This document shows, piece by piece, positions 1 to 64,000 of a stretch of 64,000 nt of DNA. Position 1 is the stretch's first letter. Each line of letters starts with the position of its first letter. The translations under genes and the position numbers were made by a program. Origin of the DNA: an uncultured candidatus Porisulfidus sp. (GTDB lineage Bacteria; Pseudomonadota; Gammaproteobacteria; Poriferisulfidales; Poriferisulfidaceae); NCBI GenBank assembly GCA_965116025.1, contig OZ220480.1, positions 1,344,001-1,408,000 on the forward strand. Direction: 5' to 3'. The notes beneath the pieces are model-generated. The model made no database searches. It saw only the letters and a list, made by a program, of their open reading frames with translations, and had not been told where the DNA came from.

Positions 1-1
1 A

Positions 2-703
2 AAGACAAGGTATCCAGATTCGTATTGGCTCGACGAGCCTTTCCTCGCCAGCTTCGGGGAAATGCTCGTTCCCGCAAGCCTGTGGCGCGCGATGCAGCGG
101 CTGAAGGTGTGGATCGAGCCCGCGATCGTGGCGGAGTGGGAAGCCCAAATCAAGCGCTATGCCGAGGCCCGGGGGCGGAGCGTCGACGACGCGCTTCTGG
201 CGGCGGATATGCTGTGGGCGGATCTGGAGCGTGATGTTGGCACGGCCAGGAAACGTGCCCAAAAGCTCATGCGAAGCCAGAATCTGCATTGCGTGTGGAG
301 CGGGAAAAGGCTTACGGAAAAAAGCATGGACATCGACCATTGCTTTCCTTGGTCGGTCTGGCCCTGCAGCGATCTTTGGAACCTGATGCCGGCGCATCGG
401 GACGTCAACCAGCGCGAGAAGCGCGCGCGGTTGCCCAGTGGCGCGCGCATGAAACTGGCGCGGGACGGGATCATGGATTGGTGGCGCGAGGCGTACACGC
501 GGGAAGACGACGTTATCGAGAAGCGGTTTTGGCTGGAGACCCGGACCAGCTTGCCGCTTCTCGAGAGCGAGTCGGATCAACTGGATCGGCTGTTCGGCGC
601 CATCAACATCCAGCGGATCCGGTTGCAGCGTGACCAGCAGGTCCCGGAATGGGATTCGGACCGGCATATCGAGCGCCTGCGCCAAGCGCGGGACTCCGGT
701 TAG
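2..703 (+). CDS. HNH endonuclease domain protein, C-terminal part (5' end outside window)
   Basis: Frame is open from position 2 (KTRYPDSYWLDEPFLASFGEM...). HNH-type motif CVWSG...DIDHCFPWS...DLWNLMPAHRDVNQREKR. Confidence 0.75.
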   Translation, partial: KTRYPDSYWLDEPFLASFGEMLVPASLWRAMQRLKVWIEPAIVAEWEAQIKRYAEARGRSVDDALLAADMLWADLERDVGTARKRAQKLMRSQNLHCVWSGKRLTEKSMDIDHCFPWSVWPCSDLWNLMPAHRDVNQREKRARLPSGARMKLARDGIMDWWREAYTREDDVIEKRFWLETRTSLPLLESESDQLDRLFGAINIQRIRLQRDQQVPEWDSDRHIERLRQARDSG

Positions 704-771
704 CGACCTTCGCGGAATCGGATTTTGGGTCGCGCTCCAAGCGCTCGACCGTCTCTCGGTCGGTCGCGGTC

Positions 772-800
772 TTGCCCGGAAAAGCGTTTTCGTTGATAAT
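772..800 (+). promoter_or_regulatory. Putative sigma70 promoter of rplY-pth-ychF
   Basis: TTGCCC-N17-GATAAT followed by GC-rich discriminator ACGCGCCCC; purine-rich SD-like GGAGG upstream of ATG 833. Confidence 0.5.
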
Positions 801-832
801 ACGCGCCCCCGAAGGGAGGGGGACGACCGACT

Positions 833-1528
833 ATGAGCGAAATTGATTTCGATCTATCCGCGCGGCCGCGCGAGAAGACCGGGACCGCCGCGATGCGCAA
901 GATGCGCCGCGATGGGCAACTGCCCGGCGTGGTCTATGGCGCGGGGGGCGAGGCGGTGCCGATCACCCTGTCAGGCCTTGAGGTCGCGCGCCATCTCGAG
1001 AATGAGGCTTTCTACTCGCACGTTCTGAATCTGGATCTGGACGGCAAAAAAGAGCAAGTTATTCTGCGCAGCGTGCAGCGCCACCCGGTTCGCTCGGACG
1101 CGTTGCTGCATATCGATCTGCAACGCGTCAGCAAGGACGCGAAAATCCGCATGACGGTGCCTCTGCACTTCGTGGGCGAGGACGTGGCGCCCGGAGTCAA
1201 GGAGGAGAGCGGCTTGTTCAGCCATCTCCTGACGGAAGTGGAGGTCTCCTGCCTGCCCGCCGATCTTCCCGAGTTCATTGAGGTCGATGTCTCTGAGTTA
1301 CGCATCGGCGAGCCGGTGCACCTCTCCGAACTGGTCGTCCCGGAGGGGTTGGAGTTGGTCGAGCTGACGCACGGTCACGATCACGCCGTGGTCATCATCA
1401 ACGTCCGGAAAGAGCAGCGGATTGAGGAAGAGGTAGAGGTCGGGGCGCCGGAGGGTGACGAGGGCGAAGATCAGCAAGTCGCCGGAGACGAAGGGAAGAG
1501 CGCGGACTCCGCTAAAGAAAAGCCCTGA
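833..1528 (+). CDS. rplY: 50S ribosomal protein L25/general stress protein Ctc
   Basis: R..G.LPGVVYG, QRHP, HIDLQRV, LPADLPEFIEVDVS motifs; acidic tail; synteny with pth-ychF. Confidence 0.96.
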   Translation: MSEIDFDLSARPREKTGTAAMRKMRRDGQLPGVVYGAGGEAVPITLSGLEVARHLENEAFYSHVLNLDLDGKKEQVILRSVQRHPVRSDALLHIDLQRVSKDAKIRMTVPLHFVGEDVAPGVKEESGLFSHLLTEVEVSCLPADLPEFIEVDVSELRIGEPVHLSELVVPEGLELVELTHGHDHAVVIINVRKEQRIEEEVEVGAPEGDEGEDQQVAGDEGKSADSAKEKP

Positions 1529-1542
1529 TCCGGGCCGGATCG

Positions 1543-2142
1543 ATGGTGGATTCAGGCGACGCGATCCGAATGGTCGCGGGATTGGGAAATCCCGGCGCGG
1601 AATACGCCCGCACTCGGCACAACGCGGGCTTCTGGTTAATCGACGAACTAGCCGAGCGTTTGGGGGCGCGGCTCGCGCCGTCCCGACAGTTGAAAGGAGC
1701 GGTGGCCACGGTTGAGGTCGGCGGTCGTTCGTTGCGCCTGTTCAAGCCCAACGCCTACGTTAACGTCAGTGGCGCCGTGATCGCGGCGGCGTGCCGCTAT
1801 TTTCGGATCCCTTTCTCGGCGTTGCTGGTCGCGCACGACGATATCGATTTGCAGGACGGGGTGGCGCGCCTCAGGTTTTCTGGAGGCCATGGCGGGCACA
1901 AGGGCGTTTCCGATTTGTGCCGGCAGGCCGGCAAGGATTTCTGGCGCGTCAAGTTTGGCGTCGGACGCCCGGGACGGGCCTCGGAGGTGGTGGGCTACGT
2001 GCTTCGGCCACTCTCCGATTCGGACCGCGTCGCGGTGGATCAGGCCGTGCGGCGAGTGGCGGAACATATCGGCGATCTGGTCACGGGGGATTTTCAGGCC
2101 GTCATGAACGCGCTGCATAATCCGAACGGCCCGACGGCATGA
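1543..2142 (+). CDS. pth: Peptidyl-tRNA hydrolase
   Basis: GLGNPGAEYARTRHNAGF, VAHDDIDL, GGHGGHKG motifs. Confidence 0.96.
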   Translation: MVDSGDAIRMVAGLGNPGAEYARTRHNAGFWLIDELAERLGARLAPSRQLKGAVATVEVGGRSLRLFKPNAYVNVSGAVIAAACRYFRIPFSALLVAHDDIDLQDGVARLRFSGGHGGHKGVSDLCRQAGKDFWRVKFGVGRPGRASEVVGYVLRPLSDSDRVAVDQAVRRVAEHIGDLVTGDFQAVMNALHNPNGPTA

Positions 2143-3233
2143 GCCTCAAGTGCGGCATCGTCGGTCTGCCGAACGTCGGGAAGTCCACGTTGTTCAACGC
2201 CCTGACGCGCGCCGAGGTGGCGGCTGAGAATTATCCTTTCTGCACGATCGACCCGAACGTGGGCGTGGTTCTGGTGCCGGACGCTCGGCTTGGTCGCTTG
2301 GCGGACCTAGCGGGCTCGCGCGAGCGGGTTCTGGCCACAGTGGAATTCGTCGATATCGCCGGGTTGGTGCGAAGCGCCTCGCGGGGCGAGGGCCTGGGCA
2401 ACCAATTCCTCGCGCATATCCGAGAGGCTGACGCGATCATTCACGTCGCGCGGTGCTTCGAGGACGAAAACATCGCGCATGTGGACGGCGCGGTGGACCC
2501 GGTTCGGGACTGCGAGACGATCCTGACGGAATTGCTTTTGGCCGACCTGGGGACGGTGAGTCGATCTCTAGAGAAATGGCGCTCCCAGGCGAAGGCCGGA
2601 GACAAGGAGGCTCGCGGGGCCTGCGTCGCGCTCGAGAAGGTTGGCGAGCGGCTGGACCAAGGCGTCCCGGCGTGCGAGCAGAAGCTTGGCGAAGTGGATC
2701 GGGCCGTGCTGGATCCGCTTTTTCTGCTGACGGCCAAGCCGTTTCTCTATGTCGCCAACGTCGACGAGGCCGGGATTTCTGGAGAGAGCGCCGAATGGCG
2801 CGCGCTGGAAGAGTACGCGCGCGGAAAAGGTTCCGAGGCGATTTCAATCTGCGCCGCCCTGGAATCCGAGATCTCCCGGCTGGACCCGGAGAGTCGGGGG
2901 GAATTCTTGGCGGACATGGGATTGTCCGCTCCGGGGCTGGACCGCGTGGTCGAGGCGGGCTACCGGCTTTTGGGCTACCGGACGTATTTCACGGCGGGGC
3001 CGAAGGAGGCGCGGGCGTGGACGATTCGCGCGGGAGCGCGCGCGCCACGGGCGGCGGGGGCGATCCATACCGATTTCGAGAAGGGTTTCATTCGCGCGGA
3101 AGTGATCTCCTACGAGGATTATCTCGCTTGCGGCGGAGAGGCGGGCGCCCGGGCCGCCGGGAAATGCCGTTCGGAAGGCCGCGATTATGAGGTGCGGGAA
3201 GCGGACGTCATGCACTTTCGCTTCAACGTGTGA
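2139..3233 (+). CDS. ychF: Redox-regulated Obg-like ATPase YchF
   Basis: GIVGLPNVGKSTLFN, NYPFCTIDPN, DIAGLV, IHTDFEKGFIRAE, C-terminal FRFNV. Confidence 0.97.
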   Translation: MSLKCGIVGLPNVGKSTLFNALTRAEVAAENYPFCTIDPNVGVVLVPDARLGRLADLAGSRERVLATVEFVDIAGLVRSASRGEGLGNQFLAHIREADAIIHVARCFEDENIAHVDGAVDPVRDCETILTELLLADLGTVSRSLEKWRSQAKAGDKEARGACVALEKVGERLDQGVPACEQKLGEVDRAVLDPLFLLTAKPFLYVANVDEAGISGESAEWRALEEYARGKGSEAISICAALESEISRLDPESRGEFLADMGLSAPGLDRVVEAGYRLLGYRTYFTAGPKEARAWTIRAGARAPRAAGAIHTDFEKGFIRAEVISYEDYLACGGEAGARAAGKCRSEGRDYEVREADVMHFRFNV

Positions 3234-3313
3234 GGCGGACGCGGGAAGCGCGCCGGCGGAGCGCGCCTCGCCCGCGCGACGGCGAAAATCCCGGGAGAGG
3301 CCGGGCGGACCCT

Positions 3314-3679
3314 TTATGGATATCGCTCGGCCCATGGAATGAAGCCCGGGTAGCTGGGGTGATGGTGAATGACGTCTCGCAGGGGCAGGATGCGGTCGTG
3401 GTTGAGCTTCCGGTATCGGACATACGTCCGGTACCAGCGCTCGTGCTCGGTCCAGCCCACGAAGTTCTTTGGCGTGACGCTTTGGGCGTAGCGCGGGACC
3501 GATCCGGAAACTCCGCCTGCCTCGACGATCTGCTGGTGGCAGGCTTGGTCGCTCAGCCCGCGGGTCTGGCATTGGGAATACGTGGGCGGCGTGGCGTCGG
3601 GCGGCGCGGCCGGGGTCGCGCCGGACAGGCAAGCGAGGAATCCAGCCGCGAGCGACGGGAAAAGTCTGGAGAGCGTCAT
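3314..3679 (-). CDS. Small secreted hypothetical protein (121 aa), last gene of pilus operon
   Basis: ATG at 3679 gives signal-peptide-like MTLSRLFPSLAAGFLACLSG, a Cys pair and an aromatic-rich C-terminus; 17 nt after the PilV-like stop. The longer track ORF overlaps the PilV-like gene. Confidence 0.55.
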   Translation of the reverse strand: MTLSRLFPSLAAGFLACLSGATPAAPPDATPPTYSQCQTRGLSDQACHQQIVEAGGVSGSVPRYAQSVTPKNFVGWTEHERWYRTYVRYRKLNHDRILPLRDVIHHHPSYPGFIPWAERYP

Positions 3680-3696
3680 AGGCGAAAGTCTCCCGC

Positions 3697-4572
3697 TCAG
3701 TACGAGCATTTGACGAATACGGCGATGGTGGTCGCGCTGGAGCGCGGGGTCTCGACGCCTCCAGAGCCGGTGAGGACCACCCGGACCCGCCAGGTGGAGG
3801 CGAGATCGTCCACGGGCAGTTGAATGCCGTGCAGCGCCCGACCGCTCGGCAACGAGACCTGGTTCAGAGCCGTGAAGATCCGGGGACGCATTCCGCTCGG
3901 GCAGGTCGGTTTTCGAATGAGGTCGCCGGGCTTGGCCGCGGCCGCGAACTGCACGGAATTGAGCAGGGTCTGTCCGGTCTCGGTCACCACGTCGCGCGCG
4001 CCGAACAGGTACTGATTGCCCAGATTCCACGTCGCGGTAGGGCTCTCGGAGCCGTCCAGAGGCATGAATCCGGATCCTTGGCCGCTCGCGTCGGCGGGCT
4101 TGGGATAATGCGAGGCGAGGACGGAGCCTGAGGTCGATGATCCCGGGAGCTTCCGCTCAAGGGCGGAAGCCTGCTCGGGATTTTCGGTCGTGACCGTGAC
4201 GGTGAAGTGGCTGGAGTCGCAGGACAGGACGTACTGAGTCCGCCTGCCTCGAGAGTTCAGATACGGTGAGCGCTCTGGCGCCCCCTTGAGGAGGCCACGC
4301 GCGTCCAGCTCGGCGTAGGCCCCGGCGCACAGCAGGATCTCGCGCGGCCATTCGCCCTCGTCGATGGCATAGCGTTGCGCCGCGTTGGCCAGACGGTAGA
4401 CCTCTCCGGCCACGCGCTCGACCTGGTCGCGCTCGATATCGTCGACCAGTCGGCGGGTCGAGCTGAGTTGCAGGGTTCCGGCGAGGATCGAGAACAGCGC
4501 CAGGGTGACGACCAGTTCCAGCAGGCTGAATCCGGCCTGTCGCGCGCGGGCGGTGGATCGCGGACGTCTCAT
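3697..4572 (-). CDS. PilV-like type IV minor pilin/tip adhesin
   Basis: Class III signal RQAG|FSLLELVV; MPLDGS..TWNLGNQYL segment; C-terminal KPTCPSGMRPRIF...VKC resembling R64/PAPI-1 PilV proteins. Confidence 0.7.
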   Translation of the reverse strand: MRRPRSTARARQAGFSLLELVVTLALFSILAGTLQLSSTRRLVDDIERDQVERVAGEVYRLANAAQRYAIDEGEWPREILLCAGAYAELDARGLLKGAPERSPYLNSRGRRTQYVLSCDSSHFTVTVTTENPEQASALERKLPGSSTSGSVLASHYPKPADASGQGSGFMPLDGSESPTATWNLGNQYLFGARDVVTETGQTLLNSVQFAAAAKPGDLIRKPTCPSGMRPRIFTALNQVSLPSGRALHGIQLPVDDLASTWRVRVVLTGSGGVETPRSSATTIAVFVKCSY

Positions 4573-5012
4573 TCGCTGGTGGTCGGTCGCGACTGGCGCA
4601 GTTGGCGCGCCCGCCAGAACGGGACGCGGAGTTCCGAGATTGGCGCGGGAGGTCGGACCACCCGAACTGGACGCGCCGGGTCGCCGTTGGCGGAGATTTG
4701 GATCCGGGGGTCGGCGCCATCCAGCGCGATGCGGTACGCGCGCCCGTCGCCCAGTCGGACCGGCACGGCGACGTGGGGCAAGGCGGCCCGCAGTTCGGCC
4801 GCGGTGGAGGCGTCTTCGGCCAGCCGGCCTTGCCGGTGCGCGCGCTCGACCAAAGAGGCGACGTATCGCTCCTCATGGCGTTGTCCGTGAGCTTTCGCCG
4901 CGTCGACGCGCATGCCCGCGAACGATCCCGCCAGGGCGATCGCCATTCCCGCCAGGATGAGCGCGGCCAGCGCCTCCGGCAGGGTGAATCCGTTTTGCTT
5001 GGCGGATATCAT
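4569..5012 (-). CDS. Prepilin-type N-terminal cleavage/methylation protein (minor pilin, 147 aa)
   Basis: MISAKQNG|FTLPEALAALILAG; ATGA overlap with the upstream stop at 5009. Confidence 0.75.
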   Translation of the reverse strand: MISAKQNGFTLPEALAALILAGMAIALAGSFAGMRVDAAKAHGQRHEERYVASLVERAHRQGRLAEDASTAAELRAALPHVAVPVRLGDGRAYRIALDGADPRIQISANGDPARPVRVVRPPAPISELRVPFWRARQLRQSRPTTSE

Positions 5013-6154
5013 CGAACCGAGATCGAGTAGATCGGAACCAGAAAGCCCTTGGCGAGCAACAGCATGAGGGTCAGGATCAATCCCGAGTACAACCAGCGGG
5101 TCCAGCGCACGAGCCTCTCCAGGCGCCAGTCGATCTCGGTTTTCAGGTTGGTTTGTATGGCGGCGAACAGTTGGGGCAGCTGTGTCGGCGGCGCGTCCTC
5201 GAAGCGATGCAGACCAATCATCAGGGTACGGCTGAAGTGACGCTCGGACAGGCTTCGCGACAGGCTGTGCCCGGTGCGCAGCCGGGTATACAGGTACCGG
5301 GTGGCGCTTTTGCCGAGCAGGGGGTGCAGCGAGCGCACCAGATCGGCGAGGTGGACGCCCTTGCGAAAGGCCGGGGCGAGGACGGCTAGCAGGGCGGAGG
5401 AGCGCCGCGCGCGGGCCAGTCCGTCGATGTCGCTCAGCGGCGGAATCGCCCGGGTCTGGTCCCAGAATCGATATCCAGCGAGCGCGAGCGCCGCGATGAC
5501 GCCCAGCGTCAGTGGAAGATAGTGGGTCAGCATGGCATGCAGGGCCATCAGGATGTCGGTCGCGAGGGTCGTTTGGATCTCGACCCGGCCGGACAGGCTG
5601 TCGAGGAGCGCTTGGAACAGGAACGGAGTCAGCGCGAGCAGTCCGAGCGCGGTCGTCGCGTATAGGCCAGCCCGTAGCAGGGGCCCGCGCAACGTCCGCT
5701 CGCTCGCCCGCTGGCGCTCCAGAAAATCCGCCGCCTGCAGCAGCATTTCCGGGACCTGCCCGAGACGCTCTCCCTCGCGGCACAAGGCGACGGCGAAGGG
5801 GTGCATGTTGAGCAGCAGAAGGAGGTCGGCGGGCGCGAGGCCGGACAGTCCGCCCGCGCTTCGGGCCTGTCGATTTCGCCGCAACGAGGGGAGCAGCGAG
5901 ATCGTTCGGTCCAGCTCCCCGGGCGTCAGGCTGCCGCGGCCGAGATGCATGGACATCTGAGCCAGTAGCAGGCGTTGCTCGTTGAGGTCGGCCCGCCGCA
6001 GGCCAAGCCACTCTCGCCAGTGCCTTCGCACCGACAGCACCCGGCGGTTGGCGACCGCCGGATGCCGTCTCGCGGAGACCGGGCTGTCCGCGTCGACCGC
6101 GAGCGGGACCGTCGAGCCGCGCGGCGACAGGCAGCGCACGGTGTACAAGGTCAT
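5009..6154 (-). CDS. Type II secretion/type IV pilus inner-membrane platform protein (GspF/PilC/PilR family)
   Basis: GE..GQVPEML..AADFLE motif, three TM segments, C-terminal LVPIY. Confidence 0.8.
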   Translation of the reverse strand: MTLYTVRCLSPRGSTVPLAVDADSPVSARRHPAVANRRVLSVRRHWREWLGLRRADLNEQRLLLAQMSMHLGRGSLTPGELDRTISLLPSLRRNRQARSAGGLSGLAPADLLLLLNMHPFAVALCREGERLGQVPEMLLQAADFLERQRASERTLRGPLLRAGLYATTALGLLALTPFLFQALLDSLSGRVEIQTTLATDILMALHAMLTHYLPLTLGVIAALALAGYRFWDQTRAIPPLSDIDGLARARRSSALLAVLAPAFRKGVHLADLVRSLHPLLGKSATRYLYTRLRTGHSLSRSLSERHFSRTLMIGLHRFEDAPPTQLPQLFAAIQTNLKTEIDWRLERLVRWTRWLYSGLILTLMLLLAKGFLVPIYSISVR

Positions 6155-6156
6155 GG

Positions 6157-6618
6157 TCAGGGGATCCGGTAATTGACCGCGAGGGTGTCGTTGTTCTTGT
6201 TGTAAGCGCTCGAGCTGATGGCGGATCCCGTCACGTTTCCAAGGGCGGTGGCGAGGTCCGGGCCAAAATCGTCCGGCTCCTCGGCGCTGGAGATCAGCCA
6301 GTCGATGGTGACGGTGCGCGCCGCCGCGTTCTTCAGCGCCCAGGCGTCGCCGAACGGCCCGTTTCCGGACACGCCAGCGTCCGTGATGTCCGTTTTGGCG
6401 ACCCCGGTCAGGCTGCCGTTGATCGCGCGGTACGAGATCAGGGCGGAAGGGATGTCGTTGAGCAGGACGTCTTTGCTGCTGGCCATCGCCAGCTCTCTCT
6501 CGGCGGTTCCGAAGCTGGTGACGACGGTGGAGACGAGAATGCCGATCAGGGCGATGACGGCCAGAATTTCCGGCAAGGTAAATCCGCTCTGGCGGGTTTT
6601 GGGCGCGATTCGTTTCAT
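6157..6618 (-). CDS. Probable major type IV pilin (153 aa)
   Basis: MKRIAPKTRQSG|FTLPEILAVIALIGIL; GPFGDAW segment; ATGA overlap with the ATPase stop. Confidence 0.8.
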   Translation of the reverse strand: MKRIAPKTRQSGFTLPEILAVIALIGILVSTVVTSFGTAERELAMASSKDVLLNDIPSALISYRAINGSLTGVAKTDITDAGVSGNGPFGDAWALKNAAARTVTIDWLISSAEEPDDFGPDLATALGNVTGSAISSSAYNKNNDTLAVNYRIP

Positions 6619-8312
6619 GATGCGTGGTTCTCCGTGAAGGCGAGTTGAAGGGGTTTGGTGTGTGATTGGGGAATCTGGAACGACTCCCCGGGCGGTTCGG
6701 GCAGAACGCGCATGCATTCGGCCCAAGTCGTCTGTCCTCCGCGGATCAGGTCCGTGGCGTGGTCCCAAAGGTTGCGAAAACCTCGCGCACGGGCCGCGTC
6801 GTGCAGGGACGACAGCCCGGCTCCAGCGGCGATCTTCTCGACCACCCAGGAGTCCAGGAACAAAGTTTCCGCGATGCAGACGCGTTCTCGATAGCCGCTG
6901 CCCCCGCAGCGCTCGCAACCCTCCGAGCGGGCGAGCGGCCAGCGCTCTCCGGGGGGAAGTCCAAGCATGCGGGTGGCTTCCCAGCTCGCCTCGTCGTACC
7001 CGCGCGTCGCGCAATGAGGGCAGACCCGGCGGACCAGCCGCTGCGCGCTGACGGCGGCCAGGGTGTCGGCGATCAGGTGCGAGGGCACGCCAAGGTTGCG
7101 CAGACGCTCGATCGCGCCGAAGCTGTTGTTGGTGTGCAGGGTGGACAGCACCAGATGGCCGGTCAGGCTCGCCCGGCAGGCCAGACGCGCCGTCTCCTCA
7201 TCCCGGATCTCCCCGATCAGGATGACGTCCGGGTCGGCCCGCAGAAGCGCCCGCAGGCCGGCCGCGTAGCTCATGCCGATATCGTCGTTGATCTGGATCT
7301 GGTCGATGCCGGGGATCTGCACCTCGATGGGGTCCTCCAGCGTCTTGATGGATATCTGGCTGCGGTTGCGGCGGAGGATCTCCATCACCAGCGCGTAGAA
7401 GGTCGTGGTCTTGCCCGCCCCGGTTGGGCCGGTCAGCAGAAACAGGCCACTGTTCATGGTGACGATCCGACTTAGCGACTGGACGAAGGAATCGCCGAGC
7501 GCCAGCTGGTCCAGGGTTCGCACCGAGCGCTGGTAGCCGGCCACGATGCGCAACGTGAACGAGCCCCAGACCTTCCGCCCGATGGTGACCGGGCACATGT
7601 TGACCCGGATGAAGAACGTTCGTCCCCGCAGGGGCATCTCCAGATTGCCATCCTTCGGCGTGCTGTACACCCCGTGCTGGTTCCCGGACAAGGTCAGCAG
7701 GGTATTCGAGATCAGCCGGTAGTTGCATTTTTCCGACATCACCATGCGCTCCTCGCGCAGGGTCAGGAGCAACCCGTTCCGGCGCATCTTGATCTCCACG
7801 GCCTCGTTGTCGCGGGGCACGATGTGAAGGTCGCTGGCTTGACGGTCTATGGCCAGCGTGACCCACTCGTACAGGATCCGCTCGGCTTCCGGAGACGAGG
7901 ACGGATCCTGGGCGATTTCGGAATGGGTGGAGGACTGGATCGGGATCAAGCCGGTCTCGCCATGAAGCGGGATCTCTTTCGGCAACGCCAGCCGCGGGTT
8001 GCGGATCAGATGCTGGCAGGCGAACGGGTCGGTCACGAAGAGGCGACCATCGGCCCAGGCCGAGGTCCCGTCCGCCACGTGGTCCAGGGGGCCGTGCAGG
8101 CTCTCGGAGTGCACCGGCATCGAGAACGCCTCCGCCAGGGCCATGGTGACGGACTCCGCGTCGGCTCCAGCCCGCAACAGTCGCGGGACGATGGCCTCGG
8201 GGTCGCTTGGGCAGGCCAGCTGCATGGCGTTCGACGGCAAGGCGCCGGAACTGACCAAGGCTTGCCGGATTTCCTCGAAGCGCCGCGCGACCCGCTCGGA
8301 CAGGCTCTTCAT
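6615..8312 (-). CDS. Pilus assembly ATPase (GspE/PilB/PilQ family)
   Basis: ASDLHI, Walker A GPTGAGKT, TLEDPIE, DPDVILIGEIRD, GHLVLSTLH, CPHC...CERC. Start set at ATG 8312 (ATGA overlap). Confidence 0.93.
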   Translation of the reverse strand: MKSLSERVARRFEEIRQALVSSGALPSNAMQLACPSDPEAIVPRLLRAGADAESVTMALAEAFSMPVHSESLHGPLDHVADGTSAWADGRLFVTDPFACQHLIRNPRLALPKEIPLHGETGLIPIQSSTHSEIAQDPSSSPEAERILYEWVTLAIDRQASDLHIVPRDNEAVEIKMRRNGLLLTLREERMVMSEKCNYRLISNTLLTLSGNQHGVYSTPKDGNLEMPLRGRTFFIRVNMCPVTIGRKVWGSFTLRIVAGYQRSVRTLDQLALGDSFVQSLSRIVTMNSGLFLLTGPTGAGKTTTFYALVMEILRRNRSQISIKTLEDPIEVQIPGIDQIQINDDIGMSYAAGLRALLRADPDVILIGEIRDEETARLACRASLTGHLVLSTLHTNNSFGAIERLRNLGVPSHLIADTLAAVSAQRLVRRVCPHCATRGYDEASWEATRMLGLPPGERWPLARSEGCERCGGSGYRERVCIAETLFLDSWVVEKIAAGAGLSSLHDAARARGFRNLWDHATDLIRGGQTTWAECMRVLPEPPGESFQIPQSHTKPLQLAFTENHAS

Positions 8313-8782
8313 GGCGCGCTCCTCGTGACCGGGAGTCGCAACCGCGCTCCCCCCGCGTCCAGCAGCTCGAGCGAGTCGACTTCCACCGAGCCGATCCGCC
8401 AGGGACCCAGTCGCTGTCCGGCGCGCACCTCGACGCGCTGGCCGCCGTCGAGGCGCAATTGCGCCCGTCCTTGGTAGACGCCGATCAGCCGTGGTGGATT
8501 CATCGCTGGCGCCGGGGTCGAGGTGGGAGACTCGGCGCGGGCCTGGATCGGCTCTGGGGCCGACCCCGCGCCTAGGCAGGGAAATCCGGTCCGCTGGCAT
8601 TCCTGGAGTTTTTGGGCGATCCGCAGCTGAATCTCGAGCAGGGCGTCGGCGGCGTGCAGGCGCCGCAGCTCATGGGCGTGGGACTCCGCGTCCTGGAGGA
8701 TCTTCCGGGACGTCTCCACGGGCGGTTCGCCGCCCGCGAGGGCCGCGGCGGACCAGATCGCCAGTGGCAGGGCCGCCCTCAC
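8309..8782 (-). CDS. PilP-like periplasmic pilus accessory protein
   Basis: GTG start overlapping upstream TGA; signal peptide, coiled coil, Pro-rich linker, C-terminal PRLIGVYQGRAQL..G beta domain; position just before the ATPase. Confidence 0.55.
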   Translation of the reverse strand: MRAALPLAIWSAAALAGGEPPVETSRKILQDAESHAHELRRLHAADALLEIQLRIAQKLQECQRTGFPCLGAGSAPEPIQARAESPTSTPAPAMNPPRLIGVYQGRAQLRLDGGQRVEVRAGQRLGPWRIGSVEVDSLELLDAGGARLRLPVTRSAP

Positions 8783-9288
8783 GCGTCTTCTCCGTAGCTT
8801 GGGTTCGCTCCGAGCACGAACAGCGCCGCGCGCGCGATTCCTTCCGAGCCCTGAACCTCGTCCACGATCAGCGGCATCAGAGGCTGGGCGATTCGGCACA
8901 GTTGGATCACTGACGACAACGATCCCCGTAGCGCGACCTTCCAGACCGTTCCGCCGAAACTGCCGATCCGTTGGCGGACCGCTTCCGGGTAGAGGTCCGG
9001 GTCCGCCTCAATGGCTTCCATCTCGCTGATGTCCGGCAAGGCGCGGGCGATCTGTCGCAGCTGCCTCATCTGCCAGTGGATGGACCGCACTGGCGGCAGG
9101 GCCTCGAGCTGTTGCCGGGAACGTTCCAGCCGCGCGCGCTCAGCGGTGATACGGGTCAGGTCCGGCGTGGCGCGTTGGCGGTCGAGCGCGGTGACGGTCA
9201 CGCCCGCCAAGGTCAGGCAGGTCGCGCCGATCAGCGCGAGCGGCCCCAGCCGCCGCCACTGGCTACCAGACGACGCGAAGCGAGCCAT
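8779..9288 (-). CDS. Bitopic pilus alignment-subcomplex protein (PilO/GspM-like)
   Basis: N-terminal TM helix followed by coiled coil; translationally coupled within the operon. Confidence 0.5.
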   Translation of the reverse strand: MARFASSGSQWRRLGPLALIGATCLTLAGVTVTALDRQRATPDLTRITAERARLERSRQQLEALPPVRSIHWQMRQLRQIARALPDISEMEAIEADPDLYPEAVRQRIGSFGGTVWKVALRGSLSSVIQLCRIAQPLMPLIVDEVQGSEGIARAALFVLGANPSYGEDA

Positions 9289-28395: not shown

Positions 28396-29184
28396 TCAAA
28401 CGTCGAAGTCGGTCATGCCCACGGTGTTGTAGCCAGCATCGACATGGGTGATCTCGCCGGTGATGCCGCTGGCTATGTCTGAGCACAGAAAGGCGGCCGC
28501 ATGGCCGACATCCCGCTGGGTGACGTTTCTGCGAAGCGGCGCGTTCTTCGCCACATGGTCCAGCATCGTGCGGAAGTTTCCGATGCCCGCGGCGGCCAGA
28601 GTCTTGATAGGTCCGGCGGAAATCCCGTTGACCCGGATTTGCTCCGGCCCCATAGCGTAGGCGAGATAGCGCACGTTCGCCTCGAGACTGGCCTTGGCCA
28701 GCCCCATCACGTTGTAGTTCGGCATGCTGCGCGTCGCCCCGAGGTAGGTCAGCGCTAGAATGGCCGACGGATGTCCGCGCATCATCGGTCGAGCGGCTCG
28801 GGCTAAGGCGGTCAGGCTGTAGCTGCTGATGTCGTGCGCTGTGGCGAAAGCCTCGCGCGACGTGTTCTCGCAAAAATCCCCGTCTAGCGCCTCGCGGGGC
28901 GCGTAGGCGATGCTGTGCACCAGAATGTCAAGTTCGGGCCAACGTTCTCCCAGCCGCGCGAAGGTCTCCTCCACTTGGTCCTTCTCGGCCACGTCGCAGG
29001 GCAGGGTCATCGCGTCGCCGCAGATCTCGGCAAGCCGGTCGATCCGAGATTTCAGCTTCTCGTTCTGGTAGGTCAACGCCAGATCCGCTCCCTGTTCGCG
29101 CATGCATTCGGCGATGCCCCACGCGATGGAGCGATCGCTCGCGACCCCGGTGATGAGCGCTTTCTTGCCGTCCAGGAATCCCAT
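28396..29184 (-). CDS. fabI: Enoyl-ACP reductase (NADH)
   Basis: MGFLDGKKALITG..SDRSIAWG, YNVMGLAKASLE, SAGPIKTLAA; real start ATG 29184. Confidence 0.97.
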   Translation of the reverse strand: MGFLDGKKALITGVASDRSIAWGIAECMREQGADLALTYQNEKLKSRIDRLAEICGDAMTLPCDVAEKDQVEETFARLGERWPELDILVHSIAYAPREALDGDFCENTSREAFATAHDISSYSLTALARAARPMMRGHPSAILALTYLGATRSMPNYNVMGLAKASLEANVRYLAYAMGPEQIRVNGISAGPIKTLAAAGIGNFRTMLDHVAKNAPLRRNVTQRDVGHAAAFLCSDIASGITGEITHVDAGYNTVGMTDFDV

Positions 29185-29217
29185 GATTTCAGTATTCGCC
29201 ACCTTGGCGGGTATAGA

Positions 29218-31410
29218 ATGAACGAAAGCCATTTTATAACGAACCCGACCCCCGTGCGTTTCCTCCGCCGCTGTGGCCCATCCTTTCGATGGGGGAGCGT
29301 GGCCGCGCTCGTTTTGCTGACGGGTTGCGGAGAGACCTGGAACGATCCTCGCGGAGAGGACCGAAAATCCGGGTCCGTGCTGTATTCCTCGTTCAGTGAC
29401 CGGCCCCAGTTTTTGGATCCGGCCCGCTCTTACACTTCGACTTCGTACGGCTTCATTCAGCAGATCTACGAGCCGCCGATGGCCTACCATTACTTGAAGC
29501 GGCCCTACGAGTTGGTCGCCCTGTCCGCGGAGCGCATGCCGGAGGTTCGGTTTTTGGATGAGCGCGGTGCCGAGCTGCCGCTTGGAGTTTCGGCCCAAGA
29601 CGTGGCGTACACCGAATACTTGATTGATGTCAAGCCGGGCATCCGCTATCAACCGCACCCAGCGCTGGCGCGTCGGGAGGACGGGAGCTACCGTTACCAC
29701 GACCTGACGGAAGCGGACCTCGAATCGATCAACGCGCTCGCGGATTTCCCGCATGTCGGGAGCCGCGAGCTTGTGGCCGAGGATTTCGTCTACCAGATCA
29801 AGCGATTGGCTGATCCTCGCCGACACTGCCCGATCGCCGGGATTATCGCCGAGTACATTGAGGGTTTCGCCGAGTTTCGAGCGCGGATCCAGGACGCGCC
29901 GGATACCCCCATGGACTTGCGCGGCCTGTCGATGTCTGGCGTGGAATCCCTGTCGCGGTACCGCTATCGGATTCGCCTGAAAGGCACCTATCCCCAGTTC
30001 ATTTACTGGCTGGCCATGCCGTTCTTCTCGCCGATGCCGTGGGAGGCGGACGTGTTCCATGAGCGGCCCGGCATGGCGCGGCGCAACCTGACTCTGCATT
30101 GGTACCCGATCGGCACCGGTCCCTACATGCTGACCGAGAACAACCCGAACCTGCGGATGGTGCTGGAGCGCAATCCGAATTTCCGAGGACAGCCGTATCC
30201 GAGCGAGGGAGAGCCAGGAGACGAGGAGAAGGGATTCCTGGAAGATCAAGGGCGCGTCATGCCATTCATAGACCGGGCGGTGTTCAGTCTGGAGAAGGAG
30301 AGCATTCCGCGCTGGAGCAAGTTCCTGCAAGGTTACTATGACATTTCCGGGATTGGATCGGACAGCTTCGATCAGGCCATCGAATATGGCGGTGGTGGGG
30401 AGGTGGGGCTGACCGACGAGATGGAGGAGAAAGGGATCCAGCTGCGCACGGCGGTCGATCTCACCGTGTTCTACATGGGCTTCAACATGCTGGACCCGGT
30501 GGTGGGAGGGTACGGCGAGCGAAATCGGTTGCTGCGCCGGGCGATATCCATCGCGGTGGACTATGAGGAGCACGTCTCGATTTTCAGTAACGGGCGCGGG
30601 ATCCCGGGGCAAGGGCCGTTGCCGCCGCAGATCTTCGGAGTTCGCGAGGGCGAGGCCGGAATCAACCCCTATGTGTATCGCTGGGAAGACGGCAGGGCGG
30701 TCCGGCGTGGTATCGAGGAGGCGCGAGAGCTGATGCGGCGAGCGGGTTACCAAGACGGCATCGACCAAGAGACGGGCAAGCCGCTGGTGCTGTATTTCGA
30801 GGCGGTTGGCGCTGGGCCGGACACCAAGGCATCGCTGAACTGGCTACGCAAGCAATTCGCCAAGATCGATATCCAACTGGTGATCCGCGCTACGGACTAC
30901 AACCGCTTTCGGGCGAAGATGCGCAAGGGGACCGGGCAGATATTCCAGTGGGGCTGGCACGCGGACTACCCGGATCCGGAGAATTTCCTGTTCTTGCTGT
31001 ACGGACCCAATTCCCAGGTGGATTCCAACGGTCCGAACTCCGCGAACTACAAGAATCCAGAATACGACGCGCTGTTCTCGCGAATGAAGAACATTCCGAA
31101 TGGCGAGCGGCGCCAGCGAATCATCGACCAGATGCTGGAAATTCTCCGCCGTGACGCTCCTTGGTCCTGGGGCTTTCATCCGGTCAGCTACATCCTGTCG
31201 CATCAGTGGGTGCATAACAACAAGCCGACGACCATGTCCTACAACACGCTCAAGTATCGGCGCATTGATGCTGACGCGCGCGAGGAGGCGGTCCAGAGAT
31301 GGAACCGCCCGACGGTCTGGCCGCTTTGGGCGGGACTAGCGGCGCTGACGCTCTTGGTTTTGCCTGCCTTGATCGGATTCTTCCGCCGCGAGCGGGAGCG
31401 CGGCCGATGA
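29218..31410 (+). CDS. Peptide/nickel ABC transporter substrate-binding lipoprotein (family 5)
   Basis: Lipobox LLTGC, LDPARSY, PIGTGPY, GWHADYPDPENF; C-terminal TM helix. Start uncertain. Confidence 0.88.
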   Translation: MNESHFITNPTPVRFLRRCGPSFRWGSVAALVLLTGCGETWNDPRGEDRKSGSVLYSSFSDRPQFLDPARSYTSTSYGFIQQIYEPPMAYHYLKRPYELVALSAERMPEVRFLDERGAELPLGVSAQDVAYTEYLIDVKPGIRYQPHPALARREDGSYRYHDLTEADLESINALADFPHVGSRELVAEDFVYQIKRLADPRRHCPIAGIIAEYIEGFAEFRARIQDAPDTPMDLRGLSMSGVESLSRYRYRIRLKGTYPQFIYWLAMPFFSPMPWEADVFHERPGMARRNLTLHWYPIGTGPYMLTENNPNLRMVLERNPNFRGQPYPSEGEPGDEEKGFLEDQGRVMPFIDRAVFSLEKESIPRWSKFLQGYYDISGIGSDSFDQAIEYGGGGEVGLTDEMEEKGIQLRTAVDLTVFYMGFNMLDPVVGGYGERNRLLRRAISIAVDYEEHVSIFSNGRGIPGQGPLPPQIFGVREGEAGINPYVYRWEDGRAVRRGIEEARELMRRAGYQDGIDQETGKPLVLYFEAVGAGPDTKASLNWLRKQFAKIDIQLVIRATDYNRFRAKMRKGTGQIFQWGWHADYPDPENFLFLLYGPNSQVDSNGPNSANYKNPEYDALFSRMKNIPNGERRQRIIDQMLEILRRDAPWSWGFHPVSYILSHQWVHNNKPTTMSYNTLKYRRIDADAREEAVQRWNRPTVWPLWAGLAALTLLVLPALIGFFRRERERGR

Positions 31411-32384
31411 TCGCTTATATCGTTCGCCGGGCGCTGTACGCGATCCCGATCCTGATTGGGGTTAACCTGCTGACGTTCATGCTGTTCTTCGTGGTCAACT
31501 CCCCGGACGAGGTGGCCCGACTGCACCTGGGCGATAAGTACACCACGCAAGAACAGGTGGAGGCGTGGAAGCGCGACCACGGCTACGACCGACCGCTTCT
31601 TTACAATTCCGAAGCGGCCGGGCTGGAGCGACTGACGGACACGATTTTCTATACCAAATCGGCGCGTTTGTTCGTATTCGACTTCGGCAATTCTGACAGC
31701 GGACGAAACATCGGCCACGACATCCGCCAGCGCATGTGGCCGAGTCTGGCGATCGCGGTGCCAAGCCTGCTGCTCGGTCTATTCCTGAACACCACGCTGG
31801 CATTGATGCTGGCGTTCTTTCGAGCGTCCTATCTGGACGTGGGCGGGGTGGTGGTCTGCGTCGTCCTGATGTCGATCTCCAGCCTGTTCTATATTATTGG
31901 TGGGCAGTATCTGGTTGGCAAGCTGTTGCAGCTGGTTCCCATCTCTGGCTACGACACCGGGTTCGAAGCTACAAAGTTCTTGATCCTCCCGGTCATCATC
32001 AGCGTCATCTACGGGATTGGGTCCGGTACTCGCTGGTATCGGACCTTATTTCTGGAGGAGATATCCAAGGATTACGTTCGAACCGCGCGCGCTAAGGGCC
32101 TGTCCGAGCAATGGGTACTGTTCCGGCATGTCCTACGCAACGCCCTGATCCCGATCTTGACCGGGGTGGTAGTGATTCTGCCGTTGCTGTTCATGGGCAG
32201 TCTCATCACGGAGTCATTCTTTGGTATTCCCGGGCTCGGTAGCTACACCATCGACGCGATTCAGCGGCAGGATTTCTCGATCGTGCGAGCGATGGTGTTC
32301 CTCGGCACGGTGCTCTACATCCTGGGCTTGCTGCTGACCGACATTTCCTACACTCTCGCGGATCCCCGCATCCGGTTACGCTGA
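31407..32384 (+). CDS. Peptide ABC transporter permease (OppB/DppB-like)
   Basis: MIAYIVRR start (ATGA overlap), DYVRTARAKGL, DPRIR. Confidence 0.92.
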   Translation: MIAYIVRRALYAIPILIGVNLLTFMLFFVVNSPDEVARLHLGDKYTTQEQVEAWKRDHGYDRPLLYNSEAAGLERLTDTIFYTKSARLFVFDFGNSDSGRNIGHDIRQRMWPSLAIAVPSLLLGLFLNTTLALMLAFFRASYLDVGGVVVCVVLMSISSLFYIIGGQYLVGKLLQLVPISGYDTGFEATKFLILPVIISVIYGIGSGTRWYRTLFLEEISKDYVRTARAKGLSEQWVLFRHVLRNALIPILTGVVVILPLLFMGSLITESFFGIPGLGSYTIDAIQRQDFSIVRAMVFLGTVLYILGLLLTDISYTLADPRIRLR

Positions 32385-32386
32385 TC

Positions 32387-33757
32387 ATGTGGGTCGTTCT
32401 GCTGACCGATTTCTTTCTGTACCTGTTGCTGGCGGGCGTGGGGCTGTATGTCGGCTTCGTCCTGCGCACGCCGCATCTGCGGCAGGCTTGGCGATCCGTC
32501 ATGACTCGGCGCGGCGGCGCGGTGTCGGCGGTGGCGCTGGGTTTCTTCGCGGCTATCGCGATTCTGGATTCGGTGCACTTCCATCCGCGTCTGGAAAGGC
32601 CAGGTGATCAAGTGGAGTACTCGAACGAGATTATAAGCGTGTTCGATATCTTGGCCGGTCCTCTCCGGACCCAGGTTGAGCGGACTTACTCCGCGCCGTT
32701 CGCGTATCGCGCGCATAGCAAGGAGACTCGGGAGACGCCGCGAGGGCGGGAGCGGGTCTACCCTCGCCTAGACTACGGGGGAGCCCATCTGAAGAATCCA
32801 GAGCGGGAGCGTGGCTGGGATATCGCCATTCGGGTGGCGCGCGGAGTCTTGATCGGGGCCGGGTTGTGGGGAGCGCTGGCGCTCGGCGCCTGGGGGATCC
32901 GCCGATGGTGGGGTGGATCGGCCCGACCTGCCGAAGGGCCGCCGATCCCGTGGCGGGCCGTGTCGATTACCGCTCTGCTGATCTTGATCTTGATCGGAGT
33001 CACCACGCAATTAGCTGGGGCCTATCACGTGTTCGGCACCGACAAGGTCGGAGAGGACGTGCTCTACCAGACCCTCAAGAGCGTTCGCACCGGAGTGCTG
33101 ATCGGCACCCTCACGACCCTGATCATGCTTCCATTCGCGATCGCGCTCGGTATCATGGCGGGCTATTACCGGGGATGGGTGGATGATGTCATCCAGTACA
33201 TTTACATCACGCTGAACTCGATTCCCGGCGTATTGCTAATCGCCGCGGCGATTCTGTCCCTGCACGTCTATCTGAACGCGCATGCCGACGAATACGCGAG
33301 TCTGGCGGAGCGCGCGGACCTGCGGTTGCTTTTTCTGTGCATGATCTTGGGGCTGACTAGCTGGACCGGGCTTTGCCGGTTGCTACGAGGAGAGGCGTTG
33401 AAGTTACGGGAGCACGAGTACATCCAGGCGGCGGTCGCGTTCGGGGTGTCGGGGCCGCGTATCCTTTTGCGGCATATCCTTCCGAACGTTATGCACATCG
33501 TGTTGATCACGGTCGTGCTGGACTTCAGCGGCCTAGTGCTGGCTGAAGCGGTGCTGTCGTACGTCGACATAGGGGTCGATCCCTCTATGAATAGCTGGGG
33601 GAACATGATCAACAGCGCGCGCCTCGAGATGGCTCGCGAGCCGCCGGTGTGGTGGTCGCTGACCGCCTCGTTCGTGTTCATGTTCGCTCTGGTGCTGTTC
33701 GCGAACTTGCTGTCGGACGCGGTGCGTGACGCGTTTGATCCGAGGGTAGGGCGGTGA
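32387..33757 (+). CDS. Peptide ABC transporter permease (OppC/DppC-like)
   Basis: HVFGTDKVGEDV, EYIQAA...G, RDAFDPR. Confidence 0.92.
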   Translation: MWVVLLTDFFLYLLLAGVGLYVGFVLRTPHLRQAWRSVMTRRGGAVSAVALGFFAAIAILDSVHFHPRLERPGDQVEYSNEIISVFDILAGPLRTQVERTYSAPFAYRAHSKETRETPRGRERVYPRLDYGGAHLKNPERERGWDIAIRVARGVLIGAGLWGALALGAWGIRRWWGGSARPAEGPPIPWRAVSITALLILILIGVTTQLAGAYHVFGTDKVGEDVLYQTLKSVRTGVLIGTLTTLIMLPFAIALGIMAGYYRGWVDDVIQYIYITLNSIPGVLLIAAAILSLHVYLNAHADEYASLAERADLRLLFLCMILGLTSWTGLCRLLRGEALKLREHEYIQAAVAFGVSGPRILLRHILPNVMHIVLITVVLDFSGLVLAEAVLSYVDIGVDPSMNSWGNMINSARLEMAREPPVWWSLTASFVFMFALVLFANLLSDAVRDAFDPRVGR

Positions 33758-35403
33758 GCGCACTCTTGGAGGTTCAGGGGCTTCGGGTCGCGTTCGGTTC
33801 CGGTCGAGACCGGGAGATCGCGGTCAAGGAGATTGGCTTCACCATCCCGAAGCGGGGAACGTTCGCGTTGCTCGGGGAGTCCGGTAGCGGCAAGTCAGTC
33901 ACCGCGCTGAGCGTGATGCGGCTTCTTCCAGAGACGGCCCGCGTCGAGGCTGGATCAATCCAGTTGAATGGGCGGGACTTGCTGGATCTTCCGGAAGCGC
34001 GGATGCGGGAAATTCGTGGCGGTACGGTCGGAATGATCTTTCAGGAGCCGATGATGTCCCTCAATCCGGTCATGACGGTGGGTCAGCAGATCCGTGAGCC
34101 ATTGCGCAGACATCGCCGAATGTCGAGAAAAGCCGGAATGGCGCGAGCGCTGGAGCTGCTCGACGCGGTGCGCGTCCCGGAGCCACGCCGGCGGCTGGAC
34201 GAGTATCCACATCAGCTGTCGGGCGGCATGAAGCAACGCGTGATGATCGCTGGGGCGTTGGCGGCGGAGCCTGACCTACTGATCGCGGACGAGCCGACCA
34301 CCGCGCTGGACGTCACGATCCAAGCGCAGGTTCTGGAGTTGCTACGCGACCTGCAACGAGATCTGGGCATGGCGATGTTGTTCATCACGCACGATCTGGC
34401 GGTCGCGAAAAGCATGGCGGACGCGGTCGCCATCATGCGACACGGAAAGATCGTGGAGACCGGACCCGCGGGAGAGTTTTTCGACAACCCCCAGCATGAG
34501 TACAGCCGAAACCTGTTCGCGGCGCTACCGGATATCTCCAAGCGAGGGCTTCGGCTTCATGGCGAAAAGTCCGAAGAGGCTAAAGATCCGATCAAGTCCG
34601 GGCCGACGGCGGATGCGGAGCCTTTGCTTGAGGTCGAGGATTTGCGGATACATTTTCCGATCCGTCGTGGCGTGTTCCGGCGAGTCGTTGGTAACGTCCA
34701 GGCGGTGGACGGCCTGTCTTTCACGATGCGCGAGGGAGAGACCTTCGCTCTGGTCGGTGAGTCCGGTTGCGGAAAGACGACTACCGGCAAGGGCCTGATC
34801 CGCCTGTTGCCCGTCACGCGGGGGAAAGTGCGCTATCGTGGGCGGGATCTGGTCCGCCTTGCCGGGCGCGAGATGGCCCCGTTCCGCTCGGAGCTGCAGA
34901 TCGTCTTCCAAGACCCGTTCTCGTCTCTCAATCCCCGGATGGTGATTGGCGATATCATCGCCGAGGGTATGCGGGTTCTGGACGTGGCGCGGGAGGTTGG
35001 CGAGCGGCGGGACAGGGTCGAGGAGTTGATGCGGCAGGTGGGACTCGAGCCTCGCCACCGGAATCGATATCCCCACGAATTCTCGGGCGGTCAGCGTCAG
35101 CGCATAGCGATCGCCCGCGCGTTGGCGGTCAATCCGAAACTAATTGTGTGCGACGAGCCAACCAGCGCGCTGGACGTCACCATCCAGGCGCAGATCCTGA
35201 ACCTGCTACGCGACCTTCAGGAAGAGCGTGGTCTGGCTTATTTGTTCATCACGCACAACATCGCGGTGGTGTCCTGGATGGCGCACCGCATGGCGGTCAT
35301 GCGTGAGGGACAGATCGTGGAGCAGGGCGACACGGTCGAGATTTTGCGGAACCCCCAGCACGAATATACGCGCGCGTTGCTGTCGGCGGTGCCTCGGCTG
35401 TAG
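33754..35403 (+). CDS. Fused dual-domain peptide ABC transporter ATP-binding protein
   Basis: Two GESG.GK Walker A motifs, LSGGMKQR and [12 protein letters not shown] motifs. Confidence 0.94.
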
Positions 35404-35751
35404 TTTTCGGGTCTTGGCAGACGCGAATTCGCAGTTAATTGTGGTCGCATCTATATGGGCTTTATTCTGGCGATTGACGGTGCGGAACTGCAGAACCCGG
35501 AAATAGCGGCAACTCGCAGCACCCCATAGCGCACTGTGGCGGATGCCAAGTTGTACGCTCTCGTTGGGGGGACTCATCCTACCCCTCGAAAAATCAGCGC
35601 GCAGAAATGCTGCTATTCCCGGAATCACTGCCATCAACAGCAGAAGCCAGCCGAGCCCATGGTCGTGAACGCCTCCGGTATCATGCCCATAGGCGGGCAG
35701 GGCGGCCGACAATGCGAATAATACGCTCGTGATTCGATTGAAAAGTCGCAT
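35206..35751 (-). CDS. Hypothetical exported/membrane His-containing protein downstream of ureG (3' part doubtful)
   Basis: Strong GGAGG RBS; signal peptide ...LPAYG|HDTGGVHDHG then one TM helix; the remainder reads into the convergent ABC gene. Confidence 0.35.
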   Translation of the reverse strand: MRLFNRITSVLFALSAALPAYGHDTGGVHDHGLGWLLLLMAVIPGIAAFLRADFSRGRMSPPNESVQLGIRHSALWGAASCRYFRVLQFRTVNRQNKAHIDATTINCEFASAKTRKLQPRHRRQQRARIFVLGVPQNLDRVALLHDLSLTHDRHAVRHPGHHRDVVRDEQISQTTLFLKVA

Positions 35752-35800
35752 GAGTTCCTCCGTATGGTTCGAAATTCAGTAGAGTCCGGCCCGCTCTCGA

Positions 35801-36421
35801 TCAGTCTCCGTCCGGATCGTCAAGCCCGCCAGCGGTCAGCACGAAATCGACGATTTCGGCAACTCCCTCTTGGGCCTTCAGGTTGCTGAATAGGAATGGC
35901 CGGGTTCCGCGCATGCGCCGGGAGTCTCGCTCCATTACCTCAAGACTCGCGCCGACCAGCGGAGCCAGATCGGTTTTATTGATTACTAGGAGATCGGAGC
36001 GCGTGATGCCGGGGCCACCCTTGCGCGGGATCTTGTCGCCGGCGGAGACATCTATCACGTAGATAGTGATATCGGCGAGTTCTGGGGAGAACGTGGCGGC
36101 GAGATTGTCGCCACCGGACTCGATCAGCACGATGTCCAGATCTGGAAAGCGCGTCACCATGTCGCCGATGGCTGCCAGGTTGATCGAGGCATCTTCACGG
36201 ATCGCCGTGTGCGGGCAACCGCCGGTTTCGACTCCGCGGATCCGCTCTGAGTCCAGCGCGCCGGAGCGGATCAAGAAACGCGCGTCCTCCTCGGTGTAGA
36301 TGTCGTTGGTGATGGCCGCGATTTCATGACTCTCGCGCAACCGCTTGCACAAGGCATCCATCAACGCGGTCTTTCCGGTGCCGACCGGGCCGCCAATACC
36401 GACGCGAAAGGGCTTGCTCAT
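35801..36421 (-). CDS. ureG: Urease accessory GTPase UreG
   Basis: [27 protein letters not shown]. Confidence 0.97.
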
Positions 36422-37146
36422 GATCGGAACAGTCGAGTGTACTGGGTTTCATGGCGGGAGGAGGTCCAGTCCACCATCAGGGCGGCCTGGCCGATGTCTT
36501 CACGGTCTCTGCGCATGGCTTCTTCGGCCGCCCGCAGTATGACTGGCTCCAATTCGGCCAGCGCTCGCTGCCCGTCGCTCTGTCCGAGGGGGATCAGCCG
36601 GATGCCGGCGGACACCAGATTCGCGGCCATCGCGTGAAGGTAGGAGGTCAGCGCGGGTTTCAGCGGAATGTCATGCGCCGCCGTAGTAGCCCCGACCGCG
36701 ACCGGATAGACCATCGGGCGTTGACGCTCCGCAGCTTTCTCGCGGGCCCAGTCGAGCGCGTCGGCTGGCCATGGCTGAGCGGCGGCGGTTAGGAATGCTT
36801 GGCCCTGATGCTCGGTTTCCTCGCCGATCTCTCGGGTCGCTCGCATAGCATCGCCGCGCTCCAGAGCCCAGAGGAACAGATGCTCGTCACGTTTTTGGAC
36901 CGCTTCGTGCGCGGCTCGGTACAAATCCGCGTCGACGCGTCCGCTACCGGTCTCGATGATCTCGGAAACCCAATCACGTAGCGTGTCTCGGTCATGTACC
37001 AGGCCAGCTTCCACGGCATGCTCGATGCCGTGGGAGTAGCTGTAGGCGCCGATCGGGAAGGATGGCGACATCCAGTTCATTAGGCGGATCAGTCGAGCGT
37101 CCTCGACCGGAAACTCTCGGAATTTCATGCATTCGCTAATGTTCAT
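36418..37146 (-). CDS. ureF: Urease accessory protein UreF
   Basis: [34 protein letters not shown]. Start uncertain (37146 or 37128). Confidence 0.94.
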
Positions 37147-37600
37147 GTCGTCCGTCGCCGCGCGCGGCGTAGGCTCCAGGCTCTGGGGAGAATGGCGCTT
37201 GGCGTGGCTGGATCTGGGCGCCCAGTCGCCGGGCCATCTCGACGATGACGTGATCATTCCGGATTCGCAGCGCGCCGTCCGGTAGCGTTTGGATCGGGAT
37301 ATGGCGGTTTCCGATATGCCAAGCGACCTGGGCCGTTTCGGAGACGGTCGGGCAACTCAGGTCTACGACCGATTCCGCCGCCGCCACGACGCGCACGTAT
37401 CCACCGTTCTCCAGTTCCAAGCCGTCGCCTTCGTCGAGGCGGGCCGCATGGGGCAAATCCAAAAGAAACGGCTCTCCCGAATCCGCTACGAGCCGGATCC
37501 GGCGGCGGTGCCGCCCGTCGTAATCCAGGGTGACCGTAGCGCGTTCCCGCTCGGCGGGCCACTCGTTCGCCAAGGAGACGGTCGTTGCTCGTCCCAGCAT
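37136..37600 (-). CDS. ureE: Urease accessory nickel chaperone UreE
   Basis: R.RRRIRL, AWHIGNRH, PFSPEPGAY; start ATG 37600 overlapping the ureC stop. Confidence 0.93.
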   Translation of the reverse strand: MLGRATTVSLANEWPAERERATVTLDYDGRHRRRIRLVADSGEPFLLDLPHAARLDEGDGLELENGGYVRVVAAAESVVDLSCPTVSETAQVAWHIGNRHIPIQTLPDGALRIRNDHVIVEMARRLGAQIQPRQAPFSPEPGAYAARGDGRHEH

Positions 37601-39309
37601 CAGAACAGGAAATAGCGTTGCGCCATCGGTAACTCGCTCGCTGGCTCGCAGGTCAGTAGATCGCCGTCGGCGCGCACCTCGTACGTCTCCGGGTCCACCT
37701 CCATCTGAGGCATCGCGTCGTTTAGGATCATGTCCGCCTTGGAGACTCGGCGGGTGCCGGATACGGGCAATAGGGATTTCGACAGACCCAACTGATCTTT
37801 CAGTCCCGCGTCCGCTCCCGCCCGGGACACGAACGTGACCGCGCTTTCGGTCATTGAGCGCCCGAAGTTTCCGAACATGGGCCGGTAGCGGACTGGCTGG
37901 GGAGTGGGGATGGAGGCGTTCGGGTCGCCCATCGCGGCGGCGGCGATCGTGCCGCATTTGAGAACTAAATCGGGCTTTACTCCGAAGAACATCGGCTTCC
38001 ACAGTACCAGGTCCGCCAGCTTTCCGACCTCGACGGATCCGACATGCTCCGCGACCCCGTGGGTCAGCGCCGGGTTGATGGTGTATTTAGCGATATAGCG
38101 ACGGACCCGCAGGTTATCGTTGTCGCCGGTCTCCTCTGGAAGTCGCCCTCGTTGCTTTTTCATCTTGTCGGCCGTCTGCCACGTGCGCAGGATGACCTCC
38201 CCGACCCGGCCCATCGCTTGGCTGTCGGAGGCGATCATCGAGAAGGCCCCGAGATCGTGCAGGATATCCTCGGCCGCGATGGTCTCGCGCCGGATACGGC
38301 TTTCCGCGAAGGCGATATCCTCCGGGATGCGGGGGTCTAGATGATGGCAGACCATCAGCATGTCGAGATGCTCGTCCACCGTATTGATGGTATACGGGCG
38401 GGTCGGGTTGGTGGAGGAGGGCAACACGTTGCGTTCCCCGCATAATTTGATGATGTCGGGCGCGTGGCCGCCGCCCGCGCCCTCGGTGTGGAAAGCGTGG
38501 ATCGCCCGTCCCTGAAACGCGGCCACGGTGTTCTCCACGAAACCGGATTCGTTCAGGGTGTCGGTATGGATCGCGACCTGCACGTCCATCTCGTCGGCGA
38601 CCGACAGGCAGTTGTCGATGGCGGCCGGGGTCGTGCCCCAGTCCTCATGCAGCTTGAGCCCGCAGGCGCCCGCCTCGATCTGCTCTCTCAGGGCAGGAGG
38701 CCGGGTGGCGTTGCCCTTGCCGAAAAACCCGAGATTCATCGGGAAGCCCTCGGCCGCTTGCAGCATGCGCGCGAGATGCCAGGGCCCGGGCGTGCAGGTG
38801 GTGGCGTTGGTGCCTTCGGCTGGACCGGTGCCTCCGCCGAGCATGGTGGTGACCCCGGAATACAGGGCCTCGTGGATCTGCTGAGGGCTGATCCAGTGGA
38901 TGTGCGCGTCGATTCCGCCGGCCGTCAGGATGCGGCCCTCGCCGGCGATCGCCTCGGTTCCGGGTCCGACCACGATGTCCACGCCCGGCTGCACGTCTGG
39001 ATTGCCTGCCTTGCCGATGCCCGCGACGCGTCCGTCCCGGATCCCGACGTCGGCCTTGACGATGCCCCAGTGGTCGACGATCAGGGCGTTGGTGATGACG
39101 GTATCGACCGCGCCGTTGGCGCGGCTGGCCTGGGACTGCCCCATGCCATCCCGGATCACCTTGCCGCCGCCGAACTTGACCTCCTCGCCATAGTGGGCGT
39201 GGTCCCGCTCCACCTCGATGAACAGGTCGGTGTCCGCCAGACGGACCCGGTCGCCGACGGTCGGCCCGAACATGGCCGCGTAGCTGGTCCGATCAATGCT
39301 GTAGGCCAT
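37600..39309 (-). CDS. ureC: Urease alpha subunit
   Basis: [31 protein letters not shown]. Confidence 0.99.
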
Positions 39310-39312
39310 GGC

Positions 39313-39624
39313 TCAGTCTTCCAGCGGTCCGTTGACGGCTCCGTTGAAGCCGTAGACTCGTCGCTCGCCAGCGTACGGCGTTAGGGTCACCTCTCTGCGC
39401 TGTCCTGGCTCGAAGCGAACGGCCGTTCCGGCCGGGATGTCGAGGCGTCGCCCGCGCGCGGCCTCGCGGTCGAAATCGAGCGCCGCGTTGGCCTCGTGAA
39501 AATGGTAGTGGGAGCCGACCTGAATCGGCCGGTCGCCGGTATTGGCCACGATTAGGGTCACCGTGTCGCGACCCTCGTTGAGCGTCAGCTCGCCTTCGGT
39601 CGGGAGGATCTCTCCGGGAATCAT
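39313..39624 (-). CDS. ureB: Urease beta subunit
   Basis: [27 protein letters not shown]. Confidence 0.98.
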
Positions 39625-39627
39625 GGA

Positions 39628-39930
39628 TCAGCGGATCGGGTCGTGGACGGTGACCAGTTTGGTCCCGTCGGGAAAGGTCGCCTCGACCTGGATGTCGCGG
39701 ATCATGTCCGCCACGCCGTCCATCACCTCGTCACGGCCGAGCACCGTGGCGCCATCGCGCATCAGTTCGGCGACGCCGCGTCCGTCTCGCGCGCCCTCGA
39801 CCACGAAGTCGCTGATCAGCGCCACCGCTTCCGGGTGATTGAGCTTGACTCCGCGCGCTCGCCTGCGGCGCGCCACTTCAGCGGCCATGGCGATGAGCAA
39901 CTTGTCTTTCTCGCGCGGCGTGAGATTCAT
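39628..39930 (-). CDS. ureA: Urease gamma subunit
   Basis: [25 protein letters not shown]. Confidence 0.98.
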
Positions 39931-39943
39931 GGCGCCTCCCCTG

Positions 39944-40780
39944 TCAAGCCTGCCACAAGGTGGGCATTATAGGCGGATAGCCAGCCAGGTGATGCCGGAA
40001 CGCCGCCCAGAACCGGCCGTAGGCATCGCGCAATTGCAGGCTATCCGGCCCGAGCCAGCGAATCACGAGGACCTTGCCCACGCGGCTCGCGCCCGCCCGC
40101 AGAGGGCGTTCCACCGTCTCGTCGATCAGTTCCCGGGCTGGCCCGATATGCTGGCGCGCGTCGGCACCGACGTAAAGGACGCTCGCGCACGCGCGAGCGC
40201 CGTCGAATCCCGCCGTGGCGGCGCGAACGCGCTCGATTCCAGAATCCAGATGCAGCGCGTCCGACCATATCAGGCGATCCTCCCAATAAACGTCCCAGGC
40301 GTCGCGTAGCAGTCCCTGGCGCATGCGCTCGCCCATGGCGACGCGACCGAGCACAATCATTTCTCCGCACAGCAGTCGCGCTCCTGGCATAGCCCGAATT
40401 TCGGTCGAGCGGCGTAGCCGCGACGAATCGAACAGAATGGTCTCTTGGGGTAGCCACTCCAGCCAAGAATCCGACTCGGCCCGCAACTCGATTCCGATAC
40501 GAGAGTCCGCGCCAGTGGAGCGGTAAATCTTCTCCGCCGCCTGCGCCAGCACCCGTCCAGCCGCGCCGCTCCGGCTCGACACTCGGATATTGAGGCGGTC
40601 GCCGCCGACCACGCCGCCTGAGATCGTGACCAAGACGCCGGTCAGAGGCTCGCCCGCGATAGGGCGCGGGAACAGCATGCGCAGCGGGTCGCGCTGGTAT
40701 AGCTCGCCGATCGCCGTGCCGTCTCGTCCCCTCTCGAAGGTCAAGGTCGCCGCGCCGTCCGTGATCGGAGACGCGCTCAT
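39944..40780 (-). CDS. ureD: Urease accessory protein UreD
   Basis: [34 protein letters not shown]. Confidence 0.94.
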
Positions 40781-41472
40781 ATGGTCAGGTGCCGGCGGAT
40801 ATCGTCCTCGCGGAAGCCTTGGATCGGGCCTGACAGGACGACTCGGCCCCGGTCCATGACCGCGATGTCGTCGGCTAGGTCGCGGGCCATCTCGTAGTAC
40901 TGCTCGACCAGCAGCACGGCCATGTCGCCGCGCTTGCCCAGCAATCGGATGACGTTCTCGATATCCTTGATGATGGACGGCTGGATGCCCTCAGTGGGCT
41001 CGTCGAGCAGCAGCAGGCGGGGGCGGGTCACCAGCGCGCGGCCGATTGCCAGCTGCTGTTGCTGACCGCCGGACAGATCGCCGCCGCGCCGGCCGAGCAT
41101 CTTTTTCAGGGCTGGGAACAGATCGAACACTTCTGGAGGAACGCTGGCCTCGCCGCGCGGGAGACAGTTGAAGCCGGTCATCAGGTTTTCCTCGACCGTC
41201 AGGCGCGGGAAGATGTCCCGACCCTGCGGCACGTAGGCGATGCCGAGGCGGGCGCGGCGGTGCGCCGGGAAGTGGGTGATGTCCTCGCCATCCCACAGGA
41301 TCCGCCCGTCGCGCGCCGGGATCTGCCCGGCCAGCGCGCGCAGGAAGCTGGTCTTGCCAACCCCGTTTCGACCCAGCAGGCAGGTGATGTGGCCACGTCT
41401 CGCGGAGACGCGGGCGTCGCGCAAGATATGGCTCGCGCCATAGTACAGGTTCACTCCGGTGGCGGAAAGCAT
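40777..41472 (-). CDS. urtE: Urea ABC transporter ATP-binding subunit
   Basis: GRNGVGKT, YVPQGRDIF, LSGGQQQQLAI, DEPTEGIQP. Confidence 0.94.
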   Translation of the reverse strand: MLSATGVNLYYGASHILRDARVSARRGHITCLLGRNGVGKTSFLRALAGQIPARDGRILWDGEDITHFPAHRRARLGIAYVPQGRDIFPRLTVEENLMTGFNCLPRGEASVPPEVFDLFPALKKMLGRRGGDLSGGQQQQLAIGRALVTRPRLLLLDEPTEGIQPSIIKDIENVIRLLGKRGDMAVLLVEQYYEMARDLADDIAVMDRGRVVLSGPIQGFREDDIRRHLTI

Positions 41473-41473
41473 G

Positions 41474-42256
41474 TTATCGCCCCAGGTAGACCTCGATGAC
41501 GTGCGGGTCGGACTGGATCGCGTCCATCGGACCTTCGGCGATGACTTGGCCCTCGTCGAGCACCGTGACCCGGCAGTCCAAGCCGCGCACGAAATTCATG
41601 TCGTGCTCCACCACGACCAGCGCGCGCTCGCGCGCGATCTCGCGCAGGAGGTCGATGGTCTGCTCGGTCTCCGCGTCCGTCATGCCGGCCACCGGCTCGT
41701 CGAGCAACATTAATTCCGGCTCCTGCGCGAGCAGCATGCCGATCTCCAGCCACTGTTTCTGCCCGTGCGACAGCGCGCCCGCGACTCGGTCGCGCCGCGC
41801 GGCCAGTCGGGTGGTCTCGAGGATCCGCTCGACACGCTCGTCACGCTTCGGGACGATGTCGGAGAGCAGCGCGGACAGGACGCGGCGGTCGGCCTTCAGG
41901 GCGAGTGCCAGATTCTCAAGCACGGTCAGGCTCTCGAATACGGTCGGTTTCTGGAATTTCCGGCCGATCCCGAGGTTGGCGATCTCGGTCTCGCTGAGCT
42001 CGGTCAGGTCGACGCGGTCGGCGAACAGTACCTGGCCTCGGTCGGGGCGGGCGCGGCCCGTGACCACGTCCATCATGGTCGTTTTGCCGGCTCCGTTCGG
42101 GCCGATGATGGCCCGCATCTCGCCAGGATCGATGATCAGGCTCAGGGAGTTGAGCGCCTGGAAGCCGTCGAAGCTGACCGAGACCCCGTCCAGGTACAAC
42201 AGGGTTTCCGGGGCGATGGGGCAGGCCTCGGGGAGAGCGGCGTCAGGCGGAGGCAT
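41474..42256 (-). CDS. urtD: Urea ABC transporter ATP-binding subunit
   Basis: GPNGAGKT, GRKFQKP, LSHGQKQWLEIG, VYLGR. Confidence 0.94.
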   Translation of the reverse strand: MPPPDAALPEACPIAPETLLYLDGVSVSFDGFQALNSLSLIIDPGEMRAIIGPNGAGKTTMMDVVTGRARPDRGQVLFADRVDLTELSETEIANLGIGRKFQKPTVFESLTVLENLALALKADRRVLSALLSDIVPKRDERVERILETTRLAARRDRVAGALSHGQKQWLEIGMLLAQEPELMLLDEPVAGMTDAETEQTIDLLREIARERALVVVEHDMNFVRGLDCRVTVLDEGQVIAEGPMDAIQSDPHVIEVYLGR

Positions 42257-43385
42257 GAGAGTCCGAGCGCGCGACCTTCGCGATGGCGCGCCGCTCGCGC
42301 CATTGCCGAACCACGCCGACCAGCCCGCGCGGCATCAGCAGGGTGACCAGTATGAACAGGGCGCCTAGGAAGAACAGCCAGATTTCTGGCGCGATTCCGG
42401 TCAGCAGGCTTTTCGCGCCGTTGACCGCGACCGCGCCGGCGGCCGCTCCGAACAGGGTGCCCCGACCGCCGACCGCAACCCAGACCGCGACCTCAATGGA
42501 TTTGGCGGGCGCGAATTCCCCCGGGTTGATGATGCCGACCTGCGGCACGTACAGCGCGCCGGCGATGCCGGCCAGCACGGCCGACAGGGTGAACGCGAAC
42601 AGTTTGGCGTGGGTCACCTCATAGCCGAGAAAGCGCGCTCGGCTCTCGGCGTCGCGCGTCGCTATCAGCAATCGCCCGAGTTTCGAGACGACCACGTAGC
42701 GGCAGGCGAGGTACGCGAGCCCCAGCGCCACCGCCGAGGCGAGGTACAGCCCGACTTTGGTGGATTCCGCCGATAGGTCGAAGCCGAGAAGATCCTTGAA
42801 ATCGGTCAGCCCGTTGTTTCCTCCGAAGCCCATTTCGTTGCGGAAGAACGCCAGCATCATGGCGAACACCATGGCCTGGCTGATGATGGAGAAGTACACG
42901 CCGGTGATTCGGGAACGGAAGGCCAGCCAGCCGAACGCGAACGCGAGCGCCCCAGGCGCCAGCAAGGCCATGAGCGCGGCGAAGGCGAAATTGTCGAATC
43001 CGTACCAGTACCAAGGCAGTTCCTTCCAGTCCAGGAACACCATGAAGTCGGGCAGTTCCGGATGTCCGTACACGCCGCGCTCCCCGATCTCGCGCATCAG
43101 ATGCATGCCCATCGCGTAGCCGCCGAGCCCGAAGAACGCGCCATGACCAAGGCTCAGGATTCCGGCGTAGCCCCAGATCAGGTCCAACGCCAGCGCCAGC
43201 ATGGCGAAGCACAAGAACTTGCCAAGCGTGGTGACCCAGAAAGTCGGCACGTGCAACCAGGCGTCTTCTGGCACGACCAGATTCAGCGTCGGCACTACCA
43301 CGATCAGCGCCCCGGCGAGTCCCCAGAACGCCATCCATCCGCGGCGCGATTCCAAGGCGAGCAGGCGCGAGGTCAAGGGGCCCAT
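42243..43385 (-). CDS. urtC: Urea ABC transporter permease
   Basis: LPDFM.FL.W.ELPW.W, GGNNGLTDF, VAVGGRGTL. Confidence 0.94.
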   Translation of the reverse strand: MGPLTSRLLALESRRGWMAFWGLAGALIVVVPTLNLVVPEDAWLHVPTFWVTTLGKFLCFAMLALALDLIWGYAGILSLGHGAFFGLGGYAMGMHLMREIGERGVYGHPELPDFMVFLDWKELPWYWYGFDNFAFAALMALLAPGALAFAFGWLAFRSRITGVYFSIISQAMVFAMMLAFFRNEMGFGGNNGLTDFKDLLGFDLSAESTKVGLYLASAVALGLAYLACRYVVVSKLGRLLIATRDAESRARFLGYEVTHAKLFAFTLSAVLAGIAGALYVPQVGIINPGEFAPAKSIEVAVWVAVGGRGTLFGAAAGAVAVNGAKSLLTGIAPEIWLFFLGALFILVTLLMPRGLVGVVRQWRERRAIAKVARSDSHASA

Positions 43386-43386
43386 A

Positions 43387-45039
43387 TCAGTCTCCGGCGG
43401 CGCGGCCCTTCAGCGCGAACAGCCCGCGCGGGCGCAGCTGAATGAACAGGATGATGAAGATCAGCACCAGAATCTTGCCGAGGATGGCGCCAGAGACGGG
43501 CTCCAGAAACTTGTTGACGATGCCGAGGCTGAAAGCGCCGACGATGGCGCCCCACAGGCTGCCCACGCCGCCGAACACGACGACCATGAAGCTGTCGACG
43601 ATGAAGTTCTGGCCGAGATTCGGGCTGACGTTGGAGATCTGGCTCAACGCCATGCCGGCGACTCCGGCGATGCCGGAGCCGAGCGCGAAGGTCAGGGCGT
43701 CGACTCGGCCAGCGCGAATGCCCATGGAGGCGGCCATCGAGCGGTTCTGGGTGACGGCGCGCATGTTCAGGCCGAAGCGCGAGTAGCGGATGAGCGCGGC
43801 CAGTGCCGCGACCACCGCCAGGCAAAACAGAATGATGCATAGGCGGTTGATCGTGATCGTCACGCCGGCGATCTCGATCGCGCCGGAGATCCACTCGGGA
43901 TTGGCGACCTCTCGATTGTTGGCGCCGAACAGAGAGCGCGCCAGCTGCTGCAGGATCAGGCTGACTCCCCAAGTGGCGAGCAAGGTCTCCAGCGGCCGCC
44001 CGTACAGGAAGCGGATCACTCCGCGCTCGATCAGCGCGCCCATCGCGGCGGCCACCAGAAACGCCACGGGTAGGGCGGCGAGCAGGTAGAGCCCGAACAG
44101 CTCCGGCGGGACGACGCTGCGGAAGATCTCCTGCACTAGGAACGTGGAGTAGGCGCCCAGCATGATCATCTCGCCGTGCGCCATGTTGATGACCCCCATC
44201 ACGCCGAAGGTGATGGCCAGCCCGATCGCGGCCAGCAGCAGCACCGACCCGAGGCTGACGCCGAACAGCAGGTTCTCGGCGATGCCGATCAGCCAGAGCT
44301 CGCGGTCGATGACCTCGACCGCGTCATGCAGGATCTCGCGGATCGCGGGGTCCGGCTCGGCTCCCTCCCGTAGACGGCGCTCCAGCAACGGGCGGAGCTC
44401 CGGTTCGGACGCCTTGGCCAGCCGGGTCGCCGCCGCCCGGCGCAGAACCGGATCGTTCGCTTCCAGCTCCAGCGCGGCGACGCCGATCTCGAGTCTGTCT
44501 CGAACGGTCTCGTCGGTTTCCTGATCGCGGGCCTGTTGGAACAGTTCCAGAGCCTGGGGTCCAGGGTTCTTGATCAGGTCGTTCGCGGCTTTGAGACGCC
44601 TCGTTGGCTCATCGCTGAATAGGGACAATCGCCCGGCGACGCGCCGGATCAATCGGCGCAGCCGGTTGTTGGCCTTGATCTTCCTCAGTTCGCGCGCGCT
44701 CGCGTCAGGCTCGGCGCGCCCGCTCGCCGCGTCCCGCACCGCGTATCGATCTCCGACGCGCTCCACGAGAACGATTCGGCCGTCCGAGCGAGCGCGCAAC
44801 CGGCCTTTGGATAACGTCTCCAGAGCCTCCAAGGCGCGCGGTCCACCCAGCGTTCCGAGACGCTCGACGGCTTCGGCCTTTTGCTGGAATTCTTTGGTGT
44901 CGAGCGCCTGCAGGACGACGCGGAGCTCAGCCTCGGTCGGCTCAGCCGCGGCTGGCATGACGGAGAGCGCCATCGCGGAAAGCGCGATGGCGCCGAGGAG
45001 TTTCCGTCCAGACGGGATTTCCGCCCTCAGATGGACCAT
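43387..45039 (-). CDS. urtB: Urea ABC transporter permease with N-terminal periplasmic helical domain
   Basis: GVINMAHGE, YGRPLETLLATWG, SFMVVVFGGVG. Confidence 0.93.
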   Translation of the reverse strand: MVHLRAEIPSGRKLLGAIALSAMALSVMPAAAEPTEAELRVVLQALDTKEFQQKAEAVERLGTLGGPRALEALETLSKGRLRARSDGRIVLVERVGDRYAVRDAASGRAEPDASARELRKIKANNRLRRLIRRVAGRLSLFSDEPTRRLKAANDLIKNPGPQALELFQQARDQETDETVRDRLEIGVAALELEANDPVLRRAAATRLAKASEPELRPLLERRLREGAEPDPAIREILHDAVEVIDRELWLIGIAENLLFGVSLGSVLLLAAIGLAITFGVMGVINMAHGEMIMLGAYSTFLVQEIFRSVVPPELFGLYLLAALPVAFLVAAAMGALIERGVIRFLYGRPLETLLATWGVSLILQQLARSLFGANNREVANPEWISGAIEIAGVTITINRLCIILFCLAVVAALAALIRYSRFGLNMRAVTQNRSMAASMGIRAGRVDALTFALGSGIAGVAGMALSQISNVSPNLGQNFIVDSFMVVVFGGVGSLWGAIVGAFSLGIVNKFLEPVSGAILGKILVLIFIILFIQLRPRGLFALKGRAAGD

Positions 45040-45121
45040 GGCGTCGTTCGGTCCCGTTCTTCTTGGCGGAGTAGCCCGAAGCCGGACCCGCGGCTCGCGC
45101 CGCAGGTCCGGTCGGATAAAG

Positions 45122-46396
45122 TCAGAAGCGCGGCTTCTCGCAGTTTCCGCATACCCAGGGCCAGGTCCAGTCCGCGGTCAGCTTGGCGCTTTCCGGGATG
45201 TAGTCGGACCAGGCGTCGCCCGCGACGACCCCGTCCGTGGACCACACGACATCGAACTGCCCATCGTCCTGGATCTCGCCGATCAGCACGGGCTTGGACA
45301 GATGGTGGTTGGCGTTCATCACCGCCATGCCGCCGGTCAGATTGGGCGCGGTCTGTCCGTACATCGCCTGACGCACCGCGTCGATATCGGTCGTTCCGGC
45401 CTGCTCGACCGCCTGCACCCACATCTGGAAGCCGATGTAGTGGGCCTCCATCGGGTCGTTGAACACGCGGTTCTCGTCGCCGATGAACGCGTGCCACTTC
45501 TGGATGACATCGGAGTTGCGGTCGTCCTCGACGCTCATGAAGTAGTTCCACGCGGCCAGGTGCCCGACCAGCGGGCCGGTGTCGATGCCGGCGAGCTCCT
45601 CCTCGCCGACCGAGAAGGCCACCACCGGGATGTCCTCGGCCGCGACGCCCTGGTTCCCGAGCTCCTTGTAGAACGGCACGTTGGCGTCGCCATTGATGGT
45701 CGACACGACGGCCGTCTTCTTGCCCGCCGCCGCGAACTTCTTGATGTCCGACACGATCGTCTGCCAGTCGGAGTGCCCGAATGGCGTGTAGTTGATCATG
45801 ATGTCGCTCTCCGCGACGCCCCGGGCCTTGAGAAAGGACTCGAGAATCTTGTTGGTGGTGCGCGGGTAGACGTAGTCGGTACCGGCCAGGACCCATCGCT
45901 CGACGGATCCGCCTTCCTCGCTCATCAGATATTCCACGGCTGGAATCGCCTGCTGGTTCGGCGCGGCGCCGGTGTAGAAGATGTTGCGGGAGGACTCCTC
46001 GCCCTCATACTGGACCGGATAGAACAGCATGCCGTTGAGCTCCTCGAATACCGGAAGAACGGATTTTCGGGACACCGAGGTCCAGCAGCCGAACACGACG
46101 TCGACCTCGCGTCGCTCGATCAGTTCGCGCGCTTTCTCCGCGAACAGCGGCCAGTCCGACGCGGGGTCGACGACCACCGCCTCGAGCTCGCGGCCGAGCG
46201 CGCCGCCCTTGGCGTTCTGCTCGTGAATCAGAAACTCCATCACGTCCTTCAGCGCGGTTTCGCTGATGGCCATGGTTCCGGACAAGGAGTGCAGGACGCC
46301 GACCTTGATCGGCTCGTCGGCTCGGGCTCCCTCCAACGCCGCGAACGCGCCCGCGAGCAGGCACAGCGCGGCCATAAGATTGCGTACAGTTTTCAT
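45122..46396 (-). CDS. urtA: Urea ABC transporter substrate-binding protein
   Basis: LHSLSGTMAISE, FGCWTSVSRK, YPVQYEG, NHHL. Confidence 0.96.
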   Translation of the reverse strand: MKTVRNLMAALCLLAGAFAALEGARADEPIKVGVLHSLSGTMAISETALKDVMEFLIHEQNAKGGALGRELEAVVVDPASDWPLFAEKARELIERREVDVVFGCWTSVSRKSVLPVFEELNGMLFYPVQYEGEESSRNIFYTGAAPNQQAIPAVEYLMSEEGGSVERWVLAGTDYVYPRTTNKILESFLKARGVAESDIMINYTPFGHSDWQTIVSDIKKFAAAGKKTAVVSTINGDANVPFYKELGNQGVAAEDIPVVAFSVGEEELAGIDTGPLVGHLAAWNYFMSVEDDRNSDVIQKWHAFIGDENRVFNDPMEAHYIGFQMWVQAVEQAGTTDIDAVRQAMYGQTAPNLTGGMAVMNANHHLSKPVLIGEIQDDGQFDVVWSTDGVVAGDAWSDYIPESAKLTADWTWPWVCGNCEKPRF

Positions 46397-46531
46397 TTTT
46401 TCCCCTGTTGCGCTTGGTTAAAAGCGAGAGGACCGCCCCGAGTCCCGGGAGAATTCCCGGCCCGCGACCATGGATCAAAGATAATCCCCTCTTGGCCGAA
46501 TATTCTAGCACGCCTCCGCGCGACGCGGCGA

Positions 46532-46876
46532 TCAGCGCTCCGCGATCGGGGTCAGGACCTCGCGGAAGAACGGTGCCCAGGCCGCCACCAGCCACAGCGC
46601 GAAGAGCGTCTCGATCCCCAGCGCCCTGCGCCAGCGCGCCCGCGCTTCCGCCGTCGAGTCGGCGAGTCGGACCGATGACATGAGGATGTCGAACAGCAGG
46701 ACGAAGAGCGTCAGCGGCGCGGCCGCGGGCAGGATCAGGGTCCAGACCAAATCCCAGCCCGCCAGGCTCAGTGGCTCGCCTGGATCGGTCGCGAGCAGGG
46801 CGAGAGCGGCGGCCAGCGCCAGCAACGCCATGCGCAGGACGCCGAGCTCGGCGACGAGCGCGCGTGGCGGAATCAT
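46532..46876 (-). CDS. Small hypothetical membrane protein
   Basis: Three hydrophobic segments; ATGA overlap with the sat stop. Confidence 0.6.
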   Translation of the reverse strand: MIPPRALVAELGVLRMALLALAAALALLATDPGEPLSLAGWDLVWTLILPAAAPLTLFVLLFDILMSSVRLADSTAEARARWRRALGIETLFALWLVAAWAPFFREVLTPIAER

Positions 46877-48057
46877 GAGGACTGGTAGTGCTCCATCAGG
46901 ATGCGGGCGATTTCCGGTCGCGCGAACTCGGGGGGAAGGTCCTCTCCGTTAGACAGCATCTCCCGCACCCGGGTGCCGGACAACAGCACGAAATCCTCTT
47001 TCGCGTGGTCCGGCGCGTCGCGCATCATGACCACCTTGTCGAGCTTCTTGGAATAGGCGGTGTGGTCCGCGCGGAATATCTCGATGTCCAGCGCTTCCTT
47101 CGGAGCCTCCTCGTCGAAGATGGTCTGCGCGTCGAACGCTCCGTAGTAGTCGCCGACTCCGGCGTGGTCGCGCCCGACGATCAGGTGCGAGCAGCCCGCG
47201 TTCTGGCGAAAGATGGCGTGTAGCGCGGCCTCGCGCGGCCCGGCGTACAGCATGTCGAAGCCGTAGCCGGTGATCATCACCGTGTTGGGGGGAAAGTAGA
47301 GCTCGACCATCTTGCGGATTGCGGCGTCGCGAACGTGAGCGGGAATGTCGCCGGGCTTGAGACGCCCGAGCAGCATGTGGATCAGCACGCCGTCGGCGCC
47401 GACCGCCTCCCGGGCGATCTTGCACAGCTCCTCGTGCGCGCGATGCATCGGGTTGCGGGTCTGGAACGCCACCACGCGGTCCCAGCCGCGCTCCCGGATC
47501 TCGTCGCGAATCTGGACCGCGGTGCGGAAGGTGTCGGAGAACTCGTCCGGGAAGTAGCTATAGTCCAGGACCTCGATCGGTCCGGAAACCAGCGTTCGGC
47601 CATTGTCGAGAAAGGTCTTGACGCCGGGATGGTCGCGGTCCGCGGTTCGGAAGACCTGCCGGGCCAGATTCTCGAGATCGCGCTCGGACAAGGTCTCGAT
47701 GGCCTCGACCCGCTGGACGGCCAGCACGGGCTGTCCGTCACGGTTGCAATCGCGCAGGGCGACGCGCGACTCGCCCGCGATGGCGGAGGCGTCCTGGGTT
47801 TGGTTGAGGACCGGGACGGGCCAGAACAAGCCGGATTCGGCGCGCGTCTCGCGCCCGACGCGCAGGGCGTCCGCGGCGCCCATGTAGCCGTCCAGCGGCG
47901 TGAAGTATCCGCCAGCCAGCATCACGGCGTTGGAGACGGCGGCGGAGTTGAGCGTCAGGGAGGGCAGGGATTCGGCTTCCTCCCGCACCGCCGCGGCGCG
48001 TTCCGCGCCGTCGACGATGAGCGGGATCAGCCGGTCGCTGGCGTAGGGCTTGATCAT
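46873..48057 (-). CDS. sat: Sulfate adenylyltransferase (homo-oligomeric ATP sulfurylase)
   Basis: AFQTRNPMHRAHE, YAGPREA..HA, GRDHAGVG, LSGTRVREML, PPEFARPE. Confidence 0.96.
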   Translation of the reverse strand: MIKPYASDRLIPLIVDGAERAAAVREEAESLPSLTLNSAAVSNAVMLAGGYFTPLDGYMGAADALRVGRETRAESGLFWPVPVLNQTQDASAIAGESRVALRDCNRDGQPVLAVQRVEAIETLSERDLENLARQVFRTADRDHPGVKTFLDNGRTLVSGPIEVLDYSYFPDEFSDTFRTAVQIRDEIRERGWDRVVAFQTRNPMHRAHEELCKIAREAVGADGVLIHMLLGRLKPGDIPAHVRDAAIRKMVELYFPPNTVMITGYGFDMLYAGPREAALHAIFRQNAGCSHLIVGRDHAGVGDYYGAFDAQTIFDEEAPKEALDIEIFRADHTAYSKKLDKVVMMRDAPDHAKEDFVLLSGTRVREMLSNGEDLPPEFARPEIARILMEHYQSS

Positions 48058-48202
48058 GGCGTTCGTCCGTGAATGAGGAAGCCGTATTGTACTGAACGCG
48101 GGGCGTCGAGATTTGGATGCGCTCGCCTCGCGAGACGCGATCGCGTTGAGATTCTTGAGGAGCGCGTCTCCGTCGCGTCCAGAATCGCGACGCTCGGGAC
48201 GT

Positions 48203-49666
48203 CTACGGATCTGGAGAGCTCGATCCCGACCGGCCGTAGGCGTCCTCGAACCTGCTGATGTCGTCCTCGCCCAGATAGGAGCCCGATTGCACCTCGATCA
48301 GTTCCAGCGGCTCCTCCCCGGGGTTCTCTAGGCGATGACGCGCGCCGCGCGGAATGAACGTGGACTCGTTTTCCGAAAGCGTGAACGTCTCGTCTCCCCG
48401 AGTCACCCGCGCGACGCCGCGCACCACGACCCAGTGCTCCGCCCGGTGCCGATGCGCTTGCAGGGAAAGTCGCTGTCCCGGATTCACGATGATGTGCTTG
48501 ACCTTGAACCGGTCGCCCTCGTGCACCGAGTCGTAGTGTCCCCAAGGACGATAGACCTTGCGGTGGTGCAGGCATTCCTCGCGGTCCGCCCGTTTGAGCC
48601 GCTCGACCAGTCGCTTGGCGTCCTGCGCCGCGTCCTTGCCCGCGACGAGCAACGCGTCGGGCGTGTCGACGATGACGAGGTCCTCGACGCCGAGCGCGGT
48701 CACCAGTCGGGATTCGGAGCGCGCGTAGACGTCGCGGGCGTCGAGCAACGCCACGTCGCCTCGGGTCACGTTGCCGTTCTCGTCTCGCTCGTCGGGCCCG
48801 GATAGATCCGCCAGCGCGGTCCAGGAGCCCACGTCGGACCAGTCCGTCCCAAGCGGCGCCACGGCCACGTCCGCGGCATGCTCCATCACGGCGTAGTCCA
48901 CCGAGATGGAGGGGGAGCGGCCGAAGGATTCCGCGTCCAGCCGCGAAAACTCGAGGTCGGGCGCTTTCCGCTCATACGCTTCCCGGGCGGCTTCGAGAAC
49001 GCCTGGAGCGTGGCGCTCGAGCTCCGCCAGGTAGCGAGACGCCGCGAAGACGAACATGCCGCAGTTCCAGTAGCAGTCGCCCGCGTCAATGAGTCGCGCG
49101 GCCTCGTCGACGGCCGGTTTTTCCACGAAGCGCTCCACGATTCGGGCCTCTCCGCTCGCGTCCGTGGGAGATCCCGCTTGGATGTAGCCGTAGCCGGTCT
49201 CGGGGTGGTCGGGAGTGGCGCCGAAGGTCACGAGCCGGCCCCGCGTCGCTTCCCGAGCGGCCGCTTGAACCGCCCGCGCGAATTTTTCAGCATCCTGGAT
49301 GACGTGATCCGTGGGCATCACCAGCAGGAGGGGGTCGTCATCCCTGTCGTTTTGGGACAGGGCTTCCAGGGCCGCGCAGGCGATGGCGGGAGCCGTGTTG
49401 CGGGCGACCGGTTCCAGCAGGATGGCCGCGGGCGTGATCTCGACATCCCGGAGCTGCTCCGCCACCATGAAGCGATGCCGCTCGTTGCAGACCACGATAG
49501 GGCGCCGCGCGCCGTCGACCGCGTCGAGCCTCCGCGCCGTGTCCTGCAGCAGAGTGCGCTCGCCCGTCAGGGCGATGAGCTGCTTCGGGTAGGCTTCCCG
49601 GGACAGCGGCCAGAGCCGGCTGCCGGAGCCGCCTGACAGGATGACGGGATGCATGGGGTCGCTCAC
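48203..49666 (-). CDS. manC: Mannose-1-phosphate guanylyltransferase/mannose-6-phosphate isomerase
   Basis: GGSGSRLWPLSR..YPKQ, EPVARNTAPA, FVEKP, WSDVGSW, cupin RPWG...HRAEHW. Confidence 0.96.
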   Translation of the reverse strand: MSDPMHPVILSGGSGSRLWPLSREAYPKQLIALTGERTLLQDTARRLDAVDGARRPIVVCNERHRFMVAEQLRDVEITPAAILLEPVARNTAPAIACAALEALSQNDRDDDPLLLVMPTDHVIQDAEKFARAVQAAAREATRGRLVTFGATPDHPETGYGYIQAGSPTDASGEARIVERFVEKPAVDEAARLIDAGDCYWNCGMFVFAASRYLAELERHAPGVLEAAREAYERKAPDLEFSRLDAESFGRSPSISVDYAVMEHAADVAVAPLGTDWSDVGSWTALADLSGPDERDENGNVTRGDVALLDARDVYARSESRLVTALGVEDLVIVDTPDALLVAGKDAAQDAKRLVERLKRADREECLHHRKVYRPWGHYDSVHEGDRFKVKHIIVNPGQRLSLQAHRHRAEHWVVVRGVARVTRGDETFTLSENESTFIPRGARHRLENPGEEPLELIEVQSGSYLGEDDISRFEDAYGRSGSSSPDP

Positions 49667-49796
49667 GAAACTTCGGGTCGTCGAGACGGGTGACGGGCTA
49701 GTGGAGGTGACGCCATCCCCTTCACGTGGTGGCGCGTCGCCATTTCTTCCGGCGACTCATCCGTCCGCGAGATCCGGCGCTTTTCATCTTCCTTAT

Positions 49797-50471
49797 TCAT
49801 GGTTGGTATTCCTCCAGAATCTTTGGTAATTCTTCTATAGTCAAGGCGGAGCTTCTTGGTGGAGAGGGCCGCTCGAAAGATTTCAGACGATTAAGCCGTT
49901 TTCTGCGATTTTCCAGATAATATTGACCATCGACGATGACCACTAAAACGATTCCTTCGTCACAACAGAGCATGAATCGCCTCATCAATTCGACCATTTC
50001 CTTATACTGACTGTCCTGATTGCCACCACCTTCCTTTGTGTATTTGTGCATGGCATAAAAAGTTTTGGTCCCGGTCTTCCACCTGAAATCCAGTGACTTT
50101 CCAGGCAAGGTTTTTCCCTCATGCTCGGTTTCAAGATTCCCGTCGCTGGTGACCTTCATCGCTTTTGAGCCATGGGAAGGTAGTACCTCGAACTCTTTTA
50201 CATCGGGCAAGCCGCGAATCCACTCTCCGGCAACTTTTTGATGTAAGCCTGTGCGTCTTGGCTCTTTAGCGAAGTGCGCGGCGAACATTTTGTCTTCTTC
50301 GATTTTTCGCAAGACCACTTCTTCCTCGTAGCCAAACCGCATAGCGAAAGTCGCTACCCGAGCCAGCAATCGATCAGCCTTATCGCGGATCTCACCATGA
50401 ATATCCTCTTGCGACTGTTTCCACAGTTTTCGCTCAATCGCCTCGTAGTCTGGAGGTGGCCTATCCCACAT
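49797..50471 (-). CDS. Putative restriction endonuclease (PD-(D/E)xK-like)
   Basis: Overlaps the MTase 3' end; KSLDF...HKYT.EGGG.QD.Q and IVDG motifs; low GC. Confidence 0.55.
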   Translation of the reverse strand: MWDRPPPDYEAIERKLWKQSQEDIHGEIRDKADRLLARVATFAMRFGYEEEVVLRKIEEDKMFAAHFAKEPRRTGLHQKVAGEWIRGLPDVKEFEVLPSHGSKAMKVTSDGNLETEHEGKTLPGKSLDFRWKTGTKTFYAMHKYTKEGGGNQDSQYKEMVELMRRFMLCCDEGIVLVVIVDGQYYLENRRKRLNRLKSFERPSPPRSSALTIEELPKILEEYQP

Positions 50472-51396
50472 GATGGATGATTCCTCGAGCCAGCCCCCAG
50501 TCGCAGCGCCTGCGATACTTGCCGTCCTTTCTTATGCCCTTGTAGCAGGTCATCAAGACATCGAACGTTTTTTCTCGAAACCGCGCGAGAAATCCGTTCC
50601 AGTCCGCGATTCTGATATCCGTGCCCACGGAAAGCTTCGTGATGTGACGGCCGGTGGATTTGACGGCGTAGTCCGCCAGCTCGTCGACCTCGCAAAAACG
50701 AATGGACGCCTCTTTCGTATTGTCAAGGGCGATCAAGCCGACATTCCCTCGCGGATCATTGAAGACGACCCTCGCTCCGGACTCCAGCGGCGTGGGCCTC
50801 AACGCCTTGATTTCGGACAGGAGCCCTATTCGGCAAGCTCCGGACCAGACATCAACGTCGTCCACCGGGCTGGGCGCGAACAGCGCCAAACCTACCGGAT
50901 GCTTCGTGTCGGTGAACATTTCCGAGGTGAGGGAGACGAAGGATTGAAGCCGATCCTGAAAAAGGTTGGCCGTGATGAACGACTCCGGCACGAGCGCGGC
51001 CACATATCCGCAGTGATCGAGGCATCTGCGGAGAGCGAACTTGTACAGATTGTCGTAAGGACACTCAGGGAAATCCAGGCCCCGAGCCGTGGCGCTGTTC
51101 TTCGCGAGCCACGGAGGGTTGGTCACGCATGTCTTGAAACCCTCAGGAAACTCCTTAAGTGTGTCTCTGCGCCTTACGTCGCCCGCGGCCGGGGCGATAT
51201 CGAAAGACGCGAAACGCGCGCACAGTCCCATGCTGGAAAGCGTCTCGATAAGACTGTTCGAGCCGGCGAACGGCTCCAGAATCTCGCTGTTCGGCAATCC
51301 CGCCCTTTCGGCCCATTCCTCGAACGGCGAATTTCTGAACGGGTTTCCCCGAGTGAAGTAGCGGCCGGATTCGCGTTTCTCTTTGGAGGGCGTCAC
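50461..51396 (-). CDS. Amino (N6-A/N4-C) DNA methyltransferase
   Basis: GRYFT (motif X), ILEPFAG (motif I), TNPPW (motif IV): gamma-type order. Confidence 0.75.
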   Translation of the reverse strand: MTPSKEKRESGRYFTRGNPFRNSPFEEWAERAGLPNSEILEPFAGSNSLIETLSSMGLCARFASFDIAPAAGDVRRRDTLKEFPEGFKTCVTNPPWLAKNSATARGLDFPECPYDNLYKFALRRCLDHCGYVAALVPESFITANLFQDRLQSFVSLTSEMFTDTKHPVGLALFAPSPVDDVDVWSGACRIGLLSEIKALRPTPLESGARVVFNDPRGNVGLIALDNTKEASIRFCEVDELADYAVKSTGRHITKLSVGTDIRIADWNGFLARFREKTFDVLMTCYKGIRKDGKYRRRCDWGLARGIIHHVG

Positions 51397-51893
51397 GTCA
51401 TTGGCCTCCCGCCAGCGAGACCCTCGCTCTCTATCGCGATCAGGTTTTCCATTCCGAATTTCGCGTCAATTTTCAAGTTGGGGAGCTCGCTTGGCTTTTC
51501 GCCTCCACCGGAGCGGGTTTCGCTCCTCTCGGCCTGCGCGTTGGACTATGCGGGTTGCCAGCAAGGTCGCTTTGGGCCGCGTTCGCGCCGGGTCTCGGTG
51601 GCCAGTTGGTCGTGCGCCAATCCATGAAGCGGGCGCGCGGCATGCTTGTGCGGAAGCGTTCGCTGGACATCTCGCGGATCATATCGCCTTATTTCTTGGG
51701 CCGCGTCACGAGAGGTGGCGCGGCTTGGAGATTTTACGCTATCAGATCTTTTCGCGGAGCGTCTGGTCAGCCGCGCTCCGGCCGATATGGATATAATTCC
51801 CAGAATCTCCAGTCCTTAGTGGGTTCCGCACCGCTCTCGAACGCTATCTGGAGACCTTGCTCGATCACTGAACTTCCGGGTTGACCTCTGAAT

Positions 51894-53039
51894 ATGCCGC
51901 GTTTCGCTTCCCGCGATGGCCGCGCCGCTTCGGAGGCGTCCGTCTCCGTCGTGGTGCCGACGTTTCGCGAGGCGGAGAACATCCCCGCGCTGGCCGAGCG
52001 CGTCGCCGCCACGCTGTCCGGCGCCGGGCTCGAGTGGGAACTGGTGCTGGTCGACGACGATTCGCGGGACGGGAGCGAGGCCGTGGTCGCGGAGCTGGCG
52101 CGGCGCATGCCGGCGCGCATGGAGGTGCGCGAGGACCCGCCCCGAGACCTTTCCTTGTCGGTGCTTCACGGAATTCGAATCAGCCGCTTTGATCGGGTGG
52201 TGGTGATGGACGCCGATCTGTCGCATCCGCCGGAGCGCGTGCCCGACTTGCTGCGCGCGCTGGACGGCGAGCGTGACATGGTCGTGGGCAGCCGCTACGC
52301 GCCGGGCGGACGCGTCGATGAGGACTGGGGGCTGTGGCGCTTCCTCAACTCTTGGGTCGCCACCCTGCTGGCCCGCCCGCTCGTCACCTGCTCGGATCCG
52401 ATGTCCGGGTTTTTCGCGCTGGACCGCCGCGCGCTTCCGGACCTCGAGTCCCTGCGCCCGACCGGCTACAAGATTGGCCTTGAACTCATGGTGCGCGGGC
52501 GGTTGCGGGTAGGAGAGGTTCCGATCGATTTCTCGGATCGGTTCCGGGGCGCGAGCAAGATGAACGCGCGCCAGCAGATCAACTATCTCCGTCACCTCAA
52601 GCGTTTGTACCTGCACCGCTTCGGCGATCTGGCGCGCGCGCTGAGTTTCGGCGTGGTCGGGGTCAGCGGCTTCGTCGTCGACCTCGCCTTCTATCTGGGC
52701 CTGCAGGCGCTGGGCGTCGAGCACCGCTTGGCGCGCTTCCTGTCGTTCTGGCCCGCGGTCAGCTGGAACTGGTGGCTCAACCGGCGCGTCACCTTCGACG
52801 ACCGCGTCCGGCAGGGCCCGGCGCGTCAGTGGGTCCGCTTCACGGTCGCGAGTCTGGTCGGCCTGGGGGTCAACGTTGGCGGCTATCTGCTTCTGACGAG
52901 TTTCGTGGCGGCGTTCGCCCGCAACCCGATACTCGCGTTCTTCCTCGGCGTCGCCTTGGGCGGTGGCGTCAACTTCCTGGTTTCCAATCTGTTCGTCTAT
53001 CGCCGCCGCGCCGCCACGTCGCCGCGTGAGGAGCGCTGA
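51894..53039 (+). CDS. Polyprenol-phosphate-mannose synthase-like GT2 fused to GtrA-like flippase domain
   Basis: VVVPTFREAEN, VDDDSRDG, MDADLSHPPE, GSRY..GG, DPMSGFF, GYKI.LE, R..GASK; C-terminal 4-TM GtrA domain (F.VVG.SG..VD, N..LNR..TF, NF...LFV). Confidence 0.88.
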   Translation: MPRFASRDGRAASEASVSVVVPTFREAENIPALAERVAATLSGAGLEWELVLVDDDSRDGSEAVVAELARRMPARMEVREDPPRDLSLSVLHGIRISRFDRVVVMDADLSHPPERVPDLLRALDGERDMVVGSRYAPGGRVDEDWGLWRFLNSWVATLLARPLVTCSDPMSGFFALDRRALPDLESLRPTGYKIGLELMVRGRLRVGEVPIDFSDRFRGASKMNARQQINYLRHLKRLYLHRFGDLARALSFGVVGVSGFVVDLAFYLGLQALGVEHRLARFLSFWPAVSWNWWLNRRVTFDDRVRQGPARQWVRFTVASLVGLGVNVGGYLLLTSFVAAFARNPILAFFLGVALGGGVNFLVSNLFVYRRRAATSPREER

Positions 53040-53046
53040 GGGTTCC

Positions 53047-55803
53047 ATGGGCAAGGCGAGCCGGGAAAAAGCGGAGCGCAGAGTCCGGGAGACGGCCGGG
53101 GAAGACGCCGCCGGGCGCGCGGATCCAGCTCTCGTCGGGAGCGCGCCCGAGGGGCTGGCCTTGATGTTCACGAGGAAGGGCCCGCCGAGCGACTTTCCCG
53201 GCCACGCGGGTCTCGGCGTCCTGCTGCTCGTCGCGCTGGTGATCGTTAGTTACTACCCGGCACTCACGGGCGCATTCATTTGGGACGACACTATTTTCGC
53301 CTCCATGCGTCAGACCCGGGAATGGTCCGGAATCCTGGATTTCTGGTTCCGTCCGGGACTACTCGAGCTGGAGGGGCATTACTGGCCGGTCGTCTACACG
53401 ACTTTCTGGCTGGAGCACAAGCTATGGGGATTCGAGCCCGTGGGCTACCACGTGGTCAACACCCTGCTGCAAGCGCTCAACACCCTGCTGGTGTGGCGGC
53501 TGATGCTACGCCTTTCCGTGCCTGGAGCCTGGCTGATCGCCGCCGTGTTCGCCGTCCATCCGTTGCACGTCGAGTCGGTGGCTTGGATCATCGAGCGCAA
53601 GGACCTGCTTTCGGGGGCGCTGTATCTCGGTTCCGCGCTGCTCTGGTTGCGCTTTTTGGAGACGGCTCACTGGAAGCCCTACTCGCTGTCGATGATTTTG
53701 TTCGTCCTGAGCCTGCTGAGCAAGACCGTCACGGTGACCTTGCCAGCGGCGTTGCTGGTCCTGTGCTGGTGGAAGCGCGGGCGAATCGGTTGGGCGGACC
53801 TCAAGCCGTTGCTACCGTTCTTCGCGGTAGGGTTCGCGATCACCATCAGCGCCATCACGTACCAGGCGACCCGGGAGCCGCTGGAGCTCGACTACTCGCT
53901 CATCGAGCGAGCCCAGATCGCGGCGGGCGCCCTGTGGTTCTACTTGAGCAAGTTGCTGTGGCCGGTTGACCTGATCGTGATCTACCCGTTCTGGGAGGTT
54001 GGCGCCGGGAATTGGATGGCCTGGGGCTACGTGGCGGCGGCCCTCGCCTTGGCGACGGCTCTTTGGCTCGCGCGCGGACGGATCGGGCGCGGGCCGATGG
54101 CCGCCGCGGCGTTCTTCGTGGTGACGCTGTCGCCGGTGCTCGGCTTCATCGACTACGGCTACATGCAGTTCTCCTTCGTCGCCGACCGCTTTCAGTATCT
54201 GGCGGGCATCGGCGTGATGGCCGCGCTCATCGGCACCGGGACGAGCTGGGCCTCCCGATTGCCACCGGTCGGGCGAAGAGGCGTCTTGGGCATCGCGTTG
54301 ATCGGGGTGGGCGCGCTGGCGACGCTGTCTTGGCAGCAATCGCGACTGTACCGCGACGAGATCGTCTTCTTCAGCTATATCGTCGAGCATAATCCGAAGG
54401 CTCGGGGGGGGCATCACAACCTCGCGGAGGCGCTGCGGGAGGAGGGGCGCGCGGACGAGGCGTTCGCCATGGCGCGCGCCGCCATGGCCAAGAAGCCAGA
54501 CTTTCCGCACGCTTACAACAACTACGGCCTGATGCTCCAGGAGCGCGGCGAGTTCGACGAGGCGGAGAAAGTCTTTCAGGATGGCTTGAAGGTCGAGCCG
54601 GACGACGCGGGGCTCGCGATGCGACTCGCCGAACTGAGCCGGACCCGGGAACGCTATGAGGAGGCGTTGCGCTGGCTCAATCTCGTTATCGAGCGCCAGC
54701 CCGACGCCTCGCTAGCCTATGTGGAGAAGGGAGATGTCTTGTTCCATCTGGAGCGCTATGAGGAAGCCATCGAGACTCTGGAGAAGGCCCTGCTTCTGGA
54801 CTCGGACTTGCGAGGGGAGGCGATGCTGCACAACTTCATCGGCGCGGCGGCGCGGAATCTGAGTCGCTTCGAGAAGGCGGAGAAGCATTACCGGGTCGCC
54901 TTGCGACTGGACCCGAAACAGCCCCAGGCGCACGCCAACCTCGTCGAGTTGCTGGTCGAGATGGAGCGTCCTGAGGAGGCGAGGCGCCACCGCGGAGAAG
55001 CACTCGAGACGTACGCGGGCGACCCCGCTGGAATCCAGCGCGTCCTTAATCTGCTCCGGGAGCGCCAGCGATACGAGGAGGAGCTCGCGTGGCACGACGA
55101 GATCGTCCGATTCCTCCCTGGGGACGCGTGGGGGCACGTGGGGAGAGGGGAGGTCTTGCTGCATCTGGAGCGTCCCGAGGAAGCGGTCGAGTCTCTGGAA
55201 CGGGCGGTCGCCTTGGCGCCCGACGCGTCGACTGCGTCCTCGGCGCGCATGCTGCTGGCGCGAGTGGCGCGAACGCAGGGTCTGCGGGAGCGGGAGGAGG
55301 AGCTCTACCGGCTCATCCTGAAGGATGAGCCCAAGCATTTGGGCGCGCTCGAAGGGTTCGCCCGGGCGCGGATTGAGCGGGGACGTCCCACGGAGGCGGT
55401 TGAGTTCCTGGAGCGGATGATCGCCCTGGACCCCGATGGGCCGACCGCGTCCCTGGCGCGCATGCTACTGGCGAAAACGGCGCGGGCGCGGGGCTTGCTG
55501 GGACGCGAGACGGAATTCTACCTGCGCGTCTTGAAAGACGATCCGGAGCACCTTGGCGCGCTCGAGCGGCTCGCTCGGGCGCGGCTTGAGCAAGGGCGCC
55601 CTGAGGAGGCTCTGGAGCTCTACCGGAAGTTCGCGGACCTCGTGCCGAACCAAGAGGGCGCGTATGGAAACATCGGCCTTTTGCTGTACCGCATGGGCCG
55701 CTTCGAAGAGGCGCGCGAGGCGGTCGACCGCGCGCTCGCCTTGAATCCGGACCACCGCCAGGCGCGGCGCGTCCTCGAACAAATCCGCACGGAATCGCGG
55801 TAG
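53047..55803 (+). CDS. TMTC-like GT-C membrane glycosyltransferase with C-terminal TPR array
   Basis: FIWDD after TM1, GYHVVN, FAVHPLHVESVAWIIERKDLL, LLSK, ADRFQYL; about 11 TM segments then more than 10 TPR-like repeats. Confidence 0.82.
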   Translation: MGKASREKAERRVRETAGEDAAGRADPALVGSAPEGLALMFTRKGPPSDFPGHAGLGVLLLVALVIVSYYPALTGAFIWDDTIFASMRQTREWSGILDFWFRPGLLELEGHYWPVVYTTFWLEHKLWGFEPVGYHVVNTLLQALNTLLVWRLMLRLSVPGAWLIAAVFAVHPLHVESVAWIIERKDLLSGALYLGSALLWLRFLETAHWKPYSLSMILFVLSLLSKTVTVTLPAALLVLCWWKRGRIGWADLKPLLPFFAVGFAITISAITYQATREPLELDYSLIERAQIAAGALWFYLSKLLWPVDLIVIYPFWEVGAGNWMAWGYVAAALALATALWLARGRIGRGPMAAAAFFVVTLSPVLGFIDYGYMQFSFVADRFQYLAGIGVMAALIGTGTSWASRLPPVGRRGVLGIALIGVGALATLSWQQSRLYRDEIVFFSYIVEHNPKARGGHHNLAEALREEGRADEAFAMARAAMAKKPDFPHAYNNYGLMLQERGEFDEAEKVFQDGLKVEPDDAGLAMRLAELSRTRERYEEALRWLNLVIERQPDASLAYVEKGDVLFHLERYEEAIETLEKALLLDSDLRGEAMLHNFIGAAARNLSRFEKAEKHYRVALRLDPKQPQAHANLVELLVEMERPEEARRHRGEALETYAGDPAGIQRVLNLLRERQRYEEELAWHDEIVRFLPGDAWGHVGRGEVLLHLERPEEAVESLERAVALAPDASTASSARMLLARVARTQGLREREEELYRLILKDEPKHLGALEGFARARIERGRPTEAVEFLERMIALDPDGPTASLARMLLAKTARARGLLGRETEFYLRVLKDDPEHLGALERLARARLEQGRPEEALELYRKFADLVPNQEGAYGNIGLLLYRMGRFEEAREAVDRALALNPDHRQARRVLEQIRTESR
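55219..55644 (+). repeat. 213-bp (71-aa, two-TPR) tandem duplication within the TPR array
   Basis: PDASTASSARMLLARVAR...LKDEPKHLGALE vs PDGPTASLARMLLAKTAR...LKDDPEHLGALE. Confidence 0.8.
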
Positions 55804-55809
55804 CCGCGA

Positions 55810-57471
55810 ATGGGCAGAAAGTCGAGACGGAAACGATCCGCGAGGCGGAGTCCCGGAGTTCCGGCGCCGCCGCCCCCGCCTCCGCGGGAGCGCTCCTTCG
55901 CGCTCGCCGCCTGGCTGGGAGCAAGGGAGCCCGAGGGGCCTCCGTGGAGGTGGTTTCCTTGGATCTTGGCGCTGGCGTTCGTGGCGCGGGCGGCGGTCGC
56001 CCTGTCTGGGGATTTCGTGCTGCATCCCGACGAGATCATGCAGTATCTGGAGTCGGCGCACCGCTTGGTCTTTGGCAACGGCGTCGTGTTCTGGGAGTTC
56101 CTCTACGGCGCGCGCTTCTGGCTGGTGCCCGGCTTCGTCGCCGGAATTCTCGCCCTGTTCGACGCCGTGGGACTCGGCGAGCCAGTCTGGTACGTCGGCG
56201 GGGTGAAACTGGCGTTCTGCGCGGTCTCCCTGCTGATTCCGGCGGGGATGTACTTTTTCGCGCGGCGCCAGTTCGGCGAGACCGCGGGCAGGATCGCGCT
56301 GGTGACCGGCGCGTTCTGGTACGAGCTGGTCGGTTTCGCGCACAAGCCGATGACCGAATTCGTTTCGACCGCCTTGCTGCTGGTTTTGCTCGCGCTCTGC
56401 GCGCGCCCGTCCCTGGACCGGACGCGGACGATTTGGGCGGTGGCGGCGCTGGCGACGCTCATGGCGGCCGTTCGCTTGCAGTACGCGCCGCTCGCGCTGC
56501 CGCTCCTCGGCGTGGCGTTCTTGCGGACCCGGCGCAAGGCGGCGCTGGTGTCGGCGACGGGCTTGTGCTTGCTCGCGGTCGGCATCCTCGACGGGGCCAG
56601 TTGGGGTGGGTCTCTGTTTCACTCCTACGTCACCAATATCGAGTTCAACCTGTTTCTCGGCGACTACCGCGCTGGGGAGAGTCCGGGCTGGCAGTACCTG
56701 CTGTGGCTCGTTCTCGCCAGTTCTGGCCTTGGCGCGCTGTGCCTCGCCGCGGCGGCGCCGTCGCCGCGGCGCTACGGCATTCTTCTCGCGCTGATCGCGA
56801 TAGCCTTGCTAGCTCATTCCCTGCAATCGCATAAGGAATATCGATTCATCTTCGCGGTCATTCCTCTGTGGTTGCTGATCGGCTCGGATATGGTGGCGCG
56901 GATCATGGCGCGGACGGACGGAGCGTGGCGGGTCCCGGGTCTGGCCGCCGCCGCGTTCGCGGTCCTCTCCGTGGCCGGAATTCTGAACGCGCTGCCTTCC
57001 CAAGCCCAGGTCTACCACGCGTATTCGAGAGGGACCGGGTTCGTCCGGTTCCTGAGTGAGCAGGACCCGGCCTTCGCCGCCTACCGTTACCTCGCCCGGG
57101 CGCCGGACGTGCAGGCGGTGCTGCATACCGACCGGCATCACCATAACCTTCCAGGCTACTATTATCTGCACCGGAAAGTTCCGTTCTACGACATTCTGAC
57201 GGGGTCGCTCGTCGCCGGCGACGGCGAGACGCTTCGGGCGTCCGTCAGCCATATCGTCTCCATGGAGCCCGGACTTCAGGTCCAGGGCTATCGGTTGGAC
57301 CGGGCGTTTGGCGACCTTCGGATTCTCCGGCGCGAGGCGGACGAGCCCGAGATCCGCCGATGGGAGCGCTACGCGCCCGTCATGGTGAGCGTGGAGGCGA
57401 ATGTCGTGAGACAGTTCAATCCCGCCGCTCCTCTTCCACCGCCGCGCTGGGGCATTCGGTTCCAAGACTAG
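55810..57471 (+). CDS. PIG-B/ALG9-like (GT22) polyprenol-P-mannose-dependent mannosyltransferase
   Basis: HPDEIMQYLESAH...G.G...WEF..GAR N-terminal loop and HKEYRFI motif; multi-TM. Confidence 0.8.
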   Translation: MGRKSRRKRSARRSPGVPAPPPPPPRERSFALAAWLGAREPEGPPWRWFPWILALAFVARAAVALSGDFVLHPDEIMQYLESAHRLVFGNGVVFWEFLYGARFWLVPGFVAGILALFDAVGLGEPVWYVGGVKLAFCAVSLLIPAGMYFFARRQFGETAGRIALVTGAFWYELVGFAHKPMTEFVSTALLLVLLALCARPSLDRTRTIWAVAALATLMAAVRLQYAPLALPLLGVAFLRTRRKAALVSATGLCLLAVGILDGASWGGSLFHSYVTNIEFNLFLGDYRAGESPGWQYLLWLVLASSGLGALCLAAAAPSPRRYGILLALIAIALLAHSLQSHKEYRFIFAVIPLWLLIGSDMVARIMARTDGAWRVPGLAAAAFAVLSVAGILNALPSQAQVYHAYSRGTGFVRFLSEQDPAFAAYRYLARAPDVQAVLHTDRHHHNLPGYYYLHRKVPFYDILTGSLVAGDGETLRASVSHIVSMEPGLQVQGYRLDRAFGDLRILRREADEPEIRRWERYAPVMVSVEANVVRQFNPAAPLPPPRWGIRFQD

Positions 57472-57485
57472 AGGGCGCGTCGTTT

Positions 57486-57513
57486 TTGAAATCCGCGGGC
57501 CCCGCCCCCATTT
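57486..57513 (+). promoter_or_regulatory. Sigma32 heat-shock promoter of clpB
   Basis: TTGAAA-N14-CCCCATTT, near-perfect consensus. Confidence 0.75.
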
Positions 57514-57544
57514 CTCTAGGGAGAGATAGACCTTCCCTGATGGC

Positions 57545-60107
57545 ATGAGATTGGACAAGCTAACCCAGCCGTTTCAGCAGGCGTTGATGGAGGCGCGGTC
57601 GCTGGCGGTCGCCCGGGACTGCCCGGAAATCGATCCCGCGCACTTGGCGCTGGCTCTGCTCGACCTTCCGGACACCGCGGTCGCCTCGTTGTTGCGCGAG
57701 GCCGGGGCGGATATGGACCGCCTGCGCGGGCTTTTGGGCCATCGGATCGAGTCGCTGCCACGGGTGACTGGCGAGAAGGGCGACGTTGGGATTTCCGCCG
57801 ACTTGCGGCGGCTGCTTGACGCTTGCGATGGTCTCGCGCGGGAGCGTGGCGATCAGTACGTCGCGTCCGAGCTATTTCCGCTCGCCGCGCTACGGGACCG
57901 GGGAGAGGTTGGGAAGTCGCTGCGCGAATCCGGCGCGGACGCCGAGCGCTTGACGAAGGCGATTGAGGGGTTGCGCCAGGGCGAGCCCGTCACGGACCCG
58001 AACGCCGAGCAGCATCGCCAGGCGCTGGAGAAATACACCGACGACCTGACCCGGCGGGCGGAGCGAGGCAAGATCGACCCCATCATCGGTCGCGACGAGG
58101 AAATCCGGCGCGCCATCCAGATTCTGCAGCGGCGCACCAAGAACAACCCGGTGCTGATCGGAGAGGCCGGAGTGGGCAAGACCGCGATCGTCGAGGGTCT
58201 GGCGCTGCGCATCGTCAATGGCGAGGTGCCGGAGAGCTTGCGGGGCCGGCGGGTGCTGGCTCTGGACATGGCGGCGCTGATCGCGGGAGCCAAGTTCCGC
58301 GGGGAGTTCGAGGAGCGTCTCAAGGCGGTGCTCAAGGAGCTGGCGCGGCAAGAGGGCGAGTCGGTCCTGTTCATCGACGAGCTGCATACTCTGGTCGGCG
58401 CCGGGCGCTCGGAGGGGTCCATGGACGCCGGCAACATGCTCAAGCCGGCGCTGGCGCGCGGCGAGTTGCACTGCATCGGCGCCACTACCCTGGACGAGTA
58501 CCGCGAGAATCTCGAGAAGGACGCGGCTTTGGAGCGCCGCTTCCAGCGGATCCTGGTCGACGAGCCGAGCGTGGAGGACACCGTCGCGATCCTGCGCGGG
58601 ATCAAGGAGCGCTACGAGGTCCACCATGGCGTCGAGATCACGGACCCGGCGCTGGTCGCGGCCGCCACCCTGTCGGCGCGCTACCTGCCGGACCGCCGTC
58701 TGCCGGACAAGGCGATCGACTTGGTCGACGAGGCTGCCTCCCGCATTCGCATGGAGGTGGAATCGATGCCGGAGGAGATGGATCGCCTGGATCGGCGAAT
58801 GATCCAGCTCAAGATCGAGCGGCAGGCCCTGCGCAAGGAAAGCGACCCGGCATCCCGCGAGCGGCTGAAAACGCTGGAGGAGGAACTGGATCGTTTGGAA
58901 CGGGAGTACGCCGAGCTCGAGGAGGTCTGGAAGGCCGAGAAGTCGGCGGTCAGCGACACCGCCCGGGTGAAGAAGGAGTTGGACCAGGCGCGGCTGGATA
59001 TGGATCGGGCCCGCCGCGAGAACGATCTGGAGCGCGCCGCCGAGCTGCAGCACGGAATTATCCCAGACCTCGAGCGCCAGCTGGAGCGACGCTCGGACGA
59101 CGCGGAGAAGCCTCAGGCGACCTTGTTCCGGGACATCGTGACCGAGGAGGAGATAGCCGAGGTGGTGGCGCGCGCGACTGGCATTCCGGTGTCCCGGATG
59201 CTGGAGGGAGAGAAAGAGCGGCTGCTGCGCATGGAGGAGGCCCTGCACCGGCGCGTGGTCGGACAGGATGAGGCCGTGACCGCGGTCTGTCACGCGATCC
59301 GCCGCTCCCGCTCCGGGCTGACTGACCCGGGCCGCCCGATCGGGTCTTTCCTGTTCCTGGGGCCGACCGGAGTCGGCAAGACCGAATTGTGCAAGGCGCT
59401 GGCGGAGTTCCTGTTCGATCAGGAATCGTCGATGGTGCGCGTGGACATGTCGGAATTCATGGAAAAGCACTCCGTGGCGCGGCTGATTGGCGCGCCACCA
59501 GGCTACGTGGGCTACGAGGAGGGCGGCCGGCTGACCGAGGTGGTGCGGCGACGCCCGTTCGCGGTGATTCTGCTCGACGAGATCGAGAAGGCGCACCCGG
59601 ACGTGTTCAACATTCTGCTGCAGGTGCTCGACGATGGCCGCCTGACGGATGGTCATGGGCGCACCGTCAGTTTCGCGAACGCGGTGGTGGTGATGACTTC
59701 CAACCTCGGCAGCGACACGATCCGAAGCATGGCGCGCGAGCCGCACGAGAAGGTGAAGAGCGCGTTGCGGGAACAGCTGACGGAGAGCTTTCGGCCGGAG
59801 TTCATCAACCGAATTGACGAGGTGCTGGTGTTCCGCGCGTTGCGGCGCGAGCAGATTCACGCGATCGTTCGCATCCAGGTCGAACGGCTGAGGGAGCGGC
59901 TCGCCGAGCGCAAGTTGAAGTTGGAAATGTCGGACGAGGCGATCGACTTCATCGGCAACGCCGGCTACGATCCAGAGTACGGAGCCCGACCTTTGCGCCG
60001 GGCGTTGCGAGATGATCTGGAGAACCCGCTGGCCCAGGCGTTGCTGGAGGGGGATTTCCCGCCTGGACGTACGGTTCGGGTGGACCGCGGGGACGCGGGG
60101 CTTCGCC

Positions 60108-60121
<14 letters not shown>
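57545..60121 (+). CDS. clpB: Chaperone ClpB
   Basis: Two AAA modules ([16 protein letters not shown]), coiled-coil M domain, GYVGYEEGG. Confidence 0.98.
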
Positions 60122-61823
<1,702 letters not shown>

Positions 61824-61990
61824 GGTCGACGACGCTTGGCGCGCCCATCTTACAAAAACCGTGGGCATCGCCAGAATTTTGGCTTCATTCCGGCCCCGCT
61901 CGGCCGTCGCGTTGAAAGGCTTTGGCGATATCGCGTTTCTGGTAAAATCCGCCTCATTGCTCACCGCCACAAATTTCCATGAGGGCCACC

Positions 61991-64000
61991 ATGCATTTTT
62001 CTGATACCGTCCGCGCCGCGCTTCGCGGGGTTGCGTCGTCTTCCCGCGTAGGGGGGGGGGGGGGGGGGGGGGGCATAGCCTCCGTTTCCTGACCGTTCTG
62101 GCCGGCTTCACGGCCTTTCTCTCCATTCCGCTGATTCCGCACTCCGCCATGGCGGCGGACACGGGAAACTGCGGCGCTCTTCCCAGCGGCTCGGGCGCCG
62201 CCGAGATCACCTGCAGCGACCCGACTTACACCAAGCCCGACGGCCCGCCGATCGGATACGAACTCGCTGGGTCGGGCCGGAGCGTGACGCTGACGGTCCA
62301 GCCTTCCGGGGCGGGCACGGTCACCATCACGTCCAGCGGAATACCCAGCGGCGCGAGCGACGCCCGGCCGGGGATCGTCCTGAGCGGGCCCGGCGCCCTG
62401 AAGAAAGTCGTTCTCGATGGGCGGGTTCGCATTGAGAGCGACGCGACCCGGAGGCTCGTGACGGGGCTGTCCACGACGGTGACGGTCACGCGCATCGGAA
62501 AGGCCTTTGATTCGAGGGACCGCGGGGCGGGGCTCAACCATGGCATCTACGTGAAGCACTTGGGAAGCGACGCCGACGCTCAGGCGAAGGACCGCGCCGA
62601 GGTGATGGTGGGAGCCGAGGCGCGGATCGGAACCGAGGACAAGCCGATGGGCGGGTACGGCGTGCTGGCGTACTTTCAGCATGACACGGACATTAGCGTG
62701 ACGAACGCGGGCGAGATTTACGGGACGTACGCGGGGATACTGGCGCATCGCTCGGGCGGGGGCGACACCGTGATCAAGACGGCGAAGGGCAGCGTGACCT
62801 CACAAGGGATCCGGGCGTCGGCGGGGAATCTCCAGGACGATCGTCTGGAACAGCGCTGGCTCAGAGATGTATGGATAGCCCCGGGCTCGTCCCCTGGAGG
62901 CGGTGACATCACGATCGTCCATGAGGGCGAGATCGTGGTCCGAACCGACCCGCTCCGCTATCTGACCACGACGACCCCGACGACGCTTAGCCATGTGGAA
63001 AATCGAAACTCGTACGCGCGCGCCGGGATTCACGTGCTTCACCAGGACAAGAGCGCTCCGGCCGCGGACGGGCAGGCCAGCAGCGAGATCTCGATCACGT
63101 CGAGCGGCGACATCGAGATCGTGACGGATCCGGGCGTCGCGCCACGGTGGGGAACGCGAGGCGTTCTAGTCATAACGAAAGGAGACGACGATTCGGTGGT
63201 TCCGGTGACGGTGGACGTGACGGGAGGGAGCCTCATGGGAGAGGGAAGGGGAGACGGCCACGCGATCCAGATTCACCATGAGCATAACGGGGGGCTGGTC
63301 AAGGTGGATCTGGCGGGCGCGATCACCCGGACGGGCGCGAAAGGAGATGGCGTTCAAGTGTATCGGCGGCGAGCCACCGGACCGGCGACTGCCGTGAAAC
63401 CCAGCGGCATCGAGGTGACGCTGAAGTCCGGGGCGCGGATCGGTATGGAGGCAGACGAGCCGACCGTGGGCCGGCATGGCGTGCTCGTCCGGCAGCAAAT
63501 CTACGGGGGAGCGATCCGGGTGGCCGTATCCGAGGGAGCGAGGATCGGGACCGTGGGGACTCCGGTTGGCGTGCACGGAGTGTTCGCTGATGTCGTGAAC
63601 GCTGGTGACGAGACTGACGTCATAGTCACCAACGAAGGCTTCATCCACGCGAAGGGATCGGGGGTGGTCGCTCTGCATCGCGGTGTGGGCGACGCGGTCG
63701 TGAAGCATCTGGCGGGGGAGATCGTCGCGGGCGACCTGCCCAACGATTTTTCCGAGTTCATAGCGGAACACAAGACGGAGCTGGCGGATCTGGAGTCCCG
63801 GAGCGCCGGTATCCTCGCCATTCATGGAGGCTCGGAGCCCCAGGCCGTTTCCGACGAGACGGCGGTCGCTTCTAGTGATCCCTCCACCTACGATGCCAAG
63901 ATCGGGAAGATCGAGATCATGTCGAAGGGGGACATCACGTCGAAGGGCGACGGGATTCTCGCCTATGTGAGAGATCTGGACAATACGGAGGATCGGGTCG
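61991..64000 (+). CDS. Large exported beta-rich adhesin/autotransporter-passenger-like protein; frameshifted at poly-G, runs off window
   Basis: Hand translation shows no stop from 62005 to the window end (>660 codons). Signal-peptide core RFLTVLAGFTAFLSIPLIPHSAMA|AD; Gly/Val/Thr/Ile-rich repeats. RBS-linked ATG 61991 is in another frame. Confidence 0.75.
62051..62073 (+). repeat. Homopolymer G23 tract
   Basis: 23 consecutive G read directly. Confidence 0.95.

Follow-up and report, generated by a model that had tools for sequence, protein, structure and literature searches.

In actinobacteria, Ppm1 makes polyprenyl-phosphate-mannose from GDP-mannose and the GT-C enzyme Pmt (GT39) uses it to O-mannosylate exported proteins, to our knowledge the one established bacterial pathway of this kind. 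Polyprenyl-phosphate-mannose also serves in mycobacterial lipomannan, where several GT-C enzymes extend a glycolipid. Animal TMTC and TMEM260 have cadherin and TIG domains as their acceptors, and we know of no bacterium with the Dol-PP-oligosaccharide or GPI acceptors of the hosts of ALG9, ALG12 and PIG-B. Three-component extracytoplasmic glycosylation, as described in PMC11127046, combines a polyprenyl-phosphate-sugar GT2, a GtrA-type flippase and a GT-C enzyme, and includes the Gtr, Arn, teichoic-acid and pentofuranose systems. In Francisella, a DPMS-like GT2, FlmF1, is proposed to make Und-P-Man, and with it the ArnT-like GT-C enzyme FlmK places mannose on an envelope lipid, lipid A (PMC2233673).

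We analysed a window of 64,000 nt, the whole stretch of DNA presented above, in which three plus-strand genes, P0001 to P0003, follow one another with spacers of 7 and 6 nt, and manC lies divergently 2.2 kb from P0001 (Table 1). These open reading frames and spacers are as an earlier note on this DNA had described them, its family assignments are right in broad terms by Pfam and NCBIfam, and the motifs that it quoted are found in the translations of P0002 (FIWDDT, HPLHVESVAW, ADRFQYL) and P0003 (HPDEIMQYLESAH, HKEYRF); its interpretation as a whole is partly supported. The operon resembles the three-component systems, as described: its genes are clustered, its GT2 is expected to load polyprenyl phosphate on the cytoplasmic side, one of its parts is a four-helix unit of the GtrA type, and its GT-C enzymes would work outside the cytoplasm. 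The differences lie in the sugar, predicted here to be mannose derived from GDP-mannose; in the GtrA-like unit, which is joined to the synthase in one protein, the arrangement of archaeal DPMS; in the GT-C enzymes, of which there are two, one TPR-bearing and TMTC-like and the other of GT22; and in the genome, which has no O-antigen or teichoic acid to modify. Unlike Pmt, P0002 lacks PF02366/GT39 and a MIR domain and carries a TPR domain instead, and unlike the Ppm1 and Pmt pathway the operon sits in a diderm host, has an additional GT22 enzyme and belongs to a module spread across phyla. The Francisella pair, in contrast to the operon, has no GT22 partner and its genes do not form one operon. 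A keyword search of the literature found no characterised bacterial member of the TPR-bearing TMTC-like or GT22 families and no experimentally tested bacterial member of the TPR-GT-C/GT22 module.

Table 1. Features of the manC and mannosyltransferase region (positions in the window).
Feature	Position	Strand	Basis
manC, bifunctional mannose-6-phosphate isomerase / mannose-1-phosphate guanylyltransferase	48203..49666	-	TIGR01479, Pfam; ORF list
Two overlapping lower-GC genes, probably an inserted type II R-M pair	49797..51396	-	GC, sub-threshold Tsp45I match
224-aa ORF of the candidate R-M pair	49797..50471	-
311-aa ORF of the candidate R-M pair	50461..51396	-
P0001, GT2 with four-helix GtrA-like membrane domain, predicted polyprenyl-phosphate mannose synthase	51894..53039	+	5mlz match
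P0002, whole gene	53047..55803	+
P0002 N-terminal module (about residues 1–437), GT-C_A fold glycosyltransferase (modelled)	53047..54357	+	AlphaFold, VIA-align
P0002 C-terminal TPR domain (about residues 438–918), predicted periplasmic	54358..55803	+	TPR Pfam families
P0003, GT22 (ALG9/ALG12/PIG-B family) GT-C mannosyltransferase-like enzyme	55810..57471	+	PF03901

Our preferred reading, to which we give a probability of about 0.45, is that the operon and ManC make polyprenyl-phosphate-mannose and mannosylate exported proteins in the periplasm, protein being a tentative best guess for the acceptor. GDP-mannose would come from ManC, and P0001 would place mannose on polyprenyl phosphate, presumably undecaprenyl phosphate, at the cytoplasmic face, as suggested by homology over the full length and by conservation of the residues for donor, metal and phosphate. 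More speculatively, the lipid-linked mannose might reach the periplasmic face through the four-helix domain of P0001, an idea taken from one paper on an archaeal enzyme, in which flipping by the DPMS membrane domain is a crystallographic suggestion (PMC12992685). There, P0002 would mannosylate an acceptor chosen by its TPR domain; the analogy of PMT, TMTC and STT3 suggests Ser/Thr residues of exported proteins. P0003, judging from its GT22 catalytic and donor-orienting residues, would extend an acceptor that already bears mannose, possibly the product of P0002, by further alpha-linked mannose. Elsewhere, the genome encodes two TPR-GT-C paralogues that stand alone and one PMT_2 enzyme without TPRs, and these would share the same lipid donor.

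P0002 matches multiple TPR families in Pfam (E down to 1.3e-44), and the only GT-C family that it approaches there is PMT_2, just under the cut-off of 26.1 bits (24.4 for a 946-aa frame from an upstream GTG, 26.0 for residues 1–473 alone). Its AlphaFold model (pLDDT 78.9) gives the N-terminal module 11 predicted membrane helices and a GT-C_A fold, with VIA-align Z-scores of 20.1 to STT3, 18.6 to Pmt4, 18.5 to Pmt1-Pmt2, and 18.4 and 18.3 to ArnT. Because the helix count is odd and the N-terminus is rich in K/R, the TPR domain is predicted to lie on the periplasmic side, where it presumably recognises an acceptor or partner; its length of about 480 residues would be compatible with protein recognition. 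Residues D80, D81, R184, D186, K226, D380, R381 and Y384 are invariant among 27 relatives, and the features that they mark (the DD of the first periplasmic loop, RKD, K226 and DRFQY) correspond to motifs M1, M3, M4 (Lys only) and M7 of TMTC as given in PMC7801869; of the other elements named there, the M4 Glu is Thr in P0002, the M5 Asp-Trp has no invariant counterpart and M2 is partly present. The description of P0002 as TMTC-like thus holds for four of seven motifs and for the topology of 11 helices with a C-terminal TPR domain, as in animal TMTC1-4 (CAZy GT105), but not for family membership: the TMTC signature PF08409 gave no match even at E 10, and the closest relatives lie in large PMT_2/TPR clusters of bacteria, the eukaryotic TMTC cluster coming only 24th of 30.

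P0003 matches PF03901 (Glyco_transf_22) with E 2e-29 over profile positions 1–414 of 414 and is the one GT22 enzyme of the genome. In a profile of 20 relatives, its D74, R102, H341 and R345, all invariant, correspond to D82, R112, H366 and R370 of HsALG9, so that it keeps the catalytic base, the two phosphate arginines and the donor-orienting histidine described for ALG9 (PMC13503287). The best Foldseek matches of its low-confidence model (pLDDT 55.5) are ALG12 (9s6t) and ALG9 (9s6u). Bacterial PF03901 clusters are common, and 'eukaryote-like', as the pathway had been called, is therefore too strong.

The same genes recur together elsewhere. In a set of 76 related loci, which come from ten named phyla, a TPR-GT-C gene is present in 49, a DPMS-like gene (counted at 300 or more aligned residues) in 29 and both in 24, where a lack of co-conservation had been named beforehand as grounds for refutation. 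The 15 congeneric genomes agree: DPMS is found in eight, TPR-GT-C in six and GT22 in four, all GT-C-positive congeners are DPMS-positive, and none of the seven DPMS-negative ones has either GT-C. This joint recurrence means that the arrangement of the operon and manC exceeds chance, and, as judged by homology, a module of the DPMS/TPR-GT-C/GT22 type recurs in bacteria of ten phyla. The two GT-C enzymes do not always travel together. GT22 occurs without TPR-GT-C, DPMS or ManC within the stored flanks of 19 of the 76 loci, at least two of which (L013 and L059) are cut by a contig end; one congener (G015) has DPMS and GT22 with no TPR-GT-C at E 1e-30, and three (G002, G005 and G012) have DPMS and TPR-GT-C with no GT22 match. 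The fixed order of initiation by one enzyme and elongation by the other, as first proposed, is therefore unsupported.

To which acceptor the mannose goes is less clearly indicated. Across this small genome, a single contig that is 99.4% complete, Wzy_C (ligase/polymerase), Polysacc_synt (Wzx), Poly_export (Wza) and Bac_transf (WbaP-type) have no match; the earlier remark that no Wzx/Wzy genes lie nearby thus extends to the entire genome, and modification of an O-antigen or capsule is unlikely. LpxC is encoded and no O-antigen ligase was found, which makes LOS the probable surface. A Pfam search of the genome for Cadherin and TIG domains gave no match, and to the P0002 model ArnT, a lipid A transferase, is as good a match as the protein-modifying enzymes. 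The data do not bear out the protein acceptor that had been claimed.

The main rival, which we consider unlikely, is that mannose from the same lipid donor ends up on lipid A or the LOS core and not on proteins, with P0002, P0003 or both, or the TPR-less PMT_2 paralogue, acting like ArnT or FlmK at the periplasmic face before export. The place of ArnT among the tied top structural matches, the proximity to PMT_2 and the probable LOS surface all favour it, but we know of no lipid A transferase, FlmK included, that carries a TPR domain. Mannose on lipid A is cited for purple sulfur bacteria and Bdellovibrio in addition to the Francisella case (PMC2233673), whereas GT22 enzymes, in the account of PMC13503287, are known only for extending mannose on mannose-bearing acceptors. 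Furthermore, related loci carry paralogue arrays of up to four GT22 and up to two TPR-GT-C genes, and a single site on lipid A would explain these less well than a variety of acceptors or a glycan made in several steps.

These arrays, in which the GT22 genes stand in tandem, together with the TMEM260-like and TPR-less PMT_2 enzymes that related loci also hold, suggest stepwise chain building, as would be expected if the product were a lipid-anchored or free periplasmic or surface mannan like mycobacterial lipomannan. The TPR domain would then attach the enzyme to a machine for export or assembly, and TPR proteins do accompany several polysaccharide export systems. Although eukaryotic GT22 enzymes work on lipid-linked glycans (PMC13503287), we regard a mannan as a still weaker candidate, given a single GT22 enzyme, the missing Wza, Wzx, Wzy_C and WbaP-type families, a primer-making set of just one GT4 gene and two further GT2 genes, and no export gene that recurs across the 76 loci.

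The donor half of the preferred protein-mannosylation reading, from GDP-mannose to polyprenyl-phosphate-mannose, is well supported by conserved residues and gene linkage. P0001 matches PF00535 (E 7.3e-25) and PF04138 (GtrA_DPMS_TM, E 2.4e-20), and is the sole PF04138 match and sole DPMS-like GT2 of the genome. Its residues 15–365 align with full-length Pyrococcus furiosus Dol-P-Man synthase (PfDPMS, 5mlz; E 7.8e-55), from the catalytic domain through the interface helices to the four membrane helices, whereas ArnC (E 8.5e-14) and GtrB (E 9.4e-9) match far more weakly. Twelve residues named in PMC5526996, mapped by hand from this alignment, are identical in P0001 and invariant across 22 relatives: D39 (guanine N1/N2), D89 (mannose O2) and H94 (mannose O3) of PfDPMS are D55, D106 and H111, and E12, L69, D91, R117, R131, S135, K178, R202 and K208 are E26, L86, D108, R134, R149, S153, K193, R216 and K222. 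Unlike PfDPMS, P0001 is bacterial, and it has Ser for the metal-binding Gln93, Tyr for Phe177, Asp for N248 and Gly for F338. What had been read as a GtrA fusion adding a flippase is instead the membrane domain, of four helices, that belongs to the type-III DPMS architecture of archaea, a type seen by its describers in archaea only, and P0001, with DADLSHPP for DADxQHPP and the changes at N248 and F338, falls outside their strict definition (PMC12992685). That the GT2 loads another sugar such as glucose, in an ordinary Gtr-type modification module, is very improbable: PfDPMS has some activity with GDP-Glc (PMC5526996) and Gln93 and Phe177 are replaced, but the guanine-binding Asp and the mannose-contacting Asp and His are invariant, ManC is linked in several lineages, P0003 retains the ALG9 histidine by which the mannose donor is oriented (PMC13503287), and the genome has no O-antigen machinery as a target.

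manC matches TIGR01479 with E 1.6e-198 and 660 bits (cut-off 373) and has the NTP_transferase, ManC beta-helix and MannoseP_isomer domains, an equivalog-level assignment that by sequence makes ManC the supplier of GDP-mannose; the GDP-mannose dehydratase family has no match in the genome. It adjoins the DPMS gene in three congeners (G008, G010 and G012) and has GT22 no more than 10 kb away in 11 of the 76 related loci. With the conserved residues of P0001, this linkage bears out the donor order first suggested, ManC and then the synthase. ManC is present in 13 of the 15 congeners, including five of the seven DPMS-negative ones, and must therefore have another use too.

The gene pair that separates manC from the operon is outside the pathway. 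Both genes are present as had been reported, and their identity as an R-M pair is more weakly indicated: the 224-aa ORF has a sub-threshold Pfam match to Tsp45I (E 0.0023), and the 311-aa ORF has no Pfam match and contains EPFAGSNS and TNPPW, which we take to be methyltransferase motifs. They are probably an inserted type II pair; GC content is 0.574 in positions 50001–52000 against 0.646 and 0.660 in the two flanking 2-kb windows, and in congener G012 only about 130 nt separate the matched stretches of manC and DPMS.

Three closely packed genes on the + strand of the candidatus Porisulfidus sp. window, with gaps of 7 nt (P0001/P0002) and 6 nt (P0002/P0003), combine a GT2, a GtrA-type unit and GT-C enzymes, the three components of extracytoplasmic glycosylation, in one operon in which the GtrA-like unit is fused to the GT2. 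All sequence motifs that the earlier note had quoted for P0002 and P0003 were found in our translations. The divergent manC scores 660.3 bits against the TIGR01479 equivalog profile, over its cut-off of 372.95. Between manC and the operon lies a two-gene pair, of which one gene has a sub-threshold Tsp45I match and the other carries EPFAGSNS and TNPPW motifs without a Pfam match. This pair appears to have been inserted into a once-adjacent manC–operon junction, because GC dips to 0.574 there, against 0.646 and 0.660 in the flanking 2-kb windows, and because the matched manC and DPMS (Dol-P-Man synthase) stretches of a congener (G012) are divergent and only ~130 nt apart. A promoter and terminator scan of 51300-57700 was uninformative, with no promoter-like and four terminator-like sites against 5.8 expected.

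Features of the operon and its surroundings, in window coordinates
Feature	Position	Strand	Description
manC	48203-49666	-	bifunctional PMI/GMP; NCBIfam equivalog TIGR01479, E 1.6e-198
two-gene low-GC insert	49797-51396	-	between manC and operon; putative restriction enzyme and putative N6-adenine methyltransferase
P0001	51894-53039	+	381 aa; Pfam GT2 (PF00535) and GtrA_DPMS_TM (PF04138)
P0002	53047-55803	+	918 aa; large TPR region and borderline PMT_2
P0003	55810-57471	+	553 aa; GT22 (PF03901)
clpB	57545-60121		downstream neighbour of the + strand operon, 3' of P0003
surface-protein-like gene	61991-64000	+	ATG at 61991; 4.5 kb downstream of operon
23-G run	62051-62073		20 codons into the surface-protein-like gene
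long ORF	62149 to window end		at least 617 aa; beta-helix-like repeats

The donor half of the pathway, from GDP-mannose to polyprenyl-phosphate mannose, is well supported by sequence comparison. Residues 15-365 of P0001 align with the Pyrococcus furiosus DPMS (5mlz) at E 7.8e-55, and with ArnC and GtrB at 8.5e-14 and 9.4e-9. The single chain comprises a PF00535 GT2 domain and then four GtrA-like helices, as in the type-III DPMS architecture, and it is the sole DPMS-like GT2 and the sole GtrA-domain match in the 2.02-Mb genome. Following the structural description of PfDPMS in PMC5526996, hand mapping from the 5mlz alignment shows that P0001 keeps the guanine-binding Asp39 (D55), the DAD motif (D106, D108) and His94 (H111). 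Also retained are the lipid-phosphate residues Arg117, Arg131, Ser135 and Lys178 (R134 within S133-R134-Y135, R149, S153 and K193) and the acceptor-loop Arg202 and Lys208 (R216 and K222), with Gln93 changed to Ser110 and Phe177 to Tyr192. None of the kept residues varies in 22 relatives (64-82% identity), nor does Ser110, and Tyr192 is nearly invariant. Because of the full 5mlz alignment and these mapped residues, what the earlier note had described as a GtrA fusion is identified as the membrane domain, of four helices, that belongs to the one-chain DPMS design of archaea. A 2026 study (PMC12992685) reports crystallographic density suggesting that the type-III membrane domain may flip Dol-P-Man, and finds type-III DPMS in archaea only, under a strict motif definition. 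P0001 departs from that definition at three places: it has D106-A-D-L-S-H-P-P113 (DADLSHPP) for 89-DADxQHPP-96 (x = L, F or Y) and, at the pocket and gate positions of the membrane domain, Asp263 for N248 and Gly357 for F338. N277 is retained as N292, N360 stands at the R341 position, as in non-Thermococcales members, and the context of K193 is KIG, as against KIL in the definition.

P0003 matches the GT22 profile PF03901 along positions 1-414 of 414 (E 2e-29; 103.5 bits, cut-off 23.8). Searched alone by sequence against solved structures it returned nothing meaningful, and with a family profile built from 20 relatives two stretches align to the human ALG9 chain 9s6s at E 0.0022. In a mapping worked out by hand, since this chain carries D82A and a six-residue offset, P0003 D74, R102 and R345 fall at the HsALG9 catalytic base D82 and the donor-phosphate arginines R112 and R370, and H341 falls at the donor-orienting H366; all four are invariant in the 20 sequences. 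Asn288, described with these residues in PMC13503287, falls outside the aligned stretches, and the invariant N276 and N280 are only candidates for its counterpart. The top Foldseek hits of the AlphaFold model, which is poor (pLDDT 55.5), are ALG12 (9s6t, E 2.2e-7) and ALG9 (9s6u, 5.9e-6). A GT22 in a bacterium is not exceptional in itself, as bacterial PF03901 clusters are common in the ESM Atlas.

For P0002, the TPR-bearing GT-C enzyme, the earlier label 'TMTC-like' stands for the topology and three motifs. An AlphaFold model of residues 1-480 (alignment of 27 relatives, pLDDT 78.9) reads as 11 membrane helices plus juxtamembrane helices, with a K/R-rich N-terminus and TPRs from about residue 438. 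Since eleven helices follow the K/R-rich N-terminus, the TPR region would lie in the periplasm. PMC7801869 proposes the same topology, eleven helices and then a TPR region, for TMTC1-4, and of its motifs M1 (D80-D81), M3 (R184-K-D186) and M7 (D380-R381-F-Q-Y384, with Glu changed to Asp) are invariant in the 27 sequences. Of the M4 motif, KE(T/Q)xxT, K226 and T231 are present but Thr227 replaces Glu, and the M2 region is an invariant E109-G-H111-Y-W-P114, partly similar to SHKSYRP but shorter and different. The label does not extend to the PF08409 signature or to M5: residues 1-473 gave no match to PF08409 (TMTC_DUF1736) at E up to 10, and the corresponding loop of the 27 sequences holds no invariant Asp-Trp.

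Structural matches to the P0002 model are tied between STT3 (Z 20.1), archaeal AglB (18.7), Pmt4 (18.6), Pmt1-Pmt2 (18.5) and ArnT (18.4), so that the model is assigned to the GT-C_A fold without discriminating the acceptor class; no TMTC chain occurs in the Foldseek or VIA match lists. The PMT_2 score is 24.4 bits for the 946-aa frame from an upstream GTG and 26.0 bits for residues 1-473 alone, with a cut-off of 26.1. Solved structures searched by sequence with residues 1-473 alone gave nothing, and the A2 profile matched only designed TPR proteins, via its last 40 columns. The nearest clusters in an ESM Atlas feature search are bacterial PMT_2 or unnamed, from several phyla, with a eukaryotic TMTC_DUF1736 cluster ranked 24th of 30 (score 0.92).

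Co-conservation, which the earlier note had set as a test, is upheld by a nested presence pattern within the genus and by loci of other phyla. Among 15 other species of the genus, where kin are non-independent and some assemblies fragmented, DPMS occurs in 8, TPR-GT-C in 6, GT22 in 4 and ManC in 13. All four genes are present in G007, G008 and G009; GT22 alone is missing from G002, G005 and G012, TPR-GT-C alone from G015, and both GT-Cs from G010; only ManC is found in G001, G003, G004, G011 and G013, and none of the four in G006 and G014. Wherever either GT-C occurs it is accompanied by DPMS, and 0 of 7 DPMS-negative genomes have either GT-C. Each GT-C occurs without the other, so the proposal that P0002 initiates and P0003 elongates finds no support in these data. 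No GT22 was found in 25 searched genomes from other families of the order.

A scan for GT22 relatives, using one genome per species, gave 346 stretches, the best 80 of which resolve into 76 loci spread over ten named phyla (Latescibacterota, Pseudomonadota, Spirochaetota, Acidobacteriota, Binatota, Thermodesulfobacteriota, Rhodothermota, Nitrospirota, Chloroflexota and Cyanobacteriota), with two loci given no phylum; identity is 48-66% in the best aligned segment. Within stored flanks of up to 10 kb, the TPR-GT-C module occurs at 49 of the 76 loci, a DPMS-like gene with at least 300 aligned residues at 29 (14 at 60% identity or more, the others of a second GT2+GtrA type) and ManC at 11. TPR-GT-C and a DPMS-like gene occur together at 24 loci, 7 of them also with ManC, and 19 loci, at least two of which are cut by a contig end, have none of the three. 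Two or more copies are found for GT22 at 13 loci (up to four copies) and for TPR-GT-C at 20, and a TMEM260-like GT-C (PF11028) and a TPR-less PMT_2 enzyme are further recurring neighbours. A FastTree phylogeny of 95 GT22 sequences is grouped mostly by phylum (15 label changes, minimum 9), with Binatia nested among alphaproteobacterial rows and one Rhodothermaceae row among those of Latescibacterota; some of this misplacement could stem from errors in MAG binning. The ten-phylum spread at such identities points to a putative horizontally shared envelope trait.

The second GT2+GtrA_DPMS_TM type (L047, L054-L056, L060-L062, L068, L069, L072, L075 and L077) lies beside GT22 and TPR-GT-C in alpha- and gammaproteobacterial, Binatia and Poriferihabitaceae-titled loci, often adjoining ManC. 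It is only 27-33% identical to P0001, so the synthase slot is filled by two distant lineages. Four loci from alpha- and gammaproteobacterial MAGs (L057, L067, L071 and L073) carry tandem arrays of four GT22 paralogues, 50-57% identical to P0003. These paralogues group across genomes in the tree, and the array is therefore older than the lineage split or was transferred whole.

Given what GT-C folds do, P0002 and P0003 would use the lipid donor in the periplasm, and proteins, lipid A/LOS or a further glycolipid remain as acceptor candidates. We favour exported proteins, with a probability of roughly 0.45, because the TPR domain predicted to be periplasmic is large and because STT3 and PMT, two of the three tied structural classes, act on proteins. 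The genome, which is a single contig and 99.4% complete, has no Pfam Cadherin or TIG match, cadherin-type domains being what TMTCs O-mannosylate, and the Ser/Thr-rich windows picked out by a scan of the whole genome seem to be ORFs read in the wrong frame, the genome being GC-rich. When all ORFs of the 76 loci and of the window were clustered, no family other than glycosyltransferases recurred, apart from lineage-specific synteny. Mannosylation of lipid A/LOS instead of protein is a possible, if rather doubtful, outcome; Francisella FlmF1/FlmK set a direct Gram-negative precedent for it, and it is also reported for purple sulfur bacteria (PMC2233673). LpxC and two PGM/PMM-family genes are present in our genome, together with only one GT4 and two other GT2 genes. 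We consider a lipomannan-like product, which the paralogue arrays of related loci would fit, improbable. Modification of O-antigen or capsule is unlikely because the Wzy_C, Polysacc_synt, Poly_export, Bac_transf and GDP-mannose dehydratase families had no match genome-wide, and Gtr-like O-antigen modification is rejected for this genome, which has no Wzy_C match.

Should the predicted pathway be real, it would be the first diderm-bacterial pathway to use polyprenyl-phosphate mannose with TMTC-like and GT22 enzymes, families of known function only in the eukaryotic ER, and would open TMTC and ALG9-type catalysis to study in tractable bacterial systems. The one-chain DPMS architecture of archaea would then be widespread in bacteria, in contrast to its archaea-only range in PMC12992685. 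Keyword searches of the open-access literature found no paper on the module in sponge symbionts and no characterised bacterial TMTC-like or GT22 enzyme. New here are the minimal operon in a streamlined genome, a residue-by-residue comparison of all three enzymes with recent structures, the nested distribution within one genus and the finding that O-antigen and capsule machinery is missing from the whole genome. The 2.0-Mb genome holds a minimal, single-operon version of the set, with one synthase, one GT22 and three TPR-GT-C paralogues, plus one TPR-less PMT_2 enzyme, and is thus a clean candidate for heterologous reconstitution.

Two records of related loci bear sponge-derived (Porifera) names, a sponge metagenome paper mentions the genus, and the module may bear on symbiont recognition. 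More speculatively, and in our estimate doubtful, sponge-associated bacteria of many phyla might trade a mannosylation kit, made up of bacterial cousins of TMTC, TMEM260, ALG9 and archaeal DPMS, and coat exported surface proteins with eukaryote-style alpha-mannose chains that host lectins or phagocytes would read as marking a resident and not food.

Outside the operon, one TPR-GT-C paralogue is 51% identical to P0002 by tblastn (55% in the genome-search alignment). The other, at G000:C1:1445737-1447149 (-) (positions 5008-7149 of locus L092), has 713 aa and is 78% identical to the P0002 GT-C module. In this second copy the family-invariant Asp186 of RKD is Gly and Pro233 is Leu, and the gene adjoins those of an IS1595 transposase and a type I restriction R subunit; it may be a young duplicate, either in decay or with an altered function. 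Near the three other PMT_2-type genes lie genes for aminoacyl-tRNA synthetases, an integrase, the IS1595 transposase and the type I restriction subunit, along with further housekeeping genes. All three TPR-GT-C genes lie near aminoacyl-tRNA synthetase genes, namely proS (window 57545-62030), thrS/pheS (L092) and aspS/serS/leuS (L093), which in a genome this small is probably chance.

Downstream of the operon, the product of the large surface-protein-like gene is a conjectural candidate acceptor. Its 23-G run falls just before a signal-peptide-like stretch, SLRFLTVLAGFTAFLSIPLIPHSAMA, and as assembled the start frame runs into a stop shortly past the tract; a run of 21 or 24 G would bring the long ORF that follows into frame.
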